Positions 1 to 64,000 are shown, counted from the first letter of the stretch. The stretch is 64,000 nt of DNA from an uncultured archaeon (GCA_000965745.1 CP009479.1:1728001-1792000), one strand, 5' to 3'. Translations and numbers: made by a program. Notes: generated from the sequence alone by a model not told the origin.

Positions 1-83
1 ACCTTTGCCTCCTCGATAACGAGATGAATGTAGTTGCAACCTACGTAAGGGGAGAGCAGGTTTTTGATTCGGAGAAACCCTGA
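1..83 (+). CDS. 3' end of an amidohydrolase, probably N-acetylglucosamine-6-phosphate deacetylase (partial, runs in from window edge)
   Basis: Not in the ORF track. The frame from nt 3 reads LCLLDNEMNVVATYVRGEQVFDSEKP*, resembling the amidohydrolase C-terminal strand pattern (AD-L-x-x-L-D..V..T...G..V). The NagA identity is inferred from context with murQ and the SIS deaminase. Confidence 0.6.
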   Translation, partial: LCLLDNEMNVVATYVRGEQVFDSEKP

Positions 84-95
84 AAATAAATTCTC

Positions 96-1118
96 CTACA
101 TGAGGAGATACGATGATTTTTCAGATTCAGGCAACCCCGTTACTCTTTGATCAAGCTCCCTTGCCAGAAGATCAATCTCCCGCATTCCAAGATTCTTCCC
201 GTTCTGGCTTAAAACGGTCTGTACAGACCCCAAAACAGCATGGTACCCGAACAGGGGGCTTTCCATTTCCACATTCTCGATCTTGTCGGTGATCTCATTA
301 ACAAAAGTTTCCCAGTAAATTTTCCCTGCCCTGAAGACCCCACCATATCCGCTAACCGGTAGTGGACCTTCCGCACCTAGTAAATTCTGAAGTGAGATGA
401 CTGACCTGGCCGCCTCCGATGCAGCCTCTTCAAGTATGTGAGCTGAAAGTTCATCCCCACTGCTGGCAAGGGACGACACCACTCTTGCGAGGGAGGCAAT
501 CCTTCTGACATTGATCCTTTCACTGTAGACTTCATTGACGAGCCCTCTCGGTTCAGCCACAGAGAATTCATTCATAACCGCTTCCAGTAATTCCTTTGAG
601 TGTAATGTTCTCCCATCGGCAATCTTAGCGGATTCCTGGATCGCTCTCCTCCCAATGTAGAACGCCCCCCCTTCATCACCGATAAACCACCCCCATCCGC
701 TGCACCTCTCAAAACGGTCCCCCTTCCTGCCGTAAGCTATCATCCCGGTCCCCGGTGCAGCAATTATTCCATCCCGGTCCGGGAATCGGCACCTGAATCC
801 GGCTTCGCCGTCATTAAGCAGCGAATATCTGCCCTGAAGCTTGTAGGAGGATATGAAATCATCAATTATCTCGGTGGATTTTGCGGAATCCTTGACGCCA
901 GCCATGGCGAAGGTAAAGTAATCAACCTCCGCCCAGCTGACGCCGCTCCTCCGAAGGGCATCATCGATCGCTGACTTGACATTTAACCTGGCCGCCTCTA
1001 TTCCAACATTCCTGAAATTTGAGGGCCCATTGACGCCAATCTGCAGAATCCTGCCGGAATCATCATAGGCAACAGCAATTGTTTTGGTAGCACCTCCGTC
1101 CAGGGAGACAAAAATCAT
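96..1118 (-). CDS. BadF/BadG/BcrA/BcrD-family N-acetylglucosamine (possibly N-acetylmuramic acid) kinase
   Basis: DGGATKT phosphate-1 motif, GPSN, LLNDG, PGTGM, GWGWFIGDEGGAFYIGR, GGVF. Confidence 0.85.
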   Translation of the reverse strand: MIFVSLDGGATKTIAVAYDDSGRILQIGVNGPSNFRNVGIEAARLNVKSAIDDALRRSGVSWAEVDYFTFAMAGVKDSAKSTEIIDDFISSYKLQGRYSLLNDGEAGFRCRFPDRDGIIAAPGTGMIAYGRKGDRFERCSGWGWFIGDEGGAFYIGRRAIQESAKIADGRTLHSKELLEAVMNEFSVAEPRGLVNEVYSERINVRRIASLARVVSSLASSGDELSAHILEEAASEAARSVISLQNLLGAEGPLPVSGYGGVFRAGKIYWETFVNEITDKIENVEMESPLFGYHAVLGSVQTVLSQNGKNLGMREIDLLARELDQRVTGLPESEKSSYLLM

Positions 1119-1178
1119 TCATCAGTGAGGTGTAGTGCAATTATACATTTTTGGTTGACAAAAAGCTGCCAGGCGGCG

Positions 1179-2267
1179 CTATTCGATATTTCTGAATACT
1201 GCGTTGTGGAACAGCCTCCTGAACCTAAGGATGCCGATGTTGTCCCTTGTTGGGTAAACGCGGTTGCTCAGTACAGTTACGGCAATTTTCCTTTTTATAT
1301 CTATCACCAGGGATGTGCCGGTAAATCCCGTGTGTCCGATAGTGCCAAAGTCCGCATAGTCGCCCATGAATGACGAGAACCCGAAAGAATCACTCGGATT
1401 CCTTGGTCTGGGCAGCTTTATCATCCATCCAAGCCCAAAAGTTCCTCCAAGGTACTCATTGGCCGGCGAGGACATAAGGTTCAGTGTACTGGAAGAGAAA
1501 AGCCTGCATTCAAGAAGGGCATTGGTAAACCTGGACATGTCTTCAAGATTGCTGAAGAGGCCTGCGTGGCCTGCAACTCCGCCAAGATAGAACGCATTTT
1601 CATCGTGCACTTTGCCCCATACGAGGCCACGTTCTTCTGTCATCTCTGTAGGGGCAACCGTATCTTTGGAAAAATCCGGGTTGAAGGACGAACTCTTCAT
1701 TCCAAGAGGATCGAATATCTCTTCACGGGCAAGCACATCGAGACGCTTTCCGGATATGTGCTCAAGGAGGAATGCGAGGGTCATGAAGTTCAAGTCACTG
1801 TACTCCTCTTTTGTATACATGCTGGCAGATGCTGCGAAACCCTTTATTCCAGTGAGATAACCTTCCCTGTTTTGCCCAAAAGAGTACAGCGGGTAATGCC
1901 ATATCAGTCCCGAAGAGTGTGAAAGAAGGGATTTGACAGTCAGCTGTCCAGCTCTGCCAGAATCTGCAAACAGCCCTAGTGATGCAAGGGAGTCATCGAG
2001 CGCAATCTTCCCCCGGTCTAACATTTTCATGACAAGCGTGGTCGTGACTACAGGTTTTGTCAGTGAAGCCATATCAAAAATCGTCTCTTTGTTGAAATGA
2101 AATTCAGGACTGCCAATGTTTCCTTCTGCAAATGCAAATTCGCTTCTTCCCTCAATAGTCACGGAAGCTGCCATTCCCGGTGAAACTGCCGGGATATGTT
2201 CCTTTATCAGGGACCGCAATTCGAGAGTTGCCTCCTTTCTCAATCTTATTCCTGCCAGATCACTCAT
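1179..2267 (-). CDS. Serine hydrolase, beta-lactamase class C-like fold (AmiE/YbbE-YfeW-like; candidate MurNAc-L-Ala amidase)
   Basis: FDMASLTK (SxxK), LLSHSSGL, YSD, GKVHDENA..LGGVAGHAGLFS, GHTGFTGTS, LSNR; no signal peptide. Confidence 0.8.
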   Translation of the reverse strand: MSDLAGIRLRKEATLELRSLIKEHIPAVSPGMAASVTIEGRSEFAFAEGNIGSPEFHFNKETIFDMASLTKPVVTTTLVMKMLDRGKIALDDSLASLGLFADSGRAGQLTVKSLLSHSSGLIWHYPLYSFGQNREGYLTGIKGFAASASMYTKEEYSDLNFMTLAFLLEHISGKRLDVLAREEIFDPLGMKSSSFNPDFSKDTVAPTEMTEERGLVWGKVHDENAFYLGGVAGHAGLFSNLEDMSRFTNALLECRLFSSSTLNLMSSPANEYLGGTFGLGWMIKLPRPRNPSDSFGFSSFMGDYADFGTIGHTGFTGTSLVIDIKRKIAVTVLSNRVYPTRDNIGILRFRRLFHNAVFRNIE

Positions 2268-2296
2268 CCTCCTATCTCAATTCGAAACAGACTGCC

Positions 2297-3280
2297 TCAC
2301 TTCACAACTTTAGTCAACTTTTCGGGCTTGTCAGGGTTCAGGCCCATGCTGTTTGCTTTGTAGTACGCGAGTAGTTGTATCGGAATAGAATACCTTATTG
2401 GGGCAAACATACCTGGATCGTATGGAAGCTTTACCGTATCCATTTCTGCTGATCCCATCGTAATGATGCTGCTCGTGTATTTTTTCATCTCTGAAATGAC
2501 CGGTGAATAGCCATCATAGGCATCTCTCAGTATCATCACCGAGGTATCTGCATCAAGTGTCTGTATCGGGCCGTGCAGATATTCACGTATCTGGTACGCT
2601 TCCGTCAGAAGGTTGCCGGTTTCCCTGAATTTAAGTGCTCCTTCGAGTGCAGTGCCAAACATGTACCCATTTCCAAGAAACACTATTCGGCTTTTCAGGG
2701 CCCTGGAAAGGTGCTCATATTCTCCGGTGTGTGAAGTGGCATTATCTGCCCAGGATGCTATTTCTGTAACATAACTCATCGGGTCCATGCCGTGAAGATG
2801 GCCCTGGATCAAGGCTACAGCTGTCAGCTGGGCAACATAACTCTTCGTTGCAGCTATTGCAGTTTCACTGCCTGCAGATGTTAACACGGATATGTCTGCT
2901 TTATGGGCCAGTGAGCTATTTTCCTCATTCGTTATTCCGATCACCCTTGCACCGCAGACAGCAGAAAGGTTGAGTGCATTCAGTGCATCAGCACTTTCTC
3001 CAGATTGGCTCATAACAACTACTGCCACTTTCTTCTCCGGTTTTCCTGGAATGTAATTTTCAAAATCAGGCGCCTTGACCAGTACTGCCGGCACATCCTC
3101 CTTCAGCAGGGATATTTGCAGAGAAAGGCCTGCATGATAGCTCGTGCCGCTGCCTGTTATGATCACATAATCGGAGCCAAGAAGGGCGTCTGCTGCTTCA
3201 CCTGCTGATTTCCGCACGGATTCAACAGTTCTCAGTATGGATTTTCCATCCTGTTTTATTTCATCAAGCATAACAGACAT
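2297..3280 (-). CDS. Double-SIS sugar isomerase, likely glucosamine-6-phosphate deaminase (GlmS isomerase-domain type)
   Basis: GSGTSYHAG, SQSGES, AGSETAIAATKSY, EGALKFRE, EYLHGP, NPDKPEKLTKVV; lacks the N-terminal glutaminase domain of GlmS. Confidence 0.85.
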   Translation of the reverse strand: MSVMLDEIKQDGKSILRTVESVRKSAGEAADALLGSDYVIITGSGTSYHAGLSLQISLLKEDVPAVLVKAPDFENYIPGKPEKKVAVVVMSQSGESADALNALNLSAVCGARVIGITNEENSSLAHKADISVLTSAGSETAIAATKSYVAQLTAVALIQGHLHGMDPMSYVTEIASWADNATSHTGEYEHLSRALKSRIVFLGNGYMFGTALEGALKFRETGNLLTEAYQIREYLHGPIQTLDADTSVMILRDAYDGYSPVISEMKKYTSSIITMGSAEMDTVKLPYDPGMFAPIRYSIPIQLLAYYKANSMGLNPDKPEKLTKVVK

Positions 3281-3342
3281 TGTTAGGCTTAACCCTCAAA
3301 CAGCTTAAAATTTCACATTCGATCGGAAGCAATATTTCCGAT

Positions 3343-4455
3343 TCAGAGGTTCTTTATTTCATTCAACAATTGAAAGTAGTTATCTCCAGGGAGAATTTTT
3401 CCGAGGACAGCAGGCTTTCCGCCACTTGCCTCAGTGTTGCCAATTCTGTTATGCAGGGTCTGGTTTGCGATAACAGCGAATCCGACACCTTCCCTTGCCT
3501 TGTCGTCTATGCCATGATCGCTGAATCTCTCAACCTTGACTGAAAACAGATCTGCGAGGTCTTTCATAAGTACCGGATTAAAGCTGCCTCCACCGCCTAC
3601 GATTATTGTCCCAATCCTGTGTGGGATAAACCTGTCCATTTGGTCCTTGATGGATTCTGCCGTGAATCTGGTCAGGGTCCTGATCACATCTTTCTGCGGC
3701 ACATCTTCTTCTGAAATCCTCTTCTGTACATAATCTTCTGTGAAATATTCCCTGCCAGTACTTTTTGGAGGACTTTTCCTGAAGTAATCATCGTCCAGGA
3801 GTTTCATGAGCAATGCTTCATTTATAGAGCCTCCCCCGGCAAACTCCCCATTCTCATCATAATCGCGGCCGGTAAATTTCTTCATGAAGGTATCGATGAG
3901 CATATTTCCCGGCCCGGTGTCAAATGCAATTAATCTATCGCCAATGTATGTGATGTTGGAAATTCCACCTATGTTCAGAGTAACAGTTCCTTCCTCCCCG
4001 AACAATAGCTTGTCGGAAAGTGGAATGAGTGGCGCTCCATCACCACCCATGCTCAGGTCGGTTGTCCTGAAATCGAAAATAACCGTTTTCCGGGTTCTGG
4101 AGAAAATCTCAGAGGGCTCTCCGATCTGAAGTGTCCCTTTATCACGTTTGCCGAGTGATGGACCATGAAATACGGTATACCCGGAAAATGCCACAACATC
4201 ATAATCCCAGTCGAGTATCCCGAGCGACTCTCCCACAAACCGGCCAAGGTACCAGTGGGCTTCGCTGAATTCCTCACTGGTCAACGGTTTCATGGTTGAA
4301 ACTTTGAGCAGCATTTCCCTGAGTGAATCGCTGAATGGAAATTCAACATGCTGCAGCACCCTGACTCTAGTGGTCTCATCCCACCCGTTGATTTCCAGAA
4401 GCGAAATGCTCAATCCATCAGTGGATGTTCCGGTTACGACAGAGGCAAACTTCAA
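3343..4455 (-). CDS. anmK: Anhydro-N-acetylmuramic acid kinase
   Basis: GTSTDG, TLQIG, DFRTTD..GGDGAPL, LNIGGISNIT, AFDTGPGNMLID, PPKSTGREYF, GGGSFN; TTG start. Confidence 0.93.
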   Translation of the reverse strand: MKFASVVTGTSTDGLSISLLEINGWDETTRVRVLQHVEFPFSDSLREMLLKVSTMKPLTSEEFSEAHWYLGRFVGESLGILDWDYDVVAFSGYTVFHGPSLGKRDKGTLQIGEPSEIFSRTRKTVIFDFRTTDLSMGGDGAPLIPLSDKLLFGEEGTVTLNIGGISNITYIGDRLIAFDTGPGNMLIDTFMKKFTGRDYDENGEFAGGGSINEALLMKLLDDDYFRKSPPKSTGREYFTEDYVQKRISEEDVPQKDVIRTLTRFTAESIKDQMDRFIPHRIGTIIVGGGGSFNPVLMKDLADLFSVKVERFSDHGIDDKAREGVGFAVIANQTLHNRIGNTEASGGKPAVLGKILPGDNYFQLLNEIKNL

Positions 4456-4511
4456 TGATCACAATATACGGCAGAATGTAAAAATGCTTTGAATAATCAA
4501 TTCAGATAAAT

Positions 4512-4521
4512 TATTAATGCA
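4512..4521 (+). promoter_or_regulatory. TATA-like box upstream of murQ
   Basis: TATTAATGCA in the divergent anmK/murQ gap; the identical 10-mer occurs at 7343-7352 upstream of dppA. Confidence 0.35.
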
Positions 4522-4544
4522 TAGTTAACCTCATAGGTAAGGAA

Positions 4545-5366
4545 ATGGAAGGCACAGAAGACAACAATACATTTTCGAGGAACATAGACCAATGGAATAC
4601 GCCTGAAATTCTCAAGTTCATCCATCTATCAGACATCGATGCCTATGAAGCGGTTTCTGCAGCAATGGAACAGATAACGGAAGCAACGGAGAAGATAGTT
4701 GAAAGGCTTGATGATGGCGGAAGAGTCATCTATGCGGGAGCCGGGACAAGCGGAAGGCTGGCTGCTCAGGACGTCGCTGAACTCTGGCCAACATACGGTA
4801 TAGGTTCGACACTCTTTGACTACATAATAGCCGGGGGCAGGGAGGCAATCAGCCACTCAGTCGAAGGTGCAGAAGACAGCCTGCAGGAATCGGTTGACCT
4901 TTTGAAGCAGAAAGGTTTGGGGAAAAATGATGTTGTCTTCGGAATAACAGCTTCCGGAACTACCCCGTTTGTCTTATCTGCACTTGAATATGCCAGGTCG
5001 GTGGGCGCCCTGTCAGTCGGAATGACGAATAACAGGTGCAGGCCTGTTGAGGAGATCGCAAAGATTGCAATAGTTCTGAACACCGGACCTGAGGTTATAC
5101 AGGGGTCTACAAGGATGAAAGCTGGAACATCACAGAAAATGGTCCTGAGCATGATTTCCACAGCAGTTGCCATCAAGCTTGGCTACACCCACAGGAACAC
5201 CATGTCCAACATGGGCGCATGGTACAACCAGAAGCTCCAGAGGAGGGCAGTGAAGATGGTTGTCCAGGAGTTTGGCGTGAGTGAAGCAGATGCAAGGAAG
5301 CTGCTTGAAGACCACTCCTACAGGATCGCGGAGGTATTTTCGCTCCTAAGCAGAAAAAAGGGCTGA
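4545..5366 (+). CDS. murQ: N-acetylmuramic acid 6-phosphate etherase
   Basis: GAGTSGRL, D..E..PTY, IAGG, VEGAED, GITASGTTPFV, TGPEVIQGSTRMKAGTSQKMVL. Confidence 0.95.
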   Translation: MEGTEDNNTFSRNIDQWNTPEILKFIHLSDIDAYEAVSAAMEQITEATEKIVERLDDGGRVIYAGAGTSGRLAAQDVAELWPTYGIGSTLFDYIIAGGREAISHSVEGAEDSLQESVDLLKQKGLGKNDVVFGITASGTTPFVLSALEYARSVGALSVGMTNNRCRPVEEIAKIAIVLNTGPEVIQGSTRMKAGTSQKMVLSMISTAVAIKLGYTHRNTMSNMGAWYNQKLQRRAVKMVVQEFGVSEADARKLLEDHSYRIAEVFSLLSRKKG

Positions 5367-5426
5367 AAGGAAGTTATGCGTGATACACACATCGAAAATA
5401 CCGGTGCCCAAACGAATGCAGAATGA

Positions 5427-6533
5427 ATGGCGGCAAAAAACATGATTCTATCGTATTGCTTCAGAGACTCGAACGGAGATATAATTGAGTCCTGCAACCA
5501 GACGTATCCTCTTCTTCCCGCCTCAAACATTAAGGTCGTCTCCGGCTATACGGCTTACAGGATGCTCGGAAGAGACTTTGAGTTCAGGACCGATTTCTCC
5601 CTCCATGATAAAGATATGCTGATACACGGTGATCCAACGCCATTGCTGAGCAGGCAGAAGCTCAGGGAAATACTAGTGGCGTCCGGGTTAGACAGGAAAG
5701 ACCTTGAAAGGGTGCTTTTCAAAGATGATATATTTGACGACAGGGAATTTGCGGATGGCTGGAGTATAGAAGACATAGGCTTCTGCTACCAGGCCCGGGT
5801 TGTCCCTTTCTCAGTCGACGAGGGGTGCTACTGTAAAGAACAGGGTGGGTGTGATGGAAGTGCGCCCCTCCATGATGTCGCCAAACAATCGGTAAATGAC
5901 CAGCTGGCAAATTTTGCCAGGGAGATATCCAGTATTGTTTCAGCGAACAACGAAATAGAATACGGCCGGTTCACCCATAATTCCAGCAATCCTCATTTCG
6001 TTTACAGGGAGAGCCTGCTGGATATTCTAGACCACATTGAAGTTTACAGCTGCAATTTTTCAATAGAGGTGCTTACAAAATATCTGTCCTACAGAAAGAC
6101 TGGCAGGGGTTCATGGGAGGACTCTGCAGAAATAATATCGGATTACATGAAATCGCTGGGGCTGGATGCATCAGGCATAAGAATCGTCGACGGGTCCGGC
6201 CTTTCAAGGTCAAACCTGATGAGTACGGAATTTCTTTCAGATCTGGCACACAAAATCATCGAGAATGGTGACAACGAATTCATGAAACTTCTGCCCTCTC
6301 CGGGAAGGGGAACATTGAGGGGCAGGCTGGACAAGCTTTCAAATTTAGGCCTGCACGCCAAAACAGGCTCTCTCGAATATTGTGGAAGCCTGACAGGCTA
6401 CCTGGAGAAGCCTGGAGTCTTTTTCAGCATAATCATAAACAACTCTCTGGAGAATGGGAAAAAGATCATAAACAAGATAGACAACCTCCTGGTGGATTTC
6501 CTTGGCAGAAACGGGATTCAATTGGAAGGTTAG
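5427..6533 (+). CDS. dacB: Peptidase S13 D-Ala-D-Ala carboxypeptidase/DD-endopeptidase (PBP4-like), no signal peptide
   Basis: PASNIK (SxxK), GDP, SCN (SxN), DGSGLSRSN, GTLRGR, AKTGSL (KTG). Confidence 0.88.
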   Translation: MAAKNMILSYCFRDSNGDIIESCNQTYPLLPASNIKVVSGYTAYRMLGRDFEFRTDFSLHDKDMLIHGDPTPLLSRQKLREILVASGLDRKDLERVLFKDDIFDDREFADGWSIEDIGFCYQARVVPFSVDEGCYCKEQGGCDGSAPLHDVAKQSVNDQLANFAREISSIVSANNEIEYGRFTHNSSNPHFVYRESLLDILDHIEVYSCNFSIEVLTKYLSYRKTGRGSWEDSAEIISDYMKSLGLDASGIRIVDGSGLSRSNLMSTEFLSDLAHKIIENGDNEFMKLLPSPGRGTLRGRLDKLSNLGLHAKTGSLEYCGSLTGYLEKPGVFFSIIINNSLENGKKIINKIDNLLVDFLGRNGIQLEG

Positions 6534-7261
6534 GTTATTTCCACGAGCTCTCTCTGCTCAACCTTCTCTATTTTAACGTCATGCGGAAATCTGGAAGCCT
6601 TCAGCAGGCTCGATGAGACCACTCCCACCCAGCCTTCTTTCTCGACCCGGTACATCGTAACATATTCATTGTCAAACCTGCTGTCCCCGTAGTAAAAGAG
6701 CCTCCCCTTCCTGGTGACCTTGTCAACAGCAAGGACAAATATGTTGTTCGTTGTTTTTACAAAATCAAACCTTCCTGAATCCTCTAGGGTTTTTCGTATC
6801 TTTTCTTCAATATCTCCCTCCTGCCTCATCAGGTACTCAAGAAAGAACTCACTGTCCGGCTGATTGTCAAGATTACCTTCATTGAGGGCGCCGGCTATGT
6901 TCTCTTTCCTGTATGAGCCATTATGAACGAGATAGACGTCGTACTCAGTGTTGCTTCGGTGATGGGGGTGCGAGTCAAGCATTCCGACCGGTTCACCTGC
7001 GGCTGCCTTTCGTGCATGGACAACAAGTATCCCACTTTCGGGGAACTCAGGTTTTCTGCTGTTGAAAATAGGCTCCCGGTACCTTCTGAAATCTATTGAG
7101 TTTTGGTCCATAGCCACATATCCCCAGCCATCGTCGTGGGACGGGTCACCTTTTCTGTCTTCAGGGAACAGTGGATCATGCCTGCATACTTCTACAAGCG
7201 ATTCAAAAACATCATTCGCATCAGATTTGAAATCCCCAAACATCGTAAACATTCTACACAA
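6530..7261 (-). CDS. Class II glutamine amidotransferase-like Ntn hydrolase (YafJ/EgtC/Dug3-like)
   Basis: The true start is most likely TTG at 7261, giving M-C-R-M-F with the N-terminal Cys nucleophile; HDDGWG, HARKA, HPH, HNGS, DSE. The ORF-track extension to 7357 is probably non-coding. Confidence 0.85.
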   Translation of the reverse strand: MCRMFTMFGDFKSDANDVFESLVEVCRHDPLFPEDRKGDPSHDDGWGYVAMDQNSIDFRRYREPIFNSRKPEFPESGILVVHARKAAAGEPVGMLDSHPHHRSNTEYDVYLVHNGSYRKENIAGALNEGNLDNQPDSEFFLEYLMRQEGDIEEKIRKTLEDSGRFDFVKTTNNIFVLAVDKVTRKGRLFYYGDSRFDNEYVTMYRVEKEGWVGVVSSSLLKASRFPHDVKIEKVEQRELVEIT

Positions 7262-7369
7262 TTCAGAGCGCCCGGTCTTGAGAAGCATTCCATTGGATAA
7301 ATATGATCCTGCCCGTGGTTGTTGTCTCATTCTGGAAATGAATATTAATGCAAACACACATGATCAACA

Positions 7370-8191
7370 ATGAGGATACTGATCTCGGTTGATGCAGAGG
7401 GGCTTCAGGGCATAACGTTCGGTACGCAGGTTCTTCCCGGGATGCCCGATTATTATCTGGCAAGAGAGACAATGGCACAGTCGGTAAACAGCGTGGGACG
7501 GGGAATTAGGTCAAGCGGTGTCGCCGAGAAGGTTACTGTTGTAGATTCACACGATGGAAGCAGGAATATACTTGCAGAATCACTCGACCCGGGAATTTCA
7601 TTGATAACTGGGGGACCTAAGCCCTTGAGCATGGTCGAGGGAGCCAGGAAAACTGATAAAATGTTCTTACTGGGTTATCACCCCAGGGCAGGAACTGAAG
7701 CCGGTGTACTTGACCACACCTATTCCACCAATGTTCACAGGCTCAGGATAAACGGGGAAGAAATGGGGGAGATTGGCCTGAGTGCCTCAGTTGCCGGCCA
7801 TTTTGGAGTCCCCGTTACTTTGTTGGCAGGAGACAGGGCTGCGGTTGGGGAAGGTGAGAAGATTATCAATGACGCTGAATTTGTAGTCCTGAAAGATGGC
7901 ATATCCAGGTACTCTGCAGAAACTTCAGTTCCAGTTGATGCCGAATCGATGCTGGAGAAATCTGCGCTTAAAGGTGCCAGGAGAAAGGGAACTCCTTTCG
8001 TCATTGATGGCAGCGTGGAAGTTTCATTAGAATTCCAGAACACGGGGATGGCGGACAACTGCATGATGCTTCCCGGTACGGTCAGAAAGGACGGCTATAC
8101 AGTACAGGCTGAAGCAAAGGATATCGTTGAGGCATACAGGATTTTCAGGGTGCTTGTATCGCTGTCATCATTTGATCATGGTGGTTATTGA
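7370..8191 (+). CDS. dppA: M55 family D-aminopeptidase (D-Ala-D-Ala hydrolysing)
   Basis: ISVDAEG (DxE), DSH, SMV, GYH..AG...GVLDHT, MGE, AGHFGVPV..GD. Confidence 0.92.
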   Translation: MRILISVDAEGLQGITFGTQVLPGMPDYYLARETMAQSVNSVGRGIRSSGVAEKVTVVDSHDGSRNILAESLDPGISLITGGPKPLSMVEGARKTDKMFLLGYHPRAGTEAGVLDHTYSTNVHRLRINGEEMGEIGLSASVAGHFGVPVTLLAGDRAAVGEGEKIINDAEFVVLKDGISRYSAETSVPVDAESMLEKSALKGARRKGTPFVIDGSVEVSLEFQNTGMADNCMMLPGTVRKDGYTVQAEAKDIVEAYRIFRVLVSLSSFDHGGY

Positions 8192-8203
8192 AGGGAGCCG
8201 ACA

Positions 8204-8920
8204 TCAATATGGCAGGCTGATCCTTGTGGATCTGTCGATTCTGCCTATTTTTTCAAATATTTTCAAAAGAAGCTGTGAATATTCACTACCATCAGACAGA
8301 TCACTGTAGGTAACTCCGCCGTTGTGGAGGTTCGCATGGATTATCGTGTTGTTCCCAAGATAGAGGCCAACGTGTCCTTCAAAGAAGACAAGGTCGCCTG
8401 ATTCAGCGTCTTCAAACGAGTCGACTGTTAATGAATTATCCCTCTGCCAACCCGCATTTCTCGGAATTTCAATCCCATTGAACCTGAAAAGCCTCTGCGT
8501 GAAGCCTGAGCAGTCATAGCCCAGATCGGACGTGCCTCCCCAGAGGTATGGGACTGTCAGGAACTCATGGGCAGACTCTGAAGGTTCAAGCCTTTCTTCA
8601 AGTTTCATCAGCAGGTTTTCGGGGATATCATGTTCGGAAATATCATCATCGTTGACACAGGACCCGAATGAAAAGATCATTCTCGTTGAGCGATAATTTC
8701 TCCTAATCCTGTAATTTTTCTTTCTGCCTTCCGATACCAGGGTTCTGAGGACGTATCCTTTCAGCTTGTCCGCCCCTTCCACGTAAAGGTAATCATCGGA
8801 TTCTGAAATCACCTTGACTTCTTCGCCGAATATTAGCTGAGAGTCCCTTTCACTGTGAAAGTCTGCCCCGACCCTGACATCTGCAACGCTGAAGGAAATG
8901 TATGACATGCCTGCGGTCAT
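8204..8920 (-). CDS. NlpC/P60 (C40) peptidase with N-terminal SH3-like region; YkfC-like gamma-D-glutamyl-diamino acid endopeptidase
   Basis: PYLWGG, DCSG (catalytic Cys), IPRN...Q, GDLVFFEGHVGLY, IHAN; N-terminal SQLIFGE.V...GYV resembles SH3b; no signal peptide. Confidence 0.85.
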   Translation of the reverse strand: MTAGMSYISFSVADVRVGADFHSERDSQLIFGEEVKVISESDDYLYVEGADKLKGYVLRTLVSEGRKKNYRIRRNYRSTRMIFSFGSCVNDDDISEHDIPENLLMKLEERLEPSESAHEFLTVPYLWGGTSDLGYDCSGFTQRLFRFNGIEIPRNAGWQRDNSLTVDSFEDAESGDLVFFEGHVGLYLGNNTIIHANLHNGGVTYSDLSDGSEYSQLLLKIFEKIGRIDRSTRISLPY

Positions 8921-8972
8921 TCTCAGGACGCCTTAAAAGCTTTTTACCCGATTCTTCACTCTCCTGATGCAA

Positions 8973-8980
8973 CTTAAATA
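8973..8980 (+). promoter_or_regulatory. TATA-like box upstream of lysA (likely leaderless transcript)
   Basis: CTTAAATA ending 21 nt before the ATG at 9002; no SD visible. Confidence 0.4.
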
Positions 8981-9001
8981 AGATGGCAAAGATACTGTGG
9001 C

Positions 9002-10279
9002 ATGTCTGGCAGACTGCATATCCCTCCACCTTTCCAGGAAAGAGAAGGCCGCCTGTATCTTGATGGCCTTGACCTTGTTGAAATAGCTTCCAGGTATGGA
9101 ACGCCCGTTTACGTCACTTCATCAGGAAGGATCAGGGAGAATTACAGGAGAATTTACAGTGCATTCAAGGAGAGGTATGATAATTTTTCCGTGAAATACG
9201 CAGTCAAAGCAAATTCAAATCCACACATAATCTCGGTCCTGGCAGAAGAAGGGGCAGGAGCTGATGTCTCCAACCTGAACGAGCTTCTTATTGCAGAAAA
9301 GTCAGGCATTCCCGCAAAGCAGATCCTCATGTCGCCCAACAACCTCAGCAGGGAGGAACTTGCTAAAGCCTCCAGCAGGGGTGTTGCGATTAACTTTGAC
9401 GACATAGGCCAAATGGAAATCATTTCAGACAGCCTTCCGAGTTTAGTTTCGTTCAGGGTAAACCCCGGCATCGGCAGGGGAGAATTTCCCGGAACAGTAA
9501 CTGCGGGCCCGGACGCCAAGTTTGGAATCCCTGAGGATCACGTTATTGAAGCGTACAGGAAAGCGAAGGATCACGGTGTCAGAAGATTCGGCATCCAGAT
9601 GATGACCGGTTCCAACGTTCTGGATTCCGGCTATTTTGGTGCGATAACATCAAAATTATTTGACATAACAAGAAGAATAAGCGATCATGCAGGCATTGAT
9701 TTTGAATTCGTGGACATAGGTGGAGGCTTTGGCGTCCCATACAGGCCTGATGAAAAGGCACTCCCGATCGATGTTGTGGCCGGGGAAGTGTCCAGAGGCC
9801 TGAAGGATAAGTTCGCTTCCGTTGGAAAACCTCTCCCTGCACTCTTTGTGGAGCCTGGCAGGTATCTTGTTGCGGATTCGACGGTGCTGCTCGGCAGAAT
9901 AACAAACGTGAAGTCATATGGAAAGACATTCATCGGGACTGATGTGGGGATGAATACGCTACTGAGGCCCGCACTTTATGGAGCATACCATCCGGTTTCG
10001 ATTGCCAACAAGCTCGATCATGAAGCCAAAATCACTGCAGATGTTGTAGGGCAGATCTGTGAAAACACTGACCGGATTGCCCTTGACAGACGCCTCCCCG
10101 ATGTTGAGGAGGGAGATATACTGGCAGTTTTCAATGCCGGGGCATACGGATTCAGCATGAGCAACCAGTTTAATGGCCACGGAAAGCCCGCTGAAGTCCT
10201 GGTCTCCGACGGTAAAGACAAGCTCATAAGGAGAAGGGAAAACATAGATGATCTACTGCAGACCGTGGTCCACGATTAA
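9002..10279 (+). CDS. lysA: Diaminopimelate decarboxylase
   Basis: GTPVYV, YAVKAN (PLP Lys), RVNP, KFG, DIGGGFG, EPGRYLV, LRPALYGAYH, GQICENTD, GAYGFSM. Confidence 0.93.
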   Translation: MSGRLHIPPPFQEREGRLYLDGLDLVEIASRYGTPVYVTSSGRIRENYRRIYSAFKERYDNFSVKYAVKANSNPHIISVLAEEGAGADVSNLNELLIAEKSGIPAKQILMSPNNLSREELAKASSRGVAINFDDIGQMEIISDSLPSLVSFRVNPGIGRGEFPGTVTAGPDAKFGIPEDHVIEAYRKAKDHGVRRFGIQMMTGSNVLDSGYFGAITSKLFDITRRISDHAGIDFEFVDIGGGFGVPYRPDEKALPIDVVAGEVSRGLKDKFASVGKPLPALFVEPGRYLVADSTVLLGRITNVKSYGKTFIGTDVGMNTLLRPALYGAYHPVSIANKLDHEAKITADVVGQICENTDRIALDRRLPDVEEGDILAVFNAGAYGFSMSNQFNGHGKPAEVLVSDGKDKLIRRRENIDDLLQTVVHD

Positions 10280-10325
10280 AAAAATTGAAAATATGATTTA
10301 AAAAAATATAAAAAATATTTTATTG
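10280..10325 (-). terminator. T-tract terminator region between convergent lysA and SBP gene
   Basis: Several A5-A7 runs on +, i.e. oligo-T on the minus strand directly after the SBP stop. Confidence 0.5.
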
Positions 10326-10326
10326 G

Positions 10327-13122
10327 TTACGTGTAGGACAGGTACTGATACAGCATTATGTTGTCCCCGGCAACCATGATATTCTCCTCGTACGTTGTGA
10401 TCGCAGTCGGATTAATCTGAGGGCTTATCTCCCTCCACTGGATTTCCTGAACGATCGGAATGGTCAGCGTCAGATTCACGAACTCGCCGTTCATTTTCTG
10501 GAACCAGTACTTGGACTGATCCGGAGTGAGTGCTGCCGATCCATTGTTGTAATCATTCACAAGGCTCTGCAGGGACATGGCCTCAGTCTTGTTCTGGTAT
10601 GAATTCGACGTGTTGCCATAGATCCAGTACGGAGTCATGTCAGACGGCCCGACGAAGGTGGACCCGTTTGTAGGCAGTGCTATTGGAGCCAGGTAGTCCG
10701 TGGGGTACGGGTAATCCGGATACCAGTCCTGGATGAATATCGGCATCGGGTTCCCGTTCGGAACGTCGTATGCATTCCTGACTATCCCAGTTACCTGCTG
10801 TATAGTCAGTTTAATGCCAGTCAGGTTGGAGACTGCACTTGCCCATACCGGCAGCATGCCTATATCTGAGGTCTTCTGCGTAAGGATAAATACCGGTATC
10901 TGGACCTGTTTGCTGTTGTACATTGCCTTTCCGCCTGAATATGTTATTCCGAGGTTATTGGACCCATTAAGGAAGTAGTTCCAGTATTGTTTGGCAAGCG
11001 TAGGACTGAAGTAAGGCACCGCCGAACCAGATGCATTCAGCTGAGCCGGTGACTGTGCATACAGCATTCCTGCTGGGAGTGCTCCCGCGAAGCTCTGTCC
11101 GAATTTTGTGTGGTAAATAGAGTTTCCCAGTTCGTAATTAAGGTAGTACTGGTCATTGAATGCATATGAAAGTGCTTTCCTCACATTCAGGTCAGAGAAC
11201 AGATTTGAGGGCATATTGGCCTGAGAATCAATGTTCTTTGTCAGCATGGTTGTGTTAACATTGGCATTGAATGCGTACCACCATATCCCAAGGGATGGAT
11301 ATCCATAAGGCTTTGCCGCTCCACTGTTGTTCAGTGCCTGGACATCATTCCAGTTTGCTGTCGGGATGCTTGTTCCCTGAGCCTGTCCTGATTTGACTGC
11401 CAGGTAAGCCTGTGAAGGCGAGTTGATGTAGTTTATCACAATCTCGTGTATCTTCGGCTTGGGGTCCCAGGACCCTGGTGACGTGAATTCCGGATTTGCA
11501 ACCAGAACAACCTGTGAGCTCGGGCTGATATATGCTATCTTATATGGCCCCGTGGCCAGTACATGGTTCTCCACATACTGGTTGTAATTCCCCGAATCTG
11601 CCTGCGACTGGTAGTTCTTGAATCCCTGCGGTGACCACTTTATCCCCGCACCATGTGCTTCAAGCCACTTTGCACTTGTAATCCATGTTCCGCTGGTTTC
11701 CAGTATCTGGAAAACAAGGGCTGCAGGCATTGAGTTCTGGAAATGGAATGTTATTGAGTTTGTATTGTTGTTCACTGTCATGTTGTTCGTGATGTTGTAG
11801 AATGTATTGCTTGAGAAATAGTCTCCCGGAAGCAGATACTGTGCCTGAATCCATCCCGGTGTCCCTGGTGATCCGCCGTCAAAGAGCAGAGTCCTGGTGA
11901 ATGAGTACATTACATCCCATGCCGTAACAGGAGATCCATCCTGGAATGAGGCGTTCTGCCTTATCTGGAATGTAAAGTTCTGTGACGGCCTGAGGTGAAC
12001 AGTGTATGTGGTTCCCCACGGGGTTGTCTCAGTGTAGTTCTTTGAGTTGTTGTTAACCATGCCGTTTGCCATTGACGGCACTGCAGTGGCGAGGGCAGGC
12101 AGGAATGAAGTTGCCGATGACTTGTTGAAAGTAAGCAGCCATTGAGCTGTGTTGTCCAGTATGCTGTATCCAAGAAGATCATAGTTGATAGCCGGGTCGA
12201 GTGTTGTATAACCTCCAGGTGCAACCTGATCGTTCACAAAGATGGAGTTGCTGGTTGGAGGCTGATAAAGTACCGCGTTTTTAAACACCGGCACATCAGT
12301 GTAGTAATTTGTGCTGTGAAGCCCCATGGATACGTTAAGCGCGCCTGTGGTTGTGTTGGCAACATCTGCAGTGTACGTTGTGACTTCTATCACATAGTAC
12401 CCTTCCTTCATTCCACTCATGTTGAGAAGTGAAGATGAGGATGGAAGCTCATATACACCGGAACTCGAATTGAACGAATAACCAAGCTGTTCAGATCTCA
12501 TGATGGATCCGTTAAGGTACAAATTGGCTGTCTGGCTGACAACCTGGAAACTCGAATTTGAAGGCTGTGTGAAATATCCTATCAGGAATGATGCATGTGA
12601 GCCCGGGGAAAAGACCGTGGTCTGATTGATCTCAGGCTGACTTGACCCGGACTGAACCAGGTTTACAAGACCTATCGATGAATACTGGTCCAGTGATGAA
12701 CTGGTGGCTATGACCTTCACCATTGAACCGCTTCCCTCATACACTGAATTTCCAAAGTTGATTGTGTAGTATATGTAATAGGTTCCAGGGTGTTCATAGA
12801 CGTGCGAAACAGATATGTTGGTAGTTCCGGAATAGTATATCTTAGTCTGTGTGTGGTCTCCAAAATAGACAGTCATGTCCTTGAATACTCCATTAGCATG
12901 CACTGTGAAATTATACGTGCTGCCCGTGGCTGTTGACGATGCAGCGCTGGCTACATTCGCGGAACTTCCCCGGGCCGTAGAATGACCGAAATTCAGTACG
13001 GCAAGTCCGGCGATTATGATGACCAGCACCACAATTACCGCAAGGAGCGCCCTGCTCCCTGAACCTCTCCCCGCTGGTGGTCCAGCCGGGCCAGGTACAA
13101 TCGGATCTTTTGTATCTGTCAT
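10327..13122 (-). CDS. Family 5 ABC substrate-binding protein (peptide/oligosaccharide) with N-terminal TM anchor and PKD domain
   Basis: Hydrophobic anchor, VYFGD..HVY..PG.Y PKD motif, TLDPA, FQDGSPVTAWDVMYSFTR, ATGPYKI, VRKALSYA, WYPDYP; many N-x-S/T sequons. Confidence 0.9.
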   Translation of the reverse strand: MTDTKDPIVPGPAGPPAGRGSGSRALLAVIVVLVIIIAGLAVLNFGHSTARGSSANVASAASSTATGSTYNFTVHANGVFKDMTVYFGDHTQTKIYYSGTTNISVSHVYEHPGTYYIYYTINFGNSVYEGSGSMVKVIATSSSLDQYSSIGLVNLVQSGSSQPEINQTTVFSPGSHASFLIGYFTQPSNSSFQVVSQTANLYLNGSIMRSEQLGYSFNSSSGVYELPSSSSLLNMSGMKEGYYVIEVTTYTADVANTTTGALNVSMGLHSTNYYTDVPVFKNAVLYQPPTSNSIFVNDQVAPGGYTTLDPAINYDLLGYSILDNTAQWLLTFNKSSATSFLPALATAVPSMANGMVNNNSKNYTETTPWGTTYTVHLRPSQNFTFQIRQNASFQDGSPVTAWDVMYSFTRTLLFDGGSPGTPGWIQAQYLLPGDYFSSNTFYNITNNMTVNNNTNSITFHFQNSMPAALVFQILETSGTWITSAKWLEAHGAGIKWSPQGFKNYQSQADSGNYNQYVENHVLATGPYKIAYISPSSQVVLVANPEFTSPGSWDPKPKIHEIVINYINSPSQAYLAVKSGQAQGTSIPTANWNDVQALNNSGAAKPYGYPSLGIWWYAFNANVNTTMLTKNIDSQANMPSNLFSDLNVRKALSYAFNDQYYLNYELGNSIYHTKFGQSFAGALPAGMLYAQSPAQLNASGSAVPYFSPTLAKQYWNYFLNGSNNLGITYSGGKAMYNSKQVQIPVFILTQKTSDIGMLPVWASAVSNLTGIKLTIQQVTGIVRNAYDVPNGNPMPIFIQDWYPDYPYPTDYLAPIALPTNGSTFVGPSDMTPYWIYGNTSNSYQNKTEAMSLQSLVNDYNNGSAALTPDQSKYWFQKMNGEFVNLTLTIPIVQEIQWREISPQINPTAITTYEENIMVAGDNIMLYQYLSYT

Positions 13123-13150
13123 TTGTTATCATGGGGGTAAAAAGTTCCAA

Positions 13151-13158
13151 TATATAAA
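13151..13158 (-). promoter_or_regulatory. TATA box of SBP gene
   Basis: TTTATATA on the minus strand ~30 nt upstream of the ATG at 13122. Confidence 0.5.
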
Positions 13159-13262
13159 ATTCTGTTTTCGTTTCTATAATCCGAATATCGTTATAAACCA
13201 GTCAGTCAGAGAGAGGTTACGAAATAATATAATGCCGCCTATCCATGTAATCCCTGATTAAC

Positions 13263-14198
13263 ATGAGCATCAAATCAATTGACGGCTGGAATTTTGACAG
13301 AATACATTTTTCCTGGAAACCCTCCATGGAACCAATTGATAGCGTTAAAGACGGTGAGGAATTCGAGGTAAGCGTGCCGGATTCATCAACAATGCAGGTT
13401 AAGGAAGACTGGACTACCAGTGATATGGATCATCTGGATACCAGCAAATTCGATGGAGCAGTAGGCCCTGTTTACGTTGAAGGCGCCGAGGCCGGAGATG
13501 TTCTGGAGGTAGAAATCGTGGATATAAAAACCGGAAGATGGGGATGGACATCCATTCAACCAGACTTTGGCTTCATCAAGAAAAGGTTCCAGAACAGGCT
13601 GATCATCTGGAAGATACAGGACGGGGTTGCTTATACAGATGATGATTTTCTCAAAGGTGTCAGGATAGAGGCAAAACCGTTCCTCGGAGTTACAGGCGTA
13701 GCACCTGGGAGCGGGGAGTACGGCATGATACCGCCTCAGTACTTCGGGGGCAACATGGATAACCATCTTCTTGTCAAGGGTGCAAAATTGTATCTTCCGG
13801 TTCACCAGAAAGGCGCCCTCCTATCCGTCTCAGATCCACATGCTTCCCAGGGCGATGGTGAGGTTTGTGGGACGGCAATAGAGACAAGCGCCAATGTAAC
13901 TCTCCGGGTGAGCGTCCTGAAGGGCAGGAATATGAAATTTCCCAGGGCTGTTTCACCCTATACAGACACTGATGAAAAAATCGTGGCTATGGGGATTGCC
14001 CCCGATCTTAAGGAGGCCGCATCAATTGCCGTCGACAGCATGATCGAGGAGTTGCAGACGAAAGGGTTTACCGATGAGGAGGCTTATGCCCTGATGAGCG
14101 TGGCTGGCGACCTCAGGATCTCCGAGGTTGTCGATGAGCCCAACTTTGTTGTATCTGCAACCATGGCTGCCAGGTACGCCAGAAGGGAGCGGGATTAA
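13263..14198 (+). CDS. Acetamidase/formamidase family protein
   Basis: GPVYVEGAEAGDVL, PFLGV.GVAP, GGNMD, HASQGDGEVCGTAIE. Confidence 0.92.
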   Translation: MSIKSIDGWNFDRIHFSWKPSMEPIDSVKDGEEFEVSVPDSSTMQVKEDWTTSDMDHLDTSKFDGAVGPVYVEGAEAGDVLEVEIVDIKTGRWGWTSIQPDFGFIKKRFQNRLIIWKIQDGVAYTDDDFLKGVRIEAKPFLGVTGVAPGSGEYGMIPPQYFGGNMDNHLLVKGAKLYLPVHQKGALLSVSDPHASQGDGEVCGTAIETSANVTLRVSVLKGRNMKFPRAVSPYTDTDEKIVAMGIAPDLKEAASIAVDSMIEELQTKGFTDEEAYALMSVAGDLRISEVVDEPNFVVSATMAARYARRERD

Positions 14199-16832
14199 CT
14201 ATCCCGGAATCCCTCCCTTCCTGTATTTTACAAGTTTTACAATTTCCATCCAGAAAGATGACAGTACAGAGGCTGCAATGATCATCAGCCAGTCCGGAAC
14301 CGTCAGGGAAGCTGTGCTGAGCAGCACCTGCAGTTCCGGAAATATTGTTATCACTGCCAGTGCCATGACCACTCCAACTCCCCAGAGAACTATTATCCTG
14401 TTTGAGAAAAACCCTTTCCTTAGAACAGGCTCCCTTTCCGTCCGCAGATTCTGTGCCAGGAAAACGTGTGAGAGGACCCATGTCGCGAATGCCGCCGTCT
14501 GTGCTTCTATTACGTTTCCGGTAACAAAGTAGGAGTACAGATAGATGAATGTCACAGCAACTACAAGCCCGGCAGATCCAAAGATTATGCCGGTCTTCAT
14601 GCTTCTGCCCAGGAACTTGCTTCCTGTTCCATGGGGAGGCTGGTCCATTATTCCGCTCTCTCCGCGTTCGGAGACGAATCCACCCAGAGCCGCCACGTCC
14701 ATGAACAGCTCGATGACAATGATCTGTATGGGTGAGAACGGAAATGGAATGGAAAGGAGCAGTGGAATTACAAAAATGGAGACAAGAGACATCTTCACCG
14801 TTATGTAGTACCTGACCCCCTTTCTCAGCGTGTGGAATATCTTCCTCCCCTCCCTCACGGCATCAACGATCGTTGAAAAGTTGTCGTCCATGAGGACCAT
14901 GTCCGAAGCTTCCTTGGCCACGTCGGTCCCGCGTATTCCCATGGATATTCCTATCTGGGCTGTCTGAAGGGCCGGCGAATCGTTAACACCGTCTCCGGTC
15001 ACCGCGACTATCTGGTCAAGCCCCTCCAGGAGTTTCACTATCCTGAGCTTGTCCTCTGATGTTATCCTGGCAAAGACCGAGACTTTTCCGAGCTCCTCAC
15101 TGAGGAGATCATCATCCATGTCCTGCAATTGGGTTCCGGTGATCACACGCCCAGTGTGGTTTATTCCCACACTGTTCGCGATGGACCTCGCTGTCCGGGG
15201 GTGGTCTCCCGTAAGCATGATCACCCTGATACCTGCGTTCTGGCATCTCCTGATGGCGCTCTTTATTTCAGGCCTCGGAGGATCAACAAAACTTATAAGG
15301 CCTGCAAAAGTCAGGTCACGTTCGAGGCTTTCCCTCGTGTCCTCCGGATCGATCCCCTCCCTGAAAGATACAGCGATGATCCTTTCGCCCATTTCAGTCA
15401 GGTATTCAACAGATTCCAGTATTCTTTCACGGTCAGCATTTGTGATTTCCCTTGCCACATTGTTCTCATAGATCCGTGCGGAACTCTCAACCACAACTTC
15501 CGGTGCACCACTGACATATATCGCGTTCTCCCTGTCCTCGCGATAAATGTAGGATGACATCTTTATCCTGTTGTCGAAGCCGAATTCCTCGATGACTTCA
15601 AACCTCGATCGAAGATGGCCTATATCCGCACCTATTCTGTTTGCATATTCCAGAACTGCCACCTCCATTGGGTCCTTGTATTTTGACGACACCCGGATGT
15701 CAGAAAGGAGTGTGCCGGTGCACAGCACTCCTATGTCCATGAATTCTGTGGGCGGAACACTGGAACTCTCCTTCATTTCCCCGTTGAAGTATGTATGCCC
15801 GACGTTCATCCTGTTCTCGGTGATTGTGCCGGTCTTGTCGGTTGCAATCACGGTGACATTCCCAAGGGTCTCCGCTGCCCTCAGGCTCCTGACTATTGCA
15901 TTCTTCCTCGACAGCGCGTAGGCACCCACTGCCAGCGTGACAGAGATGACGATGGGTAGCTCTTCCGGTACGGTGGCGAACGCCATCGAGAGTGCTGTTA
16001 TTATCATCAGGTCCAGTGGCTGACCCTCGAAGTATCCTATCAGTGGTATTGACACGCTGAAGAATATTGCAACAAACGCCAGGATGAAGGCAAGCTTATT
16101 CATCGACTCTTCAAGGGGTGTCTCAGGCTCCTCAGCTTCCTCAACCAGCTGGGATATCCTCCCGATCTCAGTATTCCTGCCCGTGCCGGTTACTATCATC
16201 TTCGCGGTTCCCTGCACCATGAGTGTCCCGGAAAATACCATGTTGAAGAGATCCGCGATCTGGCTGCCCTCCGGAATCCTGTCATAAAACTTGCTTACTG
16301 GAAAGGATTCACCCGTAAGGGAGGATTCGTCCACTTTCGTGTTGTAGGAGTCTATGAGCCTCCCATCGGCCGGGATACGGTCCCCCGCGGAAAGAATAAG
16401 GACGTCACCGGGAACAATGTACCTGCTCTTGATTTCTGTTAATTTCCGGCCCCTGTATACCACGGAGGAGAGTGAGGTGAGAGCCTTGAGCGCTTCCATG
16501 GACTTCCTTGCCCTGTTTATGTTGAACACTTCTATGATGACCACCAGCAGGACAATGACTACGATGGTGAGGGAATCGGCAGGATTGCCTATGAAGGAAT
16601 AGATGACGGCCACAACAACCAGTATTATGATCATGGGTTCCCGGATTTCCTCCAGAAGAACATCGAGGAAACCCTTCTTTTTTGCCTCGGTGAGCCGGTT
16701 CTGGCCGAACTGCTTCAGGCGTTTGTCTGCATCATCCTGAGTGAGGCCGCCCTCAGGATCAGTGTGAAGGGAGGATATGAATTCATGCAGCTCCAGGTGA
16801 GAAACTGCAACGGGATCTGCTTTATCTGTCAT
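14199..16832 (-). CDS. Cation-transporting P-type ATPase (P2A/Ca2+-like)
   Basis: DESSLTGES, VPEELP, DKTGTIT, DPPR, TGDH, TGDGVNDSPAL, DDNFSTIV. Confidence 0.93.
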   Translation of the reverse strand: MTDKADPVAVSHLELHEFISSLHTDPEGGLTQDDADKRLKQFGQNRLTEAKKKGFLDVLLEEIREPMIIILVVVAVIYSFIGNPADSLTIVVIVLLVVIIEVFNINRARKSMEALKALTSLSSVVYRGRKLTEIKSRYIVPGDVLILSAGDRIPADGRLIDSYNTKVDESSLTGESFPVSKFYDRIPEGSQIADLFNMVFSGTLMVQGTAKMIVTGTGRNTEIGRISQLVEEAEEPETPLEESMNKLAFILAFVAIFFSVSIPLIGYFEGQPLDLMIITALSMAFATVPEELPIVISVTLAVGAYALSRKNAIVRSLRAAETLGNVTVIATDKTGTITENRMNVGHTYFNGEMKESSSVPPTEFMDIGVLCTGTLLSDIRVSSKYKDPMEVAVLEYANRIGADIGHLRSRFEVIEEFGFDNRIKMSSYIYREDRENAIYVSGAPEVVVESSARIYENNVAREITNADRERILESVEYLTEMGERIIAVSFREGIDPEDTRESLERDLTFAGLISFVDPPRPEIKSAIRRCQNAGIRVIMLTGDHPRTARSIANSVGINHTGRVITGTQLQDMDDDLLSEELGKVSVFARITSEDKLRIVKLLEGLDQIVAVTGDGVNDSPALQTAQIGISMGIRGTDVAKEASDMVLMDDNFSTIVDAVREGRKIFHTLRKGVRYYITVKMSLVSIFVIPLLLSIPFPFSPIQIIVIELFMDVAALGGFVSERGESGIMDQPPHGTGSKFLGRSMKTGIIFGSAGLVVAVTFIYLYSYFVTGNVIEAQTAAFATWVLSHVFLAQNLRTEREPVLRKGFFSNRIIVLWGVGVVMALAVITIFPELQVLLSTASLTVPDWLMIIAASVLSSFWMEIVKLVKYRKGGIPG

Positions 16833-16935
16833 CAGAACAGGGAAATATGTTGACTCTGTTCATAAGGGCCATACCGAACATGTTATGAAACAGTTCGATA
16901 TCTTTAAACAGGAGCATAAACCGCCACAATTCAAC

Positions 16936-18471
16936 TCATTCCGCACTGTAAATTTTTCTTCCTTTCACGTAGGTCTCAAGCACCTTCAAATTGCGAAGTT
17001 CATTGAAGTCCAGGGTCATCGGGTCCATACCCACAACGATGAAGTCGGCCATGTTTCCCTCCCTCAGGGACCCGATTTCGTCATCCAGTACAGCCTTCGC
17101 AGATCCTTCCGTGTAAAGTTCTATGGATTTGCTTACGCTGAGCCTCTCATCATCTGTAACCTGCCCGAGTAAAGTCCCTTCCGATCTCCCCCTGGTTGCT
17201 GCTGCATAAACCGTTTCCCATGGATTCAGCGGCTCAACCGGGGAATCGGTCGACAGTGCCATGTCAAGACCTCTTGAAAGGAGTGTCCTGAAAGGATATG
17301 CCATCTTTGCCCTGGATCTGCCAATCCTGTCCAGGGTCCAGAAGTCTGTAATGATGAAATGTGGCTGCACCACGAGCATCGGCGATATCAACTCAAGCTC
17401 ATCCATCTGGTCCTGCCTGATGAGTGATGCATGCTCGATCCTGTGTTTCCCCTTCAGCTTCCTGTACACTTCTATAACGTTGTCCAGGGCCTTGTCCCCT
17501 ATGGCGTGTGTGGCAATGTGCAGACCTTTTTCCTCGGCTTTTCTTGCAAGCTCCAGCATCTTCGCCTGGCCTGTTATCTCAATTCCACGGTTGTCAGGAT
17601 CATCCCTGTATGAGAACGAAAGCAGTGCGGTCTTGGTCCCCAGGGAACCATCGGCAAAGATCTTCACGCCCACCACCCTCAGCATATCATCATTCTCGAA
17701 TCCCTTGAAGTTGTCAAGTTCATCCGCATTCAGGTAGGCCCTGACCCTCACGTTGAGGCTCCCCTCTCTCCTCATGCGTTCAAGGAACTTCAGGGACCCA
17801 AGTGAGCAGCTCACGAAGCCCACAGTGGTAACTCCCAGCCTCGCAGCCTCATTGAGTGCGTCTATCAGCATAGTACAGCTCTGGTCCTCCTCGCATTTCT
17901 CCTTTATGGCGCGGTCAACGTATTCGAATGCTTTCTCCCTCACCACTCCAGTCAACTCGCCTTCACTCATCTCAAGGTCGCCGGACCTGTGAAACCTGTC
18001 TTTCAGCTCGAGCATATCAATCGCCTTGGTATTCAGCACAGCAGAATGGAGGTCCACCCTGCTCAGGTACACAGGCCTCTCCTTCTCTATCTCTTCAATA
18101 TCCATCCTGGTTGGCATCCTGTGCTCCTTGAACCTGTGCTCGTCCCAGCCATGCCCGATCACCCACCCCATCATGCCATGGGATCCCCTGATCTTTGCCT
18201 GCAGCTCAGTGATGGATGATACGCCTACGAGATCTATCTCGTTAAGGTACTCGCCAAAATTGTCCAGGTGCATGTGTGCGTCGATGAACCCCGGGAGGAT
18301 CACCCTTCCCTTCAAATCAACAACTTCAGCGTCCTTTCCGGCCTTACTGCGCATGCTGCCCTCTTTTCCAAGAGCGGTTATTCTGCCGTCCCGGACAACC
18401 ATCGCCTCGACATGCCCGATCGGATCAAACGATGTAAAAATCTTCGCGTTTGTAAAAATGGTGTCTGCCAT
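16936..18471 (-). CDS. Amidohydrolase 3 family (YtcJ-like) metal-dependent hydrolase
   Basis: PGFIDAHMH, KIFADGSLG, HAIGD, RIEHAS, STDSPV; start placed at MADTIF after a GAGGGG SD-like sequence. Confidence 0.88.
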   Translation of the reverse strand: MADTIFTNAKIFTSFDPIGHVEAMVVRDGRITALGKEGSMRSKAGKDAEVVDLKGRVILPGFIDAHMHLDNFGEYLNEIDLVGVSSITELQAKIRGSHGMMGWVIGHGWDEHRFKEHRMPTRMDIEEIEKERPVYLSRVDLHSAVLNTKAIDMLELKDRFHRSGDLEMSEGELTGVVREKAFEYVDRAIKEKCEEDQSCTMLIDALNEAARLGVTTVGFVSCSLGSLKFLERMRREGSLNVRVRAYLNADELDNFKGFENDDMLRVVGVKIFADGSLGTKTALLSFSYRDDPDNRGIEITGQAKMLELARKAEEKGLHIATHAIGDKALDNVIEVYRKLKGKHRIEHASLIRQDQMDELELISPMLVVQPHFIITDFWTLDRIGRSRAKMAYPFRTLLSRGLDMALSTDSPVEPLNPWETVYAAATRGRSEGTLLGQVTDDERLSVSKSIELYTEGSAKAVLDDEIGSLREGNMADFIVVGMDPMTLDFNELRNLKVLETYVKGRKIYSAE

Positions 18472-18542
18472 TCTCCCCCTCTTATGAAAAGTACCTACTA
18501 CCATATTAAGGCTTGAGGCTTAAGATGTAGGCTCAGAACAGT

Positions 18543-19031
18543 TTACTGGCGCCAGACCCTTATTCTCCAGACATAGAGCAGGCTGATGACGTAGTTCAAC
18601 GGATAAGCCGCCAGGGCTCCGCCAATGTTTGCAATGACCGGGTTGATTCCAAAGTTGTAATAGATAAGCAACTGTACAATAATTCCAACAGCACTGCCAG
18701 CCGCGTATATCAGCTCAAACTTGATGAGCCGGATTAACAGGCCCACCCTTTCCCCGCCATGATTGCCCTCATTCCTCACAGTCCACCATTCATTGGCGAG
18801 GAAGCCGAAGGCAACACTGAAGAAGACTGCCGCAACATTGATCGGGATTATGTAGTAAACTCCGAATGCGAAAAGCCCCCATGCAAGGATTGCTTCCTCA
18901 AGGCCAAAGGATATTATGCTCACAGTGGAGAATTTTGATCCTCTTATGATGTTTGAAATCAGTACCCTGTACTTTCCTTTCTCCATGAGTATCATCTCCT
19001 CTTCGGCATGTTTGAGGACCCGACGGCGCAA
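18543..19031 (-). CDS. GtrA-like small membrane protein
   Basis: Four hydrophobic segments with KF..V, FLANEWWT, RLIKF, NYVIS..YVW pattern. Confidence 0.7.
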   Translation of the reverse strand: MRRRVLKHAEEEMILMEKGKYRVLISNIIRGSKFSTVSIISFGLEEAILAWGLFAFGVYYIIPINVAAVFFSVAFGFLANEWWTVRNEGNHGGERVGLLIRLIKFELIYAAGSAVGIIVQLLIYYNFGINPVIANIGGALAAYPLNYVISLLYVWRIRVWRQ

Positions 19032-19115
19032 CTCAAAGAACGGCCTGCCATGGGCAATATTTATTGCCGCCCAAGCTTAAAAATGTTGCAACTCAAATAT
19101 TCCATAACGTTCGAG

Positions 19116-20294
19116 TCAGCTGGAAGACTTTCCCGGCATAACTGCATTTAAGGCCTCTGCTATTTTGAGCATCTTGCTGTCGTCCCCGGGAGCTCCGCTC
19201 ACCATCAGTCCAGTCGGAAGACCGCTGGCGAATCCTGATGGAATGGATATCGATGGGGCACCCACGACGTTGAAGAGTTCCGTGTTCCTGATCAGGCTTT
19301 CCCTGTAATTTTCCTCATTACCGATAACGTCAAGTATCCTGGGCGCGGTAATGGTGGTTGTCTGCGAAACGATGACATCGTAGTCATACATGACCTCGTT
19401 GAACTGGGCAACCATCTCCTTTCTCAGGGACAGTGCCTCATCATAATCGCTCTTCTCAATACCACTCCCAGACTGCAGAACATTCCTCACATCGGGAAAA
19501 TAATCGCATGCGTGATCCTTCAGCATATCCTTGTGTGCTTCATACCCGTCCCTTGCGGACACAAGCCTCCTGACCCTGTTGCCTTCCTTCTCCAGAAGAG
19601 GTATATTGGCATATTCCGCCGTGGTCCTGCCACTCCCGGACCTGACTTTGTCGAGGAAGGACGAGAAATTCATATCACGCGATTCCCCGAGGATCCCGAT
19701 CTTTATCCCGTCCGAGCTCCAGTCCATATCCTCTATGTTTGGGAATAATTCCCTGGCAACCCATTTCAGGGTCGTAAAGTCCCTGGTGATGAGGCCGGTT
19801 GTTTCCATTATGTCTGAGAATGGAATTTCAGAATCGCTCCTGGCATACATGTTTGACGGCTTGTAGCCAATCACGCCGCAGAGGGAAGCCGGGATGCGTA
19901 TTGATCCACCTGTGTCTGTTCCCACGCCTACATCAACGTAGCCAGCCGCCACTGCAGCAGCCGATCCTCCCGATGATCCCCCGCAGATCCTGTCCATGTC
20001 GAACGGGTTCCTGCATGGCCCCATCACGGAGGATGTGCTGGTTGCACCGACCCCGAATTCATGAAGGTTTGTCTTCCCGGAAATTTCACCACCGTTGAAG
20101 AGGATTGTCTGGGCAGTTTTTGAGTGTTTATCGGCAACATGGTTGAGCATTACCCTAGAACCGGAAGTGCACCTCATGCCCTTTACCGGTATGGAGTCCT
20201 TTATCCCGAAAGTCATCCCGTTGAGGGAGCCTGAATCCCTTTCCTTCACCGATTCTATCGAAATGAAAGAGTTTGTAATGTCCCTTACACCCAT
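19116..20294 (-). CDS. Amidase-signature family amidase
   Basis: GIKD, GKTNLHEF, GGSSGGSAAAV, GTDTGGSIRIPASLCGV.GYKPS. Confidence 0.92.
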   Translation of the reverse strand: MGVRDITNSFISIESVKERDSGSLNGMTFGIKDSIPVKGMRCTSGSRVMLNHVADKHSKTAQTILFNGGEISGKTNLHEFGVGATSTSSVMGPCRNPFDMDRICGGSSGGSAAAVAAGYVDVGVGTDTGGSIRIPASLCGVIGYKPSNMYARSDSEIPFSDIMETTGLITRDFTTLKWVARELFPNIEDMDWSSDGIKIGILGESRDMNFSSFLDKVRSGSGRTTAEYANIPLLEKEGNRVRRLVSARDGYEAHKDMLKDHACDYFPDVRNVLQSGSGIEKSDYDEALSLRKEMVAQFNEVMYDYDVIVSQTTTITAPRILDVIGNEENYRESLIRNTELFNVVGAPSISIPSGFASGLPTGLMVSGAPGDDSKMLKIAEALNAVMPGKSSS

Positions 20295-20362
20295 GGCGAT
20301 CTATCAACGACTGGACAATGATTAATTTTGTGTAATCTAGACAACCATGCAAAAAGGTGTTT

Positions 20363-20386
20363 AAAAGAAATAAAAAATAAAAAAAA
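20363..20386 (-). terminator. T-tract terminator after second SBP gene
   Basis: A-runs on + (aaaagaaataaaaaataaaaaaaa) immediately downstream of the stop. Confidence 0.5.
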
Positions 20387-23182
20387 TTAGTTGTAGGAAA
20401 GGTAGTTGTAGAAGTAACTACCTGTTCCTGCAATCAGCGGGTTGTCGTTCCACTGAGTTATGGACTGTGAGTCCACGTGGGAGTTGACAACCCTGTTTAC
20501 AACACTCTGGTATAGGTATATGTCCATGGTCATGTTCACCAGTTCTTCGTTCATCCTGTGGAAGTATTTCTCACGTACTGCCTGGTTGCTGGATGCTGTC
20601 GCGTTGTTGTAGTATGACTGCATGTCTGTCAGGTGCTGTGCCTGTGCTGCATATCCGAGGTTATTCGGATTGGAGAGGTTTCCTCCGCCCATCCATCCCG
20701 GAGACATGTAAGTCTGGAATGAAAGGGAGAGGGATGGATATGCAAGCGGCCCAAGGTTGGACGACGGAGTCGTCAGTGAAGGTATCCAGTTGCCCGGGTA
20801 TATTGTCATCGGGTTCTGGCCATTCACGGACAGTGAAAGCCATTCCGGGAATGAAATCTTCACTATTGTCAGCTTGACACCGGGTATGACGTTCTGAAGG
20901 CTGGTCTGCCACGTGCTGATTGCAATTGGCGTGGAGAAATCATTCTTCAGGACGAATACAGGTATGTCAAGAGTCTGGCCGTTGTAAGTTGTAACTCCGT
21001 TTTGTACAGCTATGTTGACCTTGGCGGCATCACTGCTCATGAACTGGTCCCAGTACGTCTTCGCAAGCTGCAGGTTGAAGTAGGGCACATTTCCATTGGT
21101 CGTGCTGTTGAGGTCGGATATGCTCTGGGAGAATCCCATTCCCTGCTCCAGGAAGCCGGCGAATCTCTTGCCCACCTGAAGGTTGGGGTAAGCCGGGTTT
21201 CCGAGCTGGTGCGACAGGTAGTACTTGTAGTTGAACGAATACGCGAACGCCTTCCTTACGCTGTGGTTCGTGAACAGGTTGAATGGAAGGTTGGCCTTCG
21301 ATGTGTATGACTTGTGCAGGAATGATATGTTTATGTTTGTGTTGAAGTTGAACCAGTATATGGCAGGCGTAACAAGGCTCAGTACCTTGACTTTGCCCTG
21401 GTTCTGCATGTTCACAACGGAGCTCCAGTCTGATGTCGGCATCTGGCCTGACTGGGACTGGTTGGACTGAAGCATCAGTGAAATCGTGGACGGTGAGCTT
21501 ACGTAGTCAATGATTATCTTGCTTATCTTTGCCTTGGGGAACCAGGGACCCGGTGAAACGAAGTTCGGGTTTGATACCAGGACAATCTGCGATCCGGGTA
21601 TGACGTATGCAATCTTGTAAGGACCGTCGGACAGCACATGGTTTTCAACGTATGTATTGTAGTGTGGTGCGTTTCCCTGCTGTTCATAGTTCTTGAATCC
21701 TTTCGGAGTCCATGTTATTCCTGCTCCATGCGCCTGCAGCCAGTTTGCGCTTGTCACCTGGCTTCCATAGTTGTCGAAAGTCTGGAACACAAGGTTCGGG
21801 GACTCAGGCTGCTGGAAGTGGAACGAGATTGAATTGGTCGCGTTGTCCACAGTCATGTTGTTTGTTATGTTGTAGAACGTGTTCGTCTTGAGGTAATTGC
21901 CAGGCAGCATCAGCGGCGCCTGTATGTAAGCGGGCGTTGTCGGGGAGCCTCCTGCGAAGAGCAGTGTCCTTGTGAGTGAATACATTACGTCCCATGCTGT
22001 CACCGGCTGGCCGTTCTGCCATTTTGTGTTGTTGCTGATGTAGAACGTGTAGTTCTCATAGGGCTTCAGGTGCACCGTGTACGAAACGCCTGAAGGTGTC
22101 ATTTCGGTGTAGTTCTTTGTGTTGTTGTTGATCATGCCATTTGCAGTTGTTGGAAGCGCTGTTGCAAGCATGGGCTTGAACGTGTTCTCGCTCGATCCGT
22201 TAAACATGACAAGCTGCTGGTATGTATTCATCAGAAGCTCGTAGCTGACCGTGTCGAATACGGTTGCGGGGTCAAGCTTGGAATAACCGCCATTCTCAAG
22301 TTCGGCGTTAACAAGCACCGTTCCGCCGGTCTGTGTCATTACGCTTGCCTTCTGGAACACTGCAACATCGACATAGTATGTGGTGTTGTACTCATTTGCC
22401 TTGTCCAGAGCTCCCGTGGTGCTGTTAAGCATGGGTGCGGTCGTCGTTATTACCTTAAGCGAATACACTCCCTGTTTCAGGCCCGATACGTTCAGGAAGG
22501 AATTCCCCTCGTTGAGTATGTATCCACCCGCTGAACTGTTGAAACTGTATGCGTAGGTATCGTTCTTCACGACCGTTGTGTTCTGGATGATTGACACTTC
22601 CTGGGATATTACCTGGTAAGTCTTGTTTGCAGGCGGCGTGTAATATCCTATCCCGAAGGAAACGTGTGAGCCCGGTGAAAACACGTATGAGTTGTTCACA
22701 AGTTCACTCGATGACGAAGCCCTGTTCAATGTCAGAAGGCCAACGGACTCCTGGGGAGGCTGGGATGTCTGTGTAGCTTCAACGGGTATCAGATTGTTCG
22801 CTCCCGAATAAACCGATCCGCTGTAGTTCACCCTGTAATATATAAAATAATTTCCAGGTGCATTGTAAACGTGTGTTACGTTTAGGTCAGTAGTTCCATT
22901 GAAAGCAAATGTGTGAGAAGAACCGTCCCCGAAGTAAACCTGTACCGAGGAGAAATCCTTCTTCGTGTTTAGCAGGAAGCTGTAGGCACTGCCTACACTG
23001 ACTACCTGCTGTGCGTTAGTGACCGAAGGTGTCGCTGTGTTGTTTCTATTATGTGTTACTATTGCCAGTATCGAAAGACCTGAGACTATTACTATTACGG
23101 CCAAAATGATGGCCAATCTCTTCTTCCTGTTTGGATTCCCGTGGGAAAGTACTGGCTCGTTACTAGAGTCGTTTTTTTCCAT
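20387..23182 (-). CDS. Second family 5 ABC substrate-binding protein with TM anchor and PKD domain (paralogue of 10327..13122)
   Basis: VYFGDG PKD, KLDPA, NGQPVTAWDVMYSLTR, DGPYKI, VRKAFAYSF; long blocks shared with SBP1, e.g. NTFYNITNNMTV and HGAGI.W.P.GFKNY. Confidence 0.9.
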   Translation of the reverse strand: MEKNDSSNEPVLSHGNPNRKKRLAIILAVIVIVSGLSILAIVTHNRNNTATPSVTNAQQVVSVGSAYSFLLNTKKDFSSVQVYFGDGSSHTFAFNGTTDLNVTHVYNAPGNYFIYYRVNYSGSVYSGANNLIPVEATQTSQPPQESVGLLTLNRASSSSELVNNSYVFSPGSHVSFGIGYYTPPANKTYQVISQEVSIIQNTTVVKNDTYAYSFNSSAGGYILNEGNSFLNVSGLKQGVYSLKVITTTAPMLNSTTGALDKANEYNTTYYVDVAVFQKASVMTQTGGTVLVNAELENGGYSKLDPATVFDTVSYELLMNTYQQLVMFNGSSENTFKPMLATALPTTANGMINNNTKNYTEMTPSGVSYTVHLKPYENYTFYISNNTKWQNGQPVTAWDVMYSLTRTLLFAGGSPTTPAYIQAPLMLPGNYLKTNTFYNITNNMTVDNATNSISFHFQQPESPNLVFQTFDNYGSQVTSANWLQAHGAGITWTPKGFKNYEQQGNAPHYNTYVENHVLSDGPYKIAYVIPGSQIVLVSNPNFVSPGPWFPKAKISKIIIDYVSSPSTISLMLQSNQSQSGQMPTSDWSSVVNMQNQGKVKVLSLVTPAIYWFNFNTNINISFLHKSYTSKANLPFNLFTNHSVRKAFAYSFNYKYYLSHQLGNPAYPNLQVGKRFAGFLEQGMGFSQSISDLNSTTNGNVPYFNLQLAKTYWDQFMSSDAAKVNIAVQNGVTTYNGQTLDIPVFVLKNDFSTPIAISTWQTSLQNVIPGVKLTIVKISFPEWLSLSVNGQNPMTIYPGNWIPSLTTPSSNLGPLAYPSLSLSFQTYMSPGWMGGGNLSNPNNLGYAAQAQHLTDMQSYYNNATASSNQAVREKYFHRMNEELVNMTMDIYLYQSVVNRVVNSHVDSQSITQWNDNPLIAGTGSYFYNYLSYN

Positions 23183-23412
23183 AGTATTTCACCAAACAAA
23201 ATCGGAGAAACATAATACCATTCAATAAGTAATTTGTCCTCAAAACAAATTTTTGGTATTTTACTCATTAATTTAAATACTATATCGGATAAATTTATTA
23301 TATACATTTAAGTAAGGGGTAAGAAAATTGTAGAATTGACAATCCCGTTTTATGTTTCCCGAATAAAAGATAAACAGACATTTTGAAATAAAAGGTAGCC
23401 GATCCATGACGT

Positions 23413-24609
23413 ATGTCTCAATTAAGCCTGAACAAGGAAGTGGTAGATTATCTGATCAAGGCAAGAAGACACCTGCACCAGTATCCGGAACTGAGTTTCG
23501 AGGAGCACAGGACAGCGGAATATGTTGAAAGAGAACTGGATTCAATGGGCATCCCGCACAGGAGAATGGCCAAAACAGGTGTGGTGGCAGATATCATGGG
23601 AAAGGAAAAAGGTCCCACAGTGGCACTCAGGGGCGATATGGATGCACTTCCGGTAGAGGAGGACAGTGATCTTCCATTCAAGTCAAAGAACAAAGGGAAG
23701 ATGCATGCCTGCGGACATGATCTGCATACAGCAACGATACTCGCAATAGCAAAGCAGCTTGTTGACAGCAACCTCCCCGTCAGCGGGAATGTCAGGCTCA
23801 TATTCCAGCCGAGTGAAGAGCATGCTCCCGGCGGAGCGCTAAGAATGGTTGAGGAGGGAGTAATGCAGGGCGTTGATTATGTTCTGGGGCAGCACACACA
23901 TCCTAGGATGGAAGCGGGGAAGGTCGGCCTTTACCCGTCAACGATGATGGCCTACACCGATGACTTTTATGTTGAGATAACTGGATCAGGGGGGCATGCA
24001 GGCTATCCTCAGGAAGCGCCGAACCTGGTTCTTCTTGCAGCACAGTTCATTGATACTGTCCAGTCCATAATCTCGGTCGGGAAGGATCCTTTTGACCCTG
24101 CGGTAGTGTCGTTCTGCACCATACATGGCGGGGAAAAGGAGAATATAATCGCCAGGAACATCAAGATCGGCGGGACAATAAGGACTCTTAACCTGAAAAC
24201 AAGGGAGACGATAATGAAGCGCATGGAGACTATGCTGGCAGGAATATGCAATACCTTTGGCGCGGAGTACACCATCGCCCTGGAAGAAGGTTATCCGGCT
24301 CTGACAAATGACCGGGAGGTGACTGGCATTCTTGGCGAAGTGGCAAAAGAGCTTCTTGGTGAAGAGAATGTTTCCTATCCCCTGCCCGACCTTGGCGGGG
24401 AGGACTTCGCCTACTTCACTCAGAAGGTCCCCGGAACCTACTACTATCTCGGTGTCGGAAGAAAGGAGGGAAACGATGACAACATATGGCACAGCCCCAC
24501 ATTCTTCATAAATGAGGAGGCACTGGAAATCGGCGCAACCCTCCTGTACAGGACTGCAATGAAGCTCCTGGAGAAAGAGGGTGCCGAGGGCGGTGGAAGA
24601 ATTGCATAA
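23413..24609 (+). CDS. M20 family amidohydrolase (Acy1/M20D type)
   Basis: RRHLHQYPELSFEE, RGDMDALP, MHACGHD, FQPSEE, GGHAG, GEDF, HSP. Confidence 0.92.
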   Translation: MSQLSLNKEVVDYLIKARRHLHQYPELSFEEHRTAEYVERELDSMGIPHRRMAKTGVVADIMGKEKGPTVALRGDMDALPVEEDSDLPFKSKNKGKMHACGHDLHTATILAIAKQLVDSNLPVSGNVRLIFQPSEEHAPGGALRMVEEGVMQGVDYVLGQHTHPRMEAGKVGLYPSTMMAYTDDFYVEITGSGGHAGYPQEAPNLVLLAAQFIDTVQSIISVGKDPFDPAVVSFCTIHGGEKENIIARNIKIGGTIRTLNLKTRETIMKRMETMLAGICNTFGAEYTIALEEGYPALTNDREVTGILGEVAKELLGEENVSYPLPDLGGEDFAYFTQKVPGTYYYLGVGRKEGNDDNIWHSPTFFINEEALEIGATLLYRTAMKLLEKEGAEGGGRIA

Positions 24610-25792
24610 ATTCCCGAAGGAAGAGTATCTTGAAAGGATTGAGAAGCTCATGGGACTGATGGAAGAGAAGGGCGTTGACTCAGTTTACCTCTCTTCCGGG
24701 ATATCATTCGCATATTTCACGGGTTTTGCCTATCTGGCGACTGAAAGGCCGGCGTGCATGATAATAACCAAGAAGGGGGGCATCACCTTCATGGGGCCCT
24801 CCGTGGAGAAGGACCACCTTTTCAGCCAGACCGATCTTGTATCTGAAATCAGGACCTATCTCGACTACCCCGGGGATGAGCACCCGGAGGTGCTGTTCTC
24901 AAGGTGGATAAAGGAACTGAAACTGCCTTCAAGGATGGGTGTTGAATCCATGCAGTTCTACCCGTCCGCATATGGGTATGAAGGCCCAGAGATCAGGGAA
25001 GGGCTGCCAGATCTCACATTGGTGCCAATGGGGAGTGATATCTACAGGCTAAGGAGGATCAAGAGCGACAATGAGATTGAGGCCATAAGGGAGACCATAA
25101 AATGGGGCAATCTTGCACACACCTACCTGCAGGACTACTCCGCAGATAGAAGATACGAATTCGAGGTTTCAGTTGAAGCATCCCTTGAGGCATCGATCGC
25201 AATGAAGAGAACTCTCGGGAAGAGCTACACGCAGAAGAGGTTCCTCAGCACTCCAGTTGAAGCGGTCTTCATGGGCCAGCTTGGAGAGCATTCCGCATAT
25301 CCGCACTCAATCAGTGCAGACAGGCCCATGAAACATGGCGATATTCTCGGAACGTGGGCATACGCCGATGTTGAAGGCTATTTCTCGGAACTGGAGAGGA
25401 ACATGTTCCTCGGGGAGCCTGATCCCAAAACATACGAGTTTCACCAGCTTCTCCTCAAGCTCCAGCAGACAGCCTTCGATGCAATAGTTCCAGGCGCCAG
25501 GGGATCTGACGTCGACAGGGCGGTCCATAAATTTGCGAAGGATCACGACCTTGAAAAATACCTGAGGCACCATTCCGGCCATAACATAGGACTGGAGATG
25601 CACGAGGCACCTTTCCTTGATGTGGGCGACCACACGCCGATCATGCCGGGAATGGTTTTCAGCGTGGAACCGGGGATCTATGTGCCAAAGCTTGGTGGAT
25701 TCAGGCATTCAGACACAGTAGCAATGAGGGAGGATGGCCCTGAAATACTGACCTACTACCCGAGGGAGACGGTGGAACTGATTATAGAATAG
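24581..25792 (+). CDS. M24 Xaa-Pro peptidase/creatinase-fold protein
   Basis: Creatinase-like N-domain, RRIKSDNEI, YPH, GYFSELER, HHSGHNIGLEMHEAP, SVEPGIY, GFRHSDT; start uncertain. Confidence 0.85.
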   Translation: MPRAVEELHKFPKEEYLERIEKLMGLMEEKGVDSVYLSSGISFAYFTGFAYLATERPACMIITKKGGITFMGPSVEKDHLFSQTDLVSEIRTYLDYPGDEHPEVLFSRWIKELKLPSRMGVESMQFYPSAYGYEGPEIREGLPDLTLVPMGSDIYRLRRIKSDNEIEAIRETIKWGNLAHTYLQDYSADRRYEFEVSVEASLEASIAMKRTLGKSYTQKRFLSTPVEAVFMGQLGEHSAYPHSISADRPMKHGDILGTWAYADVEGYFSELERNMFLGEPDPKTYEFHQLLLKLQQTAFDAIVPGARGSDVDRAVHKFAKDHDLEKYLRHHSGHNIGLEMHEAPFLDVGDHTPIMPGMVFSVEPGIYVPKLGGFRHSDTVAMREDGPEILTYYPRETVELIIE

Positions 25793-25831
25793 ACTGAGCA
25801 CCCATCACCTTATTTCTGATTGTATGCGACT

Positions 25832-27388
25832 TCATTCTGCACCGTAGCCGCCACCGCCCGGGGTCTCAACAACAACTTCATCACCGGGCATGAGGGTTGT
25901 GGTGAACTTCCCGGGCATATCTTCAATCTTTCCATCCCTTATTATCCTGATTCTTGAACCCTCTCCGGCGGTTCCCCCCTCAAGCCCCCATGGCCTGGTC
26001 CTGAACCTTTCCCCGATCACTGACAGGGAACATTCCTCCGTTACCCTGAATGACCTTACTATGCCATCTCCTCCCCTGTATCTTCCTGAACCGCCACTTC
26101 TTTCCCTGAGATTGTTCGAAGTGAAAACAAGCGGGTATTCCATCTCGGCAATCTCCACAGGTGTATTCAGCGTGTTAGTCATGTTGGAATGCACACCTGA
26201 GACTCCATTTCCTGAGGGCCTGGCACCAGACCCACCGCCAATGGTCTCGTAATAAGCCCAATAATCTCCGTTGCTCCTTCTTCCACCAAGCATTACGTTC
26301 ATCATGGTCCCTGAGGAAGCCGCCGGAACTGAACCTTCTAGGGCACTGCTCATTGCGAGCAGTACAACATCGGCCACACGCTGCGTCGTCTCGACATTCC
26401 CGCCACCCACTGCAAAAGGCTTGCCGGGATTGAGCAGCGATCCCTCAGGCGCAAAGAATTCCACAGTCTCGTAAAAGCCATGATTGGTGGGGATATCCGA
26501 ACCGATGAGGCTCCTTATCACAAAGGCAGTAGCAGAATATGCCACCCCCGGAACAGCATTGAGTGGCTTCCTGACCTGGCTGCTTGTGCCGGTGAAATCG
26601 GCCAGAACCCGGCCGTTACCGATTGAAACTCTTACCTTGAGGGGAATATTCTCCTCATCCAGTTCGAGGTAATCAACAGCCTCATAGACGCCTTCTGGCC
26701 ACCCTCCAATCTCCTTTTCCGCAAGTTCCCTGGAGTGCCCGACTGCCTGTGACCAGGCATCAAGGACATTTCCCTCGCCAAAACGCTTGAAGAGGGAGAC
26801 CACCCTGTTTATTCCCATCCTGCTGGCAGCCATCTGGGCGTTAACATCACCCACAGCAGTAAGCGGGTCCTTGAAATTCTCCCTTATGATCGACAATATT
26901 TCATTGTCCAGGATTCCACGCTTCAGGATCTTAACAGGGGGAATCACCATGCCTTCCTCATGAAGCGTTGCCGCCGATGGATTGAGGCTCCCGGGTATTG
27001 GGCCGCCCACATCCACATTATGCGCCTTGTTGATTACATACGCGAGCAGACGGTCATCAACGTAGACTGGCGCAATAACTGTAACATCATTGAGATGCGT
27101 TCCTGAGATATACGGGTCATTGAGGATAAGCATGTCTCCGTCATCAAGTGAAATTCTGTTCTTTTCCATCCACCTCATGATGTTTTCTGCGCCTATCTTG
27201 AATGATCCAAGATGCACGGGTATGTGTTCCGCCTGGGCCACAATCCTTCCCTGTAGGTCAAGGACAGCACAGCTGTGGTCCATTCTTTCCCTTATATTCG
27301 GTGATATGGCGGACCGCTTGAGTGCTATTCCCATTTCCTCTGCGATGAACTCAGTTGCCTTTCCTATCAGTTCCCATTTCACGCCCAT
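25832..27388 (-). CDS. Hydantoinase B / 5-oxoprolinase subunit
   Basis: SPNIRERMDHSC, HIPVHLGS, NDPYISGTHLND, GGNVETTQR, YYETIGGGSG, ETPGGGGYG. Confidence 0.93.
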   Translation of the reverse strand: MGVKWELIGKATEFIAEEMGIALKRSAISPNIRERMDHSCAVLDLQGRIVAQAEHIPVHLGSFKIGAENIMRWMEKNRISLDDGDMLILNDPYISGTHLNDVTVIAPVYVDDRLLAYVINKAHNVDVGGPIPGSLNPSAATLHEEGMVIPPVKILKRGILDNEILSIIRENFKDPLTAVGDVNAQMAASRMGINRVVSLFKRFGEGNVLDAWSQAVGHSRELAEKEIGGWPEGVYEAVDYLELDEENIPLKVRVSIGNGRVLADFTGTSSQVRKPLNAVPGVAYSATAFVIRSLIGSDIPTNHGFYETVEFFAPEGSLLNPGKPFAVGGGNVETTQRVADVVLLAMSSALEGSVPAASSGTMMNVMLGGRRSNGDYWAYYETIGGGSGARPSGNGVSGVHSNMTNTLNTPVEIAEMEYPLVFTSNNLRERSGGSGRYRGGDGIVRSFRVTEECSLSVIGERFRTRPWGLEGGTAGEGSRIRIIRDGKIEDMPGKFTTTLMPGDEVVVETPGGGGYGAE

Positions 27389-29358
27389 CCGTCATTCCTC
27401 CTGAGATTGATTTCCCCAATCGAGCCGGCTGATGCATTCCAACCCTCGGGAACAAAGGTTGACGAATCGTAATCATCTATTGCGCATGGACCACTTACAA
27501 CTTGATCCGGGGTCAAACCGGGCCTCGCATAGGTCATGAGTGAAATCTTCTCCCCTCTGATCACCGCGTCCCTCGAGGAAACCGGATTGCTTTCTGCAGG
27601 ATCTGCTGACAACCTTGGCTTCTTTCTTTCTATTACTGCAAAAACCCTGATCGTCACGATCTCAACCTCCCTTTCCAGGCTGAACCCGTAAGTCGAGAAA
27701 TGCAGCTTAATGAATGACTCTTCAATGCTCGGCCTCGACGCATCGGATACCACGACAGTCAGTTCAGATCCCTGGCCCCTGTACCTGCAGTCCGCATATC
27801 TGAGGAACCTGCTGCCGGGATGTTTTTCCGCCAGCTCCTGCTCGATATCTTGGAAACCACTTTCAGTATCTTGAGGGAATGGGCGCCTCGACTCATACCT
27901 CCAATCCGAGAACAGGAGGCCAAGCGCACTGAACACGCCGGGTTTTGGCGCTATAACCACTTTGGTTATGCCGAGCTCATCTGCTATTCGGGCGGCATGC
28001 TGTGGCCCAGCACCGCCGAAAGCCATCAATGTAAAATCGGAAGGGTCAAGTCCACGTTCAACAGTTACGATCCTTATTGCCCTCGCCATTTCAAGGTCTG
28101 CAAGGCTGATTGCTGATTCAGCAACTTCATACGGTTCCCCAAGGTCAGACAAACCTGAAATTGCATCCTGAAAGTCTAGTGACATCCGGCCTCCGAGCAG
28201 GCTGCTCCCGATCATCCCAAGCACAAGGTTTGCATCAGTGATTGTCGGTTCAGCACCACCTTTCCCGTAGCATATCGGGCCGGGCTCTGCGCCCGCACTT
28301 ACCGGTCCAATCTTCAATGCGCCTGCCCGATCCTTCCAAATGACAGTACCTCCGCCAGCTGAGACCTCAGCCAGGTCGACAAAGGGAAATCTCACCGGGT
28401 ATCCTGAGCCTTTGGTCATCCTCCCATGGTGTGACTTGCCGCCGACTTCATATTCAGATGTGATGGAAACCTCGCCATTGACCACAGTTCCAGCCTTTGC
28501 TGTGGTGCCTCCCATATCGAAACTTATAACATTGCCGAGCCGCAGGATCCTTGAAACTTCCGATGATGCAATGACTCCTGCAGCGGGGCCGGATTCCACG
28601 ATTTGGACCGGTCTTGAAAAGACCTCGTTGATTGAAACCAGGCCTCCTGAACTTGCCATGACACTTATGCCCGGAGAGCCAAAATCCACAAGCTTCTTTT
28701 CAAGATTCCTGATGTATCTGGAAACAATAGGCATGAGCGCGGCATTGACGACTGCGGTGGATGCCCTCTCATACTCCCTCTGCTCAGGCGATATATGGGA
28801 TGAGGTTGTGACATAGCTGAAATGTCGAGAAAGGACACTGTTAGCTTCCTCCTCATTGGTGTTATTCAGATACGAGTTGATGAATGATACTGCAATCGAA
28901 CCGGGAGGTTCCTTCTTTATCTCATCCGCCAATTTTTCAACATCCTCTGTTCTCAGTTTCTTTACAACTGCACCTTTTGAATCCACCCTCTCATCGATCT
29001 CGAATCTAAGGTTTCTCTGAACTATCTGCTTTGGCTTCTCGAAAAAAAGGTCATAGAGGTTTGGCCTGTTCTGCCTGCCTATTTCAACAACATCCCTGAA
29101 CCCTCTCGTGGAAAGTAAAGCCACCCTGGGAAGCTCAAGCCCATGCTGGCCAAGAAGCGCGTTGGTTGCGATGGTGGTAGCATGTATCAGGTTTTCTAAA
29201 TCTTGGCCGGCGTATTTTCCCAGCCCATTTGCCAATCCAACCTCAGGCTCTTTTGGAGTAGTAGGGACCTTGTAGTAACCTACAATCTCATTATTTTTCT
29301 GCAGGATAATGTCGGTGAATGTTCCGCCTATATCTACTGAGGCGGTAAAGCCTGCCAT
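27379..29358 (-). CDS. Hydantoinase A / 5-oxoprolinase ATP-binding subunit
   Basis: DIGGTFTD, HATTIATNALL, SGPAAG, DMGGTT, SAGAEPGPICYG, FGGAGP; start placed at MAGFTAS. Confidence 0.93.
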   Translation of the reverse strand: MAGFTASVDIGGTFTDIILQKNNEIVGYYKVPTTPKEPEVGLANGLGKYAGQDLENLIHATTIATNALLGQHGLELPRVALLSTRGFRDVVEIGRQNRPNLYDLFFEKPKQIVQRNLRFEIDERVDSKGAVVKKLRTEDVEKLADEIKKEPPGSIAVSFINSYLNNTNEEEANSVLSRHFSYVTTSSHISPEQREYERASTAVVNAALMPIVSRYIRNLEKKLVDFGSPGISVMASSGGLVSINEVFSRPVQIVESGPAAGVIASSEVSRILRLGNVISFDMGGTTAKAGTVVNGEVSITSEYEVGGKSHHGRMTKGSGYPVRFPFVDLAEVSAGGGTVIWKDRAGALKIGPVSAGAEPGPICYGKGGAEPTITDANLVLGMIGSSLLGGRMSLDFQDAISGLSDLGEPYEVAESAISLADLEMARAIRIVTVERGLDPSDFTLMAFGGAGPQHAARIADELGITKVVIAPKPGVFSALGLLFSDWRYESRRPFPQDTESGFQDIEQELAEKHPGSRFLRYADCRYRGQGSELTVVVSDASRPSIEESFIKLHFSTYGFSLEREVEIVTIRVFAVIERKKPRLSADPAESNPVSSRDAVIRGEKISLMTYARPGLTPDQVVSGPCAIDDYDSSTFVPEGWNASAGSIGEINLRRNDGWA

Positions 29359-29608
29359 GCCTGGAAAACGATGTTGCACTCTTTAATTTTGTTTTTTAAA
29401 TGGACGGTGGCCGTATTGTATTCGACGAAATGTCGGGGGATTATGGAACAGTCTTACCTGCAAATATATCCTGGTGTTCGTTATTTTGCTGCATCTGCGA
29501 TTTCTGGTTGTTTCTGGAAACGAAAAATTTCGTTCCTTCTTGCCGATATACTAAAGTATAGGTTCAAACGATTACCAATTATAGCCGGAGTGACAGCGGG
29601 TAAGTAGC

Positions 29609-30520
29609 ATGAAGGAAAAAGAAAAGATGGCCAAACCTCAAAAGAAGGACAGGAAACTATTCCGAAGGGTAATACTGATTTCAGTCATTTTTTCTGCGTG
29701 GGTACTTGTAGCTGAACATAGCTCTGCGGTGATATCAAACAGCCCATTCACCAATCTGCACTTACAGTTTATTATTTCTGGAACCCTTAATTTTATTGCA
29801 AATGAACTCAAAGGGGTAATACTCGCCATAGGTTTTGTGATTAATGGCCTTACCACCACGCCTTCCAACCTGACTTATCTTGCCGGACCTATTGATATTC
29901 TGGGAATAATCCCACTGTATTCACTTGTAAAAAGGAAAACAGATTCCAGAGGGGGAGCCTTCTTTGCGTCCCTCTTGTTTCTTTTCTTCGCCGTGCTTAT
30001 TGCACCCAGCTGGTTCAGCCTGCTTTACTTATCACTTTTCCCCACGTTGTTTATGTTTGGATTGGCCCTTTACGTCAAAAAGAGGAAGATTCTCTCATTC
30101 ATTTTCATGTTCCTTGCAATGTTTGTTGTTCCAATAGCATCAGTGGCAGTGTTTGTATTCGCAATCAACGTCTTCTACCATGGATGGGACTCCGGCAGGG
30201 AAAGTTTCTTCAGGAACAGTTACAGCATGGTTCTTGAAGGAGCTTCGGGATTCATATTTGTTGTGTTTATGCTGAAATACTCATACATGTTTTTCCTAAA
30301 CCCCTTTGCTGTCAAATCGGCGGATATGGAATACTTATCATTGTATAACACCCCTCTGAGCAACCCTGTGATTACCTATCCATTTGCAAATGTCATGCCC
30401 ATAGTGCCGGAGTTTTCTAGCATCCCCAGCCTGGAACTGAGTGGCCTTGTGATAGCGGTCATAGCAGGAATGTTTGTATTGGTCAGGATAATTTCGAAGA
30501 AGGTCAGCGAAGGTGAATGA
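29609..30520 (+). CDS. Polytopic membrane protein, degenerate DUF2079/GT-C-like
   Basis: Many TM segments; the IIPLYSLVKRK...LLFLF...SLFP...KKRK segment aligns by eye with the DUF2079 protein at 48632..50902. Confidence 0.55.
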   Translation: MKEKEKMAKPQKKDRKLFRRVILISVIFSAWVLVAEHSSAVISNSPFTNLHLQFIISGTLNFIANELKGVILAIGFVINGLTTTPSNLTYLAGPIDILGIIPLYSLVKRKTDSRGGAFFASLLFLFFAVLIAPSWFSLLYLSLFPTLFMFGLALYVKKRKILSFIFMFLAMFVVPIASVAVFVFAINVFYHGWDSGRESFFRNSYSMVLEGASGFIFVVFMLKYSYMFFLNPFAVKSADMEYLSLYNTPLSNPVITYPFANVMPIVPEFSSIPSLELSGLVIAVIAGMFVLVRIISKKVSEGE

Positions 30521-30540
30521 GTCTCTGCAGAGTCATTCAT

Positions 30541-31623
30541 TTATTGTTGCTTCATGATAGAAGGATCAACCTTTCTGTACACTTCCACCGTTGATTCTGC
30601 CATTCTTTCAATGGAATATTGCCGGGAAAATTCTATTAGATTAGATGGTTTATGCAAATTCCCCATGGCTTTCTCGATATCTACCCTTATAGCATCTTCT
30701 TCCAACTTTGTGAAGAAACCTTTATTACCCAAAGTTTCTTTGAAAACCTCCAGATCGTTGACCAAAACATTGGTTCCACAAGCCATAGCTTCAATACTCG
30801 TATATCCGAAACCTTCAGCTTCTGAGAGATGCACAAGTAGGTCAGCAGACGACATGTATTGCCTTAAAACTCCTTGCTCAACGGGACCAACCATTCTGAC
30901 ATTTGACTTATCTTTGATTAAAGATCTTAATTCGTCTCTTCTTGTTCCCCATGCGTTTACAGGACCAACATGAAGGACTTGATATTGCTCATCACCTCCA
31001 ATGGCGCGGAATAGAAGGTCATATCTTTTCCTAGGGTTCAAATCCCCGACTGTAAGGATGTGTTTCTTCCCCTCTTCCCAAAGTGTGCTGTTGGGGTCTC
31101 TGTAGAATGCTTGGTGATCTATAGACTGGTTGACGACATCTATTCTATCTTTGTTTGCGCCTGCTATTTCTACAAGATCCTTTTTTCCGGATTGAGTAAA
31201 AGATATAATGTGCTCGATCCTGTTTATCTTATCAAAAATCATCTTGTTACCGCGTTCTCTGTAGTAGGTGCCTGAAAACATCTCCTTCAATTTGAGGGGT
31301 ATGATGTCATGGACAGTTAATACATTGGTTCTTGGATGTATCACCTCCGGAGATAGTGAATGCACTATATTTCCTGCGGGTCTTTTTATCCTTGTTCCCA
31401 CAACTAGGCTGAGATTCCCCAACATTGGTTTTCCTGCTATGCTATACTCTCTTTTTGTAACTTCAATGGGCTCAATAGCCACCCCTATACTTTCAAGCCC
31501 CTTCAGTAGTCGCTTTGAATATTCCCCAAGGCCTGTACCTGCGGAAGATCCTACTCTTGAAACTGAATAGATAAGGGAAATCAATGCCTTACCATGCATA
31601 AGTAGTAAATTAATTGTAACCAC
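30541..31623 (-). CDS. Glycosyltransferase family 4
   Basis: TVHDIIP, VGDLNPRK, EGFGYTSIEAMACG. Confidence 0.88.
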   Translation of the reverse strand: MVTINLLLMHGKALISLIYSVSRVGSSAGTGLGEYSKRLLKGLESIGVAIEPIEVTKREYSIAGKPMLGNLSLVVGTRIKRPAGNIVHSLSPEVIHPRTNVLTVHDIIPLKLKEMFSGTYYRERGNKMIFDKINRIEHIISFTQSGKKDLVEIAGANKDRIDVVNQSIDHQAFYRDPNSTLWEEGKKHILTVGDLNPRKRYDLLFRAIGGDEQYQVLHVGPVNAWGTRRDELRSLIKDKSNVRMVGPVEQGVLRQYMSSADLLVHLSEAEGFGYTSIEAMACGTNVLVNDLEVFKETLGNKGFFTKLEEDAIRVDIEKAMGNLHKPSNLIEFSRQYSIERMAESTVEVYRKVDPSIMKQQ

Positions 31624-31669
31624 AATCAGTTATCACACTGTTTAATAACTTTACAAATATCTGCAACCG

Positions 31670-32452
31670 ATGAAAATACTGGTCACGGGACATAGAGGAT
31701 TCATTGGAGGGCATCTCTACTCAGAATTGAAAAAGCAAGGATACAATCCCGATGGATTTGACCTTAATGATCAACTAGTTGACCAGAAATATGACTACAT
31801 ATTCCATTTTGCTGCCAGAGGCCTCATAAGGAAGTCAATTGAGAAGCCATTTGAATATTTCCTTGATGACCTTGGCCTTACCCTCAGGATTCTTGAAATT
31901 GCAAGAAAACATGGTAGTACACTTATATTTCCGACATCAGGTTCTGTTGCTGAACCGACCAATCCATACTCCCTTTCCAAGAAACAATCTGTAGAATGGA
32001 TCAAGCTCTACGGAAAATTATACGGGCTCAAATACTACATACTGAAATTTTATAATATATATGGTGAAGGAAGTCGGAAAGGTGCTGTTTACCTTTTTAC
32101 AAAAGCAGCACTAAATGGCGGTGATATTGTAGTATATGGAGACGGGGACCATATCAGGGACTTCTTCAACGTTAAAGACGTAGTGCGTGGATGCATGAAG
32201 ATAATAGGCAATGAAATACATCCAGGCGAGTACGAATTCGGAAGCGGGATAGGAACTTCAGTCAAAGAATTGATAGCCAAGGTACAGGAAGAAACAGGCA
32301 AGTTTCTCAAAATAGAGAAGAAAGAGTATATACTGCCAGAAGCGGAGAGGCTGGTAGCTTCTAATCCAATAATCTCTGACCCCCTACCTCTTTCAGAAGG
32401 TATAAGACAGGTTAAGGCATTCGTCGAAAAAGAAAGTAGCGATTCTGCTTGA
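31670..32452 (+). CDS. NAD-dependent nucleotide-sugar epimerase/dehydratase (short form)
   Basis: VTGHRGFIG, HFAA, PYSLSK (YxxxK), NIYG, GDGDHIRDF. Confidence 0.88.
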   Translation: MKILVTGHRGFIGGHLYSELKKQGYNPDGFDLNDQLVDQKYDYIFHFAARGLIRKSIEKPFEYFLDDLGLTLRILEIARKHGSTLIFPTSGSVAEPTNPYSLSKKQSVEWIKLYGKLYGLKYYILKFYNIYGEGSRKGAVYLFTKAALNGGDIVVYGDGDHIRDFFNVKDVVRGCMKIIGNEIHPGEYEFGSGIGTSVKELIAKVQEETGKFLKIEKKEYILPEAERLVASNPIISDPLPLSEGIRQVKAFVEKESSDSA

Positions 32453-32534
32453 TCCATTAGGTTTATGAAAAACATTATTATCGGAGGGTGATTATGTATA
32501 TTCAAGTAAAGAGGAGGAATACGACGGGGTTGGC

Positions 32535-33362
32535 ATGACTGTCTGTATTGAAATTGTTGTCCTTAATGACCAGAGAATTTTCAAATGTCTTGAATCACTT
32601 AGAAACCAGGAAATGGTGCCAGATAGGATTCTGATAGCTGATGGAGGCTCGACAAGTGAATTTCTCAACGGTATCAAGAAAGAATTTTCCGATTTGCCGA
32701 TCGATATTAAGGACCTGCCTGGACTTCCCGTCGAAACACGGTATAAATCTTTGAGATATTTGTCTGAAGACATAACTGTATTTCTGGATTCTGATCAGTA
32801 TGCTCCCAAGGAGTGGTTGAAGCTTATCATTTCACCGTTCTCATCATACAATCAAAATCTCGCCTACACGGGAGGGCCAACAAAGCCCTATAAGAAGCCG
32901 ACCAGCAAAATTGAAGAGTACCTCGCGTTGCTGGAGGAGCACATTTACGGAGACGATATCTCAAAAAGCTTGACATATATTCCGCTTGGTAACACTGCTT
33001 GGCGCACGGAAGTGCTTCTAAACCTCAAATTTGACAAAAGACTCAAATTCGAGGCAGAAGATAACGATTTGGAAACACGCGCATACAATTCCGGTTATCA
33101 TGGGAAATTTGTCAAAGAGGCTTGGGTGTGGCATGACAAAACCATCGATAAGAGTGTTTACAGGGCAATGAAAAAGAGGTATCGTTACTTAGTCGGCGCA
33201 GCCACGGTATTTTTAAAAAATGGAACCATTGGTCAAAGAAGTAAAGAGAGGAGGAAAATGATTAGGCACGCTTACGCCGTGTTGGAGTTATTACTGAAGC
33301 CCATTGCTTTCCTTCATGCTTTCGTGAGATGGAACATCCACATTAAGAAAATTGAAGAATAA
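32535..33362 (+). CDS. Glycosyltransferase family 2
   Basis: CLESL, ADGGS, FLDSD, EDNDL. Confidence 0.82.
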   Translation: MTVCIEIVVLNDQRIFKCLESLRNQEMVPDRILIADGGSTSEFLNGIKKEFSDLPIDIKDLPGLPVETRYKSLRYLSEDITVFLDSDQYAPKEWLKLIISPFSSYNQNLAYTGGPTKPYKKPTSKIEEYLALLEEHIYGDDISKSLTYIPLGNTAWRTEVLLNLKFDKRLKFEAEDNDLETRAYNSGYHGKFVKEAWVWHDKTIDKSVYRAMKKRYRYLVGAATVFLKNGTIGQRSKERRKMIRHAYAVLELLLKPIAFLHAFVRWNIHIKKIEE

Positions 33363-33376
33363 GATTCCACTGTCTG

Positions 33377-34789
33377 TCACGCCTTCGGTGGTTTGATAGG
33401 ATCTGACGGGAATAGAAATTCGCTGTTTCCGGCAAAAATCATCAGCTCATCAAGAAGAGTTTGGGCGATCTCGAGATTCTCACTTATTTCGACAGGGTTG
33501 CAATGATGGGAAAATTCCTCAATTGTTCCTCTGGAGCCGTTGACAGTCAAACTATAGCCGTTTTGGGACCAAACCCTTTTTCTTATTTCAGGAGGATATT
33601 CCTTGGCCATATCCCCAAGAAATAGGTTCCATTTAGGTTCGTTGTATCCGAACGCCTCAGAGAATACATAGTCATGCAAAGCCATTCCACTGGATCCATC
33701 CTTTGCGACACCAAGAATAAAGTCGTAAATGTCCACCGTGTTTACGTAGTCATCCACAGTTGAAGGGGATTTCCCTGGTATTTTTATCAACAGAGGCACA
33801 TTGACGACCGCATCATTCAACTTGTACTCGTGACCTATGTAAAGATTCTCACCCATGGACTGTCCATGATCCGAAGTCACAACAATTATGCTATCGTCGT
33901 ATGAACCAGATGACTTCAAGTACTGAACCAATGAACCAATAAACTCGTCTACCAATTGCACTTCGTTCAGGAGAGCTTCCCTGGCACTTTCGAGCGTAGA
34001 TGAATGTTTTTCAGCTCCCTCCAAGTTTCCTGTGAAACTAGCTCTAAAATAGCTTCGTCTGGCTATTTCAAATGGGTCCCTGCTGTCGAAAAATTTCATT
34101 TTACTTCGGCGAAAATTATAGGGCTCATGCATTTCAATGCAATTCAGAACAGCAAGGAATGGAGATTTGGGATTGGAATTTATGAATTCCTGCAACACAT
34201 CTTTATGGCCTTTATAGTGTGGAAACCCTATTCTTCTATTGTACAACCTCCTTCTGACTCCTAGGCTGATAATTTTTAAGAGATTTGAAGTCCCAATCAA
34301 CTTTCTGAGTTCAAATAACTTGCCTATACTCTGGTACTTGTTCAGTGGTTCCCCGTTTGATAGGGCATGCTGCTGTCTTGAATATTCCATTTGCTTTACG
34401 ACCGGGCCAACGTTTACAACCTGGTCAAAGCCCTGCTGAAATGCGGTGTCTTTGCCAACAAGGATGTTTGCGGATACCAGGATTGTTTTGTATCCTTCTG
34501 CTCTAAGTTTTTCCTGGAAAGTCTTATTCTGTTGTGGGAATGAGGAAATGGCACGCACCATTTCACTGTCATTAAACCTCATGGTCATACCATGTTCAGA
34601 GGGGTATAAGCCAGTAAAAATGGACGCATGGGTTGGGATTGTCCAGGGGGATGGTGAAACTGCATTTCTGTAAACAGTAGACTCTGAAGCCAGTTTTTTA
34701 AGATTGGGCAGTTTATCAAGATTGTTGTAGAGAGTATCTCTCCTGAGCGTGTCAAGCACGATCAGTAGCACGTTGCTCTTCTTCATCAC
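33377..34789 (-). CDS. Sulfatase-like / alkaline-phosphatase superfamily protein
   Basis: IVLDTLR, SPWTIPTHASIFTG.YPSEHG, MHEPY, TSDHG..GE..GH, VPLLI. Confidence 0.85.
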   Translation of the reverse strand: MMKKSNVLLIVLDTLRRDTLYNNLDKLPNLKKLASESTVYRNAVSPSPWTIPTHASIFTGLYPSEHGMTMRFNDSEMVRAISSFPQQNKTFQEKLRAEGYKTILVSANILVGKDTAFQQGFDQVVNVGPVVKQMEYSRQQHALSNGEPLNKYQSIGKLFELRKLIGTSNLLKIISLGVRRRLYNRRIGFPHYKGHKDVLQEFINSNPKSPFLAVLNCIEMHEPYNFRRSKMKFFDSRDPFEIARRSYFRASFTGNLEGAEKHSSTLESAREALLNEVQLVDEFIGSLVQYLKSSGSYDDSIIVVTSDHGQSMGENLYIGHEYKLNDAVVNVPLLIKIPGKSPSTVDDYVNTVDIYDFILGVAKDGSSGMALHDYVFSEAFGYNEPKWNLFLGDMAKEYPPEIRKRVWSQNGYSLTVNGSRGTIEEFSHHCNPVEISENLEIAQTLLDELMIFAGNSEFLFPSDPIKPPKA

Positions 34790-35586
34790 ATGTAACCCAT
34801 TGATCTTAATTTTTCCATCATGCCTTCTTTGTCCTGAGACCTACCAGCTCTTTCCCCGGTGTTCTCAAGATCTTGTTCCCAGGCTGGGAGATCAGACTGT
34901 TTTGTTGAATCGTGAATGCCATCAATGGATCTGAATCCTTCTTTGTATTTCGGATGGATGGGAAGATTGTTGTCGAAAATATATGTCCAAACATCCTTCT
35001 CCATGAATGGCAGTATAGGCTGGACCCTTACATGCTCGGGATTTTCCCTTGAGGAGATGAACACTTCGGTTGACCTCGCCGTGTTCTCGTCCCATCTTAC
35101 ACCGGTAACCAGGGCATTGAATCTATACCTCGCAATCGCGTTGTTCATGGCAACTGTCTTGAGAAGGTGATTTCCCACTTGTGTGTCAAGCGAGTACTCA
35201 AAGGAATCTTCCTCAAAACCTATTCTCCTTGCTTCACTCCTGTTCTGTTCATTCAGATCAGCAAGCTTAATCACTCCGTCCTTGACGTTGTTTATAACAT
35301 CGTCATTCCTCGCCATGATGACTTTGAATCCCCAATCCTCACTTATCTTCTTTAACATATCTAAGGTTTCCTGGAAGTGGTCACCGTGGTCTATAAACAT
35401 CGCCGGAGGTAGCTTCATGTTGAGTTCGTCAGTGACTTTCTTGACAAGATGCAGTGCTACCGTACTATCCTTGCCTGCACTCCACACAACAGTTGGCCTG
35501 TTGAATTTTTTAAAGGCTCCCTTTATCACTATCTTTGAAATTTCCTCTTTGAATTCTATGTCCAGTATGCTTTCCTTTCTTGTCAT
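34786..35586 (-). CDS. PAPS-reductase-fold protein, CysD-like (sulfate adenylyltransferase subunit 2-like)
   Basis: WSAGKDS PP-loop, LLKT, GVRWDE..AR, RVQPIL..E.DVW, GFRS, C-terminal ERAGR.QDKE..MEKLRSMGYM; no ECGLH motif; start placed at MTRKES. Confidence 0.78.
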   Translation of the reverse strand: MTRKESILDIEFKEEISKIVIKGAFKKFNRPTVVWSAGKDSTVALHLVKKVTDELNMKLPPAMFIDHGDHFQETLDMLKKISEDWGFKVIMARNDDVINNVKDGVIKLADLNEQNRSEARRIGFEEDSFEYSLDTQVGNHLLKTVAMNNAIARYRFNALVTGVRWDENTARSTEVFISSRENPEHVRVQPILPFMEKDVWTYIFDNNLPIHPKYKEGFRSIDGIHDSTKQSDLPAWEQDLENTGERAGRSQDKEGMMEKLRSMGYM

Positions 35587-35776
35587 TGGTGAGAGTAGAT
35601 TATATAATTGTTCTAATAGTCTTTTCCATTGGTATCTCAAGATACAAAAACCCGAAAAAGGGAGGAGAACCATACATTTTATAGATAAATGGAACACTTT
35701 GGCGGCTACTGAATTTTCAGTTGTATTCCGGAGAAAGTACAATAGGTCTTAAATATCCTGGCAGAATCGCAGGTTA

Positions 35777-36856
35777 TTGTCCATCGAAGTGGAAAAGACT
35801 TCGTTAAAGTCAAGTGCAGGGAACTCATCCGATCTCACGAATGGATATGACATAAGTGTGGTAATAATATCCCATTCAAGAAAAGAATTCATTCTAGATG
35901 CTTTCAGATCTGTCATTGAACAGACTTTTCCGCGAGATAGATTCGAGGTAGTTGTTGTCAAGAATTACGAAGATGAAGAGATCGACGGCGAGCTGCAGGC
36001 TAATCAAGCTAAACTTGTGTTGGAACTCAAAGAGAGCTTTGGGGCCAAAATAGCTTCAGGAATCGAAAACTCGACTGGGCGTACAATATGCTTTCTCGAT
36101 GACGATGACATCTGGAGCAAAGAAAAACTTGAGACCGTTTACACTTTATTTCAGAGCCCAGATGTCGTCTACTATCATAACAGCCAGTTATTCGTCGATT
36201 CAGAATTAAAACCCCTGGAGAAAGATCTGCTTCCTTCGGAACTTGGAAAAATGAATGAGATTGGGCGCCTCGAGATTTCAAAAGACTCAGGGAAACGGAA
36301 ACTTGGCCTCATCTATTCGGCATCCTCAGATTTCAATCTAAGCTCCATATCCGTCAGTAGGGAGTTCATCCAGAAATTCAACAGTGTGATTGGGGCATTC
36401 GACTCGACTCTGGATTCCCTGATATTCTATCTTGCTTTTGGTTCTGGCAGCAAACTGATCTTGGATTCAAGACAGCTGACAAGCTACAGAAAGCATCAAA
36501 ATAACATATCAAAAATTGCGCTATCCGGGACAGACAAAGGTTCAGACATAAGAAAGAATTTTATTTTGAGACAGGCAAGAGGTTTTGCAGAAATCTGTGA
36601 TTATTTCAAGAGAAATGGAGACTCAAAAACTTATAGGACAGTTTGCCCTGTAGCAATAGGTCTCGAGATGATCGCCAACCTCCAGGACGGTCATCTGGGC
36701 AGATCAAGGCTTCTTGCAAAGCTTCTGAAATTCATAGCTACTGCAGGCATAGACCTCATGATGGCAAGGAAAGATTTTGCGTTCTACGGTCTTCTGCAGA
36801 TAATATCGCCCAGAAAAGCCAAATCAGTTTATGTTGAACGCAGCGGGAACCTGTAA
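35777..36856 (+). CDS. Glycosyltransferase family 2
   Basis: ISVVII..SR..F..A..SV..QT...FEVVVVKNY, FLDDDD, FNLSSI. Confidence 0.87.
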   Translation: MSIEVEKTSLKSSAGNSSDLTNGYDISVVIISHSRKEFILDAFRSVIEQTFPRDRFEVVVVKNYEDEEIDGELQANQAKLVLELKESFGAKIASGIENSTGRTICFLDDDDIWSKEKLETVYTLFQSPDVVYYHNSQLFVDSELKPLEKDLLPSELGKMNEIGRLEISKDSGKRKLGLIYSASSDFNLSSISVSREFIQKFNSVIGAFDSTLDSLIFYLAFGSGSKLILDSRQLTSYRKHQNNISKIALSGTDKGSDIRKNFILRQARGFAEICDYFKRNGDSKTYRTVCPVAIGLEMIANLQDGHLGRSRLLAKLLKFIATAGIDLMMARKDFAFYGLLQIISPRKAKSVYVERSGNL

Positions 36857-36868
36857 TTTTTATTCGGG

Positions 36869-36888
36869 TTGCAACCGCAAGGTTGCAA
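36869..36888. terminator. Perfect 8-bp hairpin between convergent GT2 genes
   Basis: TTGCAACC-GCAA-GGTTGCAA, preceded by a T-run after the 36856 stop. Confidence 0.45.
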
Positions 36889-36907
36889 ACACCGTGAAGT
36901 AGAAACA

Positions 36908-38002
36908 TCAATGGCTGGTCGGCATACCTTCATCATTGCCCGCACCCACCGAGAGGGCTATCTGGGCTCTTCTATCCATATATGATTTCCTGGCCTTCTC
37001 AGGGTTAATGGCAGCAAGGAACGAGTAATAGACCACATCCTTCCTGTGTATTATCTCTGAGATTCTGGAGTGTGCGAGATAGCTGAACACGTTAATAAGG
37101 TTACTGAGTCTCCCGGAACGTCTGTTTATGATGTTATGGAAAATGAGCGAAATGAAGTAATAATGGGCTGTTGACCGGATGAGATCTTTTGCATCCGTAT
37201 CCTTGGCAAGATCGTAAAACGCCTTTCTGTTCTCATACATCATTTCCATTGTATTCCCTATACGCTCGACCCATCCTTCTGAGTTCACTGCAGAATCAAG
37301 GGACGTATTCTGTTGATGGAATCTGAAGGAGCTTGATTTGACGGCGTCCACCATTATAACTCCCTTCATTCTTACCGCAAGGATGTACATTATCGTGTCC
37401 ATACCAAGCTTGAGTGAGGATATGATTTCGGAATTCTCGCTCACAAGGCGACGCCGGACAGCTATGGCTGACAGGTTGTACGTCGCTGTATCGAATTCCC
37501 TGTACGGGTTGTGCCTCTCCCCCCCTGAATAACTGTATCTAATGGTTCCAATTCTTTCGACTGACCTTATGAATTGTTCAATAACCGGCCTTCCCGCAAT
37601 CTCATTACCGTCCCCATCGATGAAATTGGTGAGGTTATGATAATAGATCAGGTCCCCGTCACTCATGAATGCTTCTTGAACCCTCTGTAGCTTGTCACTC
37701 CTGAAAATATCATCATCCTCAAGGAAAGCTATCACATTTCCACTGGCAATGGAGAGACCCTCCATTATTTTTTTACCCTGGCTTTCTTCCGCGCTTTTCA
37801 GCCACTTGACCATGTTCGCGTTGAGGTATTCTTCCAAGTTAGCGTTCATGTAGTTGGATACAAGGATGATCTCGTAGTGCTCTCTGCTAAGAGTCTGGTT
37901 GAGAGTGCTCTCTATGGCCTCCATGAGGAACGGGCGCTCTTTGTATGCGGTGATTATGACAGAGATCTCAACGCTCATGTCTGCTAAAGTAATCTTATTC
38001 AT
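36908..38002 (-). CDS. Glycosyltransferase family 2
   Basis: ISVIITAY.ER.FL.EAIES.LNQTL, FLEDDD, YNLSAI. Confidence 0.87.
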   Translation of the reverse strand: MNKITLADMSVEISVIITAYKERPFLMEAIESTLNQTLSREHYEIILVSNYMNANLEEYLNANMVKWLKSAEESQGKKIMEGLSIASGNVIAFLEDDDIFRSDKLQRVQEAFMSDGDLIYYHNLTNFIDGDGNEIAGRPVIEQFIRSVERIGTIRYSYSGGERHNPYREFDTATYNLSAIAVRRRLVSENSEIISSLKLGMDTIMYILAVRMKGVIMVDAVKSSSFRFHQQNTSLDSAVNSEGWVERIGNTMEMMYENRKAFYDLAKDTDAKDLIRSTAHYYFISLIFHNIINRRSGRLSNLINVFSYLAHSRISEIIHRKDVVYYSFLAAINPEKARKSYMDRRAQIALSVGAGNDEGMPTSH

Positions 38003-38168
38003 ATCTAATTAATGTCTCTTTTCTGACCCCATTATTCCACCTAGAAACTAATAGCATTGGCAGTGGGTATCTTTCACGATTCTGGCAACCATTAGAGATT
38101 TCAAGACACACATACCTACATAAATACCTAGAAAAAAGGGATATTAGAAAGAACAGAGATTCAACTTC

Positions 38169-39062
38169 GTGGAACAGGTAACATTTATAAATAGAAAAGA
38201 GCAGGAATCTACAGTTTCATCACCCGCAATGGATTACCTGAATATCTTTGTGCGAGGAAACAGACTTGCGAAGAAAATGATCTGGAAGAACAGGTACTTC
38301 AGGGACCTGGGTGATATTTACTCGAGAAGGATCAGTTTTAGTGAGAAGATAAGGGATATACTTTCAACAGAGGTCAAGAAATCAAACTTTAAAGAGTGGT
38401 CAGATTTCCCGAAGAAGATCGCGAGGGAGCACTATGGGATTGAGTTTCCACATGAGACGCCGAGTCTCGCACTGCAGGAAGTCTTCATGGCCAACATCTA
38501 TTTCTCATTCCCAGAATTCATCCCTGAAAAAGGTGAAACAGTCGTTGACGCAGGATCGCAGTACGGGGATTATTCTCTCCTGTGTTCCAAAGTTTACGGG
38601 GCCGGAAAGGTGATATCCTTCGAGCCTCTGGAGCACATATACGATGCATTTGTGCGGGCAGTTCAGATGAACTCGGTCAACAACATCGAGATACACAACG
38701 CTGCTGTATCTTCCTCTGATTCCACGGTAGAGATACACAATTTCGATGGACAGATGGGCTCAAAATTCGGCAATTCTCCTACAAAGGCAGTAAAATCGGT
38801 CAAGCTTGATTCGGTTGTTTCCGGGCAGGTGGATATTCTCAAGATAGACGTCGAGGGTTTCGAGATAGATGCACTGGAAGGTGCTAGACGAATCATCAAG
38901 GAGAATCATCCAAAGATTATCATAGAAGTCCATTCTAGGGATCTCAAGAGAAAGACTCTGAATCTACTGGAGGAATACGAGTACATCGTTATACATGAGG
39001 GAAGGAAAGCTTACAGCACTTCAGGGCACATCGATATGATCCAAAACCTGTACCTTTACTGA
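38169..39062 (+). CDS. FkbM family methyltransferase
   Basis: VDAGSQYGDYS, FEP, LD, KIDVEGFE..L.GA, IEVH. Confidence 0.88.
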   Translation: MEQVTFINRKEQESTVSSPAMDYLNIFVRGNRLAKKMIWKNRYFRDLGDIYSRRISFSEKIRDILSTEVKKSNFKEWSDFPKKIAREHYGIEFPHETPSLALQEVFMANIYFSFPEFIPEKGETVVDAGSQYGDYSLLCSKVYGAGKVISFEPLEHIYDAFVRAVQMNSVNNIEIHNAAVSSSDSTVEIHNFDGQMGSKFGNSPTKAVKSVKLDSVVSGQVDILKIDVEGFEIDALEGARRIIKENHPKIIIEVHSRDLKRKTLNLLEEYEYIVIHEGRKAYSTSGHIDMIQNLYLY

Positions 39063-39289
39063 CCTTTTTTTTGGCCTTGAATTTAAGGTAGGACGCAACA
39101 CTTCTGGAGGATAAACTTTTTAACTTTTATGCTGGTGTGTGAGGATAGTAAACACACTTCATATTCTACTGGATATGTCGTGTTGACTGATTATCGCCTA
39201 TGGACTTCCGGAATTCGGTTATCTGAATTACCGGGATTGTGCTGAAAGCTGGGCACTGGGAGCCGACTTAATAAAAAGAGAGAGGAGGA

Positions 39290-40342
39290 TCAGTCTTGAG
39301 CATTCCTCTTCATTCTGATTTCTGTCAGACTCTTCCACTGATTTGATACTCTTATCCATTCAAATACTGCGAAGATTCTCCTCGACAGTCCGGGTGAAAT
39401 AAGGTAAACAACAAAAATGGCTATGAAGAAGGGAGGCAGTCTCTCACTTGTTTTTGATACGTCCCTCAGATAGTCTCTGCCAAGTTTAAAGAGCTTCTTT
39501 CTGTCAGCCGCCGGATTCCTGATGACAGATTCTATCACGATCCAGGAATTGATCTTCCAGAAATTCTTCTTTATGACCGGGTCGGTGATCGAGTTAAATA
39601 TGAATTCCCTGTCACGGGCAGCAAGATTTGAAAAGGACTTCCTTTTGCTATATACATGACTAAAGTTGCCAATCATCCTGCTGGCGCTACTGGCGTACCA
39701 CCTCATCCGGGTGAGTTCCTCCATATCCGTCAGGATGCTTTTTCCTGGTGCGAGCGAAGAGTAAAAGATGAAGAGGTCGGGCGCTCTCTCTATCCTCGCA
39801 AGATCCTGAAGCTTCCCCTCAATCATTTCCCTACGGATGGCCATGCAGCTTACGTTGAAGGGAAGTCTTGTGGTGAGCAGGTGGCCAAGCCTGCGGAAAA
39901 TCTCTTGCGAATCACTGAAGTCAATCGGTTCACCGAACTTCTCTCTGTTTATGTATGAAAGCTCGGATCCATTCTCCAATACTACTGTTTCTGGGTTCCT
40001 GTACAGTGTGAGGTTCGGGTATCGGGCGAAAAGAGAACTCAGGTGTTCCAGTTTCTTTGCAGTGAATTCGTCATCGTCCTCCAGAAAGGCTATGATATCT
40101 CCGGAGCTGTTTTTTATTCCGATAGCGAGTTTTGAACCGACCGGAACTTCGTCGGTATAAATCCCGGAGATCCCATGCTCTTCGATGTAGGAGTCCAGTT
40201 CCGGGTCGCGGAAATTCTTCACCACAACGACCTCGTAAGAATTTCTATCCAGGCTCTGAGAAAGAACGGAATCTATGGCACTCCTAAGAAACTCCCTCCT
40301 GTTGTGTGCCACAACGATCACAGAAACATGAGGATTCAGCAC
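39290..40342 (-). CDS. Glycosyltransferase family 2
   Basis: VSVIVVAHNRREFL..AIDSVLSQ, YEVVVVKNF, FLEDDD. Confidence 0.87.
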   Translation of the reverse strand: MLNPHVSVIVVAHNRREFLRSAIDSVLSQSLDRNSYEVVVVKNFRDPELDSYIEEHGISGIYTDEVPVGSKLAIGIKNSSGDIIAFLEDDDEFTAKKLEHLSSLFARYPNLTLYRNPETVVLENGSELSYINREKFGEPIDFSDSQEIFRRLGHLLTTRLPFNVSCMAIRREMIEGKLQDLARIERAPDLFIFYSSLAPGKSILTDMEELTRMRWYASSASRMIGNFSHVYSKRKSFSNLAARDREFIFNSITDPVIKKNFWKINSWIVIESVIRNPAADRKKLFKLGRDYLRDVSKTSERLPPFFIAIFVVYLISPGLSRRIFAVFEWIRVSNQWKSLTEIRMKRNAQD

Positions 40343-40619
40343 TTAAGGTTATCAGTAGTGTAATTTAAGTATTTATCGGTCTACAAGAATATTCTTCATA
40401 TATGCCTTTGATACCCTTTGAAAGGACTTCTACAACATAAGTATTACACGTATTCTACTTAAATTATCAAGTGCATTAATTACTTGCCTAAGTCTAGTTA
40501 CTTGTATTAATACACTTATTATCATTATATCAGTTTATCTGAAATCAAAGCACAGATATGGCAGCATCAAGAGAGTTCAGAGCAACAAGATTAAATCAAA
40601 GACATTAATCAAATGGGAG

Positions 40620-41186
40620 ATGGATACAAGAGAGGTTGAACAGTATATTCAGGAAGGCTTGGAAGCGAGAAGGCTTATAGATGTGGAACAGGTCGTCAGA
40701 ATAGGGAAGGTGATTTCGGAGGCTTACAGGAAGGGGAGGAAGACCATGTTTTTTGGAAACGGCGGCAGTGCAGCTGATTCACAACACATAGCCGCGGAAT
40801 TTGTCGGTCGTTTTGAGAAGGAAAGGAAACCTCTGCCTTCGCTCGCACTTTCTGTTAACTCTTCATCGGTGACTGCAATCTCTAACGATTATTCATACAA
40901 CAATGTCTTTGAGAGGCAGGTCAGGGCTTTCTCCGTTGAAGGTGATGTTGCTGTGGGTCTTTCCACAAGCGGAAATTCCACGAACGTTGTAAACGCCCTA
41001 CGCGCCGCACGGACTATTGGTTGCTACTGCGTGGCCATGACCGGTTCGAAGGGAGGGAAGGTCGAAGAATATGCCCACGAGGTGATAAGAGTTGGAAGCT
41101 CCAGAACGTCTATAATACAGGAAGTGCATATTGCCGTTGGACACATACTCTCAAAGATCGTAGAGGAAGATATCTTCGGACAGTAA
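40620..41186 (+). CDS. gmhA: Phosphoheptose (sedoheptulose-7-P) isomerase
   Basis: GNGGSAADSQHIAAEFVGRF, TAISNDY, STSGNS, IQEVH. Confidence 0.93.
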   Translation: MDTREVEQYIQEGLEARRLIDVEQVVRIGKVISEAYRKGRKTMFFGNGGSAADSQHIAAEFVGRFEKERKPLPSLALSVNSSSVTAISNDYSYNNVFERQVRAFSVEGDVAVGLSTSGNSTNVVNALRAARTIGCYCVAMTGSKGGKVEEYAHEVIRVGSSRTSIIQEVHIAVGHILSKIVEEDIFGQ

Positions 41187-41243
41187 TTCACCTTCTCTCA
41201 AGACTTCTAGATAAACGGAGCGCCAGGCCCAAGAGACTATTTC

Positions 41244-41885
41244 CTACTCGCCGGCTGCTTTCGTATTCTCTTCTTTATGGGCACCAGAACGGGGAAGTGC
41301 ACTAATGAAGGCTTGTACATCCTTCCCATAGAATTTGTCGATTACTCCAGCCAATTCATTTCTGTCAAGCTCCCACCATCTGGATTCGAGGAGGAGACTG
41401 ATCTCACTCTCGCTGAACCTTTCCTTGATAACGCGCGCGGGATTGCCTCCGACCACGGAATAGGGAGGGACATTCTTAGTCACCACTGCGTCACCGGCAA
41501 TTATGGCACCGTGCCCTATCTCGACACCATCGGTAATCATGGCGTTCATCCCGATCCAGACGTCATTGCCAATCTTCACCGGACGTATCGGTCTGTTTTC
41601 CTCTTCTACACTGAGCCCCTGGAATCTGACTTTCATAGGGTACGTAGTTATGCCCATGCTGTGATTTCCACCCAGTATTATTGTTATGGTTCCTATTGAG
41701 GAGTAACGCCCAATTGTTATTCTGCCGCCCTCCTGGTAAGAAAACACATCTATCTTGCCGTAGGAATAGTCTCCGACGGTGCATTCCACATCCCTGAGAT
41801 GCATCAGGAACCTGACATCATTCACAACTCTGACGTTGTAAGATAATTCTTCCAGCTTCTTGCGGAAGAAGCGTTTGAAGTTCAT
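41244..41885 (-). CDS. CatB/Vat-related hexapeptide-repeat O-acetyltransferase
   Basis: [51 protein letters not shown]; start placed at MNFKRFF (the ORF-track extension overlaps the opposite-strand epimerase). Confidence 0.85.
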
Positions 41886-42003
41886 CGGAATTCGAGATGC
41901 ATGGCTGATAATAAACTTCGCTCCATAGAGTTCAGATAGGGTAAATTTACACGCAGGATTTACGAAAGCAAACATATAATATTTCATATGATAACCACTA
42001 CGA

Positions 42004-42909
42004 ATGGAAACTAAGAACATCATCATCACCGGCGGGGCCGGGTTCATCGGGAGCAACCTTGCAGAAGCGTTAAAGGACCACAACCTGACAATTATCGACA
42101 ATCTCCACACTGGAACAGAGGAAAACATCAGGTCTGCCGAATCTGGGGCTACTTTCAAGAAAATGGACGTCAAAGATATTGGTTCACAGACCGGTGACTT
42201 TGACAGCATTTACCATCTGGGGTTCTACTCGGCGTCGCCAATGTACCGTGACAATCCCAATCTGGTATCGGAGGTCATAGCGGGGATGATAGCTGTTCTG
42301 GAGTTCAGTGTAAAGAATTCCAGCCCCCTCGTGTTCTCATCTACTTCCTCAATCTACAACGGAATCCCCGTCCCACACAGGGAGGATATAATTCCCAAGG
42401 TCTCCGATTTCTACACTGAAGCAAGAATCGCTTCCGAGAGGCTGGCCGGACTTTATGCCAAACTTCATGGAGTGAACGTTGCGGCGATGCGATTCTTCTC
42501 AGTCTATGGATATCACGAAAAGGCCAAGGGCGGGTACGCCAACCTCGCGACCCAGTTCCTGTGGGAAATGATGGGGGACAGAAGCCCTGTTGTCTATGGC
42601 GACGGCACACAGAGGCGTGACTTTGTTTTTGTCACCGATGTTGTGGATGCGCTCATCAAAGCATCTTCGATCAGAGGATATGATGTCTTCAACGTGGGAT
42701 ATGGCAAGAACTATGATCTGAATGAACTTGTGTCGAAATTGAACTCTCTTTTGGGAAAGAATATCGCGCCGAAGTACATCGAGATGCCAGTAAAGAACTA
42801 CGTCATGGAAACTCTCGCCGATGTTTCTAACGCATCCGCCAAACTTGGGTTCCGGGCCAAGATCGACCTGGACAAGGGTTTGAGATTGATACACGATTAC
42901 TACAGGTGA
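42004..42909 (+). CDS. NAD-dependent nucleotide-sugar epimerase
   Basis: [45 protein letters not shown]. Confidence 0.88.
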
Positions 42910-42913
42910 ATTT

Positions 42914-43903
42914 ATGAAAGAAAGGATGATTATGTCCAGGACGCCGCTGAGGATCACTTTTGTAGGCGGTGGAAGCGACCTTCCTTCCTTTTATCGCAGC
43001 GGCGGACCCGGGGCAGTTGTTTCGGCAACCATCAACCGTTACATATACGTGATCGTGAACAAGAAATTTGACAACAGGATAAGGGTCAGCTACTCCAGAA
43101 CTGAAATTGTTGACAGGGTCGAACAGATAGAGCACCCTACTATTAGAGAGGCACTCAAGCTGCTTCAAATCGATGGAGGAATAGAGATCGTAAGCATATC
43201 CGATATCCCTTCATCTGGAACGGGTCTGGGATCTAGCAGCACATTCCTCGTGGGACTTCTTAATGCGCTCCATGCCTACAAGGGAGAATTCGCACCCGCG
43301 AAGCAGCTCGCCGAGGAAGCGGTGATGATTGAACGCAGTATCCTCAACGAACCCGGTGGAAAGCAGGACCAGTATGCCGCCGCTTTCGGGGGGATGAACC
43401 TGTTTGAGTTTTACCCGGACGAATCCGTTTCCGTGAACCCGCTGATCACAAGGGAAGAGAACAGAAAAGCTCTCCAGGACTCCATGTTGCTTCTGTACAC
43501 AGGTATCAACAGAATGTCTGCAGACATCCACAGGAATCAGTCAGCCTACATTTCGGATAAGATGTCAACTTACAGGAAGATGGCCGAAATGGCCCACAGC
43601 TCTTTTAACGCAGTCAGGGAAGGCGATATGGCCACACTCGGCAAATTTATGCACGAGAACTGGAACCTCAAGAAGACCTTAGCCAATGGCATATCTTCAG
43701 GATACATAGACGACAGGTACAGGTCATCAATTGATGCGGGCGCATTTGGAGGGAAACTGGTAGGTGCAGGCGGAGGAGGCTTTCTCCTCCTGCTCGTCCC
43801 GCCAGAAAGAAGATCCGCTGTTGTCTTTGCTGCAGCACCATTCAAGGAAGAGAGCATATCCCTGGAATATGCTGGAAGCAGGATTCTGTTTGTCGGAGAA
43901 TAA
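42914..43903 (+). CDS. hddA: D-glycero-D-manno-heptose-7-phosphate kinase (GHMP family)
   Basis: PLRITFVGGGSD, DIPSSGTGLGSSS, GKQDQYAAAFGG, GGKLVGAGGGGF. Confidence 0.88.
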   Translation: MKERMIMSRTPLRITFVGGGSDLPSFYRSGGPGAVVSATINRYIYVIVNKKFDNRIRVSYSRTEIVDRVEQIEHPTIREALKLLQIDGGIEIVSISDIPSSGTGLGSSSTFLVGLLNALHAYKGEFAPAKQLAEEAVMIERSILNEPGGKQDQYAAAFGGMNLFEFYPDESVSVNPLITREENRKALQDSMLLLYTGINRMSADIHRNQSAYISDKMSTYRKMAEMAHSSFNAVREGDMATLGKFMHENWNLKKTLANGISSGYIDDRYRSSIDAGAFGGKLVGAGGGGFLLLLVPPERRSAVVFAAAPFKEESISLEYAGSRILFVGE

Positions 43904-43945
43904 TTGTGAAGAAACGAGGGTTTGAGTCTTCAGACCTTCTTCCCC

Positions 43946-44965
43946 TCAAAGTAAAATTCTAGATTTGTCAAGATAAAGGCCCTTTTTTTCAGTGCCCAAC
44001 AGGTATTTGTATCGTTCCATGGTGTGTGTCTCGGGATAATCGCCCAATGAGTTGTTTTCAAGCTTCTCCTTTATTTCCATTACGCCATCTTCGATCGTCA
44101 CTGTGGTGTTGTAGCCCAGTACAGACTCTATCTTGCTGAAGGAGGCTCTGTAGGATCTCGTATCAGGGTCCCCGTACCAGAATATCTCGGAGTCCTTATT
44201 CACAGCATTCTTGACGGTCTCAGCTAGATCCTTCAACTTAACATTCAAGGTGGAAGACCCAACGTTGAATACCTCGCCGTTCACAAGCTCCTCATCACTT
44301 TCCAGGGCCGTCTCAATAGCTCTGGAGATGTCGACAACGTGCACGAATGGCCGATATTGCTCGCCATCTCTCATCAGTCCCAACTTTCCTTTCTTCTGGG
44401 CATTCAGGGCCATAGCGTTGATGGCAAGGTCAAACCTCATCCGCTTTGAGAAGCCGAATGCGGTCGCCAGCCTGAGCGCAACCGAGGTAAACTTTGAATC
44501 ACCAAGCCTCAGGTTGTCTTTTTCGACCTCGACATTGGCCTGTGCATAAGTGGTAAGTGGGTTAACCGTAGATTTCTCATCCGCTACGTAGTCCCTGAAC
44601 CCATAGACGCTGCAGGATGATGATACAAGGTACTTTTTCACACCGAGCTTCTTGGAAAGCCTGGCTACCCTAACCCTTCCGATGTAGTTTATGTCCCAGG
44701 TCTTCATCGGATCGAGATCCCCTGCCGGGTCATTGGACAGCGCGGCAAGGTCCACAACAGCATCGTGGTCCCTGAGCAACGATGGATCAAAATATCTGAT
44801 GTCATCCCTGATGAGGTTGCATCCAAGGTCTTTATATTCAGACTCTACGTCATCGTAGTTTAGAAACATCCTGTCGAGCACCGTAACTTCATGACCATGC
44901 TCGACAAGCATTGGGACTAGGACTCTTCCAATATAGCCCGTACCTCCTGTGACAAATATCTTCAA
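43946..44965 (-). CDS. Extended SDR nucleotide-sugar epimerase/dehydratase
   Basis: TGGTGYIG, LAALSNDP, SSCSVYG, YAQAN, RMRFDL, RPFVHV.D; TTG start. Confidence 0.85.
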   Translation of the reverse strand: MKIFVTGGTGYIGRVLVPMLVEHGHEVTVLDRMFLNYDDVESEYKDLGCNLIRDDIRYFDPSLLRDHDAVVDLAALSNDPAGDLDPMKTWDINYIGRVRVARLSKKLGVKKYLVSSSCSVYGFRDYVADEKSTVNPLTTYAQANVEVEKDNLRLGDSKFTSVALRLATAFGFSKRMRFDLAINAMALNAQKKGKLGLMRDGEQYRPFVHVVDISRAIETALESDEELVNGEVFNVGSSTLNVKLKDLAETVKNAVNKDSEIFWYGDPDTRSYRASFSKIESVLGYNTTVTIEDGVMEIKEKLENNSLGDYPETHTMERYKYLLGTEKKGLYLDKSRILL

Positions 44966-44966
44966 T

Positions 44967-45530
44967 TTATCGACCTCTTTTGTAGATGAATGGTGACTTC
45001 AACTCACTAATGGTCGGCCACTCCTCATCCTTGGGCGAAAGCTGAACATCCTTGGAAGGCGAGGGTATGCCCAGCTCAGGGTCGTTCCATAACAGCCCGC
45101 CTTCTGATTCCTTGTTGTACTCACCTGTAACCTTGTAGTGTACGAGGCTTTCTGTGAGTGTAAGAAACCCATGGGCAAACCCAGGAGGAATCCATAGCAT
45201 CTTCATGTCTTCCCCACTCAGGACTTCGGAGACCCATTTTCCGTATGTTGGCGAGCCTTTTCTGACATCCACGGCCACGTCGAGGATCTTTCCATTAATG
45301 GTTCGTACCAGTTTACCTTGATCGTAGGGTGGTGCCTGAAAGTGAAGCCCTCTAATAACGTTTCCATCTGAGAAAGATGTATTGTCCTGCACAAAATCGT
45401 ATTCTATCCCATTATTGAGAAAATCAGATTTCTTGTAGTTCTCGAAGAAGTATCCTCTGTCATCCGAGAATGCTTTTGGCTCGATCAGGATAACATCGGC
45501 AATCTCCTTTGGTGTGAATTTGAATGGCAT
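44967..45530 (-). CDS. rmlC: dTDP-4-dehydrorhamnose 3,5-epimerase
   Basis: DDRGYF, QDNTS, RGLHFQ, KLV, DVAVDVR.GSPTYG, GFAHGF, WND. Confidence 0.95.
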   Translation of the reverse strand: MPFKFTPKEIADVILIEPKAFSDDRGYFFENYKKSDFLNNGIEYDFVQDNTSFSDGNVIRGLHFQAPPYDQGKLVRTINGKILDVAVDVRKGSPTYGKWVSEVLSGEDMKMLWIPPGFAHGFLTLTESLVHYKVTGEYNKESEGGLLWNDPELGIPSPSKDVQLSPKDEEWPTISELKSPFIYKRGR

Positions 45531-45562
45531 CCAAGACAGAATATCCCATTGCTATTTTAATT

Positions 45563-46411
45563 TCATTCTCTCAGTAATCCAAGCGTCTCCTTCATAGCTG
45601 CTATGTTTGAGTCTATTGAGGAAAAGTCTTTCTTGATCAAGGAAAGGGCCTTAGTGGAATCTAGTGAAGAGTCGAATGGCCTTTTTGCCATCATTGAGGC
45701 TACATCATCGGCCTTATTCACAAGGGAGCGTTGAAGTGAGAAGGCATCAGCAATCCTCAGAGCAAAGTCGTATCGTGAGATTCTTTCACCAGCTACATTT
45801 ATGAGGCCTTTTTCTTCCCTAACAACCAACTCCGATATTGCATTGGCAAGATTTGCAGCGTGTATTGGCGAGTAATATCCATGTATTGCTTTAACTTGCT
45901 TTCCCTCTTTCAGTGTGTCCAAAACAAACATCGGAAAATTCTTTGTGTAGCCAAAAACACCGGATGTTCTTACTACGAGGGAGTTAGGATATAGAAGCAC
46001 CTGTACATCCCCAATTAGTTTTGATAATCCGTAGTAATTGATTGGATTTGGTATAGATTCCTCAGAATACCTGCCTAGAATCCCATCAAACACGTAATCT
46101 GTGGAAACGTGTACAATCTTGGCTCCAATGTCATTGCACACACGTGCCAAAATTCCAGGTGCCTCCCCATTCACGGCATAGGCAAGCACATGATTCTTTT
46201 CACACAAATCTACGTTTGCCAAGGCTGCTGCGTTAATCAAAACATCAGGCTCCTCTGAACTGACGATTTCTGAAAGTGTCGCATAGTCAGCGAAATCAAC
46301 AGAACGACCAAGCTTTGAAATGGAATGATAAACCTTAACAGAGTCAGGGTATAGCTTTACAAACTCTCTTCCTAGTTGACCACCCGCGCCAAGGATCATA
46401 ATTTTGCTCAT
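45563..46411 (-). CDS. rmlD: dTDP-4-dehydrorhamnose reductase
   Basis: GAGGQLG, NAAA..VD..E, STDYVFDG, PINYYGLSK, RT, RP. Confidence 0.92.
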   Translation of the reverse strand: MSKIMILGAGGQLGREFVKLYPDSVKVYHSISKLGRSVDFADYATLSEIVSSEEPDVLINAAALANVDLCEKNHVLAYAVNGEAPGILARVCNDIGAKIVHVSTDYVFDGILGRYSEESIPNPINYYGLSKLIGDVQVLLYPNSLVVRTSGVFGYTKNFPMFVLDTLKEGKQVKAIHGYYSPIHAANLANAISELVVREEKGLINVAGERISRYDFALRIADAFSLQRSLVNKADDVASMMAKRPFDSSLDSTKALSLIKKDFSSIDSNIAAMKETLGLLRE

Positions 46412-46421
46412 TAAAACACAC

Positions 46422-47498
46422 TCATAGCTCCAACTTCGAGTCTCTTCCTACGATGAGACGAATAGTCCTGGATTTTGATTTTGTGGGCATTACAGAAACG
46501 TTTGATCCTATGAGACTACCGCATATCCTTACTCCGTCAGAAATCTCAAGACTGCTCCCATCCATTACAATAGAGTCCTCGATCTCCAAGGTCTTAAGAT
46601 GGCAGTTAACCCCTATTGATGTAAAAGGGCCTATGAAGGAGTCCTCTATCACTGATCTATCTCCTATGTAACATGGTCCCAGAACTTTAGTTGTACCTTT
46701 AAATTCTACATTCTTTCCTATATGAACCCTTCCTGAAATGTTCACAGAACTATATTCATAGTCCGTGGGAACATTAGAATCCAATTTGTCCAAAACCATT
46801 CTGTTGCAGTCCAGAAACTCATCTACCGTGCCTGTATCCTTCCACCATCCGGTGATAACCGAATACCCTATTGACATTTCCCGATCAAGCATTATCTGGA
46901 ATGCCTCAGTTATCTCAAGTTCATCCCTCCAGGAGGGTTTCAACCCGTCTATTATCGGAAAGATCGCAGGAGAAAGAAAGTATGCACCGGCTATTGCGAG
47001 GTCAGATCTGGGCTCCTTTGGTTTCTCTACCAGTGAGACTATTTTTCCATTACTCACTTCCGCAATTCCAAACTGTGAGGGATTGTTTACCTTCGTGAGT
47101 GCGATAAGGGTGTCGAAGCTCTTTGAACTAAACTTGTCGACCAACGACTTCAGGCCACTCTGGAAATAATTATCGCCAAGGACTACGACAAATCTGTCGT
47201 TCCCTACGAACCCTCTTGTCATACCTATAGCATGTGCAATTCCTAGTGGTTTTCCTTGATATGTATACGTTATGCTAACTCCCCAATTGGAGCCATCCCC
47301 ATAATATTCCTGCACCTCGCTCTTTCCAACGTCGCCTATAACGATATTTATCTCTTTTATTCCAATCTCGATCAGGTTCATGAGGGCGTACTCGCTGACA
47401 GGTCTGCCGGCCAACGGTAGTAGCTGCTTGACGTCAGTGTATGTAAGGGGTCGCAATCTGGTCCCATTGCCCCCATGAAGGATAACGCCTTTCATCAT
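46422..47498 (-). CDS. rmlA: Glucose-1-phosphate thymidylyltransferase (long form)
   Basis: GGNGTRLRPLT, KQL, PLGIAHA, LGDN, EKP, PSWRDELEIT, WWKDTG; C-terminal hexapeptide repeats. Confidence 0.92.
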   Translation of the reverse strand: MMKGVILHGGNGTRLRPLTYTDVKQLLPLAGRPVSEYALMNLIEIGIKEINIVIGDVGKSEVQEYYGDGSNWGVSITYTYQGKPLGIAHAIGMTRGFVGNDRFVVVLGDNYFQSGLKSLVDKFSSKSFDTLIALTKVNNPSQFGIAEVSNGKIVSLVEKPKEPRSDLAIAGAYFLSPAIFPIIDGLKPSWRDELEITEAFQIMLDREMSIGYSVITGWWKDTGTVDEFLDCNRMVLDKLDSNVPTDYEYSSVNISGRVHIGKNVEFKGTTKVLGPCYIGDRSVIEDSFIGPFTSIGVNCHLKTLEIEDSIVMDGSSLEISDGVRICGSLIGSNVSVMPTKSKSRTIRLIVGRDSKLEL

Positions 47499-47678
47499 AT
47501 TCTGATCGATAAGTATGATATTATACTGATGGATGTGCCATATCCGTAATTAAATAAAGAACTCGGAATTGATCATAAAAGTTTTCGGTTCATATAAGGA
47601 GTCTACTCTGATATTCGCTACATCTAGACCAATATCGGGAAACACAAGTTGTATAGTTGGGATGACCTATCTTACAAA

Positions 47679-48464
47679 TCAATGTGAATTATAGTCCGCT
47701 TTTGTAAAGTCTCTCAGAACAATTCTAGCGTATATCTTCGCTGAAATCCTCCAATACCGTATTAACTCCATCATGTATTTAAGTAGAAACAAAAAATTCT
47801 TATCGACTATTTTTGAGGATCCCCTCTCCCTATCTACCATCGTGAATGGTACCTCTTCCACCGAAATTGACGGATTGGCGGCCATTATGTATAGGGCTAG
47901 CTTGTATGAGTCGGCATATGGAAACAGGCATGAAATGTATTTCACATCTGTCATAAAATACCCTGAGATCGGGTCTTTTACACCCCTCGTCGCTGGGAGG
48001 AAAATGTGCGACATGAATACAGCTCCTCGGCTAATGACTCCCCTCACCGGCGACCACGAATTAGAACCCCCCTTCATATATCTCGATGCGATGATTAATT
48101 CCGACTTACCACGTGACTTTTCTATCATCCTTGGGACCGCCTCAAGCGGGTGCTGAAGGTCCGAGTCCATCACAATGACCGTTCGATTGGAAGCCTGTTG
48201 TGAACCCGTTATGCACGCATTAACCATGCCCATCTTTTGCCATCTTTCGACGAGCTTGATCCTATAGCTATGGCCCGAATTCATGCTTCTCCTTATGATC
48301 TCTTTGGTAGAATCTGTACTACCATCATCCACAAAGACGAGTTCATTAATAGAATGAAGGTTGTTTTCGGAAATAATACGATCAAAGGAATCAAGCAATT
48401 CCTGTACATTGTCCTCCTCGTTGAGGACTCCCAATACTACGGATATGCCACCCACAGACAGCAT
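47679..48464 (-). CDS. Polyprenol-phosphate mannosyltransferase-like GT2 (DPM1-like)
   Basis: NEE, VDDGSTD, MDSDLQHP, ASRY..GG, DPISGYF, R..GSSK. Confidence 0.85.
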   Translation of the reverse strand: MLSVGGISVVLGVLNEEDNVQELLDSFDRIISENNLHSINELVFVDDGSTDSTKEIIRRSMNSGHSYRIKLVERWQKMGMVNACITGSQQASNRTVIVMDSDLQHPLEAVPRMIEKSRGKSELIIASRYMKGGSNSWSPVRGVISRGAVFMSHIFLPATRGVKDPISGYFMTDVKYISCLFPYADSYKLALYIMAANPSISVEEVPFTMVDRERGSSKIVDKNFLFLLKYMMELIRYWRISAKIYARIVLRDFTKADYNSH

Positions 48465-48631
48465 CTGGAAGGTAATTCAAAAGGTTGGATATTAATCTAT
48501 GCCCCATATATGGTTACAAAGTTTCAAAAAATAGTTTTTTTCCTCAAAAATGGACGACTTTATCTTGCCGAACTGAAATCACTATTTGACAAATCTCCAT
48601 AAATCAAGTTTTAGGATCTTGAAAAGAAGTC

Positions 48632-50902
48632 TCAGACCCGCTCCAATTGTATATTATTCAGGACAATATCTGCATTGGGTGTACCATTGGAGTATGAGGT
48701 GAATCCTCTTATTTCTGAGTTTGGATATGGCTGGCTCAAATTAACTGTGTAGCTGAAAGTATAGTACCCCGGACCAGCAATCTTTGACATTGATATGTTT
48801 GAATTCAACAAGCTTATCGTATCAAAAACAATCCAGTCAACTGTGAGAATAGTGCTATTTTCAGAAAGATTGCCCTTTATAGAGTTGAATGAAACATTGA
48901 ATTTGAGCGAATATTTCCCGGGGAGAAAGGTGTAATAGGGGCCATACCAAATGTTTCCTGTGTCTATTCCTTCATTAAAGACATGCTTATTTTCAATAAG
49001 AACACTGGAAGCATTATTTGGATTAGGAATTTTTACCCCGAATTGCCCTGAACTGAGTTGTCTGCCATCCAGATTGAACAATGAAACATTTTGGTATGGG
49101 TAATAAGCAGAAGGGCTGTTCAATTTATATCCTTTCTCAAACAGATAGATTGATCCAGGGTACTGTGTCAGGGAGTATACGTAAGAGACCAGACCGTAAT
49201 CGGAGGTGTTAAATAGCGTTTCCTTCAAGAAATTGGGAATCAGGGAAAACTGTGAAGCATCGACTAAAACATAGGCTGGCAAATTGGATTGATTGAATGG
49301 AAAAAATGGAACCCTTTGGCTGTACTCACTTGGAGGGAACCATGCAAGTGAATATGAATTTGGATTATTCGCCACAAAGGGGAACAAGTTGTCTGAAGCA
49401 AGAACAGTAGCTTTCTGGGGAACGTCTTCAACTAATTTACCCATGAATTGGTATTCTGCGTTATACCCATATTTAAGCCAATAACCCGGTGAATTACTAT
49501 GCCCAAAATTGTTGGTGTTTAAAGGGGAAAGGGCGATATTCAAAACTAACAGAATACCGAGAAATGCTAACACTTTCCCTTTCGATATGGGTCTTGCCTT
49601 TGGGATTTTCCTTGCTAATTGATCCCTGATGATAGCGTACCTTTCACCTTTAGACGTTCCGCTCGGGTCAAACAGTATGACAAAGAAAAATATAAATGAC
49701 AATGAAAGAAAACCCACTACGTCTAATGGAATAGTCTCAACAATCTGCCAGGAATTATGTACAGTTAACACAAACAGAAGTAAAGCTATCAACGAAAACA
49801 TAAAAATGGGCACCCTATCAGATTTGATCTTTGATAGGCCGTTAACAGATGCAACTGCAATGGGTGGAGCAGCAACCAAGGAGTATTGAAAACCCAATGA
49901 GGCATATCCTTCATTTAGAAAAATAGTAAAGAAAAACCAGGGTAGCGCCAAAACAAAATGTTTCGGCGAAAGCAGACCAAGAAATCCAAACGATGCGTAA
50001 AGCATTAACCAATAAACAGAGGCATTCCCTATGAAGGGAAATGACAAGTTGATCAAGAAAAGACCCCGAACGGAAGCAGTTACTGAACCCGTTTGTGTGG
50101 TTCCACCTACTAAGTGAGGCAAGAGAATATACTGAATCGCCCTAATGGATATATATGATATAACAGAGATTACAAAAATAAGAGTTAATATTCTCCATTC
50201 CCTCACAAATATCATACTCTTAATATCCAGGAATCTGAGCCCAAATTTTGAAAATGAGGAAAATAGTATTATCCCCATCGCCAGAAAAGGAAACACTTCT
50301 AGTGTCGAGACTCCAATAATGAATGGTACTAATGAGAGGGCATATTTCTTCCTCTCAACCAAGTAAAACATGCTGAGAAATTCCAGTGGCAGGAAAGATT
50401 CCCAGTGGAAATCGTACATATATCCAGAGATCATAAGGAAGTTGAATAGATACAGTAAAATGAAGAGAAACAGAATTGTATTGTTTTCAATTTTATTTCT
50501 TGCAAGGAAATAAAGGGGAATAATGGAAGAAGATAAAACAGTAGCCTGGATTACAAACAGCGTTAGTGAGTAGGGCAGGAGACGATATATGTACGAGATC
50601 GGAAATGCAATATATGCACTGTGGATTTGAAGAAAGCTATGGACACCGAAGAATGTCAGATCACTAGTCTCAAACATCAAATAACCGTGAGTGGTAGTCC
50701 ACAGAGTTTGCATTGCTATTCCCAAATCCCAGTTAAGCGCAAGGAAATTTAAAACCCTGAGATAGGAAAGGTAGGAAAAGACGGCAGAATAGAGCAAAAT
50801 GATGATCATCAAAATAACATAATCTTTAAAATGAGGGCGCCTTTGCTTGATGCTCAAATTACTACCAACCTCTTCATCAATGCTGCCCTCTTTCACTTTC
50901 AT
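48632..50902 (-). CDS. DUF2079 family membrane protein (putative GT-C fold glycosyltransferase)
   Basis: WDLGI..Q, H, DFHWE, FQY motifs; multiple TM segments; extracellular C-domain with WYGPY..F.PG.Y. Confidence 0.75.
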   Translation of the reverse strand: MKVKEGSIDEEVGSNLSIKQRRPHFKDYVILMIIILLYSAVFSYLSYLRVLNFLALNWDLGIAMQTLWTTTHGYLMFETSDLTFFGVHSFLQIHSAYIAFPISYIYRLLPYSLTLFVIQATVLSSSIIPLYFLARNKIENNTILFLFILLYLFNFLMISGYMYDFHWESFLPLEFLSMFYLVERKKYALSLVPFIIGVSTLEVFPFLAMGIILFSSFSKFGLRFLDIKSMIFVREWRILTLIFVISVISYISIRAIQYILLPHLVGGTTQTGSVTASVRGLFLINLSFPFIGNASVYWLMLYASFGFLGLLSPKHFVLALPWFFFTIFLNEGYASLGFQYSLVAAPPIAVASVNGLSKIKSDRVPIFMFSLIALLLFVLTVHNSWQIVETIPLDVVGFLSLSFIFFFVILFDPSGTSKGERYAIIRDQLARKIPKARPISKGKVLAFLGILLVLNIALSPLNTNNFGHSNSPGYWLKYGYNAEYQFMGKLVEDVPQKATVLASDNLFPFVANNPNSYSLAWFPPSEYSQRVPFFPFNQSNLPAYVLVDASQFSLIPNFLKETLFNTSDYGLVSYVYSLTQYPGSIYLFEKGYKLNSPSAYYPYQNVSLFNLDGRQLSSGQFGVKIPNPNNASSVLIENKHVFNEGIDTGNIWYGPYYTFLPGKYSLKFNVSFNSIKGNLSENSTILTVDWIVFDTISLLNSNISMSKIAGPGYYTFSYTVNLSQPYPNSEIRGFTSYSNGTPNADIVLNNIQLERV

Positions 50903-52029
50903 ACCTCGGAAATGATCTTTTGAAAAACTTGCCTTACACGCCTGAGAAACTTCATTTGTGAATAATTATCAAACTGTCTGATTGATTTTTCTGCTGATTC
51001 CCTGTATAGATTAACGTCAAGAAGCTGTGTTATGCATTCGATCCACTGGACAGGGGAATCAAGCGGAACCAACTGACCAGCATCCCCAACTATCTCCTTC
51101 ATTGGTTCGATGTCATTGGCAATGATTGGAATTCCAAAGGCCATCGCTTCCACAAGTGGGATGCCAAAACCTTCGTAACGAGATGGATAAATTAGCACAT
51201 CAGTATTAGAGTAAACCTCTTCCATGTTCTCTGCGTTTTCAACGACGCAAAGATTCGGCAGTGTAAAAGAATTAAGTTGTTCTTTGGTTGACCTTTTCAG
51301 TTTTGATACTAAGATAAATTCTATTTTATTCCCCTGCAAATGAGCAATCTTTGCCAGTTCCAGAAAGAAAACTATGTTTTTGTGCGGTTTATCCTGAGCA
51401 ACGTAGGCTACGGTTATCTTTCCAGAGGACGTGATTCTGTCGGCCGATTCGGATATGTGAGATGGCGTCTTTTTAAACAAGGTACTTTCAATCACCACCT
51501 CAATTCTATCCTTTTCAAAACCGAATTCCAAAAGCTCTACTTTGGTCTTCATGCTTGGCACTATTAACAGAGATGATTCTTTAAGGTTTTTAAGAAGGTG
51601 GCGGTATATCAAAGTAGTCACTTTTCTGTCAGCATACTCAGTGAGAGGTCTCAAATCATGCACGAAAGTCACAGCCTTCACGTTTGGACCAAATGTCCTG
51701 ATTAACGTTGGATCGGATATAAATGCCAAATCGCACTCGGCAGACTTCATCTTCTGCTTGAAGCAAAATAGTCTGTTTATACCCATACTCAAGGTCTCCC
51801 CAAAAAATGTATTCCCTTGTATTTTGACTTCTCCAACCGGATATTGGCCTGGATCTTTTTTATCCATCAGCTGGAACCATTTGGAGCACAAACCAATATT
51901 TTGGAAAGCATTTTTGTACTGTAGCATAATATTAGTGATTCCAGCAAATCTCTCAGATGCGTTAATGATGCCAATGGTCTGCAAGTCTTTCGATGGGACA
52001 TCATTAGGTTCTATAAATTTTCCTGTCAA
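50899..52029 (-). CDS. Glycosyltransferase family 4
   Basis: VHDL.P, HKN, PSRYEGFGIPLVEAMAFG.P. Confidence 0.88.
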   Translation of the reverse strand: MTGKFIEPNDVPSKDLQTIGIINASERFAGITNIMLQYKNAFQNIGLCSKWFQLMDKKDPGQYPVGEVKIQGNTFFGETLSMGINRLFCFKQKMKSAECDLAFISDPTLIRTFGPNVKAVTFVHDLRPLTEYADRKVTTLIYRHLLKNLKESSLLIVPSMKTKVELLEFGFEKDRIEVVIESTLFKKTPSHISESADRITSSGKITVAYVAQDKPHKNIVFFLELAKIAHLQGNKIEFILVSKLKRSTKEQLNSFTLPNLCVVENAENMEEVYSNTDVLIYPSRYEGFGIPLVEAMAFGIPIIANDIEPMKEIVGDAGQLVPLDSPVQWIECITQLLDVNLYRESAEKSIRQFDNYSQMKFLRRVRQVFQKIISEV

Positions 52030-52160
52030 AGGGGTTATTTACCGATATAAACCCTGCTTGATAAACGGAAGCCCTAATCACAGGTAATTCCTGAAGTGCC
52101 TGAAGCTTGGTCTGTCACAAGCGAACCATAGAATTAAATACGGGATAGGTAACATTTTCG

Positions 52161-53303
52161 TTACTCACTGATAGCACCTTCCAATAATACAATGATCTTC
52201 TCAATATTTCGTTCAATTGAGAACTGACTTGCCCTCATTATACAGTCACCTGGGGATAATAACGTCTTCCTGCTTTTCCACAGTTTCACCCCACACTGAA
52301 CAAAGGCGGTCTTAGACTCAGTTAACCATCCCGTAACTCCATTTATTACTGTTTCAGATGGGCCTTGCTTGTTATAGGTGAGAACCGGCGTGCCACATGC
52401 CATTGACTCTACCGGCACGTATCCAAAAGGCTCATCAGTAAATGGAAATGCAGTAAATAAAGCATTTGTATACAGATTGGCGAGAGACTTATCTGATATA
52501 TTCTCTTTGAATAATACTTGATTTCTAATCTCGTGATACTGCCTACTGGATATGTACTTGCTACCGAAAGCTACGATTTTCACTCCGTTCCATATCAAGT
52601 CCTTGATAGGTTCAAGATCTGTTTCCTTGCCTAGATACACCAAGACAAAATCTCTTGACGGAGCTGTGGTAGTAGGTTTAAAGGATGAAAAATCCTTCGT
52701 CGTATAGATTGTTGTATCAACATTAAACCCCATTGCATTATAAAGACTCTCCAGATGCTTTGAATTAGTCACTTTCTTCTTTGCATTTTTTTTGTATTTT
52801 GTGAGAGTACGTTTCTCAAGATGCAGAAGAATCTTTCCTAAAAGTAATCGAGTGATTTTCGCTGGAAGACTCGTCTCGGAATAATTCTTAATGGCGTGGT
52901 CTATTGGTGGTCCCTGGATCCACCACACATCTGACTTAACTGGGTTTGTCATTGATAGATTCAAAACCTTGACCGGAAAAGAGGCGTCAATCTCGCTTGA
53001 CAATTCCTGTGAATTTCTATACAATATATTCTCCCGAATCCAACCCTCTATCCAGAGTGTGGTTTCATTGCTGGCACCAAACAATGAAAGCAATCTGTTT
53101 AGGAGAAGCCCATTCTTTTTTCCAACTCTTACAGAAGCATTCAGTTCTTGAAGTTCCTGGACTGTCTCATTAGGCAGGTATGGGGAGAAGATAATGACTT
53201 CATACAAATTCCTTAGATGGGCTATCAAGGTCTTGATAAGCTGTAGTTGTACTGAAAATTTCGGAGAAATCGGATCTATTGCTATCATCAACTTATTGGT
53301 CAT
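52161..53303 (-). CDS. Glycosyltransferase family 4
   Basis: YLGKET, LY.NA, PFTDEPFGYVPVESMACGTPV. Confidence 0.87.
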   Translation of the reverse strand: MTNKLMIAIDPISPKFSVQLQLIKTLIAHLRNLYEVIIFSPYLPNETVQELQELNASVRVGKKNGLLLNRLLSLFGASNETTLWIEGWIRENILYRNSQELSSEIDASFPVKVLNLSMTNPVKSDVWWIQGPPIDHAIKNYSETSLPAKITRLLLGKILLHLEKRTLTKYKKNAKKKVTNSKHLESLYNAMGFNVDTTIYTTKDFSSFKPTTTAPSRDFVLVYLGKETDLEPIKDLIWNGVKIVAFGSKYISSRQYHEIRNQVLFKENISDKSLANLYTNALFTAFPFTDEPFGYVPVESMACGTPVLTYNKQGPSETVINGVTGWLTESKTAFVQCGVKLWKSRKTLLSPGDCIMRASQFSIERNIEKIIVLLEGAISE

Positions 53304-53467
53304 TAGATTACATGGGATTTCACGTTATGATATAAATTAGTTTTTTTGTCTTTGGGAGCCATTATTTACTCTATCAGACAATTAATTTACCCTGAAATTG
53401 CCCAATTCCATTCACAGATTCTTTAAAAAAAATATTACTATATCTTGGTATCATTGCGTTCAATACA

Positions 53468-54643
53468 ATGTACAGAAATAGGAGGAGACAGAATGATTCC
53501 TTTGATTATTTGTTCCTTCTTCCAGGAACACTCCCTTACCCAACTGGCGGGCACAAAGTGACTTATGAGCTCTGCCGCGGGCTCTCCAGAATGGGGTATA
53601 ATGTTGGGCTGGCTTTCATTAATGATGTGTACAAGGAAATCTACCTTGTGGACAAGGACCCATTGGTAAAATCCTTCCTCAAAAAGAGAAAATATGTATT
53701 TCGGCTTTATGAGACAATAGTCAACACTAAAATAGGCTTCAGAACAATCTTGCCGATTTTGCGCTTTCTGATGCGCATCGAATACAAGGAGGAGCTGGAT
53801 GATGTAAGGTTGTTTTTTAGCTTTAAACAGGTATCAAGACATTGTGTCGAGAGAGCTATTGCAGCATCATGGCAGACCTCTTTCCTATTAACGAATATGA
53901 ATGGAGCTAAGCGTAAATATTACTTGATACACCATCACGAGGACGAAATATCTTTCTCTGATTATGTCTTGCCGTTGGCTTCGAAGTCATATGGCCTTGA
54001 TCTCAAGAAAATAGTGATCAATGAGAAGACCTATGACAAGTTCAGGGACTCGAAGCCGATCAGGACTAGAATTGGACATGATATTGAAAAGTATCATTCG
54101 AATATACCTCCTGAAAACAGGATAGCTGACTTGGTTGTTTTTCCACTGCGTGAAGGGTTGGATAAGGGTTCTGAAATTGCATTGCAGGTTGCAGCAGGCG
54201 TTGCTGAGAAATTCCCTAACGCGAGGTTGGTTTCATTTGGAAATTACAGACCGAAGGATATTCCGAAAGGTGTCGAGCATCTTGGCTTTATCAATGATAA
54301 AGACCTAATCAAACTGTTGGGAAACGCTACTGTTTTTTTTCTCCCATCCTTAATCGAGGGGTTTTCTCTCATCGGAATTGAGGCTATGGCCGCAGGTGTG
54401 GCTGTCGTAAGTATTGACAATGGTGGTGTTAGAGAGTACCTTAACGACGGGCAAAATGGGATGCTCGTTTATGAGGATTACATAAATAACTCCATTAGCG
54501 TCATTTCAAGGCTATTGACTCAGAGGGACCTTAGAATAAAATTGGCCAAGGCTGGCTTTGAAACGGCGAAGTTATACTCCTTTGAGTATATGCATGAATC
54601 TTTCTTCAGAGCAATATCAGAATATGAAAGACAGTTAGGGTAA
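53468..54643 (+). CDS. Glycosyltransferase family 4 (WsaF-like N-terminus)
   Basis: PTGG.KV.YE, A.SWQT, KG, PSLIEGFSLIGIEAMAAG. Confidence 0.85.
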   Translation: MYRNRRRQNDSFDYLFLLPGTLPYPTGGHKVTYELCRGLSRMGYNVGLAFINDVYKEIYLVDKDPLVKSFLKKRKYVFRLYETIVNTKIGFRTILPILRFLMRIEYKEELDDVRLFFSFKQVSRHCVERAIAASWQTSFLLTNMNGAKRKYYLIHHHEDEISFSDYVLPLASKSYGLDLKKIVINEKTYDKFRDSKPIRTRIGHDIEKYHSNIPPENRIADLVVFPLREGLDKGSEIALQVAAGVAEKFPNARLVSFGNYRPKDIPKGVEHLGFINDKDLIKLLGNATVFFLPSLIEGFSLIGIEAMAAGVAVVSIDNGGVREYLNDGQNGMLVYEDYINNSISVISRLLTQRDLRIKLAKAGFETAKLYSFEYMHESFFRAISEYERQLG

Positions 54644-54684
54644 ATATTGAAACAAATATTTATCCGTCTTAAGTATAGGACAAC

Positions 54685-55710
54685 ATGGCTTCTATTGAGA
54701 TATCTGTCATAATAGTAGCTCATTCAAGAGAGGAGTATATCTTATCTGCAGTAGAGTCCGTTCTGCAACAAACGCTTCCAAGGGGCTTGTATGAAGTAAT
54801 TGTTGTAAAGAATTTTAAGAATCAAAAGATTGACGAGTATCTCAAGAAAGAAAAGGTTAGATCTATATACACTCAAAGCTCTAAGGTTGGAAGCAAATTC
54901 TCAGAAGGTATACTCTCAGCCAATGGAGACATAATTTGCTTCCTGGAGGATGATGATTTATTTTTTCCCGGGAAATTAAAATTCGTAAGGGATACATTTA
55001 TGGCAAATTCTCAACTCGTATTCCTACATAACTCGTTCCATACCATTGATTCAAGAGGTACAGTTCAACCTAATCCATATTATCTCCAATTGAAAAATAC
55101 GGTAGTTATAAGTAGATTAGACAAGAATGAAAGAGACATTTCAGGAATTCTTTCTCAACACGCTTTTCACAATATCAGCTCCATTAGTATCAGGAAAATG
55201 TTAATCAAGGGTAACGGCGATGAGTTCAGAGAAGTTTCTAAAATACCCGACTCATTCCTGTTTTTCCAATCTCTGGATAGCCCGTGGGAACTTATGTTTA
55301 CCTCAGAGTTATTGACATCATTCAGAGTTCATCAGAGTTTAAGCCATGCAAAAGTTTCAAACGTTCAAGAATTTTCAAAATGGATCTCGGGAACAAATGA
55401 GACATTGATTAGAGAAATGGCCAAGACAAGAGAAGTAACGTGTGGAAGTCTTACAAGAGATATACTGCAATTCTATATACTCGAGTACAAAATTCTAATG
55501 GGGCTGTCATCCAAGGGAAGAAACAAGTTGAGCTTAAAAGAACACTCAAATTATCTAAGTTTGTCGAAGAAATTAGGGCTAACGCATGGAAGAAGGATAT
55601 ACCTGGCAGGTATTCTAGGAAAGTTCTTGCCAGTACTGGTCAGCATAATATACTACTTCAGATATAAGAATTTTATGAACCCCTACTCACCTGAACTTGA
55701 TCCGAACTGA
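54685..55710 (+). CDS. Glycosyltransferase family 2
   Basis: ISVIIVAHSREEYI..AVESVLQQTL, YEVIVVKNF, FLEDDD, HNISSI. Confidence 0.87.
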   Translation: MASIEISVIIVAHSREEYILSAVESVLQQTLPRGLYEVIVVKNFKNQKIDEYLKKEKVRSIYTQSSKVGSKFSEGILSANGDIICFLEDDDLFFPGKLKFVRDTFMANSQLVFLHNSFHTIDSRGTVQPNPYYLQLKNTVVISRLDKNERDISGILSQHAFHNISSISIRKMLIKGNGDEFREVSKIPDSFLFFQSLDSPWELMFTSELLTSFRVHQSLSHAKVSNVQEFSKWISGTNETLIREMAKTREVTCGSLTRDILQFYILEYKILMGLSSKGRNKLSLKEHSNYLSLSKKLGLTHGRRIYLAGILGKFLPVLVSIIYYFRYKNFMNPYSPELDPN

Positions 55711-55798
55711 TGTGGATTCTATTTTCTGTTTTCGCATCCCTTATATAAATAACAATAGATTGCCACGCCACACATATAACATTCAATCCAAGCAGAAA

Positions 55799-57316
55799 TC
55801 AACCTGAGAGAATTCTCTGGATTTTTTCCCGGAGGCCCCGATAACGAGCTGGAAAAGCATCAGCTATTAATCTCGCATCATCTTTTGAAAGAATATGGCT
55901 TGCTCTTAGCAGTATGATATACATGAAAACGCCCAATGGTACGAGATATAATAACGAAAGTACTCCATCTCCCAAAATCAGTTCTACAAGTACAATTAAC
56001 GCGAGCATGATGAGACTTATGGCCCAGACCTTGAGTATTGGCAATGGCATGACATTGTACATTCCTTTCTTTTTAACATAAACATAGAGGATAATTGCCC
56101 TTATCGGAAGCATAAAGCCGAACCCAATGGAAGCACCAAGGATCCCAAGCGTGGGAATCAGAGCAACAGAGAGACCTATATTTGTTGCCAATGACAAAGG
56201 AGATGTAAGGTATGCAATTTTTGTCTGCCTCACGGAGGCAATAATAGCGGAAAGTATGATTGAGGGCAACGACATCGCAGTCAGAAGTAATAACAAATCA
56301 AGGGGGAGAATTGCACTACCGTAATCTGGCCCTCCAAGCAGGTAAACCAGGGGTTTCGAAACCGCAATTAAAAACAGGCTGACAGGTATATAAAGTGATG
56401 AGAGAATCCTCGAAGACCTGTCAACATTACTTTTAAGATCCTCTATGTCACCCCTGGCATAGATTTCTGAGAACTTAGGAATTAGGATCTGGTTAATTGT
56501 CCTGAAGGAACCAAACAAACCAGTAGATATCAGAAGCGATAGATTATAAATCCCAACGGAAGGTACGTTAAGAAAAAATGCGGTGATCAGTTTATCAACA
56601 TGATCTGATGCACTTCCCACCACTACCATCACAACAAAAGGGGCTGCATATTTTAACAGATCCATAGTGCGAATGCTTCTCTTTCCGCCTAAGTGACTTC
56701 TTGATTTCTGCGGGATGTCCGGTAGTAGTGAAATTATTATAAATACTTGGCCTGCAAGAAGACCAATAATAATCAGTGACAATCTATCGAAGAAAATGGC
56801 AAAAACTGTAGCGAGAGAAAATCCTATCACCGAAGAGATTGCATTGATTGAGCTCACTCTTCTGAACTTCTGCATTCCATAAGCCAAACCAGATACTATC
56901 TTAGCGAAGATAGACGCAGAAAGATACACTGATGCTATTCTAAGCACGGGCACATACGAATCACTGTGAAAGAACAGCATTGACAAAACTGGGGAAATTA
57001 AGTAGAGTAAAAGCAGGGAAATAATTGATAAAATGAGACCTATGACGGTGAAATTAGTAACAAGCCAGCTAATTTCTTGTTTATCATCTATGTAGTAAGA
57101 AATAAAATGCGAGGCTGCGTCATAAAATGGAACATAGAAAACTGACGAAAGAATCTGTGTAATCGTGATTACAAGAACTATACTTCCAACCAGCAGCGGC
57201 GTAAAAAGATGCATCAGAAAAGTGTAGAAGACTACTCCGGATACCAGTATTATTGCAGTCGAGACGTACTGGAATACCGCCCCTTGGGATGCAGAATCCC
57301 TGACGTTTATTTTCAA
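55799..57316 (-). CDS. Oligosaccharide flippase (Wzx/MOP superfamily)
   Basis: About 12-14 TM segments, VDKLI..FL....VGIY, LIPKFSE, LIPTLGILGAS. Confidence 0.85.
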   Translation of the reverse strand: MKINVRDSASQGAVFQYVSTAIILVSGVVFYTFLMHLFTPLLVGSIVLVITITQILSSVFYVPFYDAASHFISYYIDDKQEISWLVTNFTVIGLILSIISLLLLYLISPVLSMLFFHSDSYVPVLRIASVYLSASIFAKIVSGLAYGMQKFRRVSSINAISSVIGFSLATVFAIFFDRLSLIIIGLLAGQVFIIISLLPDIPQKSRSHLGGKRSIRTMDLLKYAAPFVVMVVVGSASDHVDKLITAFFLNVPSVGIYNLSLLISTGLFGSFRTINQILIPKFSEIYARGDIEDLKSNVDRSSRILSSLYIPVSLFLIAVSKPLVYLLGGPDYGSAILPLDLLLLLTAMSLPSIILSAIIASVRQTKIAYLTSPLSLATNIGLSVALIPTLGILGASIGFGFMLPIRAIILYVYVKKKGMYNVMPLPILKVWAISLIMLALIVLVELILGDGVLSLLYLVPLGVFMYIILLRASHILSKDDARLIADAFPARYRGLREKIQRILSG

Positions 57317-57430
57317 CGCGGTTTTATCGCTAATATATAATTAATTCTTATGGCGCTACTGTTTTCCCCAATAAAGAACGTCCCTTGACCTGTCGGTATG
57401 TAGAATATCAGACTTCCTCCAGAAGCACGA

Positions 57431-58330
57431 TTGATAGAAAACTTCAATAAGACAATAGTTTTTAATGATGAAATGCCAACTTCTGAGGAGAAAGTCACAA
57501 ACTCCAACCCAGTAGTAAATGTCATTATACGTGCATTTAATGCCCAGGCATACATAGGAGCAGCTGTTGATTCCGTTTACAGTCAAGATTACCCTGGCAA
57601 TATACAAGTGCTTATACTCTTTGATGAAGGTACCTCAGACAATACTCTAGAAAAACTCAATCAATTTTTTTCAAAACAAATTTCCAATAGGACAATAGGT
57701 ATCATAAAGCACCCACACATGTCACCTTTCAGATCACTTTTTTACGGACTCAAAATCTCTCAGTCAGACTTTACGACCTTTCTGGATTACGATAACCTCT
57801 ATTCTACCGACTACATTCGTAAAATGATAGATTACTTTTCAGAAGGGAACTCTGACTTTGCTTTCAGTTCACCAGTCTTGATTGATACCTCGGGAAGGAG
57901 AACTGGTGGAAGGCTATATGAAATATCGAAAAATATTCGCCGTCTAAGGCTACGACAGATGTACAGTAATTCGATCGACATAAATACAATTTTTATTAAC
58001 AGGAAAGCGTCCAAGTTAATCTGCAAAAGATTTGAAAGACTCCCATTTCCAACATATGACTGGATTTATGAAGATTGGGTCATTGCAGTCATAGGCTTGT
58101 TCGAGTTAAACGTTGGGGTCATGTATGGAGATTACGTATTTTACAGGACCCATCCACAGAACATTACATACAATATGCACACTGTTCATCTTTCCTCGCC
58201 AGACTTGCATAGGAAAATAATATCCTTAATCGCTATAAGGAACGTTGAGGGCATGCAACTTTCTACACTTCATCTTATGATTCTTGCTATCTACAGTGTC
58301 TATAAGGTTACTATCTCATGGTTCCTGTGA
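57431..58330 (+). CDS. Glycosyltransferase family 2 (last codons hit by IS481)
   Basis: VIIRAFNA..YI..AVDSV..Q, D.GTSD, FLDYDN, EDW; the current stop TGA is supplied by the IS end. Confidence 0.82.
   Translation: MIENFNKTIVFNDEMPTSEEKVTNSNPVVNVIIRAFNAQAYIGAAVDSVYSQDYPGNIQVLILFDEGTSDNTLEKLNQFFSKQISNRTIGIIKHPHMSPFRSLFYGLKISQSDFTTFLDYDNLYSTDYIRKMIDYFSEGNSDFAFSSPVLIDTSGRRTGGRLYEISKNIRRLRLRQMYSNSIDINTIFINRKASKLICKRFERLPFPTYDWIYEDWVIAVIGLFELNVGVMYGDYVFYRTHPQNITYNMHTVHLSSPDLHRKIISLIAIRNVEGMQLSTLHLMILAIYSVYKVTISWFL
58313..58325 (+). repeat. 13-bp target-site duplication (left copy)
   Basis: ATCTCATGGTTCC, repeated at 59307-59319. Confidence 0.9.
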
Positions 58331-59306
58331 TATCCTGAGTATTGTTTCTTTTTATACTGCCTCTTCTTCCTCACCATTGTTCATCTTCTCCTCATATGCC
58401 ATTGCTGGGGTCACAACAGGCCTCTCTTTATCACTGAGAGACATGTGCCTCCTCTCATTGTTGTAATAGTACACAACTTCCTCCCAGGTGCCGAAGTGCT
58501 TCCTCAATCCCTTCAGTGTACCGTTGAACCTCTCCAGCTTGCCGTTTGTCTGGGGATGCTTCACCCTTGCGAGGATGTGCCTTATTCCCTCTGATTCAAG
58601 GAATCTCTGGAACTCATTTGGACCTCCGGGCTCGCCGTTCTTCCCGTTTGAGAAGAACTGTGTACCATGATCTGTCATGATCTCCCTCGGCTTTCCGTGC
58701 TCTTCTATTGCCTTCCTGAGAACAATGAGGCTGTTCTCAGTGGTGGCAGAATCAAATGATCCAAATCCGACGATGTATCTGGAAGCATCATCCTCTATGA
58801 CGAGGAGCTGCTCTTCCCTGTACTCTGCCCAGTCCATGTGCCACAGTGAGTTTGAGTGCTTTCTTTCGTATCTTACCCATTTTCGTTGTTTCTTCTTGTT
58901 TGGATCTTCCATAGCCATACCCGATTCGATGAGTATTCTGTGTATCCTGTTGTGCGAAATCATTAGGCCATTCTCCATGAGGTAATTCTCAATGGCAATG
59001 GCACCCGCGTTGGGGTGCCTCTGCCTTGCCTCCATGACTGCCTGTATCTCAGCATCAGTGATCTGATGAGGTTTTGGGCCCTTCTCCCTCAGGGTTCTCT
59101 TTCCGATCTCCCTGTAATTCTTCCATATGCTGTTCACGTACTGCACTGTTACATGCATGGAACGTGCTATTTCGCTGCTTGATACACGCTTCTCCTTCTG
59201 ACTGATGATCCACTGTACCTTTCGATCATTGAGCTTCAATCCCGAGGGATCAAGCAATGATAAATCAAACCTGGGTATATATAGAAACTTTTCTCGGGAT
59301 ATTACA
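58326..59306 (-). mobile_element. IS481-family insertion sequence, 981 bp
   Basis: TGT...ACA termini; IRs TGTGATATCCTGAGTATTGTTTCT vs TGTAATATCCCGAGAAAAGTTTCT (19/24 match); 13-bp TSD. Confidence 0.92.
58352..59257 (-). CDS. IS481-family DDE transposase
   Basis: N-terminal HTH; WHMD, DDASR, TDHGTQF, HPQTNGKLERFNGTLK, YNNERRH.SL; single ORF. Confidence 0.92.
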   Translation of the reverse strand: MLDPSGLKLNDRKVQWIISQKEKRVSSSEIARSMHVTVQYVNSIWKNYREIGKRTLREKGPKPHQITDAEIQAVMEARQRHPNAGAIAIENYLMENGLMISHNRIHRILIESGMAMEDPNKKKQRKWVRYERKHSNSLWHMDWAEYREEQLLVIEDDASRYIVGFGSFDSATTENSLIVLRKAIEEHGKPREIMTDHGTQFFSNGKNGEPGGPNEFQRFLESEGIRHILARVKHPQTNGKLERFNGTLKGLRKHFGTWEEVVYYYNNERRHMSLSDKERPVVTPAMAYEEKMNNGEEEEAV

Positions 59307-59319
59307 ATCTCATGGTTCC
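59307..59319 (+). repeat. 13-bp target-site duplication (right copy)
   Basis: ATCTCATGGTTCC. Confidence 0.9.
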
Positions 59320-59445
59320 TCGGATAAGTGCCATTTTAAGGGCGTTTTTGATCCGATTGATGGTAAGTCTTACCAATAGACTTTATTGATCGGGCAATTT
59401 CTGGGTATTGGACAATTTAATAACTACTGACAAATCTCCAGTAGG

Positions 59446-60762
59446 ATGTATGATGTAGGAATTCTTGGAGGTGGCTGGGCAGGACTCCTTGCTGCAAGGA
59501 TGTTAAAAGAGCAAAACCCTGAAGCTAAGGTCGCAATCTTCGAAAAAGAGGATCTAAACAACATGGGTGGATTGTTGAGATCAGTAAAGAAGAAAGGTTT
59601 CACCTTTGATACTGGAGGACCTCACATATTGTTCAGCAAGGACCAACAAATTCTCGAGAATATTACATCATTACTTGGAGACAACATAAGAAAAGTAGAA
59701 AGGAAAGCTTTCGTTTTCTATGAAGGAAGATACATTCCGTATCCATTCGAGAACGGTATGTTTCTGCTTGAACCTCAGACAAGATCGGAAATCGGAAATG
59801 GAATCATAGAAAGAATGGTGGATATGGCAAGAACACGCGATTGGGTTCCAGCCGACTTCGAGGAGTGGATCTACGGTTTTTTTGGGCAATCTATGGCAAA
59901 TCGGTATATGATGCCATACAACAGGAAGATATGGAAAAGAGAGCCTAGTTCCATGGATGCCGATTGGGTGTTTTCGCCCGGTAGATTGCCGTTTCCAAAT
60001 TTGAAAGATATTATAGATTCAGTAGCAGGAATACCATCTACGGGGTACAAAGAACAGGCCTATTTCTTTTACCCGGCCGAAGGCGGAATCCAGTCTCTAT
60101 ATGATTCTCTATTGCACATCGTAGAATTATTGGGAGTTGATATTTACCCGTCGACTGAGGTCACAAACATCATTTCTGATCGAGATCAGTGGGGTATTAA
60201 CAATGCTCATAATTGCAGGCTACTTGTCAACACCCTGCCTCCTCAGGTGATTGCTCCAATGATCTTTTCACATGAAGATGATAGAAACTTAACAGAAAAG
60301 TTTGATTACAATAGCGTGGTGGTTGTTGGAATAGCCATAGACAAAGAAGCGCCATATCAACATGCAGTTTATGTTCCAGACCCACATGTCGTATTTCACA
60401 GGTATACTTGGATGAACAATCTGACTACGGATACCCCAGCTGGCAAATCCAATTTAATCGCCGAAGTGACTGTGCCAAAGTGGGAAAAGATAAATAAATC
60501 AACTGTCAGGGAAAAAGTCATTGAAGGACTATTTAAATTGCATATATTAGAGTCACGCGACGAGATCTTGTTCTCGGAAGCATGGGTTAATGAATTTGGG
60601 TACCCAATATACCTAAAAGGTCATGGAAAACTGAGGGATAAATTCCAACTTCAGTTAAAGAATCGAGGAATAACAAGTGTTGGAAGGTGGGGTTCTTGGC
60701 ATTACTGGAATACAGACAAGGTTTACCGGGCGGTTGAAAAGGAAATAAGCAGTATTATTTAG
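59446..60762 (+). CDS. FAD-dependent oxidoreductase, UDP-galactopyranose mutase/protoporphyrinogen-oxidase-like
   Basis: GILGGGWAGL, GGLLRS, FDTGGPH, PYNRKIWK, WV...GRLP, FYP..GG.QSL, GRWGSW.Y.N.D. Confidence 0.75.
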   Translation: MYDVGILGGGWAGLLAARMLKEQNPEAKVAIFEKEDLNNMGGLLRSVKKKGFTFDTGGPHILFSKDQQILENITSLLGDNIRKVERKAFVFYEGRYIPYPFENGMFLLEPQTRSEIGNGIIERMVDMARTRDWVPADFEEWIYGFFGQSMANRYMMPYNRKIWKREPSSMDADWVFSPGRLPFPNLKDIIDSVAGIPSTGYKEQAYFFYPAEGGIQSLYDSLLHIVELLGVDIYPSTEVTNIISDRDQWGINNAHNCRLLVNTLPPQVIAPMIFSHEDDRNLTEKFDYNSVVVVGIAIDKEAPYQHAVYVPDPHVVFHRYTWMNNLTTDTPAGKSNLIAEVTVPKWEKINKSTVREKVIEGLFKLHILESRDEILFSEAWVNEFGYPIYLKGHGKLRDKFQLQLKNRGITSVGRWGSWHYWNTDKVYRAVEKEISSII

Positions 60763-60981
60763 TCTTTAAAACGCCTGACTTCCCACCGTGTTAGACTTGA
60801 TAAGGGAATATTGATCAGTGTACGTGATGATTACCACAATAAATGCTGAAGATTAAGTGACCATCAAGTTGGCTTTTACTATTCATGTCGTATTTTATCC
60901 GCTTTCGAATATAGCAGGGATGAGACTATATGTCTAGAACAAAAATTCATATCACTTTAAGAATATTAACATCAGTAAACA

Positions 60982-61160
60982 TTGGAACCGCAAAATCTTT
61001 TCGAACAACAGCTTGAGCCTCCTGCTAATGTGTCAGTAATCATTCCAGCATACAACGAAGAAGAACGGATCGGGCCAGTTCTAAATGAAATCCTAGATTT
61101 TTGCAAACTAAATTCCTTGAATTTGCAAGTTATAGTATCCATCGACGGTGATGACAGCAC
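60982..61160 (+). pseudogene. 5' fragment of a GT2 (polyprenol-P glycosyltransferase-like) gene interrupted by IS3
   Basis: VSVIIPAYNEEERI...IVSIDGDDST, followed directly by the IS terminus TGATCTGCCCC; the 3' remainder is not found after the IS. Confidence 0.85.
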
Positions 61161-61194
61161 TGATCTGCCCCACCGGAATTTGGAACACTTTTTC

Positions 61195-62070
61195 TCATTT
61201 TTCATCTAGTGCTACCTCCATTTCTTTCGATTCAAATCTTTCCCTGAATGCCTGATCATCCCGGAACTTCCTCCTGAACTCCCTTGGAGGAAGATAATCA
61301 ATGGATGAATGCGGCCTGCATTCATTGTAGTCGGTGAACGCCTTTTCTATTGTCCTGGATACTTCACTGAAATCCCTGAACTCGTTTGGCCAGATGTAAT
61401 CTGTCTTTATGCTGTTGTGGAAGGACTCAATGTTTCCGTTGTCCTCTGGAGTGTGTTTCTGGATATACTCCAGCCTTATCCCAAGGAGTTTCATGGCGTT
61501 CCTGAACTCATGGGATTGATACTGGGGGCCATTGTCAGTTCTCAGTACCAAGTTCTTTGGTACTGTACCATTGAAAGCAAGAAGAACAGCGTTTTCCACC
61601 GATCTTACGGCATCTTTTGCCATGCATGACCTGGAATAATGAAAACCCTGCCATTCCTTCGTGAAACAGTCCTTTATACACATCAGATAGGTCATTCCAG
61701 AATCAGTGGGAATATACGTGATATCAGTTTCCCAGAGTTGATCAGGACCATTTGGACGGAAGAGATTCCTGGACTTTGTTCTCCCTCTGTGTTTTGATGC
61801 AGGAAGGGAGAGATTGTTATCCTTCAGCACCTTCCTGACAGTTTTCTGGTTCACCTTCGTACCTTGGTTCCTCAGTATTGCCCATACTCTCCTGTATCCG
61901 TATGTTGGCCTTTCGGAAGCGATATCCCTGATCTTGCTCTGCACAGATAGATCAAGCCTCTGAATATGTCTCTTCCTGGGTGCGTAATAATATCCGGACA
62001 GTGAGATTCCGGATATTCTTGATGCGTTTCTCAGAGACATCATAGGTTTCAGATCTTCAAGAACCATCAT
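61195..62070 (-). CDS. IS3 transposase OrfB (DDE)
   Basis: YGYRRV, WETDITY, TDNGPQY, TPEDNGNIESFH, YN..RPHSSI.Y..P. Confidence 0.92.
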   Translation of the reverse strand: MMVLEDLKPMMSLRNASRISGISLSGYYYAPRKRHIQRLDLSVQSKIRDIASERPTYGYRRVWAILRNQGTKVNQKTVRKVLKDNNLSLPASKHRGRTKSRNLFRPNGPDQLWETDITYIPTDSGMTYLMCIKDCFTKEWQGFHYSRSCMAKDAVRSVENAVLLAFNGTVPKNLVLRTDNGPQYQSHEFRNAMKLLGIRLEYIQKHTPEDNGNIESFHNSIKTDYIWPNEFRDFSEVSRTIEKAFTDYNECRPHSSIDYLPPREFRRKFRDDQAFRERFESKEMEVALDEK

Positions 62071-62345
62071 CTTGACCTCCCTTGTAGCCTTTTTTTAAAA
62101 GCATCTATCACCAGGCTCTGGTCTCCTATGATCTTCTTGAGGTCATCGATCTCCTCGTCCCTGCTGTCAGAATTCCTTCTCTGAGCCAGTGCAGATTTTC
62201 CTCCCTGGATGAACTGTTCTCTCCACTTGCTAAGTTGCACAGGATATATGCCGTGCCTCCGGCATATCTCCGCCTGTGTCACATTGTCTGAGAAGGATTC
62301 CATGACGATCTGGAACTTCTCCTCAGCCGAATATTTGGACTTCAT
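62067..62345 (-). CDS. IS3 transposase OrfA (HTH)
   Basis: YSAEEK..IV, EICRRHGI....L.KW; GGAGGT SD upstream; A7 run at 62090-62096; ATGA overlap with orfB. Confidence 0.9.
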   Translation of the reverse strand: MKSKYSAEEKFQIVMESFSDNVTQAEICRRHGIYPVQLSKWREQFIQGGKSALAQRRNSDSRDEEIDDLKKIIGDQSLVIDAFKKRLQGRSR

Positions 62346-62414
62346 GAAGAGACCTCCATGTTCCGGAAAACCACTTTTCGCATGCTCTTTATGTATCTGT
62401 TCTTGTCTATAATA

Positions 62415-62669
62415 TTAATCATAGAGTGTTCCAGTCCTATGATGGTTCGGTTCACCATCCACAAATGGATGTAGCCTTGTAATGCCCTCAAATACAACTG
62501 CAGCTTTAAGATAAATATCAGCATAATTTGCATATCCAAAAATATTGTCTTCCGCCTTTTCGAGAATGGAGCCAACTATATTTCTGTCTCTGAAGCCAGG
62601 TTCTATCCTATTTCTTTTAGACAGCTCCTCATGAATTTGAAAAACGGTTTCAGCGTTAAATGGCGTAAA
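62415..62669 (-). pseudogene. Fic/Doc (death-on-curing) toxin remnant
   Basis: Not in the ORF track (no start codon). Reads FTPFNAETVFQIHEELSKRNRIEPGFRDRNIVGSILEKAEDNIFGYANYADIYLKAAVVFEGITRLHPFVDG, then breaks; NRT follows in an adjacent frame. Confidence 0.75.
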
Positions 62670-62675
62670 TTAAGT

Positions 62676-62774
62676 TTAAAGTTTTTCGAGCCTTTCATAA
62701 ACAATTTTACCGATTGGATCTATTTCTGTAAAGAATTCAACATTCTTCCTTACTCTCTCCTTTTCAGTTGCCAT
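62676..62774 (-). CDS. 32-aa ORF upstream of the Doc remnant (possible antitoxin or its remnant)
   Basis: MATEKERVRKNVEFFTEIDPIGKIVYERLEKL*; support is positional only. Confidence 0.35.
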   Translation of the reverse strand: MATEKERVRKNVEFFTEIDPIGKIVYERLEKL

Positions 62775-62893
62775 TTTATCACTAAACTGTTAGTTGAATG
62801 CTATCTATAAATCTTTCTTAGGTTATTATTAGTTTTCAAAAGGGAAAAACGTGCAATTCCAATATGGCCTAAAATATATCAAGGATAGTCTAC

Positions 62894-63163
62894 GTGACCT
62901 CCTCCCCTATCCTTCGAAAGGGGCTTCCTGCTTCCACGGTTACCAGCGGAACCTCCGCAGGCATGAATTCCCTCCGGCCCGGGGGTACTTTGCCCTCCAC
63001 ACTTAGCCATTCGACTTTACGGACACAGGAACGCATGGAGCTACATGTTATCCGACCCTTCTTCCATTCTGTCTGCTGGTGAGCCGCGTGTTATTTCTGG
63101 AAAAAAGAAAAAGATTTCGCTTTCTTCCCCCCCTTTCGGAAGGGGATTTCCCGCTCAATTTTG
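62894..63163 (-). mobile_element. Non-autonomous IS200/IS605 derivative (~270 bp) retaining left end, tnpB-3'/omegaRNA-like segment and right end
   Basis: Minus strand: TTTAA|CAAAATTGAGCGGGAAATCCCCTTCCGAAAGGGGGGGAAG (left-end hairpin) ... GTACCCCCGGGCCGGAGGGAATTCATGCCTGCGGAG ... GAAGCAGGAAGCCCCTTTCGAAGGATAGGGGAGGAGGTCAC (right-end hairpin ending TCAC); no transposase ORF. Confidence 0.75.
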
Positions 63164-63491
63164 TTAAAATTCTGATCCAAGGCTTGAGTTTCATATCCAT
63201 ATGCGAATTAACGTTTGGCTAATAGTCCGATATTGAGCTATTAGTTATTGTTTCTCTTTAAAGAGCTTTCATATTCCTCCAATCATACAATACTTGATCG
63301 GACATCTTAACGAGAATATGAAGTGGTGAGACTTAAAAGAGGTCGCTCAAAATTTGAAAAGGGGAAAGTAGAAGATTCAGGGGAAGGCGAATAATCTAAG
63401 GGATAGGATAACTTTGTCAATATAAATAGAATTGCACACTATTGGGATAACTTATATAGCAGGCTTAAAATCATCATATGTCTGATCCACT

Positions 63492-64000
63492 ATGATGATA
63501 AATGATATAGTTAACAGGGCAAAGATGATACTACTTGATATAGAGGGTACGACCACACCCATGGATTTCGTTCACAAGACTCTTTTCAACTATTCAAAAG
63601 AACACATGGACGAATTTATACAGAATAATTCCGATGCAAAAGAGGTGGCAGAGTCAATCAGGCAACTCATGGAACAATATGCCGAGGATGCAAGGAAACA
63701 CCTCGAATTGCCATCATGGTCTGATGTTCACGGACCGGGATACCTCAAATCTGCATCCACATATTCAAAGTGGCTTGTGGATCGGGATAGTAAACTAAGT
63801 TCTCTCAAGCACATTCAGGGCCTCATTTGGGAACGTGGGTTCTCCTCGGGTGGACTGAAAGGAAAAGTGTACGATGATGTCCCAGCGGCCTTGGAACGAT
63901 GGAGGAAATTCGGAAAGGACATATGCATTTACTCTTCCGGGAGTGAAATATCCCAGAAGCTCATATTCACCACAACCCCCCTAGGTGACTTGTCCAGATA
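63492..64000 (+). CDS. mtnC: Enolase-phosphatase E1 / acireductone synthase (partial, runs off window)
   Basis: Not in the ORF track. MMINDIVNRAKMILLDIEGTTTPMDFVHKTLFNY...DRDSKLSSLKHIQGLIWERGF..G.LKGKVYDDV...W......IYSSGSEISQKLIF. Confidence 0.9.
   Translation, partial: MMINDIVNRAKMILLDIEGTTTPMDFVHKTLFNYSKEHMDEFIQNNSDAKEVAESIRQLMEQYAEDARKHLELPSWSDVHGPGYLKSASTYSKWLVDRDSKLSSLKHIQGLIWERGFSSGGLKGKVYDDVPAALERWRKFGKDICIYSSGSEISQKLIFTTTPLGDLSR

Follow-up and report, generated by a model that had tools for sequence, protein, structure and literature searches.

Gene content and borders of the block

At this locus, families specific for MurNAc (MurQ, AnmK, NamZ) lie together with families specific for the stem peptide (S13, NlpC, LysA). 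They belong to a conserved block of 17 genes and 21.9 kb (C1:1716427-1738279; Table 1), which starts 11.6 kb upstream of the window, the 64,000-nucleotide stretch of DNA that was analysed. Each gene named in an earlier note on this DNA is an intact open reading frame where it had been placed, and the family matches hold; the borders proposed there were not kept. Besides the genes from nagA to lysA, the block contains in its upstream part an Opp importer, a DUF218 protein, NagZ, NamZ and a CHAP/NlpC-fold amidase anchored in the membrane, which makes it more complete on this side than the "nearly complete" cluster of that note. The terminal family-5 binding protein, previously counted as a member, was rejected as the transporter of the module: this 931-residue protein is one of eight paralogues in the genome, and a 91% identical copy is kept beside lysA in a congener that has no module (G002).

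The genome has a single copy, or little more, of each enzyme gene in the window, and eight genera carry the same set in a different order; hence, chance clustering is not credible. No regulator gene was found in the block, no shared operator was obvious by eye in the divergent intergenic regions, and an Rfam search gave no match. The region is also rich in general amidohydrolases.

Table 1. Genes of the block and of its right flank, with predicted products. Positions with the prefix C1 are those of the chromosome; all others are counted in the window.
Gene or product	Position	Strand	Remarks
SBP5	C1:1716427-1718274	+	module, upstream of window
oppB	C1:1718308-1719309	+	upstream of window
oppC	C1:1719316-1720209	+	upstream of window
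oppD	C1:1720209-1721180	+	upstream of window
oppF	C1:1721193-1722203	+	upstream of window
DUF218	C1:1722268-1722822	+	upstream of window
membrane-anchored Amidase_6/CHAP-fold protein	C1:1722840-1724075	-	upstream of window
nagZ	C1:1724271-1725671	+	upstream of window
namZ	C1:1725684-1726775	-	upstream of window
nagA, GlcNAc-6-P deacetylase	G000:C1:1727010-1728083 (3' end, window 1..83)	+	TIGR00221 264 vs. cut-off 226
BadF-family sugar kinase, MurK-like (MurNAc/GlcNAc to 6-phosphate, proposed)	96..1118	-	PF01869
AmiE/YfeW(Pbp4B)-like serine hydrolase, beta-lactamase fold; proposed MurNAc-L-Ala amidase	1179..2267	-	PF00144; best NCBIfam Pbp4B
double-SIS protein; proposed glucosamine-6-P deaminase (NagB-II/GlmD type)	2297..3280	-	family match
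anmK, anhydro-MurNAc kinase, archaeal clade	3343..4455	-	PF03702, Pfam 266 bits; NCBIfam 386.8 vs. cut-off 387
murQ, MurNAc-6-P etherase, short archaeal form	4545..5366	+	NF003915 314 vs. cut-off 168
dacB-like S13 DD-carboxy/endopeptidase, no signal peptide	5427..6533	+	PF02113
stand-alone class-II Ntn hydrolase, GATase_4-like; putative gamma-D-glutamyl or amide hydrolase	6530..7261	-	N-terminal Cys nucleophile
dppA, M55 D-aminopeptidase (D-Ala-D-Ala)	7370..8191	+	PF04951, 265 bits
SH3b-NlpC/P60 (SH3_16+NlpC/P60), gamma-D-Glu-mDAP endopeptidase, lysin-type S2 site, no signal peptide	8204..8920	-	
lysA, meso-DAP decarboxylase; right border of module	9002..10279	+	TIGR01048 386 vs. cut-off 298
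large family-5 binding protein (SBP5); flanking backbone, outside module	10327..13122	-	

Enzymes, importer and surface protein

In the sugar arm, Glu101, His167, His188 and Asp246 of NagA are conserved in 26 homologues. The top PDB matches of NagZ are all GH3 N-acetylglucosaminidases, and its Lys166-His167, Asp177, His179 and Asp249 (His/Asp dyad motif and nucleophile Asp) are conserved in 23 homologues. NamZ carries both Pfam domains (PF07075, 219 bits; PF20732, 97 bits). The best PDB match of the BadF kinase is a MurNAc/GlcNAc kinase (8zo3, E 3e-31), with a Sulfolobus-type hexokinase nearly as close (2e2n, E 2e-29). AnmK has the conserved residues Asp13, Arg130, Asp179 and Glu322, which line up with P. 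aeruginosa AnmK; the sugar-side motif (residues 90-93) differs from that of bacterial AnmK across the whole archaeal clade, and the specificity may therefore differ as well. Both catalytic glutamates of MurQ are present, E. coli Glu83 and Glu114 corresponding to Glu79 and Glu110.

In the phylogenies proposed as a check in the earlier note, AnmK and MurQ form long-branched archaeal clades (support for MurQ, 100/100); the trees include few named bacteria, hence no donor is claimed. A MurQ labelled Conexivisphaerales was left out of the range, as its 4.3-kb contig may be misbinned. The examined part of the Sysuiplasma cluster has a classical NagB (PF01182), and no SIS gene was seen there. No match to MurP was found in the host, MurR reached only E 0.001, and a search of genome contigs for related loci returned one distant bacterial AnmK and nothing else.

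In the peptide arm, the AmiE-like hydrolase is 34% identical to E. coli YfeW, with Ser68, Lys71, Tyr156 and His312 conserved in 23 homologues; its comparison with the PDB gave nothing at E 1e-15. Conserved residues are also found in DacB (Ser33/Lys36, Ser208/Asn210, Lys312-Thr-Gly) and DppA (Asp8, Glu10, His61, His104, Glu134). The Ntn hydrolase, with homologues in several related clusters, has a TTG start directly before the Cys. The NlpC/P60 protein had been described as YkfC-like. Its SH3b and NlpC/P60 domains and its Cys-His-His residues (Cys137, His183, His195), invariant together with Asn155 in 27 homologues, agree with this, but the pair of Tyr (SH3b1) and Asp (NlpC) that limits YkfC substrates to a free N-terminal L-Ala (PMC4600125) is replaced: Tyr80 and Asp221 of B. 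ovatus YkfC correspond to Leu53 (a position occupied by Leu or Val in 27/27) and Asn155 (27/27), the latter the same as in DvLysin. The strict YkfC label was consequently rejected; by these two residues, the enzyme is of the lysin type.

It is in this arm that the cluster falls short of nearly complete. No Ala-Glu epimerase orthologue (best match 27%, outside the cluster) and no S66 LD-carboxypeptidase were found in the genome, which leaves two stem-peptide bonds without an assigned enzyme. Most related clusters carry an additional Ala-D/L-Glu epimerase-like gene, and one (G032) also an S66 LD-carboxypeptidase.

LysA (Lys69, Cys353 and Glu354 conserved) is encoded by the only lysA copy in the genome, an orphan of any DAP pathway: no complete lysine pathway was found in the host, nor were DapF, a true DapB, Ddh and LysX. 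Lysine salvage from wall fragments via LysA, as the earlier note had suggested, is thus well supported at the sequence level. In genus g12, lysA is present in exactly six of 17 genomes, those with MurQ. Counting against this, many relatives have lysA but not the cluster (57/103 at E 1e-40).

A simple hydropathy scan of 12 enzymes, which included an export check of NagZ, AmiE and NamZ, found no transmembrane or signal-like segment. Transmembrane segments and 14-20 N-glycosylation sequons are present in the amidase-like protein and in the binding protein of the module, which has no near homologue of known structure (best E 1e-12). All cellular locations given here are predictions from hydrophobicity only. 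In its structure model (pLDDT 84), the surface protein has a papain-like fold and an Ig-like stalk. The fold ranking was taken from a VIA search; Foldseek matches were dominated by the stalk. The best match is the endolysin Lys2972 (Z 10.7, rmsd 2.5 Å, 124 aligned), followed by CwlO, Tae3 and LytE, with many NlpC/CHAP folds at Z 8-9. Cys109 and His227 are invariant in 85 homologues, and a CHAP/NlpC-P60 papain-like wall amidase is predicted.

Proposed pathway and alternatives

The genes, their families and catalytic residues, their conservation and selection in relatives and the missing synthesis pathways constitute what is observed; substrates, transporter ligand and ecological role are those which they suggest. 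On this basis, the block is likely to encode a pathway that salvages foreign peptidoglycan fragments and catabolises them. Debris of bacterial walls is very probably a food of the archaeon, and a source of its lysine. The earlier reading, digestion of foreign bacterial wall fragments, is supported by the gene set, its linkage and the missing murein and lysine synthesis.

Neighbouring bacteria would shed or release soluble muropeptides, and SBP5-OppBCDF would take them up, possibly after trimming by the membrane-anchored CHAP/NlpC-fold amidase. In the cytoplasm, DacB would open D-Ala-mDAP cross-links and trim D-Ala, the lysin-type NlpC/P60 would cut gamma-D-Glu-mDAP in a stem possibly still bearing MurNAc, the AmiE-like enzyme would take L-Ala off the lactyl group, and DppA would split D-Ala peptides. 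NagZ and NamZ would work inwards from the non-reducing end, taking off GlcNAc and MurNAc in turn. The BadF/MurK kinase (MurNAc, GlcNAc) and AnmK (terminal anhydro-MurNAc) would supply the 6-phosphates, from which MurQ would release D-lactate and NagA would release acetate, and the SIS deaminase would yield ammonia and fructose-6-P. As no PfkA was found in the host genome, fructose-6-P is probably not fed into glycolysis but used by transaldolase/transketolase or in biosynthesis. LysA would convert meso-DAP to lysine, apparently not made de novo by this genome.

Contact-dependent necrotrophy, in which the surface CHAP/NlpC-fold protein attacks live bacteria and the cytoplasmic enzymes consume the spoils, would account for the resemblance of this protein to phage endolysins and T6SS amidase effectors, for its conserved Cys-His pair and for its restriction to genomes with the cluster NlpC (16/16); moreover, bacterium-killing hydrolases are known from archaea (PMC12352652). 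It is nevertheless unlikely. The protein is tethered and not released, and it is absent from genus g12 and Picrophilus, both with the rest of the cluster. Gram-negative murein of the mDAP type sits under an outer membrane. No lytic transglycosylase (SLT) or GH25 muramidase was found in the host genome; intact sacculi may hence not be usable and, since the enzymes also lack signal peptides, scavenging is favoured over killing.

If its murein-type families were repurposed, the block could act on a target other than murein, such as chitin oligomers, N-glycans or various D-peptides. GlcNAc catabolism likewise employs NagZ, NagA, the deaminase and the BadF kinase, the AnmK motif is altered within a fold that includes levoglucosan kinases, and the amidohydrolases of the region are abundant. 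This would, however, require joint repurposing of MurQ, NamZ, S13, NlpC/P60, the Ala-Glu epimerase and LysA, yet catalytic residues and linkage are kept across genera, making it very unlikely.

Host, relatives and comparable systems

The host of this putative salvage pathway is an acid-loving Thermoplasmataceae archaeon with an archaeal 16S and a chromosome in one contig of 2,226,687 bp (2.23 Mb, 99.4% complete), consistent with the Thermoplasmatales-like host assumed earlier. The expected absence of murein synthesis was borne out in the host genome: MurA gave only a weak match below the cut-off, no Mur ligases, MraY or transpeptidases were found, and E. coli ftsI, murC/D/F/G, mraY, ftsW and ddlB as queries gave zero matches. 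The sole protein with a Mur-ligase domain is FolC-like and present in 5/5 genomes tested. That the host builds and recycles its own murein-like wall is hardly conceivable without a detectable Mur pathway or transpeptidase; a MurJ-family Pfam match (window 55799-57316) was rejected as a sign of lipid II, because the protein scores best as a polysaccharide flippase.

Among 103 genomes of the family, MurQ was found in 25 (8 genera), NamZ in 24, NlpC in 29 and DacB in 32, and all four together in 22. The overlap of MurQ and NamZ is 22 against 5.8 expected, kin not being independent. The synteny survey revealed the genes clustered, in shuffled order, in eight genera and Sysuiplasma, and the same cluster in cultured Picrophilus (isolate genome AE017261). 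Five pairs of relatives gave dN/dS values of 0.02-0.37, most of them near 0.1. A misassembled or misbinned metagenome-derived chromosome, or one with a recently inserted, non-functional bacterial segment, would suit an uncultured source, genes of bacterial type and a patchy distribution, but the isolate genome and synteny refute this: the flanks are syntenic with the module-less G002, and the same cluster also lies beside archaeal Spt4/S24e genes. Identical proteins on independent contigs, the GC of the island (0.474 vs. a genome mean of 0.464, sd 0.017), the long archaeal branches and purifying selection leave such an artefact or insertion virtually no credibility.

B. subtilis has a muropeptide rescue operon (murQ-murR-murP-amiE-nagZ-namZ) and a peptide locus (dppA-E/ykfABC). 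The archaeal module shares with them NagZ, NamZ, the AmiE-like hydrolase, MurQ, NagA, DppA, SH3b-NlpC/P60 and a family-5 ABC importer, as well as a YkfB-like epimerase in most relatives. On the other hand, the two loci are merged in the archaeon, with DacB, AnmK and LysA added; kinases are present instead of PTS MurP and MurR, the enzymes lack signal peptides, and the host has no wall to recycle. Salvage in Tannerella forsythia (MurT-MurK-MurQ, NamZ1/2; PMC10465942) likewise concerns the murein of other bacteria, with NamZ and a kinase and etherase route for MurNAc. Tannerella, however, needs MurNAc for its own wall, whereas the archaeon has a stem-peptide-to-lysine arm and no synthesis route, so that the salvaged material must feed catabolism or some other biosynthesis. 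E. coli (AnmK, murQ-murP-yfeW, NagZ, NagA/B, DacB, Opp/MppA) resembles the archaeon in cytoplasmic processing, the AnmK-MurQ-NagA route and a YfeW-like hydrolase, but recycles its own wall, with scattered genes and no NamZ (control genomes), and the archaeon lacks MurP.

No published description of such an archaeal locus was found in the literature searched, which omits most subscription journals. For Cuniculiplasma, a "scavenger" lifestyle and lysine dependence are reported, with no mention of muramate enzymes in main text or supplements (PMC5155288); the module offers a mechanism for both. The arguments are evenly poised on a broader claim, that acidophilic archaea of a widespread, wall-less lineage exchange laterally a module dedicated to feeding on bacterial walls, with its own surface amidase family and a lysin-type cytoplasmic endopeptidase, that its DUF218, Ntn hydrolase, CocE-like and GNAT members may encode undescribed steps of muropeptide breakdown, and that some members of the lineage, including the present host, depend on bacterial meso-DAP for lysine; if true, this cross-domain dependency could explain poor cultivability. 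Under the feeding reading, archaea would have a definite part in the turnover of bacterial wall necromass in acid mine drainage and hot springs. Muropeptides or meso-DAP are the predicted cultivation supplement, and the module is a candidate source of new wall-processing enzymes. As the cultured relative Picrophilus carries the cluster, the feeding reading is testable.

Strock et al. 2025 (PMC12352652) characterise secreted haloarchaeal M23 killers, tabulate homologues of the NlpC of the module as hydrolases and leave scavenging open, with no mention of a salvage locus, recycling or NamZ. Unlike their secreted bactericidal hydrolases, which have a signal peptide and a wall-binding domain, the NlpC protein of the module has an SH3 domain and no signal, and the amidase-like protein is membrane-anchored. 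On their question of killing or scavenging, the locus suggests that many Thermoplasmata hits represent a cytoplasmic feeding pathway. Their S2 Table lists >20 SH3+NlpC/P60 proteins from Thermoplasmatales/Sysuiplasmatales that lack a signal peptide; one of the listed proteins, MBX8646798.1, is seven accession numbers away from the cluster surface amidase MBX8646791.1.

Content and limits of the module

The earlier note had read the start of the window as a cluster scavenging bacterial cell walls. Its eleven complete open reading frames and the end of nagA were located where claimed, and Pfam and NCBIfam upheld the family calls: BadF kinase, Pbp4B/AmiE-like hydrolase, double-SIS protein, AnmK, MurQ, S13 peptidase (DacB), GATase_4 hydrolase, M55 DppA, SH3-NlpC/P60, LysA and family-5 binding protein. 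Going upstream from the window, the full nagA comes first, then namZ and nagZ, next a protein with a weak Amidase_6 match and DUF218, and finally an importer, SBP5-oppBCDF. The terminal binding protein, counted as a member by that note, is rather part of the backbone. In a congener (G002, 96% complete), this 931-aa protein is kept with 91% identity and the M20 gene directly adjoins lysA; the module is therefore delimited from SBP5 to lysA. It consists of several short transcription units with no regulator gene seen among them, and its GC content is 0.474, versus 0.464 +/- 0.017 for the genome. At the G002 locus (C3, L072), the whole module is absent and lysA is retained between M20 and the large binding protein, as would fit a lineage that lost the block but kept the salvage of free DAP.

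Coordinates of the module and of other features (C1, contig of the genome under study; L, fetched loci)
Feature	Position	Remarks
Module SBP5 to lysA	C1:1716427-1738279	21.9 kb, 17 genes, alternating strands
Amide and peptide zone	window 10327-29379	two of eight ~930-aa family-5 binding-protein paralogues
Probable surface-glycan locus	window 30541-62070	GC 0.38-0.49
DUF218	L001:12268-12822	in nearly every cluster
Second Ntn paralogue	C1:1686908-1688818	28 kb upstream of module
Unlinked CocE	C1:472612	52% identical to cluster type
Picrophilus cluster	L017/L018:1-6702	adjoins type I CRISPR-Cas genes
Stand-alone AnmK	L062:2903-4084	55% identical
Divergent AnmK-family gene	L013:3619-4902	G024, in sugar-ABC locus

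The DUF218 gene is under purifying selection; as its family takes in E. coli SanA and ElyC, the protein may act on a substrate derived from the wall. Beyond the module, the two large binding proteins are accompanied by formamidase, amidohydrolase, amidase, M20, M24 and hydantoinase/oxoprolinase genes, a broader zone for scavenging amides and peptides. The stretch of lower GC that follows carries glycosyltransferase, sulfatase, DUF2079 and polysaccharide flippase (MurJ-family match) genes.

Predicted activities and origin of the substrate

Active-site residues are conserved in MurQ (Glu79/Glu110, equivalent to E. coli Glu83/Glu114), AnmK (Asp13, Arg130, Asp179, Glu322), NagZ (Asp177/His179/Asp249), DacB (Ser33/Lys36, Ser208/Asn210, Lys312), the AmiE-like protein (Ser68/Lys71/Tyr156) and LysA (Lys69/Cys353), as are the metal ligands of NagA and DppA and the N-terminal Cys of the Ntn hydrolase. 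The proposed likeness of the NlpC/P60 protein to YkfC did not extend to the residues that govern substrate choice. Recycling YkfCs require a Tyr/Asp pair for choosing free L-Ala stems, and the lysin DvLysin has Ala/Asn at those positions (Xu et al., PMC4600125). In the archaeal enzyme these positions are taken by Leu or Val and by an invariant Asn, and hence it may cleave stems still attached to MurNAc. Archaeal AnmK departs from its bacterial counterparts at residues 90-93, so that its exact substrate may differ; it is a putative anhydro-MurNAc kinase.

A simple scan found no hydrophobic leader or transmembrane segment in the 12 enzymes. By the same scan, the upstream binding protein and the amidase-like protein appear membrane-anchored, with many glycosylation sequons. 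Close homologues of the latter number 86; no Pfam domain is recorded for any of them, and the named ones are archaeal. The model of the amidase-like protein (pLDDT 83.8) exhibits a papain-like domain on an Ig-like stalk; the domain matches endolysin Lys2972 (Z 10.7), CwlO, Tae3, LytE and CHAP domains, and Atlas is consistent. It is a predicted wall amidase by fold, even if a shared fold is no proof of activity. A search of five genomes found neither SLT nor GH25 muramidases; the cell therefore probably relies on fragments that bacteria shed as they turn over or lyse. The presence of AnmK is in keeping with this, as anhydro ends are made by bacterial lytic transglycosylases. Contact lysis of bacteria is an unlikely alternative source of such fragments, the endolysin-like fold notwithstanding.

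LysA, encoded by a single-copy gene, would need meso-DAP from outside, because DapF, true DapB, Ddh and LysX were not found in the genome and DapA-like matches fell below the cut-off. Murein is the main natural source of meso-DAP. In genus g12 of the family, lysA tracks MurQ exactly (6 of 17 genomes). This dependence is not universal among relatives, since lysA also occurs alone elsewhere and LysX-like genes are present in Picrophilus, G024 and G032. A substrate other than murein is slightly less probable still than contact lysis.

The best model, which has good confidence, begins with import of muropeptide fragments; in the cytoplasm, peptides would be removed and the glycan digested exo-wise, and the end products would be fructose-6-P, lactate, acetate, ammonia, alanine, glutamate and lysine. 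Transaldolase, transketolase and a GlcD/F-type dehydrogenase are encoded, but PfkA and full-length GlmS were not found, so biosynthesis may be as important an outlet for the sugars as energy. This genome has neither an Ala-Glu epimerase orthologue nor S66, and we infer that these steps may fall to DppA, the Ntn hydrolase, the neighbouring M20 or the unlinked CocE. The second Ntn paralogue is paired in divergent orientation with a gene of the enolase superfamily that shares 27% identity with the cluster epimerases; this locus could supply a racemase step.

Relation to known recycling systems

The module would work as a fusion of two B. subtilis loci, murQ-amiE-nagZ-namZ and dpp/ykf, with a predicted kinase entry of the Tannerella type (PMC10465942). 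It does not belong to these systems: it lacks MurP and MurR, its enzymes show no sign of export, and the host has no wall of its own. All its enzyme families are already known; it would be a recycling pathway turned to feeding across domains. Strock et al. (PMC12352652) included homologues of NlpC in their table of archaeal hydrolases, noting no signal peptide for them, and raised the question whether such activity evolved for scavenging. Neither that paper nor the Cuniculiplasma paper (PMC5155288) describes this locus, and the literature search found no published account of it.

Host, distribution and phylogeny

The genome is one contig of 2,226,687 bp (completeness 99.4%, contamination 1.1%, GC 46.417%), and the window covers C1:1728001-1792000 of it. 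The archaeal host was confirmed by archaeal 16S signatures, with no bacterial ones, and proteins of relatives carry the names Thermoplasmata or Thermoplasmataceae. As the earlier note expected, no murein synthesis was found in this genome: MurA gave only a 64-bit match (cut-off 393), and searches for a transpeptidase domain came back empty, as did queries with E. coli ftsI, mraY, murC/D/F/G, ftsW and ddlB. The sole Mur-ligase-domain protein resembles FolC and is common to 5/5 genomes tested. The cluster was found in an isolate genome (Picrophilus, AE017261) and the single-contig genome G032, and in metagenomes it adjoins archaeal Spt4/S24e genes. Service to the host's own wall and an artefact are both extremely improbable.

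Among 103 family genomes, MurQ occurs in 25, NamZ in 24, NlpC in 29, S13 in 32 and the surface amidase in 16; MurQ, NamZ, NlpC and S13 co-occur in 22 (kin, not independent). Gene order differs between genera and linkage is kept, which argues for selection on the whole set. In five pairs of relatives, excluding the genome under study, dN/dS was 0.02-0.37, mostly ~0.1. Not every cluster includes AnmK and DppA, and G022 yielded no AnmK; most related clusters add an Ala-D/L-Glu epimerase-like protein and a CocE/NonD hydrolase, and some GNAT, M19 or S66. Ca. Sysuiplasma also has the cluster, there with a classical NagB and with no SIS gene seen within the fetched stretch. In G032 (L023), an extra BadF kinase and an ABC importer are inserted into the cluster; this genome also has namZ in two copies, and an S66 LD-carboxypeptidase. 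The CRISPR-Cas genes beside the Picrophilus cluster differ between two strains.

The cluster MurQs form one clade (support 100/100), but members of a genus do not stay together in it, which suggests that acidophilic archaea have exchanged the gene. Outside the family, only four of 401 phylum genomes have MurQ, and these proteins group with bacterial MurQ. Their loci (L063-L067; G146, G157, G166, G266), from other Thermoplasmatota families, have no such cluster nearby, and this MurQ was acquired separately; in G266, anmK-murQ lies on a 2.8-kb contig. The AnmKs, too, fall into a clade of archaea (98% SH-aLRT); a gap sets them apart from named bacteria, to which identity is <=42%. The stand-alone AnmK, whose cluster members are named Caldivirga, is flanked by the genes for ribosomal S9 and RNA polymerase N, with a BacA gene close by, and nests beside the AnmK of the genome under study. 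The divergent G024 gene is unlinked to the murQ cluster of that genome and has a very long branch.
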